Assembly (NCBI GenBank): GCA_040285825.1
Contig: JAUPSS010000001.1
Coordinates: 1,550,001 to 1,614,000 of the forward strand
Direction: 5' to 3'
Length of the DNA stretch: 64,000 nucleotides
Source: Eukaryota sp. TZLM1-RC
Taxonomy: Eukaryota > Protista > Metamonada: BaSk clade
The position numbers and the translations under genes were made by a program. The notes beneath the pieces are model-generated. The model ran no database searches. It saw nothing but the letters and a program-made list of their open reading frames with translations, and was not told the origin of the DNA. Numbering within the stretch: position 1 is the first letter of the stretch; each line of letters starts with the position of its first letter. Below are positions 1 through 64,000 of the stretch, one piece after another.

Positions 1-1197
1 TGGTGTTGATTTTCATAAGTCAAGCTACCTTTGTAAAGCTGCCTTTATTGGAGGTGGAAAGAATTTTATTTATGAATTTGTGAATCGTTTTCCTGAAAAA
101 ATTCATCTCATTGAAAATTGTGGCAGCTCCTATCTTATTTCTTTGCAACAGGAAATTGAAACTCTTTCACCCAATATTTGGGCTAAATGTTTCCCCTCTG
201 ATATTGTGGAACTTCCTTCAAGAAGCTTGCTCTCCTTACCATTGACTTTTGCAAAATTGCAGAAAAAAATTTTGAAAGTTTTAGAAAACTTGGATTATAT
301 TGTACGTCTTAGCTTGGCTAAGGAAAAAATTCCCGTTTTTGCAAATTTTTTGATTGATCTTGAAGACAGTTGCTCAAGTTGCTTAATCTCCCAAATTCCC
401 AACATTTACGGCCTTCTACTTAATGATCACCAATGGACCACTGCAATGAGATTGAGATGTTTTCTATGGCCCTGTTCATTGCCAAATGATTTAATTTGTC
501 GCTGCAAGAGTGTTGTTACGCTTTCCCATATTTTAAACTGTAAGTATTTCATAACTTACCGCTCACTTGTTCATGACTCAGTTCGTGATCAATTATATGC
601 CATGTGCAAAAGTTTCAATATAGAGGCATTTATTGAGCCACTAGTACGTAAGCTGTCTTCAGATCAAACTGATGATTCCTTTGGTAAAAGAAGGGCAGAT
701 TTAGTAGCTCCTGGGATCGATGGTGTTCTCAATGTTGTAGACGTTGTCTCAGTGGATGTTTGCAAAAATTCTGCTGCTCGTTTAGTGTATTCCGCTGACT
801 CGCCGTTATCTAACGCCGAAAAAAAGAAGATAAAAAAATATGAAGAACCTTTGGCACAGTTAGGTAGAGTGGAACATGTGAAGTATCAGTTTGTGCCGTT
901 TGCAATTTCTCTTTTTGGCAATATTGGACCTTCAGGCTTGCACTTTTTGGAAAATTTTAAAAAAGTGTTACTGAATAGGTCTGGTAAAACAATGAACTCC
1001 ACTTTCTGGTTAAATAGAATTGTTTTTTGCATTTTCAAGTCTATTCCAACAATGATTTCAAAGGCACTTTTAGCTATTGGTGTAGAATATGAACGTAATG
1101 CTGTGAGTAGGTTCAGTAATAGTGACGCTTGTTTGGAGGATATTGAATTCTAGATGGTTATTCTTATCTCAATAAATATTCCAGTTTTTTAAAAAAA
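1..1197 (+). mobile_element. 3' part of a CRE-like non-LTR retrotransposon (post-RT region, CCHC knuckle, restriction-like endonuclease); ORF open from the window edge to 1153
   Basis: Frame open from position 2. Motifs CRCKSVVTLSHILNC (CCHC), RSLVHDSVRD (RHD-like), RRADLV...DVVSVD (PD..D-like), KKIKKYE (KxxKY), FVPFAISLFG. AATAAA and an A-tract follow the stop. Confidence 0.9.
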
Positions 1198-1198
1198 C

Positions 1199-1530
1199 CT
1201 TTGTCCAAATTGGCCAGTCAACAGCATGTAAAATACAATTTGTATCCATTTGTATTTTCTCTTGTTGGTTCACTTGCACCAAATGCTTTACGTTTTTTGG
1301 AAGATTTTGAAATGATTGTAAAGAGAAGAACTAACAGAAATTTCAACATTGTTTTCGCAAAGTAGAATTGTGTTTTCTATTTTTAAGGGGATGTTGAAGT
1401 TGGCTTCTTATGCCTTGCTTTCTGTTGGACTTCACTATAAGAGAGCTGAATCTAGTTGTTTTGTTTTGGGAAAGATGAATTATTTAGATGTTGATTTGAA
1501 AGTTTTCTAATAAATAAAGTTGTTAAAAAA
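1199..1530 (+). mobile_element. Degenerate 3'-end fragment of a related RLE non-LTR element
   Basis: Translates as HVKYNLYPFVFSLVGSLAPNALRFLEDF...RIVFSIFKGM, homologous to the C-termini at 80-1153 and 38286-39029; AATAAA and A-tract follow. Confidence 0.75.
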
Positions 1531-2493
1531 TTAAACACCTTGAAAAGGCTTTGGAAGTTATCACTCAACCTCTGTTGCCTCCATCCCAAGAACTGAACAT
1601 TGGCTCTTTACAAAATATAGTTCTTTTAGATAGTGCTGAACAACAAGACAACAAACCAAAGAAAAGAGCTGTTTGTAAAAATTGTCTTGTTGTCGGACAT
1701 TATCAGAAGACATTTCCAAACCATGTCGAAATGTGTTCTTGTAGAATATATCCGTAAGGAGGAGAATTTTATACCACAAAACTTTTGGCACAAGTTTACA
1801 AGTTTTGTGTCACCAGATTATAAGCACTTATGAAAGACTTGCAATTCTGAATTTCTAGACAATATTAATAGTTACTATCGTTTACAACATTAGGGTTTTC
1901 TGATCATGTCTTGTTCTCTACTACTAATGCCGATGATTCTTCATGCCAGATTTTTTTCTCCACTGATCATTGATGCTTGGTATCACTGCTACCTCTCGCG
2001 TTTCCCTATCCGATGAATCCCTCTCCTCTATTGTTTACACATCTTCTGCCACACTTGAGCAACTTTTGGATGTGGAAGACTATACTTGGGACTCATCATT
2101 TGGCTCAGAACCTACAGTCAGTCGGAGTAGACGAATTGTTTCCAAAATAAAATTATGCCACTTTGGAGGCTTAATGATTGCAAAACAAATGAAAATGATA
2201 ATTTTTTTTTACTTTTACATATGTACGATTTCTGCAGGGTTTTTTCAATTCATTAAGTTTTATTCAATTCGCAACGTTTTCCCAAATGGAGTTATATACA
2301 CACACAATTTTGTTGCATTAAAATGATACAATATAATGTTGAATTTGGATGTTAGAAAATCTTTCTTTATTAACAACATAAGCTATCTATAAAGAGCCAT
2401 TTCAATAATGGACTAATGAAAATGAAGAAATTCTAAAATAAGCACCTATTTCAAGCGAAAATAAACACCCCTAGTACGTTTTAGTGGTTTAAC

Positions 2494-2620
2494 TGTTATC
2501 TGTGGCTAAACGTGACCTTCCCCTTTAGGAAGGTGGATCACGTCATCTTGAGTTTAAATTGTAGTTTGCTTTTATTTTCTCTGATTTCTTATATTCTGTC
2601 CATAAACTTCTGTTTTTGTT
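2494..2620 (+). repeat. 5' LTR of family A, truncated (last ~25 bp, PBS and gag missing)
   Basis: Near-identical to 7625-7751, then jumps directly to sequence just upstream of the protease. Confidence 0.88.
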
Positions 2621-5600
2621 GGAACCGCTCCTGCTCAGAACTCAGAATCCTACGTATCTTTATCAGCCCATGAACTCAACAAGCCCGTAGATAAGAAACT
2701 TCTCCATCTTAAGATTCATGTTGACTCCCAGACTGTGCTCAATGGAATGGTAGACACTGGTGCTACTGTGTCTTGCATATCTCGTGACCAACTCAAGCAA
2801 GTTAGGCTGAAGCTAACCTCCAAGACCCTAGAAGTTGATTTAGCCGACGAAACCAAGCTCTCCTGTCCCCTTGCTTCTGGAAAACTCGCTTTTGCTCTAG
2901 GTGGTGCTGCAAAGCTCACGTACGTGAACGTAACCCTTGCTGTATTGCCATGCTCAAACTCCTGCATCATAGGATGTGATTTGTTAAGAAAGCTAGGCAT
3001 CCTGATCTCTGACTATTTGTTCTTGAAGCTTTCTGCCAGAAAACTCCAAATTCTCGAAGACGAAGCCATACCAGACCAATATATACCGCCTTCTGACCAA
3101 GTGTCCTCTGTTTCCTCCCTCCCTGATTTAGATAAAGCTTCATTCAAGATGAATGACCCCGACTTAGAGAGCTCCGTCCGATCCCTCCTGTTCAAGTATC
3201 CTGAAATCTTCTCTAAGCGCCCCGACCCCGAAGGAATTGACTGCCCTTCCATGCGAATACCGTTCCATGATGAGTCCAAGATAGTGAGCAAGAAGTTTCG
3301 CTATCTTCCTCCGGATAAGCTAAAGGTAGCTAACGAGGAATTTGACACTCTGATTAACAATGGTTTCGCTGTGCCTTATGATGGTCCCTGGAGCTCCCCG
3401 ATATGCCTCGTCCAACGTCCCGACAAGCCTCCCAGATTGACTGGAGACTACTCAGGTGCCGATGGGGTCAATAATCTCTCTGTCTCTGTTCCTGCCGATC
3501 TCCCCAGAATCACCGACGTGTGCCAGTTCCTATCCGACTCTCATTACATCGCAACTCTTGACCTCCCAAAAGCCTTTTGGCAGCTGAACCTGCATCCTGA
3601 CGATCAGGAAAAGTCTGCTTTAGCTATCCCCGGCCGCAAAATTAAGTACACTCGTGCTGCCTTTGGTCTCAAAAATGTCCCAGCTATATTCCAGAATCTG
3701 ATGAAGAAAGTCTTCAAATCTGATGGTGTCTTTATTCACATGGATGACATTATCGTAGCTGCCTCTGATAAGAGGTCCTATTTGGCCAGGCTAGAATTTA
3801 TCTTTAAGCAAGCCGCCCAGTACAGAATCCGTATAGGCCTCCACAAGTGTTCTTTCCAAACCAAGGAACACCCTATCAAGGTCCTTGGATCTATTTATGA
3901 AAATGGCCAACGCAGAATAGACCCCTCCAAGATTGAATCCCTTACCAAGCTTGCTCCTCCCACCTCTGTCCCTGAACTCCGATCTTTTATCGGATCTGTG
4001 AACTTTCTCCGCGACTGGTTACTCTGTATCCGCTGAAATTGAACCTCTAACTGCTCTCCTTCGTAACAAGCCCAGAAGATTACGACTAGGCCCCTCCAAA
4101 TTAAAGAACTTTGACAACATTAAGAAAATGATAACCAGCAGCTTACCTCTGGCCCTTCCTGACTCGGATAGCAACATCTTAATCTCTACCGACGCTTCCG
4201 AGAAAGCCATCACTGGAATCATTTGGAAAGAACTAGAACCCTCTCCTCCTGGAACCTGTCTATCCAAAAGCAAGGTTATGCCCATTTCCTTCTATTCTAG
4301 AATCTTGTCCGCCTCCCAACAACGCTGGTCTACCATCCAGAAAGAACTATTCGCCATAGTTATGACTCTCAACCAGCCCAACTTGTCGTCCTTCCTGCTC
4401 TCTAGACACCTCACGATCTTCTGCGACCACAAGAATCTGTCGTATTTATTCAGTTGCCCTGAATCTAACCGCGTAGTTCTCCGATGGATCCCAGTTCTGC
4501 AATCTTTTTCGTTTGAATGCGTTCATATTGAAGGTCCCAAGAATTATTGGGCAGATTATTTATCCCGCGCCTCTCTACTCCCCGGTAAGAAGAAAGAGAA
4601 GAAGACCAGAGATATCTGTGATAACCCTGCCCCTGAACTGTGCTGCATGATGACTCATCGAGGATCGGCTAACTCTCCTCTATGGAACTACCTGAACGTC
4701 GACGATCTGACGCACTCCTCCCCCCTACTGGTACGACATTGACTTTGACACCGCACAAAGAACTCATCATCCCTCCGCCCTCCGTCCTAAGCATTTTGTG
4801 ACAGCTCACCTCAACTCCCACAAACACTTCATCCGATATAACCTGAACCCTGAACCTCATGAACTACTCTCTCCCTCTTCCGCCCGCTTCTTCGTCCTCT
4901 CAACTGATCTACCACTGATGTTCGTCAACACCACTGCTCCAAGAGACTTTGGCAAAGCTGCTTTCGACCCCCTACCCATGTCCACTCCTGCTGAACCCGA
5001 TGTTGAACCCCTTGGCCTATATACTAGAAACTTCAAGGTTAACGATTTGGTCCAACAGGCCAACTGGAACTCCCGTATATACTTCCAGCACCCCAAGATG
5101 CCCCGCTTACACTATCTTCCCGAGGTTATGCCCCTGAACGCTCACCCCAGTATCCTCAACTACCTTTATTCTAACGTCACCCTAGGGACTCTGATTGACC
5201 ACGCGCATATTTTCCATTTCATTCCCCTCCCTACTCACATGGCCCCTCTTAGCTGGGAAAGAAACCGTCACCTCTCCCACCGATACCACTGTTCGACCCC
5301 TCCTCCTTGCAGCCCCAGAGAATGTCCCAACTCCCCCAAATGTGACCATTTCCCTTGGAACCCCGACATGCATACTGACAGCCCCTTTGGTGAACAGCTA
5401 TATGACTTCTGCTTACTCCCTGCTGCCCTAACGTGCTCCGACCTGAGACCTTCCCCAAGACCTCCCGCTCTAGCCAACCACCAACTACTCCCCGGCCCCT
5501 TTTACGCCGACTGTACCTTACCTACGTCCCGAGACATCATCTCCTTCATTCCCCTTTGCCTACTCAAGCCCGAGATCCACCTAGTTTACCACTACGACGA

Positions 5601-7630
5601 AGACGAGATTACTCCCTGCCCCATAGCCATTCCATGCTTGGAGATGGTCCATGGCCACCAAATAGACGCTCATGATAGAAAAATCCACTATCATTATTTG
5701 CCGCTGGACCATCATTCTGTCTTCGAATCTAAAGACGAACCCCAATTCATACACGAAGCATCGTACATTTGCTCTCACTTCGAAGACATCCGTTCCCTCC
5801 TGTTTGACGGCCCTACTCAATACCACTCCCGTCTCGATTTCGTTTTACGAGATGAAGTCCTCGAAATCATTGATTAAAGTGATGGTCGTCAGGCCTTCTT
5901 TAATGTTAATCGCTCCCCAGACGATCCCCCGGCCTACTACCTCCCAAGTTCCCGTTTCCACTTGCCTACTCGCAGAGAGATCTTTGAACTCCACGCGCAA
6001 GTATTTGATCATCCCCGTTTCCTCCGTTCCCAATTCATGTCCGAAGATGATGAACATGATCGAAGATTCAGTTCTGATTCAGCCATGATCGATATCTCTT
6101 CTGACACCGACTCTGACGGCAATGTACAAATTGTATCCACTATTACTGCCGCCACTCCCGATGACTCCTCCACTAGTTCTGATCACCTTCCGCCCGCTCC
6201 CAGAAGTTTCCCTGCCCAAGCCGTACTAGATAAGTTATTCAGGCTCAGCAGAAACTCTCCGACGACGATCCCCTTTTCACCTCTTGTAAAATTGACCCTC
6301 AGTCAGGCCTGAAGCTAACTTCGGATCACAAGATTCTAGTCCCGCCGATCCTGCGTTCTGAGATCCTCCTGCTTGCCCATGGATCTATTGAGGCCGGCCA
6401 CCCTCCATTTGCCCAATGCTGGAAATCTCTTCAACAATCCAATTTTCAGTGACCTGACATGCGGAACGACCTTCGAACCCATGTCAATGCATGTATTTCT
6501 TTCCAGAAGACTGCCCCCTCCCGAAGACCTTGATCTCTTCCACTGGATCTCTGAATTCTGTTCGTCGCCCCTTTGAGAGTTTGCATTGCGATCCTATCGG
6601 TCCGCTCTCAGCTGATACTTATGGCTATAAGTATATAGTCCACTTCGTTGACGCTTTTCCTAAATTTAGCATTCTTGTTCCCACCAAAGACCTCAAGGCC
6701 ACTACTATCCTTAACGCCCTGATCTCCTCAGTCTACTCTGTCTTCGATGCCCCACGTCGTATCCACTCTGATAACGGCCCGGAATTTGCCAACAAAATAT
6801 TTAGTTTATTATGCCAATTCTTGAACATTGAACATACCCAATCCCTACCCCACTACCATCAGTCCAATGGCCTTGTTGAGCGCCAACACCGAAGTTCCCT
6901 CCAGGTAATCCGCCGAATGCTACTCGATTGTTCTGACTATCATAACTGGTCAGATTATGTTCCCCTGTGCCAAATGGTTTTGAATTCCCAGGAAAGAAAG
7001 GCCCTGAACTAATCCCCGTATCGTCTCATCTTTGGATCCGACACCTCTCCCCGTTTATTGCCCAACCAGCTTTTGAATTCATTGTCCACTGACCCTCTCC
7101 CTCCTGACAAGCCCGAGTTCATTGAACACCTCGTGATCTTAACGAATAAACTCCTAGCCTCATGGGAAGCCGTAGCCATGTCCCCTGTTCCGCTCCCCAC
7201 TGACGTACCCGAGCCTGCTTATTACCCTCAGGCCAATCGAGTTTTTGTTCTGCGCGAGAAGCCAGACAAACTCCACGGTCACTTTGTAGGTCCATATGTC
7301 GTCCTCAAAGTCCTCTCTTCTAGTTCTCTCCTGGTCCAGAACCCTGTCTCAGGTTCATCTCTCAAAACAGCTACCCACCTCGTAAAGCCTTGCTTGTCCT
7401 CGTTACCCCCAGAGATACTCGACGCCTATGTAGCTGCTGATTCAGGCGAGCTGATTCTTGACGCTATCATGGATATCACTGATGAGTCCGCCACTGTGCT
7501 TTGGTCCGATGGGACCACCACTGTTCAGCCTGTTTCTTCCATTCGGAACACTGCCGCATACTCTAGTTATATCAAGCTTGCCGCCGATCCTCCCAAGTCC
7601 CGCCGGAAAAGAAAGAGAAAGCAGTGTTAG
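2621..7630 (+). pseudogene. pol: Frameshifted pol polyprotein: aspartic protease, RT, RNase H, ~500-aa insert, integrase (H2C2, DDE, GPY/F), chromo-like tail
   Basis: VDTGATVSCI; LDLPKAFWQ, FGLKNVP, IHMDDII; TDASEKA, QKELFAIV, CDHKNL, WADYLSR; DPIGP, SDNGPEF, SNGLVERQHR; GHFVGPYVV. Spread over ORFs 2735-4036, 4128-4742, 4798-5877, 5962-6312, 6491-7012 and 7058-7630. Confidence 0.92.
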
Positions 7631-7776
7631 CTGTGGCTAAACGTGACCTTCCCCTTTAGGAAGGTGGATCACGTCATCATGAGTTTAAATTGTAGTTTGT
7701 TTTTATTTTCTCTGATTTCTTATATTCTGTCCATAAACTTCTGTTTTTGTTTATGTTTAGTGCACAAAAAGCAACA
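7625..7776 (+). repeat. 3' LTR of family A (152 bp, TG...CA)
   Basis: Follows the PPT, ends AGCAACA and is followed by the TSD TAAC; contains an internal hairpin ACGTGACCTTCC...GGAAGG..TCACGT. Confidence 0.88.
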
Positions 7777-8347
7777 TAACTTCATCTAAAAATCCAAACA
7801 CCCTTGGATTTTCGGGATATTCAGAAGCATCATTAAGAAACCTTTCTATTTTACCTTTGAAACGATTCAATACATCCTCCGAGCAAATCTCAGAATTACA
7901 ACAAAAATCAAGTTCTGTAGGTACAAGATTTTTAAGGAAATTACAGGCACCAACTCCAATTTCTTCACTTAGTCCTTCTAGGGCACTGGTTAACGTTTTA
8001 TAGTGTGTGATTTTAGGAAAAGGTTTCTCAAAGTGATTATACAGTTGCAGTAGTAGTGAATACAAGAAAACACAGTAATCTTCCATGAACGAAACCTTTG
8101 GTAGTGGACAAAAAACATCACCATGAACTCTTAGTCTGGGAGGGACTTGAAATGCTTTGAAAAGACAAAGAGTATCTACGTGACTCTGGGAAGGAGAAAT
8201 CTCTACCATAAGCTCAAAATCAATCAATTGACACGTCAGCATCCCATTGACTTTTTTAAAAACAAAGTTAGCCAACCGACAATAAAAAAAGTGGCCCATA
8301 TGCATACCTTTGTATGGACGACTTGGAAAAACTGCCATAAATTTCAT
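7757..8347 (-). pseudogene. Short HIGH-motif (HMGH) nucleotidyltransferase / TrpRS-like ORF interrupted near its 3' end by the LTR element
   Basis: N-terminal PSRPYKGMHMGHFF...CQLIDFE resembles the class I aaRS Rossmann start. The last codons come from the LTR; the pre-insertion frame continues left of 2490 (KPLKRTRGVYFRLK*, stop at 2446-2448). Confidence 0.4.
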
Positions 8348-9129
8348 TGATTATTTTGCAAATTTCGAAAAACACAGAGTGAATAAGCGTTTTGATCATC
8401 ATTAGTGGTCAAATCGTACTGATTTTACTATTTTCAAAACCATTCCCAAAATGGTTTCAAAATCTTTGATGTGCATCAGTGCGCATAACCAAGACATTGC
8501 TGTTGTACGGTTTGATGGTGTGGAAGCTTCCTTCTTTGGCAGATATTGATTTCTAGATTGTATTTTCGAAAATAGTTGATTTTTTTTGACTGCTTTGGGA
8601 TAAAAAGATCTTTTTTTTATCTAGGTGAAATTAATTCAAATGTTTCAAACACCATGTTTGAAAATAATTTAAATTTTCAAAAAAAGAGAAATTCAATTGA
8701 GTCCATCACAGCACTTCTGAATATGAAGTTAAATGTATGATTATCTTTATGATGTAACTCACCAAAAGCATCTGACAAAGAATTGAGCTTTTTGACATAT
8801 GATAAACCAAAGTTTTGACATTATCCTTAGTATGAACAAGAAACTGATTGTAATCAGATCGATCATCTACCAAATATAATCTTTTACTTTTGGTTTATTA
8901 TTTGAAATTTATTAATATTATTTTCGAATGAATGGTTCTCTTATTCCCTATTGAAACCAATTTTTATACACAAGCTGTTGTAATGAGTCGGTGTTTTCTT
9001 TGTGGATAAATAGAAAAATATTGATTATGGGCTCTCAACTAGAACCGTAGCCTCTAGTTGACCATTTGCATCATTTAGAGTTATTTTATATATTAATTAT
9101 TGTATTATTAATCTTGGACTAAACATAAT

Positions 9130-9680
9130 GGAAAAGTTCGTTTCAATTGCTATTGGTGAATCCATTTATCGTCTGATGTCATTTGTAATTTTCAACAAAA
9201 TTGCATCAAAAGCATAGGAATATTTCTCTCCTCAATATGGAAACAAAACTATAGATGGAGCATCAATTGCAGCTTTGACATCTGTTTTACTTTTTAATTG
9301 TAAAAAAAATAATTGCATTTTTAACTTTGATATCACCAGTGGAAACAGAATCAATTTGGAAACAACTTAGGACAAATTTTGCTGAACTTAATACATTCTT
9401 TTATAGTTTTTATGGCAATTCTTCTGATTTCATTTTGAATCTCTTGATTCTCGATTCGCTTTCCGGAGTTAAACAAGGAGACCCTTTAAAATCTTTCTTT
9501 TTTTGTGTCGCAATTCATCCAATATTGAAAAAACTAAAGGAAGAAAATAGTGACCTTCAAGGGGTAGCCTACATTGATGACACTTCCTGTATTAGTTGAG
9601 ACAGTACAATTCAAAGAGTTGCTAATAAAGCTGCTACATTATATCAATCCATAGATCTTGATTTGAATGTTCAAAAATGA
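9130..9680 (+). mobile_element. Degenerate non-LTR reverse transcriptase fragment
   Basis: RSIAIGESIYRL..., SGVKQGDPL, AYIDD motifs with stops and frameshifts. Confidence 0.85.
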
Positions 9681-10699
9681 TTTCGAAAACTTTGATGTCT
9701 GTCAGTGCATATTAAGAAAACATTGCTGTTGTACGGTTTGATTGTGTGGAAGCTTGTTGTGAAGATATTGTATTGATTTTTAGACTGTAATTTTTAGAAT
9801 AAATTAAATACTTTAAAAATAATCTTGGAACTGATGGAAACAATACTTACTGACTTGTTTGGCATCTCTCACTGTTTCACTTCTTCAATGGAAAATTGTG
9901 GTAATCTTTTTATCATAGCGAATTCAACTCGAGGCGCATTAGAAAATGTCAAATCTTTTCATTGCTGTTTCTTGAACAATAAGTTGTCACTTTATTTTGT
10001 TCAGTGTGGCAGTTCAATCAATAGAAGAGAGCATCTACAGGATTATGTTTTTTCTGTTAAAAAAAGCTGTTATTTGCAACATTACAGGGGCAAAATCAAC
10101 AACCACTTCTGAGTTATCAATAAATCCACAGCAATTATCACATTCACTCAAATTCAATATCCTTTGAACAGTAGCCCAATATTGATATACCCAAGTTAAC
10201 TACATCGTATATTTCTTACCATCAATTGATCATGGAATTGTTGTGGCTGTACTATTGTAAACAAAAGGTGATACAAGTTTTGATAATGACACAACCTTCC
10301 TTTAAACAAAAGTAGGAGTTTAATCAATTGCACAACTTTACTGCTTTGCGAAAAATTGAGTGTTTCAATTATATAGAACATCTAAAAAATACATGACACA
10401 AATTTTTCTTTACCAGCAAATTTTAATTTAAGGAACAAACCTGGAGTTAAATTTTCATTGATTTCATAAACCTGAACAAAATAACAATAATTGTGATTGT
10501 TGAAAAATTTAACAACTTCTTTTTACCAATTTCAGTTGGAATGCCATAGTTTGGATTTCTTGATGTATGAACAATTGGCTTGCTACAGTTTACCATTTTT
10601 CCAAAATAATCACTTTAATAGTCAAAAACTACCAATAATTATTAAACAAAAAATAAATTCATGATTAGGTATGATGATTCGCATACTGTCAATTCCTAA

Positions 10700-11340
10700 A
10701 AAACCTAAGAAGTGCTACTTGCAAGATGTTTGATAACTTTGCTTAAGAAGTTTTCCTAAATCTGCTAAAAAATCAGACCTTCAGTTCCAAGGGTACCAAA
10801 AATAGAAGTAGCAACTGGGAAAAACTTGATGTTTCTGCCGCTTGCTCCACTGAGACGTTGAAGAAGGTCTTCGTAATTTGATTTCTTGGAATGCTCTGCA
10901 ACTTTGGGCAAATGTTGAATGTCAGAATTGGAGCTCTTCTTCCATAAAGACGGTAGTACAATCGATAATTAGTTCAGTTCCATCATACCAAGCACAATGA
11001 ATGTCACCTCGTTTTTGGCTCAAACTACAATTTAATTCATCAAACAGTGGTTTTGAACGAACTGGATGATGAGCGCATTTTAACAAATCATAAATACAAT
11101 CACGGACTGCATTGTGGATAATAGATCTTTTTTGAGTGAATTTACAGCAGGAAACAGGGTGATCAAATGAACCATAAGTACCACATTTACATTTCATATT
11201 TGAAAAGGATTAGGAGGAAGTAGATTAACTGATTCGCATGACTGTCAAAAATTGGATGTCTGAAAACAGTAATCCAAAACGACCAAAAACTTGTGTTATC
11301 AAAAAAGAAGAACAATTTAAATCAAATTTATGTAAATTAG
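10700..11340 (-). mobile_element. Degenerate RLE non-LTR fragment (zinc knuckle plus endonuclease)
   Basis: CKCGTYGSFDHPVSC, RSIIHNAVRD, KRGDIH...IIDCTTV. Confidence 0.8.
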
Positions 11341-11399
11341 ACGCAAAATCAATAAAATTAAATTAAATTGTTGAGATATTAAATGATTTAAATAAGAAC

Positions 11400-11720
11400 C
11401 TTTATTCGAAGTTTTCGTTTGTTCCTTTTGCCTTTTCGATTTTTGGCAATATTGGACAATCCGCCTTGAATTTCATCAATGATTTTGGTAATTTATGTCG
11501 TTCAAGTGGTAAGAATTTTGCAGAGAATTTATGGAAAAATCGTATCATTTTCGCTTTGTACAGAAGTGTTCCCAAGTACTTTAGTTTAATGATGTCTAAA
11601 CTTTATAAGGATTCATCAAGAGTTGGCGTGGAGAATTTAGTTTCTTATGTGTTTTAGTTTGTTTTGTTTTTATTTGATTCTTTATATAATTGGTTACAAT
11701 AAATTAGATTAAATAAAAAT
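11400..11720 (+). mobile_element. 3'-end fragment of an RLE non-LTR element
   Basis: FVPFAFSIFGNIGQSALNFINDF...WKNRIIFALYRSVP followed by AATAAA and an A-rich tail. Confidence 0.75.
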
Positions 11721-11746
11721 TAATTAATTAATTTATTATTAATTAA

Positions 11747-14020
11747 TTATAACCAAAAACCTTCTACAAAGTCGCGAAAAATATCAATCAAATACTTATT
11801 AGCAGGATACTGAATCCACCATGGAAAACAAGATAATTCAACTAAATATTCATTCTTGATTAGTTTAACAGATTTAATTAAACCTTGACTAATAAGTTTT
11901 GTTGGAGATAGAGGAGAATTTGACAAACTGTTTCTATCGAAACGAATTAATTGAATAAATTTTAAAGAAGGAAAGTTTTGCTCAGTGATATTGGTTGGAA
12001 CTACATGAATTACCAATTCCTTCAAATTTGCTAATTGTATTTTAGTACTGGAAGACTGCAATTGTAACTCCACTTCCAATTTAACAATAGATTGAGGTAA
12101 AGGTATTTGTCCTTCTAACATTTGGTATGAAACACCATCAGAACGTAAATCAGAACATACCACCAATTCTTTTAATGATGTGAGATAGCTTAAATCTGTA
12201 ACATTAATGTAAATGTTTTTAAGCACCAACTTCACTAGTGAAGTGGGTAATTGTTGTATGGTGAATGAACAAGCCAGTTCTAGACATTTGAGATTTGAAA
12301 AATGTACTAAATTGAGTTTACAAGATCTTGACTTCCCACCAAGCTTAATAACCTCAACATTTGGAAAAAAGGACAATAAATGCAGATTGTAGTCAACTGA
12401 ATCAAAGTAAACATCAAGTTTTTGAATTCTAGTATTAATTACTTTGGGAAAAGTGAATTCAAGAGTAAGTTGTAATTGTAAATCACAAATATCATCATTT
12501 AAATTTAAATCTTCAGGATCTTTCAAAAGCATTGTATTTTGAATTGGATGAGCATTAAACACTTCTTTGGCAAGTTTGGCTACTCTTTTACTAATTGAAC
12601 ATTTGGTGTAAAATCTTGCTTTAACATAAGGGTGATTACCAAACAAGTTTTTCAAAAACTCAAATAATTCCCAATAAACAAGGTTAATTAGACCACTAAA
12701 CATTCTATCCAAAGGTTTTTTTGAATGATGAAAACTGCCAAGTATTTCAGAACCAAATACTTTGACAGGTTGTGGTCGATCAATCAGATCACCTGTACCT
12801 AACTGACCTTTATAGTTCCTTCCCCAAGCCCAAACAGTGTTTTTGTTGTAGGCAAAAAGAAAGTTTTCACCTACAGAAATACCTTCTATATTAGTGAAAG
12901 CTTCAAGACAAATTGGTTCATCACAATCTTCATAAAGTTCACTAATTCTGCTTAAACTACCCCACACAAAAACTCTACCACTCTTGTTAATAGCAGAGTA
13001 AATACCATGAAACACCATAATAGAAACAATGTTAGTTAACCCTTTTACTTTGATGGGTTTGTTATTAAAAGAATCTTTGTTAGAAACATTGATAAACTGC
13101 CATACATCACCATTTATATCAACTACTAATATTTCATCTTTATTTCGAAAACCTCCTCGAACTAATGAAACAGAACCCTTAAACGGTGTTCTTGGAGTTA
13201 AATACTGAGTAACTGGTATCTTGGTGAAACGCCTCCCACTGTAATAAAAAAAATTGCCAATAGAATCAATTGCGATAAATGAACTACCATCAATGTAAAG
13301 AAACACAATATCATTTAAATCTTCAATTAATTCATATAATTTACGGTATCCCCATTTAATAACTTGACCTTCTGTGGTCAAAGCTAATGAAAAACAAGCT
13401 CCATTAAAAATTTCCTTAAAATTATAAGGAATCATTATCAAAGTAATTGGGAGAATACTACTGCTGGACATATTAATTTGATTGAACCTATTCCAACCCC
13501 AACCATATAACTTACCTTCAGAAGAAATGGCATGGGAATGATTGAAACCAGCGGAAATAGAAATAATGTTAGTTAATGGTATTTTGATTGGTGATTTGAT
13601 TACTTCCAATCCGTGATAAAGAACTTGACCATTAACATTATCTCCCCAACCATAAACCTCACCAGAATAAGTGAGGAGGAGGGTATGATAAAAACCACTT
13701 GAAATACACTTTACTCCAACCTCCCGATCGATCGGAGAGTGGCTTATTTGGGACCAAAAAACCGATGAATCACTGCGAGCACGTGATAAAGCAGCAGAAG
13801 ATGAACAACGGCGGTGTCTGCACTCAAAATATTCAGCTGTGTCAACTGGCACTGGAGGACACAAAGAGGAGGGACATGGTAAAACATTACCATGTGGAGA
13901 TCTATCACCCGTTGTTGAAAGAACAACAGATGAAATTTGTGAAGAGGTGGAATGAGAATGGTACGCATCTGACTCAACTGGAGCCGAATGATCAAGAGGG
14001 GGCATGTGAGGGGAATGCAT
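11747..14020 (-). CDS. RCC1-repeat protein with C-terminal leucine-rich-repeat region (757 aa, intronless)
   Basis: RCC1 repeats (SGFYHTLLLTYSGEVYGWGDN, WAWGRNYKGQLGTGD); LRR-like segments (FSNLKCLEL, LPTSLVKLVL, LTSLKELVV). Confidence 0.85.
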   Translation of the reverse strand: MHSPHMPPLDHSAPVESDAYHSHSTSSQISSVVLSTTGDRSPHGNVLPCPSSLCPPVPVDTAEYFECRHRRCSSSAALSRARSDSSVFWSQISHSPIDREVGVKCISSGFYHTLLLTYSGEVYGWGDNVNGQVLYHGLEVIKSPIKIPLTNIISISAGFNHSHAISSEGKLYGWGWNRFNQINMSSSSILPITLIMIPYNFKEIFNGACFSLALTTEGQVIKWGYRKLYELIEDLNDIVFLYIDGSSFIAIDSIGNFFYYSGRRFTKIPVTQYLTPRTPFKGSVSLVRGGFRNKDEILVVDINGDVWQFINVSNKDSFNNKPIKVKGLTNIVSIMVFHGIYSAINKSGRVFVWGSLSRISELYEDCDEPICLEAFTNIEGISVGENFLFAYNKNTVWAWGRNYKGQLGTGDLIDRPQPVKVFGSEILGSFHHSKKPLDRMFSGLINLVYWELFEFLKNLFGNHPYVKARFYTKCSISKRVAKLAKEVFNAHPIQNTMLLKDPEDLNLNDDICDLQLQLTLEFTFPKVINTRIQKLDVYFDSVDYNLHLLSFFPNVEVIKLGGKSRSCKLNLVHFSNLKCLELACSFTIQQLPTSLVKLVLKNIYINVTDLSYLTSLKELVVCSDLRSDGVSYQMLEGQIPLPQSIVKLEVELQLQSSSTKIQLANLKELVIHVVPTNITEQNFPSLKFIQLIRFDRNSLSNSPLSPTKLISQGLIKSVKLIKNEYLVELSCFPWWIQYPANKYLIDIFRDFVEGFWL

Positions 14021-15387
14021 ATAACTTTGATGGTTGAATTTTTGAATAATTAGCTATAATAATAATAATTAATAATAATAATTATTATACATAATAATGT
14101 ATGGTTTCATTCATAGATGGGCAATACACTTTATGTATTTTTTTGTATTTGACTTGTCTTCCGAGTAAATAACACCTGTATTCTAACAAACACCATTCTA
14201 TAACAAAACAAATTATTCTACAGCTGAAACATCTACGTCTTTTCTTCTTTCTGTAATCAAGAAGCCTCTGCATATCCACTGTATAACGCCACTTTGAACA
14301 CGTCAACAAATGACCTTTGTCTCCTCCCCCATCGAGTTGCATTAGCTTTGGGAAAGGCCTGACCACATCCTCCACATAAACTACCCATGTTGGCAGAGTT
14401 TTGCTTGTTTTTGATAAAGCACACGTGCAAGAGAGGATTGTCGGACTTAACATTGTTATGTTGAAATCCAGGAAGACGTGAAGGATTTACGACCGGAGAT
14501 GAAGAATGACTCATAAGAAGAAAAATACAAATAACCGGTTTGTATTAATACAAATACAAATACAAAATACAGAAGAATACAAGTATTTGTATTTTCCATT
14601 TATGGTTTTATTGAGCTGATCCAGGTGCCCTCATAGCCCAATATGTCTTTTAGTTTGTGTAGATACAATCTCACCTGTACTTTACCATGACATTGTTCAG
14701 TGGACACCACTAGTATCACCCAATTGGAATAGTTGTTTGGAAATGTATATTTCTTTATTAAAACCAAACACTCGTACACTGAACTCCAAATTACAACTTG
14801 ACTCGACTTGTGACATTTTCTAGAAAGCCGGTGAGATTGTTTCACGAAATAGATGTTCTCTCAGCCCCCCACTATGTTAGAGCTGCTGTGTGCTTACAGT
14901 TTTGGTGGGATTATTTTGGCGAATTACCGTTGTAGAATTCCTCATTTTTGTTTGTTTCAAGAACTTAGTTTCATGAAATTAATTGTGACAAATGTAGCAA
15001 TATAAGATTGTTGAAAATGAGCAATTACAATTAAGTCGACTTTATATGCTTGTGAGTTGAGATGATTCGACTGATTCGAATGCATAGGTCTGTATTAGAC
15101 GAATCAATAATTTATGTATTTCTTTGTTTCATTAATTTGATATCATTGATTCTACAAACATTCAAGCAGTTTTTGTAGAAAATATTGCTTTGTGCTGCAT
15201 GTATTACAGAATGGAAAGTGTTTTCTATAAACCGAGTGTGTTCGCAGTTTTAAAAACCTTTTATTTTATTTTTTTTACTTTTATATTGGTTACCATATTG
15301 AGGTTGGTTAAATGTGGATTTCCTTTTAATTGGTTGTTACATGAAATGACTGGTTATATAGATAAATTTCACAACGGACAAATGCTC

Positions 15388-16583
15388 TCAAGTCAGAGAC
15401 AAAAGACCATTATTCAAGATGTTATGGTGATGGTGAATAAAAATCTCCAATTGGATGCACAAAGTTGTCTCTAACTTATACTTTTGTGGGAGTAGAAGAC
15501 AATTTTGTTTCTTTGAATAGGTCGTCTCATTATTTCTTATTCAATTGTTTTATGGTATCAAAATTACTATACAAAGTTGGAAATAAAATCTGAATGAGGT
15601 GGTAACTAATCTGTACCCAATGCCATATTTTTTCATTAGAGAAAATTTCAAAAATGCAAGTTGCGATTTCCTCGATTACGAAATGCCCTTACATCACACA
15701 GATTATCAAGCTGTCCTTCAATATGTCAAACTCTTGTTGTTTATAATTGTTCCACAAACGTGAGATAAATTTAACGTTAAGTAGACAATTGCAACAAATG
15801 ATATCGGATAGAACAACTTATTGGTGCTAGTAATAAGGGCATTTATAGTTAAACACAGCAATCAATGAACAAACGGGTGAAATTATTATTGAAACAATAA
15901 TCCCAAGAAGTTGTTAAGGCATCCAAATGTTCCTTGATCAATTAAGATATTCAGCTACGTTTTTTCAGTAATTAGTGTTTTTAAAATGTTATTCAATTAG
16001 TTAGACAGACTTTTGGAGACTGAAAATTTAGCCGATTTCTCTATCAAAATCTTTTATTTGAAATTCCACACTAAATATAATAAACTCAGCACCAATGGGA
16101 TGTAATTCATTGAACCAAAATTTCCTCTACAAAATCTTGATTTGCTAGTCTAGCTAAAGCTTCTCTAATTCGATTGAGGAACGGAGGAGATCTATTAATT
16201 AATGCAAATTGTATTCGAGAGGGCCATAAAGACATCAAATCTCTTCATTGTTTTTTCTGGAACCATTTTTCGGAAATCATTCAAAAAAAATTCCTGCTTT
16301 TACTAATAGTCTTCCATTTATCGAAAATGGGAAAAAACTGCCTGGAAAACAAAAACTGAAAACAAACAAAGGAAAACTGTGGGAATTCTTCCATTTTATT
16401 GCAAAAAATTTTGTCCCAAAGTTATAAATTTCCAATGTTTTCGGCCATCAAGTTTTTACAAACACACGTTTCAGAATAGTGTATTGAAAAGTGAATTTTG
16501 AAACAATCTCCAGAAAGAAAAACTAAGTCCAAATCTGATGTCAACCTTTACTCAACAACTCAATGATATTGTACTTATAGATC
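15388..16583 (+). repeat. Segmental duplication copy 1 (paralogous to 20567-22093), ending in the first ~15 codons of the KBP gene
   Basis: Colinear similarity over ~1.2 kb; ATGTCAACCTTT...GATATTGTAC at 16538 versus 22048; includes a minus-strand RLE 3' fragment at ~16110-16400. Confidence 0.85.
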
Positions 16584-17168
16584 AAGGAGAAATTGTTTGT
16601 TTCCAGGTTTTAGAACACAAGAACCTACAGTGTTTTGATGGCGAAATTGATGATAAATAAATTCCAAAGTCGACTTAGCTCATTGAAGTCACTGTAACAA
16701 CTGACTTCAAGATGTAATTGTCAAATTGAACTTTAACAACGAGCATCTGATCAAAAAGTATTATTTGTCTCTAAACCTGCTTTACTGTTGATTATGACTA
16801 TGTTCTTGGGACATGAGGGTGTATAGGGTGTATTGCAGTATGTAATTTTTCACGTGGAATATGGTATTTCCCTCAACTTGAGCACAAAAGGGGAATATTC
16901 ATTATACTACAAACTGAGTAAATTACAATAGAAATACAATATTGAATCTTCAAGGTTAACACCACTTCTGTTTGGGAGAAGAATTAACAAAACATCGTGA
17001 GGGTCAAAAAACGTAACTTGTAATTTTTGGATTTTGCGTTTTGACCTAAACCAATTGTCATGTTGCAGTTTTGTATATTGGGGACGTCTCGAGTTGTTTG
17101 ATTATTATTGATATTCATATTGCAAAAATTTCAAACAAAAACACATTTTTTCACTTTCTTCAACAGTC

Positions 17169-18858
17169 ATGAGCAAACCACAGGAGATACTTGTATGTCA
17201 ACAGTAGCATCTGACACCAGAAGCAAACACACCCTTCAGTCGATTTGGAGCAACCACTTATCACAAAGCTCAATGACACTGTTGATCGGACCACCAAACC
17301 TCAAACCAAGAATACAGCATGTTTTATTCTTTTCATTGGTGTTGTGATCGCCGCAATGGTTTTCTTTGTTCTGATCATGAGTGATGAAATTCCATCCGAT
17401 CCATCCGATCCGAGGACTTCTTTTTCCATTTCAGGGTCTGTTTTATTGGAAGGTCAATCCTTCGAAGCTGATGTTGTTGCTGGTATCGAAGGCTCTGAAA
17501 AGGAAGAATCAACAACTACAACTAACGGCCATTTTGATATCATTCTGCTTGCAAATCCGGATGATATTGTTAAAATAGCAGTCTCAAGTCCTGACCAGTG
17601 TTTTGAATCATTAAAAATTACAGAAGTTGTCTCTGAAGCACATAATTTGTCTATTGGTCCCAAACCAGCATCTAAAGAGTTTGAAGTTTCAGGAACGGTT
17701 TATTTTGACGGTTCACCTTCATCCAACGCTTGGGTTTCAGTTAAAGCTACTGAAGGGTCTTCAGCACAAAGGAGCCAAAGTACTGACTCTTCTGGAAGAT
17801 TCAGCCTTATTGTTGATGGATACTGCAGATCTGATTTTGATGTTGCTGTCACCGCCACTGATGATTCTTTTGATGATAAATTGCTTACTGTATCCATGGA
17901 TGATCGTCAAAACGTAGACATAACAGTGATTAAGACCTACACTGTTACTGGAACATTGTATTTATGGGATGAGCCTTCTGATGTTGTTGACGTACGCCTT
18001 ATTGACTCTGCAAATACCACTCACCGTGTCAAACCCAATTCAAATGGCCATTTTACGTTCTCTAAGGTTGCTAAAGGTCCAGGTGAAATTGGTATTTATC
18101 CTTATTGGGAGTACATGCACTATGATATTGATGTTTGTGAGGACATGAATCATTATAACATTACTGTTTATGAAAGTACGCAAATTACCATGAAAGTTAA
18201 GCAAAACGGATATTCTGTGGCTGGTGCTATGATTGACTTTAATGGAGAGGATTCCTTGGTGACCAATAGCAATGGAATCATCAGAAGGTATGTTGACATT
18301 AAACATGGAGCCTCATATACAATCACTGTATATGGTCAACGCCACATGCCGTTGTCCACTGAGTTTTTCATTGGAGATGATCCAACAATCATTTTTGATC
18401 TCACCCCTGCTTCCATCGAGTTTACCCACAGTGGTGATGTTGTAGCTATTGATTTTGCAAGAGAATACTGGTATGATTCTTCCTCATTACACTCTGAATG
18501 GTCTAATGTTGCCTTTTGTCAAGATGGAACAATTTACTGGAATAATTGTGGAAGTTCTATGAATAATGTCATCTGTGTCAGTCATATTCATGATTTGTCT
18601 TTTAAACTCTTCCCAGATTGGACTTCTAGGAACATTGAGTTCACTAATCAACGTCACACAATTGGGGGTCAAGAGTGTATGGAAGTAAGATGGGATGAAG
18701 AAAAGACTGTCCATCATTTTTGGTGCCTGACAAATGAAAACCACAATCTCAAATATGAACGCTTCAAACGAAGCTTTTTTATCTGGAACAGCGTAGAGGA
18801 AGTTCATTTCAGGGACCATGTTTACCATAGCCGCTATTCGAGATACCAAAATTGTTGA
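17169..18858 (+). CDS. Type II single-pass membrane protein with repeated beta-sandwich (carboxypeptidase-regulatory / prealbumin-like) domains; exons 17169-17192 and 17221-18858
   Basis: A 28-nt intron GTATGT...CTGAC.ACCAG (17193-17220) puts ATG 17169 in frame with the long ORF. TM segment ACFILFIGVVIAAMVFFVLIM; repeated 'SG.V...T...G.F' modules. Confidence 0.75.
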
Positions 18859-19964
18859 AGATAAATATTGTAGCAGTTGAATTTCGTCACCATACTATTC
18901 TGCTTTTAGCATAAATTTCATGTAAAAAATAATGAACAATGTTTTGAAAAACACTATAGCAATATCAACACTTTGTTTGTTCTTTTTTGTGGTAACTCAA
19001 TGTGACCTTTCGATTCAGGAAAGTATCACGTAATTATGAATTAAAATTCATTGTCTCATTGATATTTTTTGATTTCTTCCATTCAAATTCACACACTGAT
19101 ATTTTCTATTTAAGTTGAACTGTGCACAGAAAGCAATACCAAAAGGAATTGTTTTTCGAATTATGGGGACTAATATTGCATGAAATCCGTAATATGACGT
19201 GTTTCAAAACACTCGTTTCCAGCAATGTTAACTGCACAAGACCGAGTGAATACACGTGGCACAGAATGGGTGTCTGTCATGTAGTGAGAATATACCTCTC
19301 ATCTATCAAATTTTACTCTTGTCACTCCATTTTGGACTTCTTGTTGCCTGTTCTGGGAGGTTTTCACCATTCCCACACTTCTCCCTCACTTGATAAACTA
19401 GGTTCCTATTTCCCTCACTCAACTGTTGATTCGAGCTTTAGGATTCCTCTGTAATCTTTTAACCTTTTCTATAACTCCTTCAGTTCATGCTCCACTACTG
19501 GCCCTCCACAAACTGCAACTTATGCTGCTCTACCACCGACGCCTCAACCGGTACAGTCCATGTACACACCTCCTGCTCCTCGCTCATCCGGTAATGATAC
19601 CTGGAAAACTTTCCTTGAAAGCTCTGCTTGGAAGTTAAACAAAACTGTTAGTCATTCATCAAACAAAAACGCTTCTTTCCCTAGCATATTCCTTGATTTG
19701 AAGCTTTCTGATGGCATTTCATAGGAAAATGTTTAAATTGAGCTAAACGAACGAGAACTGGAAGCCTGTTTCAATACCATTGAAGATATCTTTGTTCATT
19801 TAGACAACCTATAATAAAGTAAGTTATTTTGTGAACAAATATTTGATGTTTTTTGTTGTTTATTTGAACATTAATGGCACGTTATTATGCTAAAAAGCTC
19901 CTAATCTGTGTGTTTTAGGTTTTGTGTATTTTACACCATTAAATAAAAGTTGAAAACTAAGGCC

Positions 19965-20170
19965 CATATATGGCGTAGAAACCAGACGTTGGTGCAAGAT
20001 CTGGTTGGAAAATAATCAATAGATTACCTCGTTTCTTTTATCGAATAAGTGCAGCAATGTCGAGAAAACAAGCAGACCAAAATTTTGTAGAGGAAATCTT
20101 GGTTCAGTGAATTTCGTCCTATTAGTTATGAGTTAATTTTGTTAAGTGTGGAAGTTTAATAAATAAATAA
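19965..20170 (+). mobile_element. 3'-terminal fragment of an RLE non-LTR element
   Basis: INRLPRFF.RISAAMSRKQADQNFVEEILVQ* plus AATAAA; matches 21540-21700. Confidence 0.65.
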
Positions 20171-20566
20171 CTAATTTATCTACTGCTATTTTCCGACAAT
20201 TTCAATTGTGAGATAAATAATCAGACTAGAAAAGTAACGAAATCTCATTCATTCTTATGAAAATCATCAGTATTAAACAGATTTGACAAAAGAGGTTCCA
20301 AAAAGGATTCAATTCTATGAAGTTTACACATACAATATAACTGGTCTCTTACAGAATCGTGAACCTTGCTTCTAAAAGTAATAAAATGTTTACAATTTAA
20401 CAAATGAGTCATTGTAATTTTTTGAAAACATTCACATATTTAATTTTGAGGTAAATTATCAGGCCAGATAAAGAAACGAAATCTCATATTCAAAGTCCAC
20501 GCAGAATCAGTTAAGAGAGTACCATAAACTTAAGGAATTGTTGTTTCTAAGGCATAAGAAGTACTA

Positions 20567-22093
20567 TCAAGGCAGAGACAAAAGACCATTATTATAGACG
20601 TTACCGTGATGGTGAATGCAAATCTCCAATTGGTCAAACAAACTTGTCTCTAACATATACTTTTGGGAGAGTTGAAGGCAATTTTGATTCATTGAGTAGG
20701 TTGTCTCATTATTTCTTATTCAATTGTTTAATGGTATCAAATTTACTATACAAATTTGGAAATATAATCTGAATGAGTTGTTAACTAATTTGGAATCAAT
20801 GCCATATTTTTTCATGTGAGAAAATTTAAAAAATACAAGTTGCGATCTCCTCGATTACGAAATGTCCTTACATCACACAGATTATCAAGCTGTCCTTCAA
20901 TATGTCAAACTCTTGTTGTTTATGATCATTGCACAAAAGTGAGATAAATTTAACGTTAAATAGACAACTGTAACAGATGATATCGGATAAAAAAACTAAT
21001 TGGTACTAGTAATAAGGGCATTTTTAGTTAGGCACAGCAATCAATGAACAAACGAGTAAAATTATTATTGAAACAATAATGCCAAGAAGTTGTTAAGGCA
21101 TCCAAATGTTATTTGATTAATTTAGATATTCAGGTACGTTTTTTCAGTAATTAGTGTTTTTAAAAGGTTATTCAAATAGTTAGACAGACTTTTCAAGACT
21201 GAAAATGTAGTCGATTTCTCTATTAAAATCCTTTTTTTTGAAATTCCACACTAAATATAAAACTCAGCACCAATGGGACGAATATCATTGAACCAAAATT
21301 TCCTCTACAAAATCTTGATTTGCTAGTCTAGCTGAAGCTTCTCTAATTCGATTGAGGAAGGGAAGAGATGTATTAATTATTGCAAATTGAATTCGAAAGC
21401 GCCATAGAAATACACAGCTGGTTTTTATTGCTTTTCCATTTTCGATAAATGGAAGATTATCAGTTGAAGCAGAAACTTTTTTGGATGACTTCCAAAAAAT
21501 GGTGAAAGAAAAAACAATGAAAAGATTTGATATTTTTTTATGGCGTTCACGGATTCAATTTGCCATTATTAATAGATTACCGCGGTTTTTCAATCGAATT
21601 AGAGAAGCTTTAGCTAGACAGCAAGCAAATCAAGATTTTGTAGAGGAAATCTTGGTTTAATGATAGTCGTCCCATTAGTTATGATTTAATTTAATCAAGT
21701 GTGCAAATTCAATAAATTAATTAAATGAAAAAGCGCCATAAAGATATCAAATCTCTTCACTGTTGTTTCTTGGACCATTTTTCGGAAATCATTCAAAAGA
21801 ATTCCTGCTTCTACTGATAGTCTTCCGTTTATGGAAAATGGTAAAGCACTGTTAGGAAAACAAAAACTGAAAACAGACAAAGTAAAACTGTGGAAATTCT
21901 TCCATTTTATTGCAAAATATTTTGTCCCAAAGTCATAAATTTCCAATGTTTTCGGCCATCAAGTTTTTACAAATTCACGTTTCAGTATAGGGTATTGAAA
22001 TGTGAATTTTGAAACAATGTCTTGAAAGAAAAAACAATTCCATACACATGTCAACCTTTGTTCAACGACTTCATGATATTGTACTCATAGATC
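20567..22093 (+). repeat. Segmental duplication copy 2 (upstream region and start of KBP)
   Basis: Colinear with 15388-16583 apart from the insertion at 21407-21729. Confidence 0.85.
21407..21729 (+). mobile_element. 5'-truncated non-LTR insertion with 11-bp TSD, nested antisense in a copy of its own family
   Basis: AAAGCGCCATA at 21396-21406 and 21730-21740; encodes FPFSINGRLSVEAETFLDDFQKMV...EEILV*; absent from the paralogous block at ~16215. Confidence 0.85.
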
Positions 22094-23691
22094 TTCAAGA
22101 TGCCCCTGATACCAACCCTTTCATTCACAAATACACTGCTCGAGACCTCTATCAATCCCTTTATGATGAACTTTCAGAACCATCAAAGCCAGAGGAAGAC
22201 CCCATTCATACCCTCAATCTCCTCACCATACGCTCTAGATTAGCCATAAACTATTTCAACACAGAAGAAACTTCTGAAGCCTCTCGTCGCCTCGAAAGCC
22301 TTCTTCCAGAGTTTCTTTCCCATTTACATGGTAGAGAAGATCTTGAGATAGACTGTTATATTTCTGAATACTTTGAAGCTGTTAATTCCTTGGCCGTCAT
22401 TAAAGCCAACAGATCTGAATTTGAGGAAGCTTCAACTATATTAACAAGTTGTTTAGAATTTGCTACATCTCTCAATCTTGTCCCCTCTCTAGAATTGATT
22501 GAATCTGGAAAATCTAACCCCAACCCCAACCCTAACACCAACGCTTTTCCTGGAACATCTCCAGCTTGTGAGCATTTAACACAGTCACTTTATTTGTTGG
22601 CACAAGTTCGAACTTCTCTACACGACAAAGTTTCTGCTGCAAATCTCTTAAAAGCGGTTTTAGCCAGAAAACAAGGAAGTATATCAGAAGAGGAAAGAAT
22701 TACGTGGTCAAATCATATGATTGATCTCGCACAGTTTTTTATTGATAATAATGATTTAAATGATGCTGAACAATTACTAATACAATCTAGAGAAATTCTA
22801 AGTAATTTGGATGGTGAAACTGTATTGGAAACCGAAAGTACCATTAATTCTCATTTAGGTAGATTAGAGTTGGCTAGATTAGTTGATTTATGTGAAGATA
22901 AACAATCAAACAAGCACGTGGATATATCTCTAGTAGATCGTCTTTATCGTTCTGCTTTGGAGTACTTCCACGATGCACTGTCTTTCTTTGTTTTAGACGG
23001 CTACGTCACAGATCATATCACACTGTTAAAATGTACATCACAAGCACATAGATGCATGGCCCTTTGCTGTGATGACAGAGAACATGCGTTGCGATATCAT
23101 GAGAAGCGACTTCCACTGTTGGAATCCATAATACCAACTCTTAATCCCCAGCCTTACTCTGACATTATAAGGGTTATGCGCTTGGATGTTGCAGATGTTT
23201 ATTACTTCTTGCTAGAGGGAAAACGTGCTCTAGCAACTGATATAAAGGAAATTCACAAGAAATGTGTCTCTCTTGCACGTACAGCCCTCCGGCATTGTTT
23301 ATATGTCCGTATATCATGTATAAGGGATGGCTCTCGCAGGGATGATGTTCTATCCATTGTAGATAAAGACTTTGGTCTTGTCTTTGATCCTTTGAAAGAG
23401 TACAAGCGTCCTGAAGAATATGGAAAAGTAGTGAGATCATCCATTGAGTACATTGGAGATGATTTCCTTGATACCTATCTTTCAGCCACTTTTCTTTCAG
23501 CAAAGTTATGGACGACCATCCCCGCTTTGGATCCAATGCAAGAGTCTGCCTATGCTGTTCGTGGCATGATGTACTATGATCAAGTGTGTGAGATTCTTAG
23601 TGTTCATCCTGCGAGGTCTCATTTTGAAAATGAGTTGGAAATTGCGAGCAAAATGAGAGATTTATTAAAAATGAAAGTGGGAATTAATTGA
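22048..23691 (+). CDS. KIFBP: KIF-binding protein (KBP) homologue, TPR-like
   Basis: YFNTEE, TQSLYLLAQV, FFVLDGYVTDH, HEKRLPLLESIIPTLNPQPY and FENELEIASKMRDLL are KBP_C family-type motifs; first ATG at 22048. Confidence 0.8.
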   Translation: MSTFVQRLHDIVLIDLQDAPDTNPFIHKYTARDLYQSLYDELSEPSKPEEDPIHTLNLLTIRSRLAINYFNTEETSEASRRLESLLPEFLSHLHGREDLEIDCYISEYFEAVNSLAVIKANRSEFEEASTILTSCLEFATSLNLVPSLELIESGKSNPNPNPNTNAFPGTSPACEHLTQSLYLLAQVRTSLHDKVSAANLLKAVLARKQGSISEEERITWSNHMIDLAQFFIDNNDLNDAEQLLIQSREILSNLDGETVLETESTINSHLGRLELARLVDLCEDKQSNKHVDISLVDRLYRSALEYFHDALSFFVLDGYVTDHITLLKCTSQAHRCMALCCDDREHALRYHEKRLPLLESIIPTLNPQPYSDIIRVMRLDVADVYYFLLEGKRALATDIKEIHKKCVSLARTALRHCLYVRISCIRDGSRRDDVLSIVDKDFGLVFDPLKEYKRPEEYGKVVRSSIEYIGDDFLDTYLSATFLSAKLWTTIPALDPMQESAYAVRGMMYYDQVCEILSVHPARSHFENELEIASKMRDLLKMKVGIN

Positions 23692-24957
23692 ATCTAGGAT
23701 ATAAAGCTTGTGTATTCTTTGATTTTGTTTTGCTTGTTCCTCTTTTTTCCATATGAATGAAGAATAGTGTTCAATTTTAAACTTCAATGGTATTTGTAGA
23801 TGTGTAAATAAGACCAAAATTTCTACAAGAACATATTACTGGATTTTTATTCTCACCATTTAAAGTTGTTTTGCATTACCACTGATTAAACCTTGAACTT
23901 ACTCTTCTATCAGGTTTTCAGTTCTATAGGTCAAAAAAATGATCTTAGAAATTGGTCTGTCCCTCTAGTTGCGTCATTGTTCACAGGGTGATTCATCAGT
24001 GAAATATCGAAGGTGCTGTAAATTTAAATGAATATTCTGCTGAACTGAAAGAAAACGATGAATTTGTAATTGTAAAAGCCCAAGTATGATTCGGGTGATA
24101 ACAATGAATTTTTTCAAAGAAAGTGATCAATACTTGAAGTTCAGTGTTGACAAATGTTCCCCATAATAATAGAAGATATTACGAAATAGATAATATTGGG
24201 CAGAAGAAACGATTGTTTTTGAGTTGCTAATTGGTATATCAGTAACAAACTAAGAGAATGGTTTTCAGCATTGCCGTGTTTTAAATTAGTCTTATCTAAA
24301 ATAATGAAGCAAATGTTTAAATGATTTTTTGTGATTCATTGGTTATATTTTTGTTCCTGAAAATAGAAACACTAAAATAGTACAAAGTTTTCTAACCAAT
24401 AATACTTCATAATTATGACAAATTGAACCTAAACAGCAATGAATCAAAATTGATTGATTCTGATTGATTGATTCTGTTATATTGACCGTCGTGAAAATCA
24501 CATAAGCTTTATTCTGACAAATAAAGTTGGTATCTCTAGTTAGAGTGAAAATTGCACCACTTAACTTCTGATACTGGTAGAATATAGTGGCATATACAGC
24601 AGACTGCAAGTTGAGTTGGTAGATCTCGCGTAGTGCCAAGTTAAATCCTACTATTTGTTCATAAAACAATTTATTAGCACAGTTTTTTTCAAGATTGTGG
24701 TGTGTTAGTGATGCTGAAATTTCAAATAGATAGCTGTAGCCAAAAAGAGAAATAAGGGACAGCTCTCAGTTGTTGGGAAATGAATTTTGGTATGTCATTG
24801 TGCAACGAAGTTGAATCACAGAGCACAAGATGTTTGACGTCGATGCTTTTAAACTAGTATTGAAAAGTAAGAAAGACAAGTGTGGTGAAAAGGAACCACT
24901 TGACCTTAATCATAAGTTTTGATCAAGGTTGATTCAAAACCTTGATTGAACAGATAA

Positions 24958-27900
24958 ATGAGGATGAGGTGGATCCTTCTCTTTCTGGTCTGTCTATCCC
25001 ATGCTACTCAAGTCTATCTCGTTGATGCTGTCACTGTCGGTCAAATTTTTCTCTGGTCTTCTCCTTCTTCTTGGACTTCCCCTCTTCAACCTTCATCCAC
25101 AATCTTTGTAGATGGAAAAGGAATGAACCCTATCCTTGTTGTCGATGTTGTACCATCAGTATACTCTCTTCATCTCTCTGATGTTACCTTACGCTTGAAA
25201 CACCATGTTGTTATACCTCATACCACAACCCTTGATGATGTCATTGTTGAGTCTGACATTGGACAGATGGTCAACTTCACCACTACTAACTTGGAAGTTT
25301 TGGGACCATGCGAGTTGAATCTAATTAGCTTTGTTATAAAAGGAAATGGTAAACTTGCTGGTATTCTTTCTCTTTCACAATCCTCTTTGTTGGTTGATTT
25401 TGGTGCTGAATTGGTGATTGAAGGAGGTAGTTCTGATTCATTTGAATTAAAGGCGTGGGGTGATGGTAGACATGGCAGAACTGGTACGGGTTATACTACT
25501 AATTCACACCCACTATTACAAGTAGATACTGATGAAGAATTTACTTTTATTGCTGGTGGTAATGAACATACATTAGCCATCACTAGTGAAGGTACCCTAT
25601 TTTCTTGGGGAAGAAACGAAGCTGGTTGTTTGGGGTTGGATTCATCAAATGATCAATATATCCCACAAGAAGTTGATTTTGAAAATGTTGTTCAAATTTC
25701 AGCTGGAGCCTACTTTGGCCTTGCAAGAACTCAAGATAACCTTGTTTATTCTTGGGGTAGGGGATGGTATGGTAGACTTGGTCATGGTAGTTATCGTATT
25801 CTACCAGACAATTATGAACCTAAACCTAAACAGATTGATTTACTTGATGATGTAATTGATGTTAGCGCTGGCAACACCCATGGTTTGGCAGTACTTTCTA
25901 ATGGAAAAGTAATGGCATGGGGTTATAATTTTCAAGGTGAACTTGGAGATGGAACTTACTTACGAAGGCCTACTCCTCGGGAAGTCAATATAACTGAAGT
26001 TGTGGAAAAAGTCGTTGGTTGCCATTTTTTTTCACTCTTTCTCACTCAGGGTAATAATTTAATGACGACTGGTACAAATGATGATGGTCAACTTTGCCTG
26101 GGGCATTTCTTTAGGAGAAACTCCCCTGAAAAGATATTAAATTCTGATGATTATAAAATAGTTCAAGTCAGTTGTGGTTATCATTCTACATTTTTCCTAA
26201 CAAAAGAAGGTGATGTTTATAGTTGTGGTGAAGTTTTGGGTAGACCTACAGACTCTATTTTTCGTCACACACCAGGCAAAGTTCAAGGTTTGGGTAGGGT
26301 AAGTAGTATTGGTAGCGGCTATGATATTGCTTTTGCTATTGATTTTAATTATGCTTTATACAGCTGGGAAGCTGGTGATCATCAAGCTTCAATTAATGAC
26401 GAAACAAGAGATTTTGAAGTTGGTAGTGTTTATGCTGGACGATACCATTTTTTCATTCAACCACCCCCACCAGCTGCAATAAGTACTCTTGACAATTCTT
26501 TACTCAAAGTAAATGGCACAGTGGAAAATATTGCTGAAAGTTCTTTTACTTTTGAAATAGAAATTCTTGTTCATTCTACTGGATCTTTATTGGCCAAAAA
26601 TGGATTTTTTGTTTTTGACAAAAGAGTTGTTAATGCTGGTTTAATTAAAGCAATGAATGATTTTGAACTAATATTTGAAAGTGATTTGAACCTGGAAGGA
26701 GGACAAGTAAGTTCTGAAATTTCTATTGAAAATAAAGAGGGAAACTCAATCACAGGATTTGGTCATTTCAAGTCGGATTTAATTAACCATGGTACAATAG
26801 AACCATCTGGAATTATAGAAGTCACTGGTGATTTACAATTAAGTGATTCATCTACCATTTTATTTACCAATCAAAAAACTGATAATGGTAAATTAATTGT
26901 AGATGATACAGGTTATTTAGGTGGATTACTAGAAGTTGATTATTCATTTCAACCCGTACAAAAAGACTTTAATTTGGATTTAATAACTTTTAATTCTAAA
27001 TCAAATGAATTTAACCAGATTCTCATCAATTGTGAATCTTTTATAGAAGTAACAGAAGATTTGTTTCTATTAACTGCTATTAATGAGATTATTCCAGATT
27101 TAAACCATATTTCTTTTATTTCTCCTTTTGGACTTAATGAAGATTGTTGTGGTACTGCCTCAGTTCCATGTTTGACACTTAGTAAAATAATCGAAAGAAT
27201 GGGTTATTATGGTGTTATTTATTTTGAAGAAGGCGAATATAATGAAATTAATTTTGATGTTGGTTTGATTGGAGTTGACTTTGAATTTAGAGGAAATGAA
27301 GATGATATTAGTATTAGTGTTTCAACTTCACTGAGTGTTGCTCAGTCTTACCTTAATATCAGTAATATTGAGTTTGATTTATCGGATTTTACATCTTTTT
27401 TGATTATCGAGGATTCCACTCTAATACTAGAAAATGTAGTAATTAATTCGAATACTCGAATCATCGATGGCTTTAATTCAAATGTTGCTTTTAATAATGT
27501 AGAAATTACGTCAAATAACCAAATTGAACCCTTTATTGACCTGTACCTTTGTCAATTTACTGGATTTAATTCAATACTGCTTGGTGAAGGAATTTCTTTG
27601 TATTTCAATCATTCAGTCATTCAAATGACCAACTTTTTGATTGAAGGTCAAGTTGTTCCATCTGATAACGTATTATTTGTTGGAAATTCAAAAATGGATT
27701 TAACTGATATTAGGTTTTCAATAGTTGAAAGAGACTTTGGTGATTCCAATCCTTCAATCATTTTTACTACCAGTTCAAGTATTTCCATTTCTAATTCATT
27801 TCTTGTAAATTCCGACTTGCTTCTTTTAGAAGCCGTCACTAGTGAAGTTGTTTTTAATTCACTCAATGTTTCAAATTGTCAGAGCTCTTTGTTCATCAAT

Positions 27901-30900
27901 ACTACTTTATCTAGTGTTGAATTAAATAATGTCATAGTTAATCACTCAATAGGTCGGTTTTTACTAGCCCAAGACACTAGTGAAGTAGTCTTTAGAAATG
28001 TTACTTTTGAAAAAGTTACTTCTGATTCACCTTTGATTGAAGTTATTGATTCCAATTTCTTTTCAGTTGATTTTGATGTTTTTAATTGTGAAGTATATTC
28101 ATTATTTGATTCGCTGAAATCAAACAGTGAATTAATTAAAACTTACCTAATCAATCTTACCCTTACTGGTGGTAATTTATTAAATATTGGTCAAAGTTAT
28201 TTAGAACTAACCCAATTGGAAATGGTTGGTTACACTTTTGATGGAATTCCCAATGTTTTTACTTGTAAACAACAAAGTTATTTAATTAATTCCATCAATT
28301 CCACGTTTACTATAATTCAATCAAATTTGATTGGTTGTTTAGTGGATACAATCCTTTACTTTGATCTAAATTTTGAGGATTCTACCGCTTCGTTCCTCAA
28401 CTTTCTTGACTATTTAGCTTTAACAAGGTTATTGCTTCTGAATTCTACTATTGAATTAAATACAAATCATTCAGTATTGGTTAGATCAATTGAGTTGGAC
28501 GAGAACAGTTCTATTTCAGGCAAGGATAAATACCTCAATTTAGAGCTAATGATTAGTGAATTATCAACAATTAATGATTGTGTTGGTACAAGGGAATGGC
28601 AAATTGAATTTAACTTTCCTTTTGCTGAATTAATTGAAGACTTTGTGTTAATTCATGAATATAATTCTGTTTCGAAAAATATTTTTTCCTCTGTTGATTT
28701 CTTATTAATCAGTTTCAAGGACAATTATGCAGCAAACAGTTACCTTGATTACTTTGAAGTGCATTTTTCATCACCAATTATTCAGTTTTTCCACTCAAAA
28801 GTTTTGCAACTATGTTCACCGCATCTTTCACTTCCTCCAACACCAACTCAAGGTAAAGAATTGTTATTAAACGGTACCAATTTAGGTCATGATTTATTAT
28901 TAATTTCAAGTAGTACTATTAATTTTATACCAGATTCCCCAATCAATCACGAAACTATCGCAGTTATTGTCCCCCCAGGAGCTGGTTGTCATGACGTGGA
29001 AGTCAAACGAAGTCTTGATACTATTGTTGTATTTATGACCTTTTGTTTTCAATCTCCCTCAATTGACTTTGCTCAACAAAACCCTTATAAACTGGAAGAG
29101 TTTGTTGTTATTTATGGTAACAATTTTTATGACAGTCCAGCTTTAGTTGAGGTGGAGTTGCAAAATTCAACTTTTCTTCACTCTCTGGCTTCCATAAACC
29201 ATACAGTTATCGTTTTTAAAATAGAAAATATTTGTAATTTATCATTCAGCAATGTTCCAATAGTTATTACCATTGGTGGACAGGTTTCTAATACTTACCA
29301 GTTGGGAATGAATTTTCCAACTTATATTACAAGTTCACATTTACTCAACCCATTTGATGAGGATATTTCATTGACTTTGAATCAAGATATCACCTTTAAT
29401 ACGTTATCCCAATGTAATGATATAGAACTTGTTGGCAATGTTCCTTTAAACTGGACGATTGCTGGCCCTACTGAATTTGAGCTCAATTTTGACCTAGCTG
29501 GAGTTGACTCTTTGCAGCTTCTTGTTCAGTTTTCTAAGAATTTTGTGCAGCTAATAGAAGTTCCAGTTGTAGATTTTTATGTTTTACCCACAGACTACAT
29601 TTGTATTACTAACCAAATCTGCATAATTAAAGTTTGTGTGCTTTTTGATAATGTTGATTTGCATGACTATTTCCCAATTGGCGATGGTAATATCTTGATT
29701 ACTGATTATGAATTTGCTGAATCTGGATGTATGTTGATTAATTTAGTAGTCAAAAGGGAAAGTAATGAAGCAAGTCTCCAGTTATGTTCTGAATCTCTTT
29801 GTAATACTCTTCAAGGCTTACCAAAAGTAGTCACTATTGATTCATTAAGTCCAAGCTTAGTTCAATGGGAATATAAGACAACTGACGTGTCAATTACTTT
29901 GACAGGTGAAAATATTGACTTTTACAACAACAGTCTTTGGGAAAATTCATTTTTGTTTGGTGGTAAAGTGATTGATTTTTCCATTCAAGGACCAACCTCT
30001 GTTACCTTCACCTTTGAATTCACTTCAATGGGTAACCAATCATTGCAATATATTGGTTTTGGTAGCGTTGTTGAATTATTTACTATTAATTGTGATGATT
30101 TTCTAGTTATTGTACCTTCTTATTTCCTTCAATCAGAATTAATTATTTACTCCCGTTTTAGTCAGTCTTATTTGGAATTATCACATGGTAATGAGATTTT
30201 GCAAATTAGTGCTGGTGAAAACTCTTTGATAACACAAAAAGAGGGAAATTCAATATTTCTTAACTCTAGAACGGTATCAGAAATGATTGAACTTGGCCAT
30301 ATTTCGAGGGTTATTAAAGTCAATGTTTCTTATAATTGTTCAATTACTTTCCCCCATTCTGATACATATTTTGAGATTAAATCGTTAAGTAAATGTTTTG
30401 TTAAATATTCTTCAACTGATACCCAGATCGAATTAGAAGTATTTGGATCTGAAGTGGGGGTGTGTGTAATTGAATTAGTGGTTAACTATCACGAATCAAG
30501 AGTTACAAAAGAAATAGTATTTCAAATAGTTGAACCACCAAAATTGGAGTTATTGGGAGATAATTATTTTGTCAAAACTGATAATATTACTTTGACTGCT
30601 TTAATTGAATCAGGATTCAGTAGCTTCAACGATTATTCCCTGGCTATTGACAATAAATATCTGGCCTACAGGTTGACTTCATTTGTGGAGAATTTAACAT
30701 ATTATGTTCAAACAATTGAGGTTATTCTAACGCCAGGTAATTTGAACTTAACTAAACCTGTAACCTTTTTGAATTTAGAATTACATTCTGATTTATTTGG
30801 CACAATGTTGGTAGCAGAATTACAAATTTTTGACGTTGAACTCTTTACAAATTCTACGGTTTCCTTTTTTGAACCAAGAGATGTTGTTATGGAAACTAAT

Positions 30901-33468
30901 GCTGAAATCAAACCACCATTATATTGTGTCATTCAAGGTAAATCATTTGATGTCATCATTGATGGGTTAAATCTGATCTGCAAAAATGTCATTATTTCTA
31001 CTTACAAGGAATTTGTTAAGGTAAGTATTTACTATTTTGACTTGGAAATTGGTAGTTTGGAGTTAACTTCTGAACCCTTTTTTGTAGATCAATGTTTTGT
31101 TCCAGATCACGTTTCTCATGTTCAATATACAGATTTGGTTGTCAATAACGAACCATTAATTAACTTATTCGATAAAACTAGGTGTTGCCTTGTTGCACTT
31201 GGTGATTGCTATTCTAGTTTCAAAGCTGGAGAGGAGTTTACCATTGAATTTACAGAAACTTACCAAATAACATCAATTACTCTTACCACTAATTCTTCTT
31301 GTTCGGATTCCTTACAAAGCTCACCAATTAGACTTGGTAAAACCACCAATGATTTATGGAATTGTGAATCACTTTTGAATGGTTTTGATGATGCTTTAAT
31401 GTGTAGTATTGAGGTTGATTTTAGTAATGTGACCTCAATTACTTTTGAAATACTAGAAGATTTACTACTATTTGAAGTTGAAATTTATGGATACAAAACT
31501 AACAAGTGCTTGAGATCAATTGATGATTTCGTAGGAATAACAACTAGTGGAGATTTTCTGTTTATTGGTGGTTATTATGAATTTGCTGGAGAAATGTTTG
31601 AAATGTTTGGCTCAATTTACACACTGTTAGACAATACAATTGTGAGTGAAGTTATTACAGAACCCTTTACTGTCAATTATTCATTTTCTTCTTCTGATTG
31701 TTACTATTCCACGTCAATGCTCAGTGCTTTAATTGAACCTCAAAAACCACAATCTATCATTTTAGTAAATGATACAATTACTATGATTTCAAACTCATTT
31801 ATTTTAAAACTTCAATGTCGGGATTCAAACAACTTAATGGTTAATTGTTTTGAACCTAGTCAAACCAATTTAGTTAATTATTCAAGTTTCAGTTATAATC
31901 ATTATTATATTCAGTCGTTTAATTCAATTAAGTTTGATATTCAAGGTATTTATCCAGGAAATCATTCAATTCAATTTGGTATTGCAGATAAATCAAAGTT
32001 GATTTTTCTACTTCTTCAAGAATTTAAAAAGGAATTATTAGTAAATCTGCTTCAAATTCATCAATGTAATCGTTTAAACTTGTTTTATAGTAGTTGTTCC
32101 CTTATTACTCTTGAATTAACACTAATTACTCAAGATTTACTGGTCAATTATACCCAATCACTCAGTTTATATGAAGTTGATTTATCACATGATTTAATGA
32201 TTACCCACTATGTGTCAAGTTTTAATGAATTAGAAGTAACTGGTTTACCATTAGGTGAAACTGAAATACTATTCTCTCACCAATCAACACTTGCTTCAGC
32301 TATGTTTACCTTAAACGACTGTGATCCAACTAGAATAAACCTAAATAACGAGTGTCATTGTAAGCCAGGAACAGTTCTTGGTCCTGTAGGGGAATGTGAA
32401 CCTTGTCCATTGGGTTATTATTTAGATAATCCTTTGTTAGGTCAATGTATCAATTGCCCACAAGACAAAATTACTAATTCAATTGGTTCTTCAATTATTA
32501 CTGAATGTGTTTGTCCAAAATCTTCGTTTGATGATGGAAAAGGTTGCATTAACTGCCCAAAATTCAGTACTTGTGAATATGGTGAGTTAGCAAGTGTTTC
32601 AAATGGTTACAAGTTTACCCTCGAAACAGGAGCAATTTCATGTCCTTATAGGTATTCATGTAGAAATAACCAATGTCGATTTAATACAAAAGGAATTGAT
32701 TGTACTGAGTGTATTGAAGGGACCAAAAGGTATGGGTTTGTTTGTATTGGAGCAAGTGCTTTTACTTTTATAATTGGTCTTGGTCTCAATTTGGTTCTTG
32801 CTTTTTTATTGATACTCAGTGAACATTACTTGAGGTTTTCGAACAACTTTTATAACAAGGTTTTGAATCAGTTCACGCAGTCTTCACTTTCAGCATCCAC
32901 CACTCGCTCACTTGTTCAGTCTAAAGGACAAATCATTTGTCCATTGAGACTTTTGATGGTTTTGTCAGTAGTAATTAATGGTAATCTTCTTCTGATCACT
33001 GTACCTTTTTCCTTAAGTGCATCATTATTTGGTAATAGATTTGGGTTTTCGCTGTTGATTTTTTGTTTTTTGATCAATTATTATTTTTGTAGAAAAGTTC
33101 TACGACATAATTTCCCATTCAAAGACTCTTATTACTGCCACTTTTGCTTGTTTACTGGTTTTATTGGTATTTATAGTAAATTAATTGAGATTAAGCTAGA
33201 CATTGAACTGTTGTTGTTGTTTGGGGTGTCTGTGTACTGGTTTAATTCAATATGCAAGAAACAAAAAGATAATGACAGGTTTAGGTCATTAATAGTAGCA
33301 ATTTTCCTACTAATTTTATTGTATTTACCATATACAATTCAATTAATTACTCAGGCAATTGTTTTTCTTGTTTTGACATTTTATTCTGGTGACCAAAATC
33401 GTTATGTTTCTTATATAGCTTCTCTTTACAGTAGTTTATTGCTCATACTACATGTTTTTTATTCGTAG
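24958..33468 (+). CDS. Giant 2836-aa surface/membrane protein: signal peptide, RCC1 propeller, beta-helix-like region, IPT/TIG-like domains, Cys-rich GCC2/GCC3-like repeats, multi-pass TM C-terminus
   Basis: MRMRWILLFLVCLSHA signal; RCC1 repeats at ~aa 160-500; CCGTASVPCLTL followed by beta-helix-like 'N..F.N' repeats; CEPCPLGYY...CINCPQDKIT; several hydrophobic segments at the end; intact intronless 8.5-kb ORF. Confidence 0.85.
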   Translation: MRMRWILLFLVCLSHATQVYLVDAVTVGQIFLWSSPSSWTSPLQPSSTIFVDGKGMNPILVVDVVPSVYSLHLSDVTLRLKHHVVIPHTTTLDDVIVESDIGQMVNFTTTNLEVLGPCELNLISFVIKGNGKLAGILSLSQSSLLVDFGAELVIEGGSSDSFELKAWGDGRHGRTGTGYTTNSHPLLQVDTDEEFTFIAGGNEHTLAITSEGTLFSWGRNEAGCLGLDSSNDQYIPQEVDFENVVQISAGAYFGLARTQDNLVYSWGRGWYGRLGHGSYRILPDNYEPKPKQIDLLDDVIDVSAGNTHGLAVLSNGKVMAWGYNFQGELGDGTYLRRPTPREVNITEVVEKVVGCHFFSLFLTQGNNLMTTGTNDDGQLCLGHFFRRNSPEKILNSDDYKIVQVSCGYHSTFFLTKEGDVYSCGEVLGRPTDSIFRHTPGKVQGLGRVSSIGSGYDIAFAIDFNYALYSWEAGDHQASINDETRDFEVGSVYAGRYHFFIQPPPPAAISTLDNSLLKVNGTVENIAESSFTFEIEILVHSTGSLLAKNGFFVFDKRVVNAGLIKAMNDFELIFESDLNLEGGQVSSEISIENKEGNSITGFGHFKSDLINHGTIEPSGIIEVTGDLQLSDSSTILFTNQKTDNGKLIVDDTGYLGGLLEVDYSFQPVQKDFNLDLITFNSKSNEFNQILINCESFIEVTEDLFLLTAINEIIPDLNHISFISPFGLNEDCCGTASVPCLTLSKIIERMGYYGVIYFEEGEYNEINFDVGLIGVDFEFRGNEDDISISVSTSLSVAQSYLNISNIEFDLSDFTSFLIIEDSTLILENVVINSNTRIIDGFNSNVAFNNVEITSNNQIEPFIDLYLCQFTGFNSILLGEGISLYFNHSVIQMTNFLIEGQVVPSDNVLFVGNSKMDLTDIRFSIVERDFGDSNPSIIFTTSSSISISNSFLVNSDLLLLEAVTSEVVFNSLNVSNCQSSLFINTTLSSVELNNVIVNHSIGRFLLAQDTSEVVFRNVTFEKVTSDSPLIEVIDSNFFSVDFDVFNCEVYSLFDSLKSNSELIKTYLINLTLTGGNLLNIGQSYLELTQLEMVGYTFDGIPNVFTCKQQSYLINSINSTFTIIQSNLIGCLVDTILYFDLNFEDSTASFLNFLDYLALTRLLLLNSTIELNTNHSVLVRSIELDENSSISGKDKYLNLELMISELSTINDCVGTREWQIEFNFPFAELIEDFVLIHEYNSVSKNIFSSVDFLLISFKDNYAANSYLDYFEVHFSSPIIQFFHSKVLQLCSPHLSLPPTPTQGKELLLNGTNLGHDLLLISSSTINFIPDSPINHETIAVIVPPGAGCHDVEVKRSLDTIVVFMTFCFQSPSIDFAQQNPYKLEEFVVIYGNNFYDSPALVEVELQNSTFLHSLASINHTVIVFKIENICNLSFSNVPIVITIGGQVSNTYQLGMNFPTYITSSHLLNPFDEDISLTLNQDITFNTLSQCNDIELVGNVPLNWTIAGPTEFELNFDLAGVDSLQLLVQFSKNFVQLIEVPVVDFYVLPTDYICITNQICIIKVCVLFDNVDLHDYFPIGDGNILITDYEFAESGCMLINLVVKRESNEASLQLCSESLCNTLQGLPKVVTIDSLSPSLVQWEYKTTDVSITLTGENIDFYNNSLWENSFLFGGKVIDFSIQGPTSVTFTFEFTSMGNQSLQYIGFGSVVELFTINCDDFLVIVPSYFLQSELIIYSRFSQSYLELSHGNEILQISAGENSLITQKEGNSIFLNSRTVSEMIELGHISRVIKVNVSYNCSITFPHSDTYFEIKSLSKCFVKYSSTDTQIELEVFGSEVGVCVIELVVNYHESRVTKEIVFQIVEPPKLELLGDNYFVKTDNITLTALIESGFSSFNDYSLAIDNKYLAYRLTSFVENLTYYVQTIEVILTPGNLNLTKPVTFLNLELHSDLFGTMLVAELQIFDVELFTNSTVSFFEPRDVVMETNAEIKPPLYCVIQGKSFDVIIDGLNLICKNVIISTYKEFVKVSIYYFDLEIGSLELTSEPFFVDQCFVPDHVSHVQYTDLVVNNEPLINLFDKTRCCLVALGDCYSSFKAGEEFTIEFTETYQITSITLTTNSSCSDSLQSSPIRLGKTTNDLWNCESLLNGFDDALMCSIEVDFSNVTSITFEILEDLLLFEVEIYGYKTNKCLRSIDDFVGITTSGDFLFIGGYYEFAGEMFEMFGSIYTLLDNTIVSEVITEPFTVNYSFSSSDCYYSTSMLSALIEPQKPQSIILVNDTITMISNSFILKLQCRDSNNLMVNCFEPSQTNLVNYSSFSYNHYYIQSFNSIKFDIQGIYPGNHSIQFGIADKSKLIFLLLQEFKKELLVNLLQIHQCNRLNLFYSSCSLITLELTLITQDLLVNYTQSLSLYEVDLSHDLMITHYVSSFNELEVTGLPLGETEILFSHQSTLASAMFTLNDCDPTRINLNNECHCKPGTVLGPVGECEPCPLGYYLDNPLLGQCINCPQDKITNSIGSSIITECVCPKSSFDDGKGCINCPKFSTCEYGELASVSNGYKFTLETGAISCPYRYSCRNNQCRFNTKGIDCTECIEGTKRYGFVCIGASAFTFIIGLGLNLVLAFLLILSEHYLRFSNNFYNKVLNQFTQSSLSASTTRSLVQSKGQIICPLRLLMVLSVVINGNLLLITVPFSLSASLFGNRFGFSLLIFCFLINYYFCRKVLRHNFPFKDSYYCHFCLFTGFIGIYSKLIEIKLDIELLLLFGVSVYWFNSICKKQKDNDRFRSLIVAIFLLILLYLPYTIQLITQAIVFLVLTFYSGDQNRYVSYIASLYSSLLLILHVFYS

Positions 33469-35844
33469 AAAACTGCTTCAGCTGAATTGATACTGGATTT
33501 GAATTATTCAAATCAATATCTTTCATTGCCATATGGTTTAAATAATTTTTCAATTTTTTTATTACAACATATTGCAAAATTATATTTGTTATGATTGTGA
33601 TTAAAGTTATATTTATTTTGAAAAAATAACTGATTTTTGTTATAACACTGAGTGTGAGATTCAGCATTCAAAGAAAACAATTGTGTTTTATATTTATCAA
33701 TTTTGGAATTTTCGGCAACAGACAGCGGATTCTTGTGTTTTGACTGAGCTAATGGTATGAAAGAATTATTACACACATCAGTTGATCTCACATCAGTAAT
33801 GATAGTGGTATTCGTGACCAGAATGGGCGTTTTATTTCGTGTAATTTGATTTAGTGAAAATGGTTTTGAGACGATCTTGAATCAAAATAACATTTTTTGT
33901 CCAGTTTTGACTGTTTTAGTTGTCTGTTTTTCTTCAATTCCTGGCCAAGCACTTAAAACTAACTTTTAACTTTTAAATTAATCAAGTTTTAGTTCAAGGT
34001 CTAACAAGTATATGATTACAGCCACCCAACCATTTAATTAATAATTTTAATCAATAATTTGTGCATTAAGTGGTGAGTTTGATAGATGTAGTTGAAGTAA
34101 ATCATTATTGCAGCCTCATTTAATATTATCTCCTTGCTAAGAATATTGCTGGTCCTTTCGGTAATGTATGGTTAGGTTAATTGCGTTTAAAAATTTAATT
34201 TATTTATTAAAAATTTGGAAGTACCCAATGAGTTATCAATTATTTACTTGGTTTGTTGATTTTGAAAGCAATTTCACTGAATAAATCAGTTCTTCGTTTT
34301 TTCTTGGTTTTTTCTTGGTTTTTCTTGATGTTTGTTAATCTCGTTTTACTTCCACAAACACAGCCTAATTGTTATGATTGCATTTGATAAGTTCATTTTC
34401 AATCATAAATTGTATGGTACAACAGCTGTGTTTGGTTTAAAACTTTCGAATTTTGTGTTTTTGCAATTATTTTGCTGATCACACATCCCTCTAATATTAG
34501 AACATACAGCTTTACCACTCATTGTCGGTTTTGTCAAAACAAATTATCAGAGGACACACAAATTTATACAAATTTTAATTAGAGTTCTTTTTGTTGGTAA
34601 GGTTGTTGGTATTAGAAAGAGGATTTGGCAATTCGAACTAAAACAATATTTCACTGGGGTTTCAAACAATAGAAGTTCTTAAAGCTTCTACTTTTATGGA
34701 TGATCTACTTATTTATGAAAAAATGGAGGAGCAATGAGTACCAGTTCTAAATTTCAACAATACCTTCGTTGATCCATCCATCCAAGGAACTAAGTCAACA
34801 ATTACTTCAGAGTTATCGATTCATACTGCAGTAACTCCATTGCAAGATGATAAAACGTATCGGAAATAATATTGAAGATAAACAAAGGTTTTTTTTAACT
34901 AACAAACAAAGGTAGTCCTCAAAACCTGTTGATGAAATTCAATCAAGCATTTGGTCTCAACTCTCCTCTCCCTTTGTGTCCCCAACGAAATCCCCCCAAC
35001 GATTCATCGAATCATTTCCTATGTAGGTTTTTCACTAGTGAATATCTAAGTATATATATGGAATGACATTAAATAAAATAATCTTTATCTTAACCCGCCT
35101 TACACCAATACCTACTAACATACAGCTAGCATTATGCCTAACGGCAACACCTATGTGTATGGAGAAGCACACAAAGTTATATGTTAAGATTCATGAAAGT
35201 TTCTGTTTTAAAAGCGAACTATACTAATCAATTGACATAGTAACGCTGTATTTGTGCAATTTTGAATCACAATGGTGATGATTCATCTTCTTTTATTATA
35301 CACAATTATCTCAGAAACATGTTATCAGTTGAGCACTGGTGAATGGGTTATCAAAAAGATTGAGATTTAGTGTCTTCACCTGATGCTAATCATACTTTCA
35401 GATTTCCTACTATTGTTAGTTTTCACCATTTATACAAAGTGCATGTTGGTTACTGTACTGATTGATTTTTAGGAATAGCAAAGGGCAATTGATTCACAGC
35501 TGTTGATTCAAACAATGCAAGTATACAATTTACTGCTAGTTGAACAAGATCAAATCACGTGTGATGACGTGGCAATAGCTTAAATTTAGTTTTTGTTAAT
35601 TAATACAGCTTTTCCTTCGGTCACTGCAGTAGAACCCCACATTATACAACAGAAGCAAAAAATACGTGAATTTCTACCTTTTAGGTATACTGTTGACATT
35701 TGTGACAGATCACCCATTTCTGATATGCATAACGTACAATTAAAAAAACAATTGTTCTTATTTCTATTCAATGTGAAATACTCAGCTTGCAACACTTTTG
35801 GGCCATTGCCCGTGTTGTCAATAATATTCCGATCACATAAATCA

Positions 35845-36358
35845 GCGAAATACGATTCTCTGGCAAAAATATTACGGCACCAGCATGTGAGAGCTTAAAA
35901 TGCTGGTCTTTTACATATGCATTTGAACAATAATTGAGATCCATCAGGCATTTTCGGACAAATTTTCCAGAAGAATTATAAACAAACATGATAAGTGCTG
36001 GAATTAGAACTGTCAACATGCCCTAAATGATTCATACTTGTTGAGTTTATCTCTTTCAGCATTTTCTAGAAGATTAAAATCTGATTTCGCGTCAGAATTG
36101 TAAACAATTATTTTCAATTTTAAAACAGATAAAATTCAAAGAAGAATTGATATAGTCATGAAATGTAGAGCACAATCATCAATAAATAATGTGAGTCTAA
36201 AGTAGCCAAATTAGACAGTCCAATATTGTAAATTGATAGGTATATTTTTAAGTTAACAGAACATTTTACTACTCCTCTACATGAATATGACCATTCAAGT
36301 GCAAGCCCTTGTTTGGATTACCTTCAAAGTCGTATCAGGAATTTCGAATCTTTTCAAA
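35845..36358 (+). repeat. Diverged direct repeat, copy 1 (paralogue at 39083-40778); contains one ancestral unit of the 79-bp array
   Basis: Shared blocks GATTCTCT.GCAAAAATAT..CGGCACCAGCATG, GATCCATCAGGCATTTT, TTTTCTAGAAGATT.AAATCTGATTTCGCGTCAGAAT and GGAATTTCGAATC. Confidence 0.85.
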
Positions 36359-36360
36359 AT

Positions 36361-37830
36361 TTAAATTTTTTGCTGACTATTGAAACAAACATCTGAAGTC
36401 ATTGAGGTAACAGAAGCACCTTCAATAGTTTTAATATCAAATTGGAAAGGTTTCAAATGGTCCCTTGTCTTAGTAGAAATTCTGTTAAAAATAAGAGAAG
36501 AAAGCAATCTGGTTAAAGACTCTCCAATAGCAATTGGTCTAACTCCATCAGGTTTGTTACTTTTACCTGGTTTAACTGAAACAACTAACCGGGCAGCAGT
36601 CAATTCAGGTGGGAACATAATTTAAACACATTAAATTTTGAAAATGAACGTCAATATCCTCAGAAATTTCTGGAACATTTTTACAAGCAGTTTTCAACAA
36701 ATCAAAGGAAATGCCTGAAGGACCAGCACCTTTTCCTTTTGGCAATTTAGCAATAGCATTGAATACTTCTTGATCCTGAAAAGGATTTTCGAGCCAATAT
36801 TGACAAATTGAAGGCTTACTTGGGCAAAAAATTTTAGTTGGATGAAGCGCTTTCAGTTTTTCAACAGTGTCAAGATTATTATCAGCCAAATTACCCGAAA
36901 AAATATTTTTTAAACCGCTTCCACATCTACTTCTCAGGAACAATTTTCTTGCTTGAAACGATGAACTGGCTTTACTTTTTTTCGGTTTGTAATTAATTGA
37001 TTTCTTGTACTTTTTGGCAAAGAATTTCCAAAATCTTGTTATGTTCCTTTTGTTTAACTTCAATTGGGAGGAAAAAGAACGCATTTCCCATGACAGAGGA
37101 ACAGAACTGGCAGGACTCACCTCTACAGGAATTTTTATAGGTGCACGAAGAGAATCACTTGATGACAATCAAAACAAAACAAGAGAGAGCGACCAATTGA
37201 AGAATTTGAGAGGAACTTTTTGCAAAAAGAACAATTATGGTTTAAGACAGTATCCGTATGATCAGGAGCAACAGTTTTTGGTACATGAGTTTGATCAATA
37301 TTTAAATCAAAATTAACATCATCAGCGGAACCATTGGACACAGGAGGAAGACTGAGTGCGCATGGAGTTTGTAAACTATTAACAATAGAAATATTTGTTT
37401 TCAGTCTCATTTTTTTAGTAATAACATCATTTTCTAATGTTATGATCAACCTTGCCACATTTCGAACAAGAATACCTTCTTTTTTGAAGAAGAATTTTGA
37501 GAAGAATTTCGAGCATAGCTTGAAGGGTGGGGAGAGTGGAGAAGTGAAGGAGATGAGCTTGTTCTGACTGGTAGAATCTTTGCTTGGGCGTTCCAATCAG
37601 TATCAGAGTCACTATCAGCCAAAGGCATCGTTTTGACAGAGAAACAGTACGACTTTGACGCCTTGACAGAAAGTGAAATATGAGAGGGTTGACTAAGGGA
37701 GGGAGAAAAAAACATGACTTCGAATTAAAATGGAGATTACTTGTTGGAGTTTTTTCAACGCAAATTTTAAAGAATACAAACTTCTGTCTGAAATGTCTTG
37801 AATAGCTATAAGGAAACATGATTGCCATAA
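36361..37830 (-). mobile_element. 5' part of a non-LTR element (CCHC knuckle and N-terminal RT motifs), inverted
   Basis: CSKCGKVDHNIR; AIAKLPKGKGAGPSGISFDLL; ARLVVSVKPGK...VRPIAIGESLTRL; frameshifted. Confidence 0.85.
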
Positions 37831-39075
37831 GTCGGGAGATAAACTGGATATTTCTTCTCGTAAGTTATCAAGGAATAGGCTATTTGTAGCAGCTTTTTTA
37901 GGAGGTGGAAAAAATTTTATTTTTGAATTTTTCCAATGGTTTCCTTTTGATGTTCATCTGATCCATGGTGAATCAAATTTTTATTTGAATTAACTTCAAA
38001 TTGAATTAGATAATTTGCCTAATGATATCTGGATTCAGTGTTTTTTTTTCAAAATGTTCAAGAAATTTCCACCGGATCACTTCCAAATTTACGTTTTTGC
38101 CTGAAAAAGCTTCAGCACCATTTGGCTAAATTATATGAAGGCTTGGATTATGAAGTAAGACTTGGCTTGGCTAAAACTGAACATCCCGCTTTCGGTAATT
38201 ATTTAAAGGACATTCGTGATAGTTCTGCTGCTGCTTTAGTAACTCAAATTCCTTCTGTTTATGGACTTTTGTTAAAAAACAATGAATGGCTTTTAAACAT
38301 GCGTTTTCGTTGTTTTGGCCAAATAATTTGCCCAATCATTTAACATGTAAATGTGGTAAGCCTCTTTTGTTTACTCATCTTTTGAACTGCAAACATTTCA
38401 TTACGTTTAGAAGCAAAGTGCATAATAACGTCAGGGACCAAATTTATGTAATGTACAAATCATATCGAGTAGATTCCTTTTTAGAACCGCTGTTATCAAA
38501 ATTAATTCTTGATGATCCCAATATTGATAGTACGCGTTACAACAGAGCTTCTATGGGTCTGACTAGAGGTGATCTAGTTGTTCCTGGTTTAAATGGTAGT
38601 TTTACTATTTTGGACGCCATGTCTATTGACCCTTGTAATTCCTCTAACGAACATCTCATTAACTCGAATGTAAATAATCCTCTTCTTGCAGGCGAAAAAT
38701 ATAAAATTGCTAAATATGCGAAACCCATTTCCTCGGTTAATGAAAATTCTCATGCCCAATATAATTTATGTCCATTTGTTTTTTCTTTGCTTGGATCTCT
38801 AGGTAAGGCTGCTATGGCTTTCCTCGATGATTTTGTTGTAGTTGTAAAGGAAAGAACTGGAAGAATTTTCAATCGTGTTTACTGGCAAAACAGGATTGTA
38901 TTTTCTATTTTTAAGGGAATGGTAAATCTAATTTCTGATTCACTCTCTTCTTTTGGGAAATTTTCTGAATCTTTAGCAATTAATTGTTTTGATGTAGGGG
39001 AGACAGGTTTTGAGGATGTGGAGTTTTAATTGTGTATTTTATGTTTTCATATTTCTTGTTGAATGAATAAGAGTT
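37831..39075 (+). mobile_element. 3' part of an RLE non-LTR element (zinc knuckle plus endonuclease)
   Basis: AAFLGGGKNF; CKCGKPLLFTHLLNC, RSKVHNNVRD, RGDLVVPG, KYKIAKY, WQNRIVFSIFKG; homologous to 1-1153. Confidence 0.88.
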
Positions 39076-39706
39076 TTAATCGGTGAATTATGATTCTCTT
39101 GCAAAAATATCGCGGCACCAGCATGTGAAAGCTTCAAAAGCTGGTCTTTTACAGATGGATCTGATTGTAGACTTTGGAATGAGTAATTTTTTTGCAATTA
39201 GATGCAACTAGTAGTAACTAATCTTCATGTAGAAACTTTAATGACTCAAAGAATGATGATGACTCAAGAAACCAAAAACACTGAATTTGATGATAACAAT
39301 TCAAGACACTGATGCATACTCTTCAATTTTTGTCCACTATACATCTCCTGTTACATATAAAATCATAACTTACAAATCGAGACCATTTTCCTTCTTTTCA
39401 TCAGTTCTTTGTGAAAAGAATGAATTCATGTCTCAACTCAGTCGCAAGTGAAGCATAATTTTCATTATGCTTTGTGTGATAAAGTAAGTCATAATAAACA
39501 ATAAAAATTAGAAAATCAGGTAGAATGTTAACAACTGCATCTCCAATTGAATCATCTCTCCATTCAGCACTATCATAAACTTTGGGAATTTGATAACTTG
39601 GACAACTGCATAAGATGTGACATTACTTTGCTGTTCAGATTGGCATAATGAGCGCACTGAAACCAATAATTAAGATCCATCAGGCATTTTCCAACAAATT
39701 TTCCGG

Positions 39707-40490
39707 AAGAATTAAAAACAAACATGATAAGTGCTGGAACTAGAACAGTCAACATAACTATCAATGATGATCAGCGTTTATTCTTAAGAATTAAAAACAA
39801 ACATGATAAGTGCTGGAACTAGAACAGTCAACATAACTATCAATGATGATCAGCGTTTATTCTTAAGAATTAAAAACAAACATGATAAGTGCTGGAACTG
39901 GAACAGTCAACATAACTGTCAATGATGATCAGCGTTTATTCTTAAGAATTAAAAACAAACATGATAAGTGCTGGAACTAGAACAGTCAACATAACTATCA
40001 ATGATGATCAGCGTTTATTCTTAAGAATTAAAAACAAACATGATAAGTGCTGGAACTGGAACAGTCAACATAACTGTCAATGATGATCAGCGTTTATTCT
40101 TAAGAATTAAAAACAAACATGATAAGTGCTGGAACTAGAACAGTCAACATAACTATCAATGATGATCAGCGTTTATTCTTAAGAATTAAAAACAAACATG
40201 ATAAGTGCTGGAACTGGAACAGTCAACATAACTGTCAATGATGATCAGCGTTTATTCTTAAGAATTAAAAACAAACATGATAAGTGCTGGAACTAGAACA
40301 GTCAACATAACTATCAATGATGATCAGCGTTTATTCTTAAGAATTAAAAACAAACATGATAAGTGCTTGAACTAGAACAGTCAACATAACTATCAATGAT
40401 GATCAGCGTTTATTCTTAAGAATTAAAAACAAACATGATAAGTGCTGGAACTAGAACAGTCAACATAACTATCAATGATGATCAGCGTTT
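39707..40490. repeat. 79-bp tandem array, ~10 copies, with an alternating two-variant higher-order pattern
   Basis: Unit starts at 39707, 39786, 39865 ... 40418; variants A (ACTAG/ACTATC) and B (ACTGG/ACTGTC) in the order A A B A B A B A A' A. Confidence 0.97.
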
Positions 40491-41146
40491 TCTAGAAGAT
40501 TTAAATCTGATTTCGCGTCAGAATCGTAAATAATTATTTTGAATTTTAAAAACATATAATATTCAACAAAGAAGAGATACAGTCAAGAAATGTAGAGTAC
40601 AATCAACAATAAATAATGCTAAAGTAGTAAAACTAAACAGTCAAATTCAAGTAAATTGATAGGTATATTTTAAAGTTAACTGAACATTTTGCTACTGCTC
40701 TATATGAATATAACCATTCAAGCGCAAACCTTTTTTCCCTTCAAAGTTGTATCTGGAATTTCGAATCATTTCAAGCAAAATTTATGTTAAATGTAATTGA
40801 TAATTGTTGTGATCACTATATAGTGGTTGAACAGGCAAGTACACCTCAGCCAGGTTATTGGTTGTTTTGTCTTATATCAGTACTTTGAATAAATACGACA
40901 ATCTTCGGGTGTTCTTCTTCATCAGTAGCACCGTGTGTGGCAATGAATAAATACATTGTAATTTGCAAAAGACATTAGTGAACAACATACTGGGCATCGT
41001 TGTTGAATGTTGACAGCATAATTATAACTACATTAGTTTTACCTAAGTGCCGCTGATGATAACATTAACACTATCCAGAAATTAGTGAGATTGTGTTTGA
41101 ATGAAGAAAACAAATTGGAAACAAACTTGGATCTACACCTGTTTTA

Positions 41147-42937
41147 ATGGATCAGTCTCCTTCTGTAGAGCTCCCTCTACCTCCTCCCTTCTTCTCTGAA
41201 TGTTTACGGTTCTTGGCTAACACATGTACCGACTTTGGTGATTTTTCGAAAACACCATCTGAGGCTGAGGTGAATCGTCTTCGTGAGGCGTTCAAAGCCT
41301 GGCAACAAAAGGAAAACCCTGAACCCTTTGAAAGCTTTCTCATTCATCCCCATGTTGTTTGCCACTTCCTCATCTCATATTGTACCAAACACAATCCTCC
41401 TCTCATCTCTACTGCTTTAGGCCAGGAAATGATCAATCTCTGCAACCGCTCATCCGATGACGTCTACCGTGAACGTGCCCTTCTTCAGCTTTTCACCCTC
41501 CTTCCTCCCATCTCCCGTGCTGTCCTAGGCTCCCTCCTTCGCTTCCTCTACGAGTTTTGCCAGTTCCATCCCCAGCTCTGCCATATTGAAGACTTTGACA
41601 AAGACACCAGAGTTTTAGCATTGTTCCGTAAGTGGGGAGGCATTGTGTTTTGCGCTCTTGAACCGACTGATTCCGCCCTTGCCATCCTTTCTCAAGCCAC
41701 AATGCTATTGGGAAAGGCCGTTTCCATCTACACCACCAGCCAATCTTTTTTCCAGCACAAAACAAGAACTTTATCTATTGCTAATAATAGTAACAAAACC
41801 AGACTGAATTCTTTAAAAGCCCTTGGAGAAATCAAAACCGAAGAACCCATGCATAGTGACGTCGATTCGTTACATTTATTGTCCAATGTACGTACCGTGG
41901 TTCTTGAAGATACTATTTACATTGGCCCAGTTGATAGTAGTAATAAACCACATGGTACTGGTACTTTGATTAGTACGGATGGAGGTTATTTTGTAGGGAA
42001 GTTTGATCATGGGAAGAGATCAGGACTAGGAACCATAGTAGGTGGTGATGATAGAGTTATGGTTGCTACTTATAAGAGTGATAAGGTAAATGGAAGGGTA
42101 GCAGAAGTCTTGATGAGTCAAGAAGAAGGTCAAAAAGATTTTGACCTATTTACTGGTATTTTGAATGAGAAGGGAGAACGTGATGGCCCAGGTGTTTCTC
42201 TACAGGTCAATTCCAGTCAATCAAATTCCCTATCAGTTGCTTCTGGTCAGTGGAATGGATCAAAATTAAATGGCATTGCAAACGTCATTACTGACGATAC
42301 CTTCTTCTCTGGGGAAATGGACAGTAATGGTGAAAGATCTGGCCTTGCTCGGGTCCTATCTTCGCATGGTATTTTTGAAGGTAATCTTTCTAAGGGAATT
42401 CCAAGTGGTAAAGGCAGTTGGTTTGGTAGTGACGGAGAGAGATTCTATGGTGAATTTAAAAATGGTATTCGAGATGGTCTTGGAACTTGCCAATATGCAG
42501 ATGGTTCTGTTTACAAGGGGTCATTTTTCGAGGGAGTCTTCCACGGTCAAGGAGAATTAACAAGACCTAATGGTGAATCTTATAAGGGATTATTTGCAAA
42601 GGGACATCGCCATGGGAATGGTGTTTTTGAAGATGTAATCAGAGGGTATAAATACGAGGGTAGTTGGAGTGGTAACAAAAAACATGGTGAAGGTATTGAA
42701 GTAATTAATGGTATAACACATAAAGGGACTTGGATTGACGGTAAGCGAACGGGCAGCTTTGTTGTTACATTTGAGAATATTGTTGATCTTGAAGTTGAGT
42801 TGGCTTGTAATTTTAAGGAAGGAAAGCTTTCAGGATTAGGTCGAGCTTCTAGTGTGTTTGGTTCGGTAAAAAAGGATGCCAGTGTTCTTTACAGTGACTT
42901 GGCAAAAGGAAATGTACCTGAAGAATTGTATGAATAG
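41147..42937 (+). CDS. RhoGAP-like domain fused to MORN repeats
   Basis: N-terminal HVVCHFLISYC...PPLIS and LPPISRAVLGSLLRFL (RhoGAP fold); many Y/F-x-G-x-F/W-xx-G-x-R/K-H-G-x-G MORN repeats. Confidence 0.8.
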   Translation: MDQSPSVELPLPPPFFSECLRFLANTCTDFGDFSKTPSEAEVNRLREAFKAWQQKENPEPFESFLIHPHVVCHFLISYCTKHNPPLISTALGQEMINLCNRSSDDVYRERALLQLFTLLPPISRAVLGSLLRFLYEFCQFHPQLCHIEDFDKDTRVLALFRKWGGIVFCALEPTDSALAILSQATMLLGKAVSIYTTSQSFFQHKTRTLSIANNSNKTRLNSLKALGEIKTEEPMHSDVDSLHLLSNVRTVVLEDTIYIGPVDSSNKPHGTGTLISTDGGYFVGKFDHGKRSGLGTIVGGDDRVMVATYKSDKVNGRVAEVLMSQEEGQKDFDLFTGILNEKGERDGPGVSLQVNSSQSNSLSVASGQWNGSKLNGIANVITDDTFFSGEMDSNGERSGLARVLSSHGIFEGNLSKGIPSGKGSWFGSDGERFYGEFKNGIRDGLGTCQYADGSVYKGSFFEGVFHGQGELTRPNGESYKGLFAKGHRHGNGVFEDVIRGYKYEGSWSGNKKHGEGIEVINGITHKGTWIDGKRTGSFVVTFENIVDLEVELACNFKEGKLSGLGRASSVFGSVKKDASVLYSDLAKGNVPEELYE

Positions 42938-43373
42938 TGTTGTATTTTTATCTGTTATGTTTGATGGATTTGTCAGTAAATAATTTTTTAAGTGGAAAGT
43001 TTTTGAATTTCTGTAGATTACATTTTTGCTGCATTAGACAGTTCTTCGCATTTAGTAGAAGTAAATGGTCTAAAAAATCATAAAATCTTTGTAGGAAAGA
43101 CTGATAATATTATTGCAAACATTATATTAACTGTCCCGTCTTTTAGTTGATGGAAATTGTAAAATGTGAATGTTCCAGGAATAAAACTTTTTTAGTACAA
43201 ATATTGTTCAAATTTCAGCACTGGTGTATAATTTAGCACTGACTTGTTTGCTTTTTGTTTCAATAATCATAGTCAGAATATCAACAGTATTGGTTATTAG
43301 TTGTTTTGCAAATACTTGTATCTTCGATTTTCCTGGATTTGCAATGTGGTTTGAAAATGGACCATATAGTTTG

Positions 43374-43940
43374 ATGAAATTCTACCTCTTGCTCTCATGG
43401 TCATTCATTGTCATTGTCTTTGGATGCAATCATTCCATACCTTCATCGGATTGCAGCATATCTGGAGGAACATCGCCTACATGTAGGAGAGAATCGTTCA
43501 GTTTGGATGGGGTTACACGTTATTATGCCCACTGTTTCGCCAATGGTGCCCGTTCATGCTCCCAAACATATTACAGTAGCTCCTGTGACGTTGAGGGTCA
43601 TAATAACGCACGTTGTGGGATTGCCACTCCATCTATCGGAGCTGTCACTCATATCATTGCTTCCTGTGAATCTAATGGAGCTAGGCGCTGTTCACAACAA
43701 TTGCGCCATAATCAATGTAGTATTATAGGGGAAGATGCCAACTGTTCTACTGATTTTATTAGGGGTAGGTCTAATTACCTTGTAGCTACATGCGAGGCTC
43801 ACAATGCCATTCAGTGCTCCATTACATGTGGAGCCAAGTCGTGTGAGCAACTTTGTCCTGAACCTAGCTTTTCTGCCATGTGTAAATGTATAACTGATGA
43901 TCAAGGTGGTCTTTCAGCGAAATGTGGTTGTGGTCATTAG
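43374..43940 (+). CDS. Small secreted cysteine-rich protein with three internal repeats
   Basis: ATG 43374 gives an MKFYLLLSWSFIVIVFG signal; repeats YYAHCFANGARSCSQ / HIIASCESNGARRCSQ / YLVATCEAHNAIQCSI; Cys-rich tail. Confidence 0.7.
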   Translation: MKFYLLLSWSFIVIVFGCNHSIPSSDCSISGGTSPTCRRESFSLDGVTRYYAHCFANGARSCSQTYYSSSCDVEGHNNARCGIATPSIGAVTHIIASCESNGARRCSQQLRHNQCSIIGEDANCSTDFIRGRSNYLVATCEAHNAIQCSITCGAKSCEQLCPEPSFSAMCKCITDDQGGLSAKCGCGH

Positions 43941-44219
43941 ATTGTTGTCGTTCAATGATTTGTTTGTATTTATAAAAAAATCTTGGTTGATGGTTGTTAT
44001 GATTGCTGGTGTTGTGCGAAGTTTGAAGCAATTTGAATTGCATAATAAAGCACTTAGTTCATTGGTCGATCTATACATTGTGACAAAGGATACGATAACG
44101 ATAGATGTTGATAAAGATTTGTTGATGACGAACATCATTATTGAGTTTCATATTTGTACTTCATATATGTGATTCATTGGTGATGTTAAAAACATAGCAT
44201 TTATTAGTGAAGTAGGCTA

Positions 44220-44410
44220 CAATCTTTTTTTTAAACTGGAATATTTATTGAGATAAAAAAACCCATCTAGAATTCAATATCCTCCAAACAAGCGTCACTA
44301 TTACTAAACCTACTCACAGCATTACGTTCATATTCTACACCAATAGCTAAAAGTGCCTTTGAAATCATTGTTGGAATAGACTTGAAAATGCAAAAAACAA
44401 TTCAATCTTT
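44220..44410 (-). mobile_element. Recent 5'-truncated copy (~175 bp plus A-tail) of the element at 1-1197, with 8-bp TSD
   Basis: Reverse complement nearly identical to 1017-1190; CAATCTTT at 44220-44227 and 44403-44410. Confidence 0.9.
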
Positions 44411-44734
44411 GAACATCAATTAATTACTTCCTCAAAGGAGAGTAATCTGCACCTACATTGTGAAACACTCTTTGAGTGAGACCACCAACCAAGGCCTTTA
44501 TACAAGCTGAACACAATTCGAGTGGGGTAAAAATTTGTGTTAAATAATGGGCTTTTTAAATGATGAAATCATTACAAACATTGAACAGTAGAGTTACCCT
44601 CAGGACATAAACATTCATCTAATGAAATAGCAAAACCATTGAATCTCACAATTTTTCCACACAGAGTATCTCACTAGATTATCATGGAAATCGCGACATT
44701 ATCAAATGTGAGAATAAAGTGTCAGAACTATAAA

Positions 44735-44980
44735 TTAGTGTATGAACCAAGATTTCCTCTGCAAAATCCTGATCTGCTTGTTTTCTCGCCATTGCTTCTC
44801 TTATTCGCTGAAACAACCGAGGTTATCTATTAATAATAAAATTCTTGAATTTGTGGCCAACACATAAGGACATCAAATTTCTCTATTCTATTTTCTTGAA
44901 CCATTGTTTGGAAATCATTTTAAAAAATTTGCTGCTTCTACTGGTAATCTTCCATTGATAGAAAATGGAAAAATCATCAA
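44735..44980 (-). mobile_element. 3'-end fragment of an RLE non-LTR element
   Basis: Reverse complement encodes FPFSINGRLPVEAANF...INR..RLFQRIREAMARKQADQDFAEEILVH, same family as 21407-21729. Confidence 0.75.
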
Positions 44981-45050
44981 AACAAGTGGTCTGAAATCAA
45001 AGTGATAATCAAATAAATGATAAAGAAATTCCTCCCACATTAAATCAAAC

Positions 45051-45648
45051 ATGGTATGGATGTCTTTCATATATCTCAACGCAGCTAGTTCTTGTTATTG
45101 GAGACTTCCACATCCCTCATCGTGCTGCCGATCTTCCTTCTAAATTCAAATCTTTACTTGTTCCAGATAAAATCAACCACATTCTATGTACTGGCAATCT
45201 CTGCACTCAATCTACTTATGAATACCTTCGTTCTCTTTCTTCCGACCTCCACATCGTCAGGGGTGACTTTGATGATCTCACTACTCTTCCTGAACAGAAG
45301 ATTGTTACCCTCGGAGATCTCAAGGTTGGTCTTACCCATGGCCATCAAGTAGTTCCTTGGGGAGACCCAGAGGCCCTTGCCATTACCATGAGACAACTCA
45401 ACTGTGATATTCTTGTCACTGGACACACTCATGAGAAACTCATTGCAGAAGTAGAAGGTAGACTCATTATCAATCCTGGATCTGCCACTGGTGCTTCTCA
45501 TCCCCTCAAAGGTGAATGTACTCCTTCTTTTGCTTTGTTAGACGTCAAGGGAAGTCAAGTGACTATCTTCTGTTATGAATGGATAGCACCTGATGATTTC
45601 AAAGTATCAAAAACTGTATGGAAGAAGGGTGAAGGTTTAGTTCAGTAA
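45051..45648 (+). CDS. VPS29: Retromer subunit VPS29; exons 45051-45053 and 45085-45648
   Basis: ATG, a 31-nt GTATGG...CGCAG intron, then LVLVIGDFHIPHRAADLPSKFKSLLVP.KI.HILCTGNLC, VRGDFD, HGHQVVPWGD, GHTH and INPGSATGA. Confidence 0.96.
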
Positions 45649-46036
45649 ATTGTGAATATAATTTATAATAAATCCATGTATTTGAATCTTTATTTGTTTT
45701 TCGTGGATAAACATACTCAGGAATAGGGTCTCTGTGGTCACATTTTTTGACAGAATTTTGTGGTCTGGGATTACAGATTGAAGTGGAAAAACACAAATTA
45801 CTAAATTGTTTAAACTGCGATTTTTTCCATGAATTCACCATTTTCCTATCGAGTCAAAAATTGTTGAGTTACCATTGGTGAATTAATTGCTTTAAAAACA
45901 ATACAAAGGTAGCGAAATTGCGAAATTATTGGGTTCCCATCATTAATATATTGAATAATACAAATGGAGGTTGATGAAGATCCACAGAGCAAAAGCAAAT
46001 ACAAATATTTATTCTAATAAATTCAATAAACAAAAA

Positions 46037-47434
46037 CTACCACAAGGGATGATCCCAAATGTAATCTAATAATAAATCAATTAAGGAACTGGCCGCAATA
46101 CCAATAGCAACAGCCAAAGCAGTCATATTAATACCATATTCTCTATCCTTTTGGTTCAATTTATTGGTAGATAAAAGAATGTGGAAGGTATTGATGTAAC
46201 TACAACCACCAAGCAGACCAGTCCATAGAACAATACCTAACAAACCAAGAGGTGGGATATAACGTAAATAATCTTGTGTTAAAAATAAACAGAAATTAAT
46301 AAATTGAAATAATGTTATCGTTCCAATATAAGGAATATGAACAACGGGCAGTGAACTCCTAGAAATTAGGACGGTAATTTGATAAGCTACTTGAACAATT
46401 TTGTAAAAATGTTTCAGTACAAATTCTGATAAATCTTTAGGCTTAATTACTTCAGACTCGTCCAATGCATTTCTGGCCAAAGTTGTGATAATAACATATT
46501 CCAAAATATAAACCATAAACAAATTGAAAGTTTCATACTTAATTGTTGTGAGAACTCTCCAAAATCTAGCAAAACCAGCATCCTTTACATCATTACTTGG
46601 ATCCTCAGAATCTTCCAACAAAGGTGTATTATCAGTAGGAGATTGGTTGAGCACCATTGATTGTTCTAATTTGGCTACTAACTGAGGTTGATTCTTTGCT
46701 AATCTTCTTGGATCACTATCACCGAGCCTAAAGGTCTCTTTACAAAATATAAATCCTTGTTTAATTACCGGAACTGGAGGAGCAATCATAAAGAAAAACC
46801 CAATAATATAGACTAATACTGTTGGAAGCAAGTACATGAATGCAACATCATCAGAGACTTCAAATAGTTGAGCTACAAGGGAATAACCTGCTCCTGTCAC
46901 TCCAGAAAGACCAGTTCCTAAAGTAAATAAAAGAAAAGGAAAACCAAACCAGTTCCCCAAGCAGATACAAGTTTGTAATCTCCAGGGTATTGTTTCAAGA
47001 AACAAAGAATGATGGATTCGCCCATTGCACTGCGATGACGTGGTATGACGTGGCATACCTTGCTGAGCCCATGGCAATGACACAACCAAGCATAAACCAG
47101 AAATTGAAACGTTCGATAAAGGCCATGCCAATTAGACCTGTAGTCATAAGAAATGTGTTGAAGAGAATTCTAGAAGTGTAAGATATTGAGTTGAGAAACC
47201 AAGTGTTGATGATTCTAGCGAGGACACCAATGCCGACATTACAAAAGAGAATCAATCCCATCAGGGAGTCCTTGTGGAAGTATCGAGCGAGCGAGGGGGC
47301 AGCAGAGATCACAACACAATAGGATGAAGTGAGATGTATTTGAATATCATACGAAGGTTGTTGATTGTGCCAGCAATCATGAGGCCAATCCATGAGCGCG
47401 TGTAAGGAAAGTTGTCCTTGGCCATTATTGGCAT
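46037..47434 (-). CDS. CLN3: CLN3/battenin (BTN1) family lysosomal membrane protein; introns 47352-47324, 47058-47030 and 46949-46918
   Basis: Spliced product contains INNLPYCVVISAA, MGESIIL, SAWGTGTGLSGVTGA, YILEYVI, YQITVLISRSS and GLLGGCSYINTF, all CLN3-family motifs. Introns are 29, 29 and 32 nt; the first ends in AT. Confidence 0.88.
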
Positions 47435-47488
47435 TTGGGGTCGAATGAAGGTAAGATATTTAATTGGTTTAATTCTTCTTGATACAAA

Positions 47489-48524
<1,036 letters not shown>

Positions 48525-48579
48525 TTTTTTTTGATATCGTTATAGGAATTAAATAGCTTTATAAGTCTTTTTTACGTTT

Positions 48580-48825
48580 CATTATTGAAGCAAGTAATTT
48601 TGGACTTGCTCACCATTACCATTCAGTTTGACGGTTTGGGATATTGCGTTGAACAAAAACAATTAAATTGCGTTGTCTGGCACAATAGAATTGTTTTAAG
48701 TATGCTCAAAGCAACCTGATGTGATAACCACAGCACTGTTAGAGTTGGGAATAAAAAATGAAAATCGCTTACTAAAAGGATTTAATAATGTTGCGTCTAT
48801 TCAGGATATTGAATTTAAAATTTTG
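48580..48825 (+). mobile_element. Degenerate 3' end of an RLE non-LTR element
   Basis: WHNRIVLSMLKA...SIQDIEF matches the C-terminus of ORF 80-1153. Confidence 0.6.
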
Positions 48826-48831
48826 TCAATT

Positions 48832-48926
48832 TGTTGCCATAGGTGGCAAAAGTGGTTGAGATAAAGATAATGAGGAAAAGTTGATTTATTTTCTAATCAT
48901 AACATATAAGCCCAAGGGCGCCAACA
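48832..48926 (-). mobile_element. Solo LTR of gypsy family B with 4-bp TSD AATT
   Basis: Similar to 58495-58575 with a small insertion; AATT at 48828-48831 and 48927-48930. Confidence 0.75.
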
Positions 48927-49742
48927 AATTGTTCTCTTTGTTTTTGAAAAATAATTGAATAAAATGAAAAAGAAAATGCTCATTACGTTTGTAAGATGCA
49001 TTGATAAAAGTATTGACTAATAAGAATTTTTTGGCTGTTTTTAACAATGATTGGTTTTTGGTTGGAAACTAGAAAGGAAACGAACCACAGAATATGCATC
49101 ATAGATAATTCTAGCAGTATAATGACAACAATTTTGCTGTTAATTATTCATTAGGGAAGGAAACTAAACACTTTCAACATCAACAAATTACTTGTGAACA
49201 AATTGTCCAGCTTTGAATGATTGTCTTCCACTTATAGAAAATGCGAAGGCAATAACAACAATATCCCTATTTCTACCAGTATTAGCCTCTTCAATATAAT
49301 TTTTGTCTATGTTGAACTTTTGCTTTGAATCCGAGTACATCCTTTATAGAAGAAGAGCTTGACTTAATAATGTATTTATTTAATTACATTAAAAAGGCTT
49401 TCATCATTTTACTCATTATACATATTGATACCGTAGGTTGGAAAAGTGGTGAGGATAAAGCTAATTTACTTTCTATTCATATTATAAAAGCCTAAGGGCG
49501 CCAACACTGTCTCTTCCCTTTTTTCAAAATTAATTGGCTTATATAAATATGAACTAAACTATAAACAAATAACTAAATAACTACAAATAATCTATATGAA
49601 CTAAGAATTACCATCACTTCCTAATTCCAGCACTGCGTCTAGGCCTCTTGTAAAGCGTAGAGTAATTGGAGGTACTTTTACGTTGACTAGTAGTACGTTT
49701 TCCAATTTTCTTGTTATTCCTACTGAACAACTTGTAAGCTTC

Positions 49743-50841
49743 TGTTGTTGTTGAAATCAAATTAAATTAGTAGGTTTCTTTGTATTTCGACTGATGACGT
49801 GATACTCGTTTATGAATCAGTTTTATTAATAAACGCAGATTTCTCTCTCCCCCCTTCGTGTGTTCATCTGCCTAACGGCATCAATAATTATTGGCCTTTC
49901 TTATTTCAGATGACTGTTCTTTCTGTCAACCTCCCGTCTCTTTCTTCCATGAAAGTTGAAAGTGTTCTCTTGTTCCTACAACAGTGGCAGATCTATTCTT
50001 CTGTGACTTCTAAGAAAGAGCTTGTTCCAGCAAGACTCTTGGTCGATTCTTTTCTGTTAGAGTCCCTATCTCTCCAGAAATCCGACGTCTCTTCCAGTGA
50101 CGATGTTCTTCTTGGACATCTACAATCTGTCGTATCGTTCACAACGTACGAAGTTTTTAGTCTGGCTATGTCAGAACTGAATCTTGATGTCCGTATTGGT
50201 GACGTCCGAGAACGTATGTCCTGTTACCTGCGACGTTTCCTCCAGGTAAAGAGTAGGGCTTCCGGACTGAAGTTACCAGACACAGCTTTTCTGAATCGAT
50301 TTGGAATTCTTCCCGTAGGTCTTCAACGTTCTCTACTAGCGAGAATTCGAGATGATGTATTCCCAGATCTTCACTCTCTTGTCGAAACCACTACTGATGA
50401 GCTGTTAGACTGCTCTAGGGTTACCCCATGGACTCGTGGTTTCAAAACCTCAGTGAATGATGTGGAACGTACGGCTGGCACTAAAACGAGGTCCTCTTGG
50501 CGCTCTCAGGATTTAAAAAATCAATCGTGCTTCAAGTCCCACAAGCCTGGACACATCTCCCGCGATTGTCCAACTAAAATCAAACATGAGGTAAATTATG
50601 TGTGTCACACAAACGATGCACCAAAGAGTTTAACAAACCCCATATCTTCCCTCCATTGAGCCGATACTACATTTGTCCTCAGAAAAATGGGAAAAAGTAG
50701 TGTTGTTGTTGAACTCAAATTGAATTGGTAGGTTTCTTTGTATTTCGACTGATGACGTGATACTCGTTTATGAATCAGTTTTATTAATAAACGCAGATTT
50801 CTCTCTCCCCCCTTCGTGTGTTCATCTGCCTAACGGCATCA
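49743..50841 (+). mobile_element. Gag-only miniature LTR element (family C): 141-bp LTRs at 49743-49883 and 50701-50841, TSD CTTC
   Basis: LTRs TGTTG...GCATCA with 3 mismatches; PPT AAAAATGGGAAAAAGTAG; CTTC at 49739-49742 and 50842-50845; empty site AAGCTTCTGAATG visible at ~51944-51956. Confidence 0.93.
49910..50659 (+). CDS. gag: Gag-like protein (249 aa) with degenerate CCHC knuckle
   Basis: Intact ORF between the LTRs; CFKSHKPGHISRDC knuckle with the second Cys replaced by Ser; no protease, RT or IN. Confidence 0.8.
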   Translation: MTVLSVNLPSLSSMKVESVLLFLQQWQIYSSVTSKKELVPARLLVDSFLLESLSLQKSDVSSSDDVLLGHLQSVVSFTTYEVFSLAMSELNLDVRIGDVRERMSCYLRRFLQVKSRASGLKLPDTAFLNRFGILPVGLQRSLLARIRDDVFPDLHSLVETTTDELLDCSRVTPWTRGFKTSVNDVERTAGTKTRSSWRSQDLKNQSCFKSHKPGHISRDCPTKIKHEVNYVCHTNDAPKSLTNPISSLH

Positions 50842-51821
50842 CTTCTGAATGTTTAACTGAATGGAGAGGCTCTTCTGTTGTCAAACCGCCAAACCATTGA
50901 ACAGTACAGAAACTACCTGAATCAGAATTATATTCTGAGAGGATTTTCTCTATAACGTGTTTTTCAGCACTTCACACATTGTTGAAATCATCATGCCTAG
51001 AAAATTACCACAAATGACACTGTGACCGTTGTTTCATTGTTGAACGTAAATTAGTCATTTATTGATTGATGTCACGACAGTTGACTCAGCTAATATTGAT
51101 AACTGTGGACATCAAAAGTGAAGAAAACATTGGTTCGAAATGAGATCATTAGGTGTGATCATTGTGATCTTTAAGTACACAAATCGAGCAAATTTTGAGT
51201 ATATTATTAATAGTCAAAATTTGGTTTTCAAAAGATGGAGAAGAATTGTGTGGTTTAATGGTTTTAATAATTGCAACTGGAGAATCATTTGCGTGGGTTC
51301 TTGCTTCTTGGTCTTCAATGGAATTGGAAAAATAGCCAAATATTGTCTAAGCCTTATCACTTTGAAATCAGAACAATTCATGGACCTGCTGCTGTTCTTT
51401 CTTCTGATGTTTTCTTCAATTCAAATACTTCTAGTGAAATTTTTAATTTAAATTTTAAAAATTTTTCAATTGAAATTTTTCCTTTATTGCAAAACATAAA
51501 CATAAACATTTTCCTGCAGTTGAGTCCTTTCTCTAAACTTTTAAGGGAGATTATCAAAACTTTTTTATGAATGTTTTGACCTGCTTTGGTCTCTGGCTGT
51601 CAAACAAGGCGATCCATTAGGTTTTTTTGTTGCCTTAGGATGCAAAATTGGTTGAGATAAAGATAATTTATTTTCTATTCATATTATAAAAGCCTTAGGA
51701 CGCCAACACTGCTTCTTCCCTTTTTCAGAGCTAATAAACTTATATAAATATGAATCTAAACTATAACAAATAACTAAATAACTAAATAACTAAATAACTA
51801 AATCTAAACTGAGAATTAGCA

Positions 51822-54800
51822 TCACTTCCTAATTCTAGTACTGCGTCCAGGCCTCTTGCAAGGCGCAGAGTTATTGGAGGTACTCTTACGTTGACTAGTA
51901 GTACGTTTTCCAATTTTCTTGTTATTCCTACTGAACAACTTGTAAGCTTCTGAATGTTTAACTGAATGGAGAGGCTCTTCTGTTGTCTCACCGCCAAACC
52001 ATTGAACAGTAGAGAAACTACCTGAGTCAGAATTATATTCTGAGAGGATTTTCTCTATAACATGTTTCTCAGCATCGCCTGCTGCGACTGTCTTAAGAAA
52101 TTCGATATCCTGGGGATTCTCGGCGTTATAGATTTTGCAATCTTTCTTAGCAGCCATTAATTCGGTGCCAGTGGTAAGATTCTTCAATAATAAAGTAGAG
52201 TTGGAGGGATGGTCTATTACTAAAAAGGGTCCGTTCCAAGATCCATGTAATTTATTATTCTGTTTGGTTTTACGAAGGACATAGTCACCAATATTAAATA
52301 CTATAGAACGCGAATTAGTATTGTCTACTGAAGTTGGGGTATTTAATGATTGATGACGCTCTGCTTCTTCCCTTTTTTCTTGCAGACGAATATTTTTCAA
52401 TTTAATATCGTCTAATAAAGGAATAATGGAATCAAATTTTGATAAGTTTTCTAAAATGTTTGCAGGGTCCGATCATGGACTAATCGAACATACGAACATT
52501 AGTTCGTATGGGGTAAAACCTGTCTTTCTGCTTTTAGTGGAATTTATCAAAAGTTGGGATATGGGTACATAAGTAGACCAATTTCCCTAATCATAGAAAT
52601 CTATTAATAATTTCCTCAAGCATTGTAAAGCGTCTCTATGTTTACGTTCTGAAAGTCCATTACTTTCAGAGTAGTGGGGCATTGAGTTACTCGTCTCAAT
52701 AGCTAATCTGTTACACACTATCTTAAAAGTCTCATTGGCGAACTCAGGACCATTATCACTATGAATTAACATAGGTATGCCAAAAATTGCGCAAACGTTC
52801 CAAATTAAGGCATCTGCGGTCTCTAAGGCATTGAGTTCCTTTAGAGGGACTAAAATTGAATATGCAGTAAAAGAATCTACAAATACTAGCAAGTATTTAT
52901 TACCATCACTATCATTATTCAGAGGTCCAATTGTATCGACATTTAATCTAGCAAAAGGACGATCTGCCCAAAGGGAACCTGTGGAAGGTGTTTTTTGACA
53001 AGTTGGGCATCTTTTGATGTGGTTTATGAGGTCCTTTCTTATATTAGGCCAGAACAAGTCGCTTTTGGACAATTTATGTAGACTGTCGTTTTTGCTGGAA
53101 TGGCTTGATTGAACCAATCCATGTATTAATAGTAAAGCCTGTTTTCTGAGGCTTTTTGGAATTAAAATTATATTTTTATTATCTTTCCAAATTTGAGTAT
53201 TTTCATCTAGAATTGCATTCTCGAATAGAGGGTCATTGTTATTTTTGGCTATTTGTTGTTCAGATCTTATTTTAGAGAACCAGGAAAAAAAGTAAGTCTT
53301 GGTGTCTACTTGATGGGATATCTTCGAAGTCCGAATCAGAATCATCGTCTAGTGGAGGTATCTCGTAATTCGAAAGTAAAGTATCTGGTCTATTTATACT
53401 ACAGATAGAAGGAGTTCCCTCGTTTAGGTCTAAATCAATATTCCTCGATAACATATCTGCCCAGTGGTTATCATCACCTGGTTCATGGACCATATCAAAG
53501 TCGAATTCAGATAGTATAGGCAACCACCTCTTTACAATTCTGTTTTTCTCTGGGGCTGTGGCCAGGAATGCAATATTTTTGTGATCAGTGAAAATTGTTA
53601 GAAGCTTTCTAAACAACTTTCAGTTAAAATCAGAAGTATTGCGTATAATTCTTTCTGTAAAGTGGACCATTTTCTTTGTGTTTCTGTAAGTAATCTATAA
53701 TAGAACGACAAAGGTTTCACTTTCCTTTTATTCAGCGGGGTTCCTGCAGGAGAGTATGGTTCAATTTCTTGCCAAATAACACCCCCTATTGCTACATTTG
53801 ATGTGTCAGTACTTATTGATACACGCTTGCCCGGAGCTAGTAATTCAAGGGGCATGTGATTAATTATTAAATCTTTTATTTGTTTAAAATAATCATCATG
53901 ATCGTTGGTCCATTTAATTATTCTAAGTTTCCCTTTATTTAACTCGTTAATTGGAGCTATTAATTCGGAAATACCTGGAAGCCAATCTCTAATATAATTG
54001 ATGAATCCTACCAATGAGCGAACTTCTTTCACTGATTTTGGTCTAGGGATTCTCATCAAGGCTTCGATCTTTTTCTTACTAATATATCTAGTTTTGTCCT
54101 GGAAGGTGCTTCCTAAAATGTCAATAGAGTGTTGGGATGTTACGAATTTACATTTACGTAAACCTATATTTACACGTCTATTTCTGGCGCATTGGAGGAC
54201 TCTTTGTAATTTCTTATAGAATTCTTCGAACGTCGTTCTAACTATTATGATATCATCAATATATATAAAGACGCCATCAATTTGGAAAATTTCCATCATT
54301 GCGTTTTGAAATACTACTGGGATGTTCTTTAATCCGAAACAAGCTCTTTTAAACATAACTGACCTTCCAGGGATTGAGATTGATGTTTTCTCAATGTCCT
54401 TTTCAGCTACATTCATCTGCCAGAAAGCTTTTGGTAAATCAAGCGTGGCAATATAATCTGTTCCACTCAAAAATGCTAAAATTTCACTAATCCTAGGTAG
54501 ATAAGGCTCTACTGAAATCGTGTGGGCGTTAACTCCATCTTTACCGCTAAAGTCTCCAGTTAACCTGGGTTTCTTGCCGTCAGGATATATAACTAAGACA
54601 ATAGGAGAGCTGAATTTATAATTAGATTCAACTGCGTAGCCCATTTCAATCAGTTCATCAAATATTTTATTTGCTATTTCCATTTTGCTGGAGTTTAATT
54701 GTCTAGCAGGTTTATGTACTATAGCATTCTCATCTCTAAAGGGGATTGTTAGAGGATTACAATCGATTCCTTTTCTGTTTGGAGTTTCACAAAAAACATC

Positions 54801-55570
54801 GCTGAAAATTCCTAGTAGACTCGTTAATTTTAATTTATTAATATCATCATCTAATTTTATCTCACAACCAGATCTAGTTGTTTGCTCCTCAAAATCGGAA
54901 GGACTCAATGATTGGTTATCTAAGGTCCCAATCAAATGTTGAGCGATTCTTGAGTCGAATTCAGATTCTGCATTTAACAAAGTGCGGTGTTCTTTGTCTA
55001 ATCTAATGAAAAGACCATCATCCGTCTGAAGCCCAAGTGTTTTTAACATGTCTGTCCCTATTAATAATATGTTCGAACCCAGAATTATGGGAAGAGTGTG
55101 TCTATAATGTACCTGGTGCACAATGCTTCCTACGTTGAACGACAGAATACCATTTGCACTCCCTAGCGATCTACTTGATACGTTATTGGCTAATAAGAAC
55201 TCAATTGTATCATCTCTATTAATTGACATATTGCATTTGGTAGCCAAATCTTCTGTTATAACCGAACAAAACACTGCCGAATCAATAGTTCCAATCATTT
55301 TTTTATTATTTATTAATATCTCCAATCTTAAAAATGGAGAACGCTGGGATCTGATGTAATTCTCACTAACCGTAGAATTTATACCAAAAATACTATTGAT
55401 ATCAGAGCTGGGTTTGTGGAATTGTAGAGGATTCAATAAGAATTGTTGAGCTGTTGTGGAGTTGTTGACTGGGTTTCCGAATCGGCAATTAATTGATTGT
55501 GATTGATTGCGTTGATTTGTTTCCGATTGGGAAAGTACCTGTGTTTCTGACCCTGTTGCTGAAACGGTCG
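51822..55570 (-). pseudogene. pol: Pol of family B (PR-RT-RH-IN-chromo), several frameshifts
   Basis: ORFs 53598-55754, 53272-53616, 52587-53345 and 51822-52400 carry consecutive pol motifs. Confidence 0.9.
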
Positions 55571-57642
55571 ATCCGTCTGTGAAAGGTCGTGCTCGAACTA
55601 GCTGACACGTTCTCAGAAGGGGATGATATTGATGATGTTTCCTCTTGTGTGTTAAAATAATAAAAAGGTATATACTGACCTCTGCCTTCATGTCCTCTAA
55701 AATGGCCATTTCGACCCCTACCTCTAAACCTAGATACACGTCTACCACGGCCACCTCGACCCCTGACTACACTGCCACTTCTCGCAGCCTGATCAGCCTC
55801 GCCGATCTTAAACCTGAGTTCGTTAGGTACCTTGCTTCTGGTACAATGGGGGTCTTTACATTCAAAAACCGTGTGACCAGTAGGGTTGTTTCCTTCGGTG
55901 ACGTTACAAAATGTACAAAACTTAGAATTATCCCGTTCATGTCTTTCTGGAACATATTTGTTTTGGGGAGTTCCTTTAGATCCGCCTCCCGAGCGACGTT
56001 TAGCACCTGAATTAGATGGAGTTACCCCTCTAGAGTAAGTTTTCATGGTCGAAAGGCCTAATAGAATATCTTCGTCTCTTTCAGCTTGTTTCCTCAGAAG
56101 TTCCATGATGTGCCTGTTTCTTGTCGTTTGGCACCAAGCTAAAAAGTGTCTTCTGGTGGTCGAAATCAGGTTTGACAAAGTTGTACCTGTTGAAGGGTCC
56201 CAGAAATCTCCTCTTGTCCAATGGCTTGCCAGCTCCTTGGTAATAATATATTTGTCTATACCCAAGAGAAAGTATTCTGCAATGAGGGCGGGTGAGAGGT
56301 TTATTAAACCGCTGGTTCCCCTAATTGATGCAGATATAGAGTGATCAACCATGTAAGTGGTCATCCTCAGGACGTCTCCAAAATCTTCGATGAACCTACC
56401 AAATTCATTGTCCGCATCCATTTTGTCGTGGATGTTTCTCCAATTTATACAAGGTTTCGCTAGGGTAGAGCAAGCCTCATGATATGAGGTAAATTGTGTC
56501 CTGAGTAGCAGAAAAACCATTAGATCTGCGTCAGAGAAGTCCGGTCTCAGAAGTCCTTGGCCTTGCCAACTAGATATGAGCTGGGGGTCAACCATGCTTG
56601 ATAAGCCGGACGGACAAGTACTTATCATCATACTTTTAAATAAGTCGTAATGATGAATAGGAGGTCCCAGACGTTTTGTCAGTTCTGGGTCGATCCTTAA
56701 AAGTGGCTGCTTCATGTCCCTATCAATTTCTTCTCTGATGTGAGATGGGAGAGATGATAAGAGCTCAGGGGTAATCTGGGTCTTTCCTTCACCAAAAATC
56801 TGGGTTGCTATCAACATAGCACGAAACCAATCAGATTGACGAGGGGCTTGAAAGCTCCTATTAGCTATCTTGTGCCCGTATTTATCCCATGCTTGAAACT
56901 TGAGAAGAAAGGAGGCGAAAGACATCTTGTTGAGTGGGTATTTCTCGGATAGGTGAGGAGCTTTGTATTCAGCTGACCTAGGCCGAGTGTCCACATGTCT
57001 TTGAAGACTACTCGCTATACTCATGTCCAATATATTTCTTGAAGCTTGGAGGTCTTCCAAACGGAGAGGCTCCTCAGAAGAAACTCTTCTACGAAGGGGT
57101 TGAGGAGGAGGTGTTTCATCTAAACTAGGTCCGCTAAACTCGACTTCGTCTTCTGATGCACTTCTGAGCATAGGTTGGGAGGAACTTGATGGTTCCTGAA
57201 CCACTCTGGTAGGTCTGTTTACTCGTTTTGTCATGTCTACTGTTGGGATGTGATCAGGGAGTACATCAATAGAACAGACTTGTACCGGTTGCTCTTTTTC
57301 TGCTATTATGGGGGCGATTACTGGAAATTTAGGTCTCTGGTGGAGCTCTGTTGATTGATCGCCCGTGACCATGAATCTGAACTTCTTCTTCCTTGTTGTA
57401 GCTTCCCCGAATTGCTGAATAAAGTTATTTGGGCGGCACCTAAATGTGGATACGCTTGAACATTCCGTAAGTATATTATTTAGGGCGTCCGCGTCAAAGA
57501 AGTCGCTGACGGGTTCCAACTTGCTTGGATTTATGCTGTCTGCTTGTTCCATATATTTTCTGAAACAAGTAGGAGCCCCGTCCGTTACCTCTGAGAAGTT
57601 ATGGATGATCGTATCAAAGTACGAGTCCATCCATGCCGGCAA
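55489..57642 (-). CDS. gag: Large atypical Gag of family B (CX2CX10HX4C knuckle, RGRG-rich tail)
   Basis: Lies between the 5' LTR and the protease; CTFCNVTEGNNPTGHTVFEC; RGRGGRGRRVSRFRGRGR. Confidence 0.7.
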   Translation of the reverse strand: MPAWMDSYFDTIIHNFSEVTDGAPTCFRKYMEQADSINPSKLEPVSDFFDADALNNILTECSSVSTFRCRPNNFIQQFGEATTRKKKFRFMVTGDQSTELHQRPKFPVIAPIIAEKEQPVQVCSIDVLPDHIPTVDMTKRVNRPTRVVQEPSSSSQPMLRSASEDEVEFSGPSLDETPPPQPLRRRVSSEEPLRLEDLQASRNILDMSIASSLQRHVDTRPRSAEYKAPHLSEKYPLNKMSFASFLLKFQAWDKYGHKIANRSFQAPRQSDWFRAMLIATQIFGEGKTQITPELLSSLPSHIREEIDRDMKQPLLRIDPELTKRLGPPIHHYDLFKSMMISTCPSGLSSMVDPQLISSWQGQGLLRPDFSDADLMVFLLLRTQFTSYHEACSTLAKPCINWRNIHDKMDADNEFGRFIEDFGDVLRMTTYMVDHSISASIRGTSGLINLSPALIAEYFLLGIDKYIITKELASHWTRGDFWDPSTGTTLSNLISTTRRHFLAWCQTTRNRHIMELLRKQAERDEDILLGLSTMKTYSRGVTPSNSGAKRRSGGGSKGTPQNKYVPERHERDNSKFCTFCNVTEGNNPTGHTVFECKDPHCTRSKVPNELRFKIGEADQAARSGSVVRGRGGRGRRVSRFRGRGRNGHFRGHEGRGQYIPFYYFNTQEETSSISSPSENVSASSSTTFHRRIDRFSNRVRNTGTFPIGNKSTQSITIN

Positions 57643-58890
57643 TTTGTTTCCAGGATTACGTCGGTATCGGTTCTACTCCTTTGTTCGATAGCTGAGAACC
57701 TGATCCTTTTTCCGAATTGATCCAAGTGAATGGCTTCCCAACCAGGTCTGTCTTTGATTGGTTTTGCCAGGATCACATGGATTTCTTTGTCCATGCTGGT
57801 TAACCTAGGACGGCGTTCTGCCCCACGTCCGTAGGTTTCTCTACTCCGGGCGTCCAAAGCGTTAATTAGCTCTCTTCTCTAGCTTTGAGGGAATTCGTAG
57901 ACTCTATTAGGGTTCCCTTTCAGGCCCAGAGTCTAGAATCCCACATTTCTACCAGATTTTATCATTTGTTTCCAAAGGGGAGGGAGCTGCTCAAACAAAC
58001 AGTAATCTGTAGGTTCGAGGTGGGATTCCGCGTACTTCATTATTTGTTGACGAAGTTCTTTCTCTTTGTCGTCCATTTCTTCTAAAACGGACTGACGTTC
58101 TTGGTAGTCATTCAGAACGGACGAAGTTTCTGAACTTGACTCAACATTTTTGTCTTCAGGTGAGGAGGGTGGTGGTCCCGTTCATGAAACCTTTTCTGGA
58201 TTGTTGGACTTGAAAGAGGCTGGAGGTGGTTCCGTGCTTGGTCCCATTGGTTTCTCTTGAGGGAAAGGGGAGCGGAGGGTGGTCTCGAGCCCGAATCCTC
58301 ACTCTTTGCTTCTTCTCCTGTTGTTGTAAATGTGTTATATGCATCTCTGTCGTGCTGTTGCATGGAAATTTTAAAAGAGTCAGTGTCCTGGCGAGGAAAG
58401 ACTGACATGATATCTGCTGAAGATATCCTCTGTTTGATAGCTGTCAGATGTGTAAGCGGTATACCTGGTATAAACCTAAATGACCAATAATTATTGATGC
58501 CGTAGGTTGGAAAAGTGGTTAGGATAAAGCTTATTTATTTTCTATTCATAATATAAAAGCCTAAGGGCGCCAACAATATTGTTGGATAACACTTGGAAGC
58601 TATAATGAATTTTTCATAAATTACATGTTACAGGTCAGTTAAATAACTAACTAATAGAGGTTGCTAAAGGTGTATTTAAAAATAATGAAGCCTTTGTTGT
58701 TGTTCATTACTTGACATAATTAGCATAATACATTGGTAATTTGATTTCTATTCAGTTTTCATTAATCAGTCATCAGAAATATAAAATCAGTCACATGAGT
58801 ATTTAATTAGAAAGATTAAGTGTAAATGACTATAGCAAAATCCGACACAATTTATTAAATCAAAACCTATAAAAACAATTGAAAATCCAC

Positions 58891-60432
58891 TTACAAACTA
58901 ACACTAACCCCTTTTTTAAATCTTGGTAACGGAGCTGAATGAGCAAGCGAAAGATCTACTTTATGACCAAATAAATCTCTAATTCTACTGATGCCGCTCA
59001 TAATCATTGTGGGTCTTTCCAAAGAAAGTCCCCAGGCGCAAACAGTGACATCTGAAGGCAATCCCATTGGCCGAAGCATTTCAGGACGGAAAATTCCAGA
59101 ATTTCCAATCTCTACCCATTTATCTAAACCTTTATGAAAGGCAAAAATCTCCATTGAAGGTTCAGTGTAAGGGTTAAACGTGGGTTTGAATTTTAAATCA
59201 GTCATTCCTAACTGCTCGAAAAACTCAGTGATTAACCCAATTAAATGACCCAAGGAAAGATTTCTCCCAGCAACAACACCCTCAACTTGGTGAAATTCAG
59301 CTAAATGAGTAGCATCGACAGACTCATTCCTAAAAACTCTATCTATAGAGAACAATTTACATGGCTTAAAACCGTCACAAGCTAGTTTGTATAAGAGTCG
59401 CGCACTCACTGCAGTTGTGTGAGTTCTCAGAATATTCTTCTTGGCTTCACTTTCAGACCAATTATACCTCCAACCTATTGATCCAAAACCACCTTCTTCG
59501 TGAATCTTCTTGACTTTTGATTGGTAATCAATCGGCAGTTGATTACAGCTTTCCGGTCGTGATAAGAAGAATGTATCGTGAGCATCTCTAGCAGGGTGAT
59601 GTTGGGGTTGGAATAGAGCATCAAAATTAAAAAAAGAATTTTCTACATATCTATTGGTTGGCATTTCAGTAAACCCCATTGACAAAAATATTTTCCTAAA
59701 GGCGCTTCTCATTTGCATAAGTGGATGTAGGGCTCCACCATGACCTTCTGGTTGCTTTCCTTTGCATGTAAGGTTTCTTGGCTTAAAGTCTAATTTAGAT
59801 AGCTCTTCAGTAGTCATGGTGATCATATCGGTGGTAACTTCAGAGACAGTTTTTCTATCTTCAAAAAACTTTGAAGTTCTGCTAACTTTGAAATATTTTG
59901 ATTTAGATTCGCTTAGATAAGGCTTAAGTGACCTAAGGGTAATTGGATGTAGGGATTGAATTAGTTCTTCAATTTGTTTTTTAATTTCCTCCGCAGAACC
60001 ACATAATGATAAAGACGGAGAAAATCGTTGAACAGAGGCGAGAATTGGGTCTTGGTCAAGATCAGTCTTGCGAGAAAGCGTAGGACCGTCCTGACCTTGA
60101 TTGACTGAAATCCAGCCCATTGACTTGGCACTACCAAGAGCTTTACCGTACTCCTTGCCAAAGAGCTTCTGGGCCTCCTTGACGGTGAGGGGAGAGTCTA
60201 GAGCTTGCCAGAGACGGAATGGGGCGGAGGAACCAGTGGAGAGAAGATTCTCTCCCTCCTTGGTCAGAATATAAGTGATACATTCTTGGAGGGTTGTAGC
60301 GACTTTGTTTTGTAGTTCGAGAGATTTAATTTGACCAACAATAACTTGATGATCAACTCCCCAAGATTTGGCAAGTTCAGCAGAGTTTTCTACCACCTCA
60401 TGGTGTTCCAAGTAAGATTGAAGTGAGTGCAT
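58891..60432 (-). CDS. FARSA: Phenylalanyl-tRNA synthetase alpha subunit (eukaryotic cytosolic type)
   Basis: [100 protein letters not shown]. Confidence 0.98.
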
Positions 60433-60451
60433 AAAATGAGTAATCTAAATC

Positions 60452-60563
60452 TGTGGTTTTAATTTGCAATGCTCACATTCGTCAAGCATCATTCAAACTT
60501 ATTCCAAGAACTTTCATTCTTGGTGAGATCATCCACAGACGTTCTAGAATCCTCGAATAATTG
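60452..60563 (-). repeat. ~111-bp segment downstream of the Fanzor remnant, repeated in inverted orientation at 62438-62548; candidate omegaRNA or element end
   Basis: CAATTATTCGAGGATTCTAG.ACGTCTGTGGA.GA.CTCACCAAG.ATGAAAGTT.TTGGAATAAGTT...GATGCTTGA...AAAACCACA is shared by both copies. Confidence 0.6.
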
Positions 60564-60617
60564 GCCACCAATCTCAGTGAGCCCATTTCTCCCCTAAAAC
60601 AATACGTAGCCTTGAAG

Positions 60618-60965
60618 CTAGTTTCTTTGTGGTCTCTGGAACGCTTTTGGTCTTGTTCCATAGTAGTGCTCACTAATTGCAATTTCTAGCTGATTTAGTG
60701 ATGTAGAAATATCTCTAGACCAAACTTGATTACAATCCGGACAACTGAAATAGATGTTGTGAACTTTAACTTCACCATCAACTTCTCTATAGATCTTTTG
60801 GTGTAGCATCTTGCAGCACTTCACCTTTGCAGATGTCATATATTCATCTCCGATCTTCACATTAGCAAATGAACATTGTAACAACTTGAGAAACGCCTTA
60901 CGTGGAGTTTTCACTTTTTGACGTGATGTACCACCATCTCCATTGCCAAACCACACCTTTACTTC
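60618..60965 (-). pseudogene. C-terminal remnant of a Fanzor/TnpB-family RNA-guided nuclease (RuvC-II, zinc finger, RuvC-III)
   Basis: VWFGNG...TPRKAFLKLL...IGDEYMTSAKVKCC...SCPDCNQVWSRDISTSLN...GTRPKAFQR; in-frame stop just upstream; no RuvC-I recognised. Confidence 0.75.
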
Positions 60966-62437
60966 TCAAATTCCATGGATCTTTGTGGAACTGTTGGCTT
61001 TTCTATTATAGCGATTATAGGTTTCGTTTAGTGCGCTCACACATTGACTATAAAACATTGAATCCCATAAAATAGACTAACAAAAGACAATCTGTAGAGG
61101 CACTGCTGGCTATTCTTGAGTCTAAACTTGAGCCTATTGCAGATCGTCCATCCCAAGCTGTGCCAACAACTTCTGCTGTGTCACCCCTTTCAGCTGCAAT
61201 TCTTGTCTTGAAACTAGACATCTGAATACTTATTATTACGTTGTCTCTCTACTTCGCCCTCTTCACCCTCTTTCTACTCATCTTTCCTCCATAGAAGATG
61301 GTCCTCCTGGCTTCACTTGTATTACCATCAGTATTATCGTTTGTTCACTCTCTACGAATCAACTCACTCCAATCTTAATCTACTCCATTTTAACCTACTG
61401 CTGATATACATGAACTTCTGAAGTCTAATGAGCAGAAGATTTTTGAACTTAATGAATTCCAATTGGAACTGCATTGAAGACACTTGTAATGTTAGTCAAC
61501 ATGGCTTCCTTGCAGAGATTGATTTTGACTAATTTCATATTAATGTAGTGTGATACGATAATAAGTCTGAAGACGTCCACGCTGCTATGAGTGAAACCTA
61601 TCCCCTTGAGTTCAGGTTCGGACTCTTGAGAAAGAAGATTTTCTGGTTAATGACCTATTTCTGAACCTTCACTGTTTTGAATGTGCGTGGTTGATAATAA
61701 TTTGTGTAAATACAAGTGAATAATATTTATATAATAATCTATATAATAATATATAATATTAGTGACGGTAGTATTATAGGTTATTTAAATTGTAACTTAA
61801 AGTGCTAATACTCACCACATAACTAATTGTTCCAAAATAAAATATTATCGATTTATGTTTTATTATAGTGTCGTTCAAGTGTTGGTAAAAAGAATAGTGT
61901 TGGTGAAAGAAGTGGTGTGGTGAAAGAGGATTTTATAATTAAGGTGAAGATTGAGGAAGATTTACCTGTTCAATGAATAGAATCTAATACTCCTCTTTTA
62001 AAATTAACACAGTAAAGTTAATAATTCTAGGATCTGACTGGTACATACCAGCTTCAAGTTTCAGCTGCTTCGATAATTTCAAATTATTGTCTTGAATATA
62101 ATTGCAAATAAAGGGCAACTGACTCAACCACATCTAAAAAATAGACTAAACAGTTGGTGAAAGAAAAAATTTCTCCAATATGCAACCAAAGTGAAAACCA
62201 CAGTTGCCATTGTAGTATTCCATTTTGCCAATAAACACAGATTGCAAAGTCTTTCTCATTGAATCAAAGTCTCAGAAATCACACATAACATTAATTGATT
62301 ACATTTGTATATGAAATAATCAAAAAATGGCAGAAAATCGTGAAGTGATTGACTCTTGATTGACTCTTGCAAATTGCATATAAAATGGAAAGGATGGAAT
62401 GGTTTTTCAAAAGTCCAAGTTTAAAGTTGACTCACGT

Positions 62438-62548
62438 CAATTATTCGAGGATTCTAGCACGTCTGTGGACGAACTCACCAAGGATGAAAGTTGTTGGAAT
62501 AAGTTGAATGATGCTTGAAGAAAGTATGCATTTCAAATGAAAACCACA
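62438..62548 (+). repeat. Second copy of the Fanzor-downstream segment
   Basis: Reverse-complement match to 60452-60563. Confidence 0.8.
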
Positions 62549-63133
62549 AACAATAGTAATTTGTTTGGGTCCCGTCGAAACAGAGAGGGAGAGAGGAAGT
62601 GAGAATTGTTGAGATAGCTGAATGGGAAGAGAACAAGAGGTAAATGAAGGAGAAGGAAACTGAAAAAAAACATAGAGTTTAGACGGAGTAACAGCGACAA
62701 GAACAGCTAGAGGGTAAATCGAGCTGATGTTGATGACCACTAATAGAGATACAGTGGATAGGCATTTGATGCCATTGTGAAAATTAGCAATCAATTTAAA
62801 ATTGCAATCAGCATGTCAGACATCGTGTCAGACAGCGAGATTATCTTGACTATTCCCATTCTTCTAACATCATGCAGCAAAAGAAGAACAAGGATAACGA
62901 GGTTACGGACTCAGTTCCCACCTCCTCCTTCAACCTGTTGTTCAAAGAACAGCCGAGTACTTCTTCCCGAACTCTTCAGTCGGGAACAGTCATCCTGTTT
63001 TACAGGAATAAACGGAAGCTAAGAGCCTCGATTTCTTATAGAAATCGTCGTTCTGATTCTTCCGTGGGGGGCAGAGTATTGCACTTTTTTGAGTCATCAT
63101 GTGAGTCATGATTTGGGTGCTGTTGAATCAGCC

Positions 63134-64000
63134 ATGGTGCTAATCACCTTGGATATGGGATGCTCTTCTTCTTCGTGTTTTGTTTTGAATTGTTATTTTG
63201 ATGTTATTGAGTTTGTTGTTTTTCATGGTTTAGCTATTTGTACTGTAGATATGGGATGTTGTTCTGGTTTGTGTTTTGTTTTACATTGTTGTTACTTTGA
63301 TGTTTTTGATTTTGTTGATGTTTTTGGTTTAAGTACTTGTACTTTGAATATGGGATGTTTTTCTTGTTTGTGTTTTGTTTTGAATTGTTATTTTGATGTT
63401 ATTGAGTTTGTTGTTTTTAATGGTTTAGCTATTTGTACTGTAGATATGGGATGTTGTTCTGGTTTGTGTTTTGCTTTACATTGTTGTTACTTTGATGTTT
63501 TTGATATTGTTGATGTTTTTGGTTTAACTACTTGTACTTTGAATATTGGATGTTTTTCTTGTTTGTGTTTTGTTTTGAATTGTTGTCTTGATGTTTTTGG
63601 GTTTTTTTTTCGTGGTTTACGTACAAAGTTCTGTAGATGTGGGATGTTTCTTTTGTATATGTTTTGTTTTACATAGTTGTTTTGATGTTTATGAGTTTGT
63701 TCATTTTTGTGGTTTAGATTCTTGCACTTTAGATATGGGATGTTGTGTCTTAAATTGTTATTTTGATAATGTTGAGTTTGATTATTATGTTTATTATTTA
63801 TCTTTTCAATCCAGAAGCTGCCAACATCTTCTATCAACAAACCCATTTATTGTTGATTTAACAATTGATGGAGATGTTGAAGCAAATCCTGGTCCCAGAA
63901 AGAGAAGATCTAATTTTGAATCAACTCCTCCATCAAAAATTATTAGAAATGCGATTTTTGACCAACAAACATCAATGCGTAAGCTGAAAAAACAACAAAA
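63134..64000 (+). CDS. Cys/Phe-rich repeat polypeptide followed by a 2A (StopGo) peptide and a basic NLS-like downstream product; one frameshift near 63625; runs off the window
   Basis: Frame 63627-64000 is stop-free and continues the repeat into NPFIVDLTIDGDVEANPG|PRKRRSNFESTPPSK...; DVEANPGP at 63873-63896. Confidence 0.65.
63150..63790 (+). repeat. Coding tandem repeat, ~7 units of 96/99 bp (alternating, 195-bp higher-order unit)
   Basis: ATATGGGATG-like anchors at 63153, 63249, 63348, 63444, 63543, 63637 and 63733; plus frame reads DMGC...CFVL.C.YFDV..F...GL..CT. Confidence 0.9.

Follow-up and report, generated by a model that had tools for sequence, protein, structure and literature searches.

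The window, by which we mean the whole 64,000-nucleotide stretch of DNA analysed here, comes from Eukaryota sp. TZLM1-RC. This organism and its counterpart TZLM3-RCL are, we take it, isolates of Skoliomonas, a free-living metamonad. Repeat-rich genomes are described in Skoliomonas (PMC11316075). The window is eukaryotic, since by Pfam it carries genes for PheRS-alpha, for RCC1-repeat and RhoGAP-MORN proteins, and for a Ty3-type reverse transcriptase (RT). Three stretches (2–1153, 36605–39029 and 39707–40490), without a Pfam match above cut-off, are presumably remnants resembling RLE-type non-LTR retrotransposons; after one of them comes a tandem array of a 79-bp unit, with ~10 copies that are 98% identical. 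Several remnants of Ty3-like LTR retrotransposons, with Pfam matches to protease, RT and RNase H, occupy parts of 2606–7630 and 49766–57672. On the minus strand, 24958–33468 is an intronless ORF of 2836 amino acids that, read by eye, begins signal-like, contains RCC1-like repeats and a Cys-rich stretch, and ends in a multi-pass hydrophobic region.

The subject of this article lies at the far end of the window, where the plus frame from 63843 reads, in translation, PFIVDLTIDGDVEANPGP-RKRRS. The core, DVEANPGP, is at 63873–63896, exactly where the sequence-only reading of this DNA had reported it. Together with the hexapeptide upstream, DLTIDG, which is of the ‘DLTxDG’ class, it forms a 2A or ‘StopGo’-like peptide (63843–63896, plus strand), identified by its motif and by a conservation island in four subfamilies. 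Following PMC12846837, we define the 2A core as (D/G/C/N)(V/I)ExNPGP, a pattern that DVEANPGP satisfies in an open frame. The stricter pattern D(V/I)ExNPGP occurs once in a six-frame scan of the window, at what is also its only NPGP; the number expected from composition, over the window's six frames, is 3.9e-5. The frame runs open from 63579 through the end of the window and translates as PFIVDLTIDGDVEANPGPRKRRS. It had been described earlier as stop-free to the window end, which is correct, and as starting at ~63627, which is not. The peptide had also been called viral in type, aptly so, for DLTxDG is among the upstream classes known to be highly active (PMC12846837), although the window's 2A has Phe where that class favours Trp. 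The predicted skip site falls between Gly 63891–63893 and Pro 63894–63896. From that Pro, the start of the predicted released product (63894–64000, plus strand) carries basic clusters, a possible NLS, and is represented in the window's gene model, P0002, and in paralogues P0033, P0010, P0012 and P0035. Past 64000, the product reaches the ExoI motif of a DEDDy exonuclease (P0002) and, in paralogues, Fanzor1.

The protein family downstream of the 2A

The 66 residues around the motif match P0002 and seven paralogues, all from Eukaryota sp. TZLM1-RC, at 68–97% identity. An exhaustive protein search returned 15 proteins at E ≤ 0.001, of which 10 are from TZLM1-RC and one (P0023, 36%) is from TZLM3-RCL. 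Four of the 15 align on the 2A alone, and two of these four are picornavirus-like polyproteins. The family comprises at least 21 records in TZLM1-RC and at least 53 in TZLM3-RCL (clusters of 30, 19 and 4), the analysis covering 15 members of each of the two large TZLM3-RCL clusters. There are four subfamilies: A, to which the window belongs, and B in TZLM1-RC, and C and D in TZLM3-RCL. Identity between pairs is 61% over 171 residues for A–B, 53% for C–D, and 26–27% for A–C and A–D; no alignment was obtained for B–C or B–D (the subfamily B sequence is short). No relatives were found among 591 (alignment A4) and 41 (P0033) pattern matches in metagenomes.

Members share one domain order: leader, 2A, linker, DEDDy 3′–5′ exonuclease and Fanzor1. 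The C-terminal part of P0036 matches the Fanzor1 proteins SpuFz1 (E 2.7e-13), PpFz1 (1.7e-11) and GtFz1 (1.3e-6), and its N-terminal part matches the exonuclease region of Pol delta; beside this comparison of P0036 with Fanzor1 and Pol delta, the family profile gives E 4.1e-16 and 5.4e-9. Pfam finds PF03104, the PolB proofreading domain, in paralogues above cut-off (E 2.4e-16 and 2.7e-15). For the C-terminal part, the language-model neighbours (0.97) are clusters of DUF8286, drawn from Mucoromycota and giant viruses; for the N-terminal part they are PF03104 clusters (0.95). In Foldseek, the P0062 and P0033 models, both of them weak (mean pLDDT 55 and 42, respectively), have Fanzor1 structures as their top matches, followed by PolB chains. 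P0033, of subfamily A, is 93.5% identical to the window over 63630–63998 and aligns collinearly with P0062 across 888 columns (E 2e-69). We consider the leader–2A–exonuclease–Fanzor1 architecture secure, with high confidence; the Fanzor part of the window's own copy we infer from its paralogues.

The first reading had proposed that the 2A could mark the start of a mobile element not yet described, or belong to an endogenous virus or a host gene, had noted 2A-like motifs in some non-LTR retrotransposons, and had asked what domains lie past 64000. P0002, which extends 147 residues beyond the window and into CFDLET, and its paralogues supply the answer: a DEDDy exonuclease and then Fanzor1, with no RT, helicase or capsid. 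FDLET had raised the idea of a protein-primed or replicative PolB, as in a Polinton or virus, and this we reject: no polymerase domain follows. Pfam finds none in full-length P0036 and P0062, and PDB polymerase matches are restricted to profile positions 228–385. Neither an APE endonuclease nor an RT occurs downstream of the 2A in the family proteins, and the family ORF has no viral replicase, helicase or capsid domain. The first of the proposals has thus fared well, for the 2A heads a multicopy exonuclease–Fanzor1 family kept in four subfamilies; the others do not agree with what lies downstream.

In favour of a virus or retrotransposon, the best non-family matches of the 2A stretch are picornavirus-like polyproteins that contain several 2As; and in favour of two neighbouring genes merged by gene prediction, the full-length family sequences are automatic gene models. 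The polyprotein matches, however, overlap only ~21–27 residues, those of the 2A; no RT, capsid, helicase or polymerase domain comes after; and no family relatives are present among 600 matches in viral contigs, nor any exact match to the 2A-coding DNA. The exonuclease–Fanzor junction, furthermore, is collinear in three subfamilies and begins where the stand-alone Fanzor1 protein, P0038, begins: P0033 aligns to the Fanzor-like P0038 from residue 7 of the latter, immediately after ExoIII. It is therefore most improbable that the locus is an endogenous virus, a non-LTR retrotransposon, a host gene or a merger of neighbours. Two unnamed proteins, P0020 and P0022, have four and three tandem 2A-like motifs, respectively, and no Pfam domain.

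The catalytic residues of both enzymes can be recognized. ExoI (DxE), ExoII (D) and ExoIII (YxxxD) motifs are present in subfamilies A, C and D, and the full-length relatives keep D-E-D-D; by these residues and PF03104, the exonuclease is of the DEDDy, PolB type. DEDD domains include RNases. In another reading, the 2A would be functional and the exonuclease would act on RNA or on the ends of the element itself (omegaRNA maturation, or a transposition intermediate), and not on a target break; the DEDDh nucleases that accompany P and piggyBac transposons (PMC3627910) lend themselves to the same idea. Against it, the nearest families are the proofreading domains of B-family DNA polymerases, and the enzyme is DEDDy rather than DEDDh. 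We think such a role very unlikely.

The RuvC triad is D-E-N in all 17 of the C and D proteins that reach the segment; the A and B proteins analysed do not extend so far, P0033 ending just before RuvC. The Fanzor1 pattern D ... (T/S)S ... zinc finger ... RD is likewise present in C and D, with the Asn as a known active variant of RD. The RuvC-III residue is Asn in C and D family proteins, and Asp in five stand-alone relatives. We do not read the Asn as a sign of a dead RuvC, because GtFz1 is naturally D-E-N and cuts DNA; SpuFz1 D606N, moreover, is more active than the wild type (PMC11423790).

The window's own copy looks damaged: it aligns to P0033 in three frames. One frameshift in the leader is due to an extra G in the G6 run at 63066–63071, and contigs of other copies are without one G. 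The other is a net loss of two bases near 63602–63630, by the T9 run at 63602–63610, where other copies in the run contigs carry insertions. Gene model P0002 ends 147 codons beyond 64000, before ExoII. Closure of the frame shortly after the window had been named at the outset as grounds for doubting the 2A; it occurs, but in the window's copy alone. Within the family, this copy has probably decayed or been mis-assembled, and since both leader lesions touch homopolymers, assembly error is possible.

Conservation of the 2A and diversity of its leaders

The island LTxxGD(V/I)(E/H)xNPGP is kept in all four subfamilies, the earlier reading having proposed that the 2A be given up if homologous copies failed to conserve it. 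Among four representatives, one per subfamily, identity averages 0.69 per pair over the last 15 residues up to the Pro, and 0.58 when the NPGP anchor is left out. In the flanks the mean falls to 0.10 (30 residues before the 2A) and 0.04 (25 residues after), in a comparison that is ungapped and anchored on NPGP and that therefore understates the likeness of A and B downstream. Eight 2A positions are invariant across subfamilies whose enzymes share 26–27% identity and whose flanks, on both sides, are randomised. Because the island is conserved above its flanks among such diverged proteins, the 2A is, as judged from these alignments, under constraint.

The expanded core is intact in 23 of the 26 proteins analysed that show the 2A site. 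Fourteen have the strict core, seven have His at p14 and two have Asn at p12; the remaining three cores are damaged, and all three belong to subfamily A (3 of its 12 proteins). The gene model of P0070, in subfamily D, is without the motif. His at p14 is the state of subfamily C; in A and D, Phe stands where Trp is usual. In lysate, p12 Asn and p14 His are natural variants with ~90% or more activity, and the DLTxDG class is near 100% active, although changes upstream may abolish activity (PMC12846837). The viral dataset of the same paper contains DLTIDGDVE nine times, DGDVEANPGP 15 times and GDVHKNPGP three times; the core of the Perina nuda 2A is GDVESNPGP (PMC8623073). With upstream motif and core both matching variants that are active in reporters, the family's 2A is likely to make the ribosome skip at Gly–Pro.

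Might the 2A instead be an inactive relic, kept by descent or as a structural linker, with the enzyme made from an ATG upstream (e.g. 63735) or at the exonuclease? An in-frame ATG does occur 46 codons before the core, several gene models begin at the exonuclease Met, and a quarter of the subfamily A cores are the damaged ones just mentioned. Some 2A-like motifs of retrotransposons, too, proved inactive when tested (PMC3708506). Descent alone, however, sits poorly with eight positions held invariant between randomised flanks, and the changes that are tolerated, V/I and E/H, are those known to keep activity (PMC12846837). We rate this explanation as unlikely.

What follows the Pro is less constant. 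The basic stretch PRKRRS, put forward before as a possible NLS, is present in two of the four subfamilies, A and B; in C and D, the basic cluster after the Pro is missing. What precedes the 2A varies more. In subfamily A, the leader is strongly hydrophobic. The 5′ part of its ORF (62872–63148, plus strand) is common, by tblastn, to paralogues at up to 95%, and the rest is a Cys-rich tandem repeat of 96/99 bp (63149–63751, plus strand), one unit of which is 94 bp here. One broken unit excepted, unit lengths are multiples of three. The leader of subfamily B is host-like, with 20-residue repeats; subfamily C has at least four different leader sequences and subfamily D has one. The leader of A has no relation to those of B, C and D, nor have these to one another, although, as these are gene-model predictions, some differences may be wrongly called introns or exons. 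P0036 carries a subfamily D leader on a subfamily C enzyme, the switch occurring just upstream of the 2A. In P0011, of subfamily B, the host-like leader is 340 residues long, has 20-residue repeats at its end and is fused in frame to the 2A; this is possibly a captured host ORF, or a join made by the gene model.

The hydrophobic, Cys-rich repeat protein recognized in the first reading is therefore real as a repeat, now defined by its 96/99-bp units, but it is not a single ORF in this copy. A functional product is unlikely, given that the repeat is confined to one subfamily, that the other leaders are unrelated to it, and that pN ≥ pS in four of four same-length pairs of repeat units (a weak test, ungapped and with few sites). 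For the last reason we set aside a selected Cys-rich protein; coding by the minus strand of the repeat is rejected on its 5–9 stops per frame and the lack of a Pfam match. All of this would fit a leader that is kept open but is otherwise unselected, disposable or exchangeable.

A different use for the leader can be conceived, in which the 2A acts as a throttle: skipping would be partial, the leader-fused form would be held at membranes or degraded, and the small pool of free nuclear enzyme would limit harm to the host. The hydrophobicity of the subfamily A leader would suit this, as would a 2A without the favoured Trp, and 2A-like peptides are described that bring about dual targeting (PMC4981915) or reduced protein abundance (10.64898/2026.06.17.732966). 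Against it, the subfamilies have unrelated leaders and the units of A have pN ≥ pS, so that no shared targeting signal is evident. We regard it as improbable.

A Fanzor1 remnant and a 112-bp repeat

Upstream of the leader are further traces of Fanzor1. A C-terminal remnant on the minus strand (60618–60965) comprises RuvC-II (DEYMTS), a zinc ribbon and RuvC-III (SRD). It is matched by Pfam (Cas12f1-like_TNB, E 7.9e-4, below gathering) and by the family profile (iE 4.5e-6), and best by subfamily D, with 38 bits vs 30 for the best stand-alone protein; its membership of the 2A family is putative. The remnant keeps the RuvC E and D, and the RuvC-III D contrasts with the N of the C and D exonuclease–Fanzors. 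Exact look-up of four versions of the remnant found none. Over the same interval, the word depth of a contig from run X1 is ~nine times that measured at the unique junction next to the other repeat copy (62438–62548).

Just 3′ of the remnant is a 112-bp repeat (60452–60563, minus strand), and an inverted copy, 89% identical, lies upstream of the leader (62438–62548, plus strand). Both fold better than shuffles (z -3.1 for 60437–60640 on the minus strand; z -2.9 for the inverted copy), and their 3′ flanks differ. The repeat is a candidate omegaRNA scaffold or element end; its position matches that of omegaRNA loci as described for SpuFz1 (PMC10432273). The copy at 60452–60563 ends ~20 nt before the likely ATG of the PheRS-alpha gene, and so, were it an omegaRNA scaffold, the guide would derive from the 5′ flank of that gene.

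Between the inverted copy and the leader is a repeat-derived, non-coding stretch (62549–62871, plus strand) that is present in many variant contigs of runs X1 and X2 and is possibly the 5′ end of the element. In these runs, which come from one sample, contigs join the 3′ region of the Fanzor to the 112-bp repeat, and one X2 contig continues from the repeat through 62549–62688. Such joins suggest that copies lie head to tail or that the element has direct terminal repeats, but they are also compatible with an inversion or an assembly join. A plain element bounded by terminal inverted repeats, 60452–62548, is doubtful, for other copies join Fanzor end, repeat and 62549–62688 in one direction. 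An inversion allele, or an assembly join, is possibly behind the arrangement seen here. No transposase match was found in eight small ORFs of 61051–63846, and no target duplication, inverted-repeat or other defined ends in the window and run contigs, where the joints are ambiguous.

Proposed mechanism and comparison with known systems

We propose that the 2A of a multicopy, likely mobile exonuclease–Fanzor1 family frees a Pro-started enzyme from whatever leader precedes it, and that guided cutting and end trimming by this enzyme aid the spread of the element. We put the probability of this reading at about 0.62; skipping, RNA guiding, end trimming and mobility are the parts of it that we infer. 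The ribosome would skip the Gly–Pro bond and so release the exonuclease–Fanzor protein, and the freed protein would enter the nucleus, in subfamilies A and B by way of its basic clusters; many Fanzors carry an NLS (PMC10530073). It would then load an omegaRNA from the 3′ end of the element, and RuvC would cut matching DNA. At the break, trimming of 3′ ends by the fused exonuclease would prevent simple rejoining, and repair would then copy or restore the element, as in homing. T4 intron homing offers an analogy, for 3′–5′ exonucleases, including the proofreading domain of the T4 PolB, affect its efficiency (PMC2988022). As no transposase was found, movement would depend on a transposase in trans or on gene conversion.

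A bolder version of this reading, one that we put forward tentatively and hold to be rather unlikely, dispenses with the transposase altogether. The element would be RNA-guided and self-spreading, StopGo would be a universal adapter by which any open upstream sequence (the tandem repeat, a captured host exon or the ORF of another element) could supply translation while the 2A frees an intact exonuclease–Fanzor, and repair of the guided break, trimmed by the proofreading-type exonuclease, would copy the element in. If true, this would be a natural gene trap and gene drive in one, and an evolved, exonuclease-coupled, eukaryotic RNA-guided nuclease.

What appears to be new is the combination of a Fanzor1 element, an exonuclease naturally fused to it and a StopGo signal that is conserved, a layout that we did not find in the literature searched. 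To our knowledge, nearly all descriptions of StopGo come from RNA viruses and non-LTR retrotransposons, plus a few genes of animals. The open-access literature searched contained no exonuclease–Fanzor fusion, no 2A in a Fanzor or DNA transposon, no earlier case of StopGo in a DNA-level RNA-guided element or a metamonad, and no paper testing a 2A in a metamonad. In the excerpts of five Fanzor texts (PMC3627910, PMC10432273, PMC10530073, PMC11423790 and 10.1101/2023.08.09.552727) the word ‘exonuclease’ is absent and no fusion is described, and ‘Fanzor’ is absent from those of the 2A surveys searched and of PMC11316075. Neither the window peptide nor either organism label was found among the supplement entries of 2A surveys that cover eukaryotes. 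The role of the exonuclease bears on how Fanzors help their elements to spread, and the intact copies P0062, P0046 and P0047 suit tests of it in an RNA-guided selfish element. The four diverged natural 2As, for their part, probe StopGo on a deep-branching ribosome.

The family's closest likeness is to the Fanzor1 proteins of eukaryotic DNA transposons (SpuFz1, PpFz1 and GtFz1; PDB 8GKH, 9CF0 and 9CER). The bodies are collinear, and RuvC-I DPG, the relocated RuvC-II Glu, the zinc ribbon and RuvC-III are common to both; the D-E-N triad of GtFz1 is that of the C and D proteins. Like Fanzor1 elements, the family is multicopy, with many partial copies, and a structured repeat follows a Fanzor remnant on its 3′ side. 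It differs from known Fanzor1 in its ~260–340 extra N-terminal residues, a PolB-type exonuclease, and in the 2A and variable leader before them. The 2As of APE-type non-LTR retrotransposons (L1Tc, Ingi, CR1, L2, Crack and Rex1; PMC3708506) are likewise near the N-terminus of a single long ORF; as in the family, they hold a fixed place ahead of enzymatic domains, and decayed copies occur. Unlike these elements, the family has no APE or RT, its cargo is an RNA-guided DNA nuclease, and its upstream motif is the viral DLTxDG. Viral DLTxDG StopGo peptides (motif 4 of PMC12846837; avihepatovirus and iflavirus type) belong to the same upstream class, but the family's 2A belongs to a repeat in protist nuclear DNA and has Phe for Trp in A and D. 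The DEDDh accessory nucleases of P and piggyBac (cited in PMC3627910) also put a DEDD nuclease on a eukaryotic DNA element; the family's is DEDDy and PolB-like instead, and fused to Fanzor1. In engineered T5 exonuclease–SpuFz1 (PMC13434818) and TREX2–Cas9, finally, an exonuclease is tethered to an RNA-guided nuclease, as here. Fanzor1 is a genome-editing scaffold that engineers have provided with exonucleases, and the family's D-E-N active site is the state that raises SpuFz1 activity (PMC11423790). Evolution seems to have produced such a fusion in the family by itself; unlike the engineered proteins it is natural, and it arose long enough ago for divergence to reach 26% identity.
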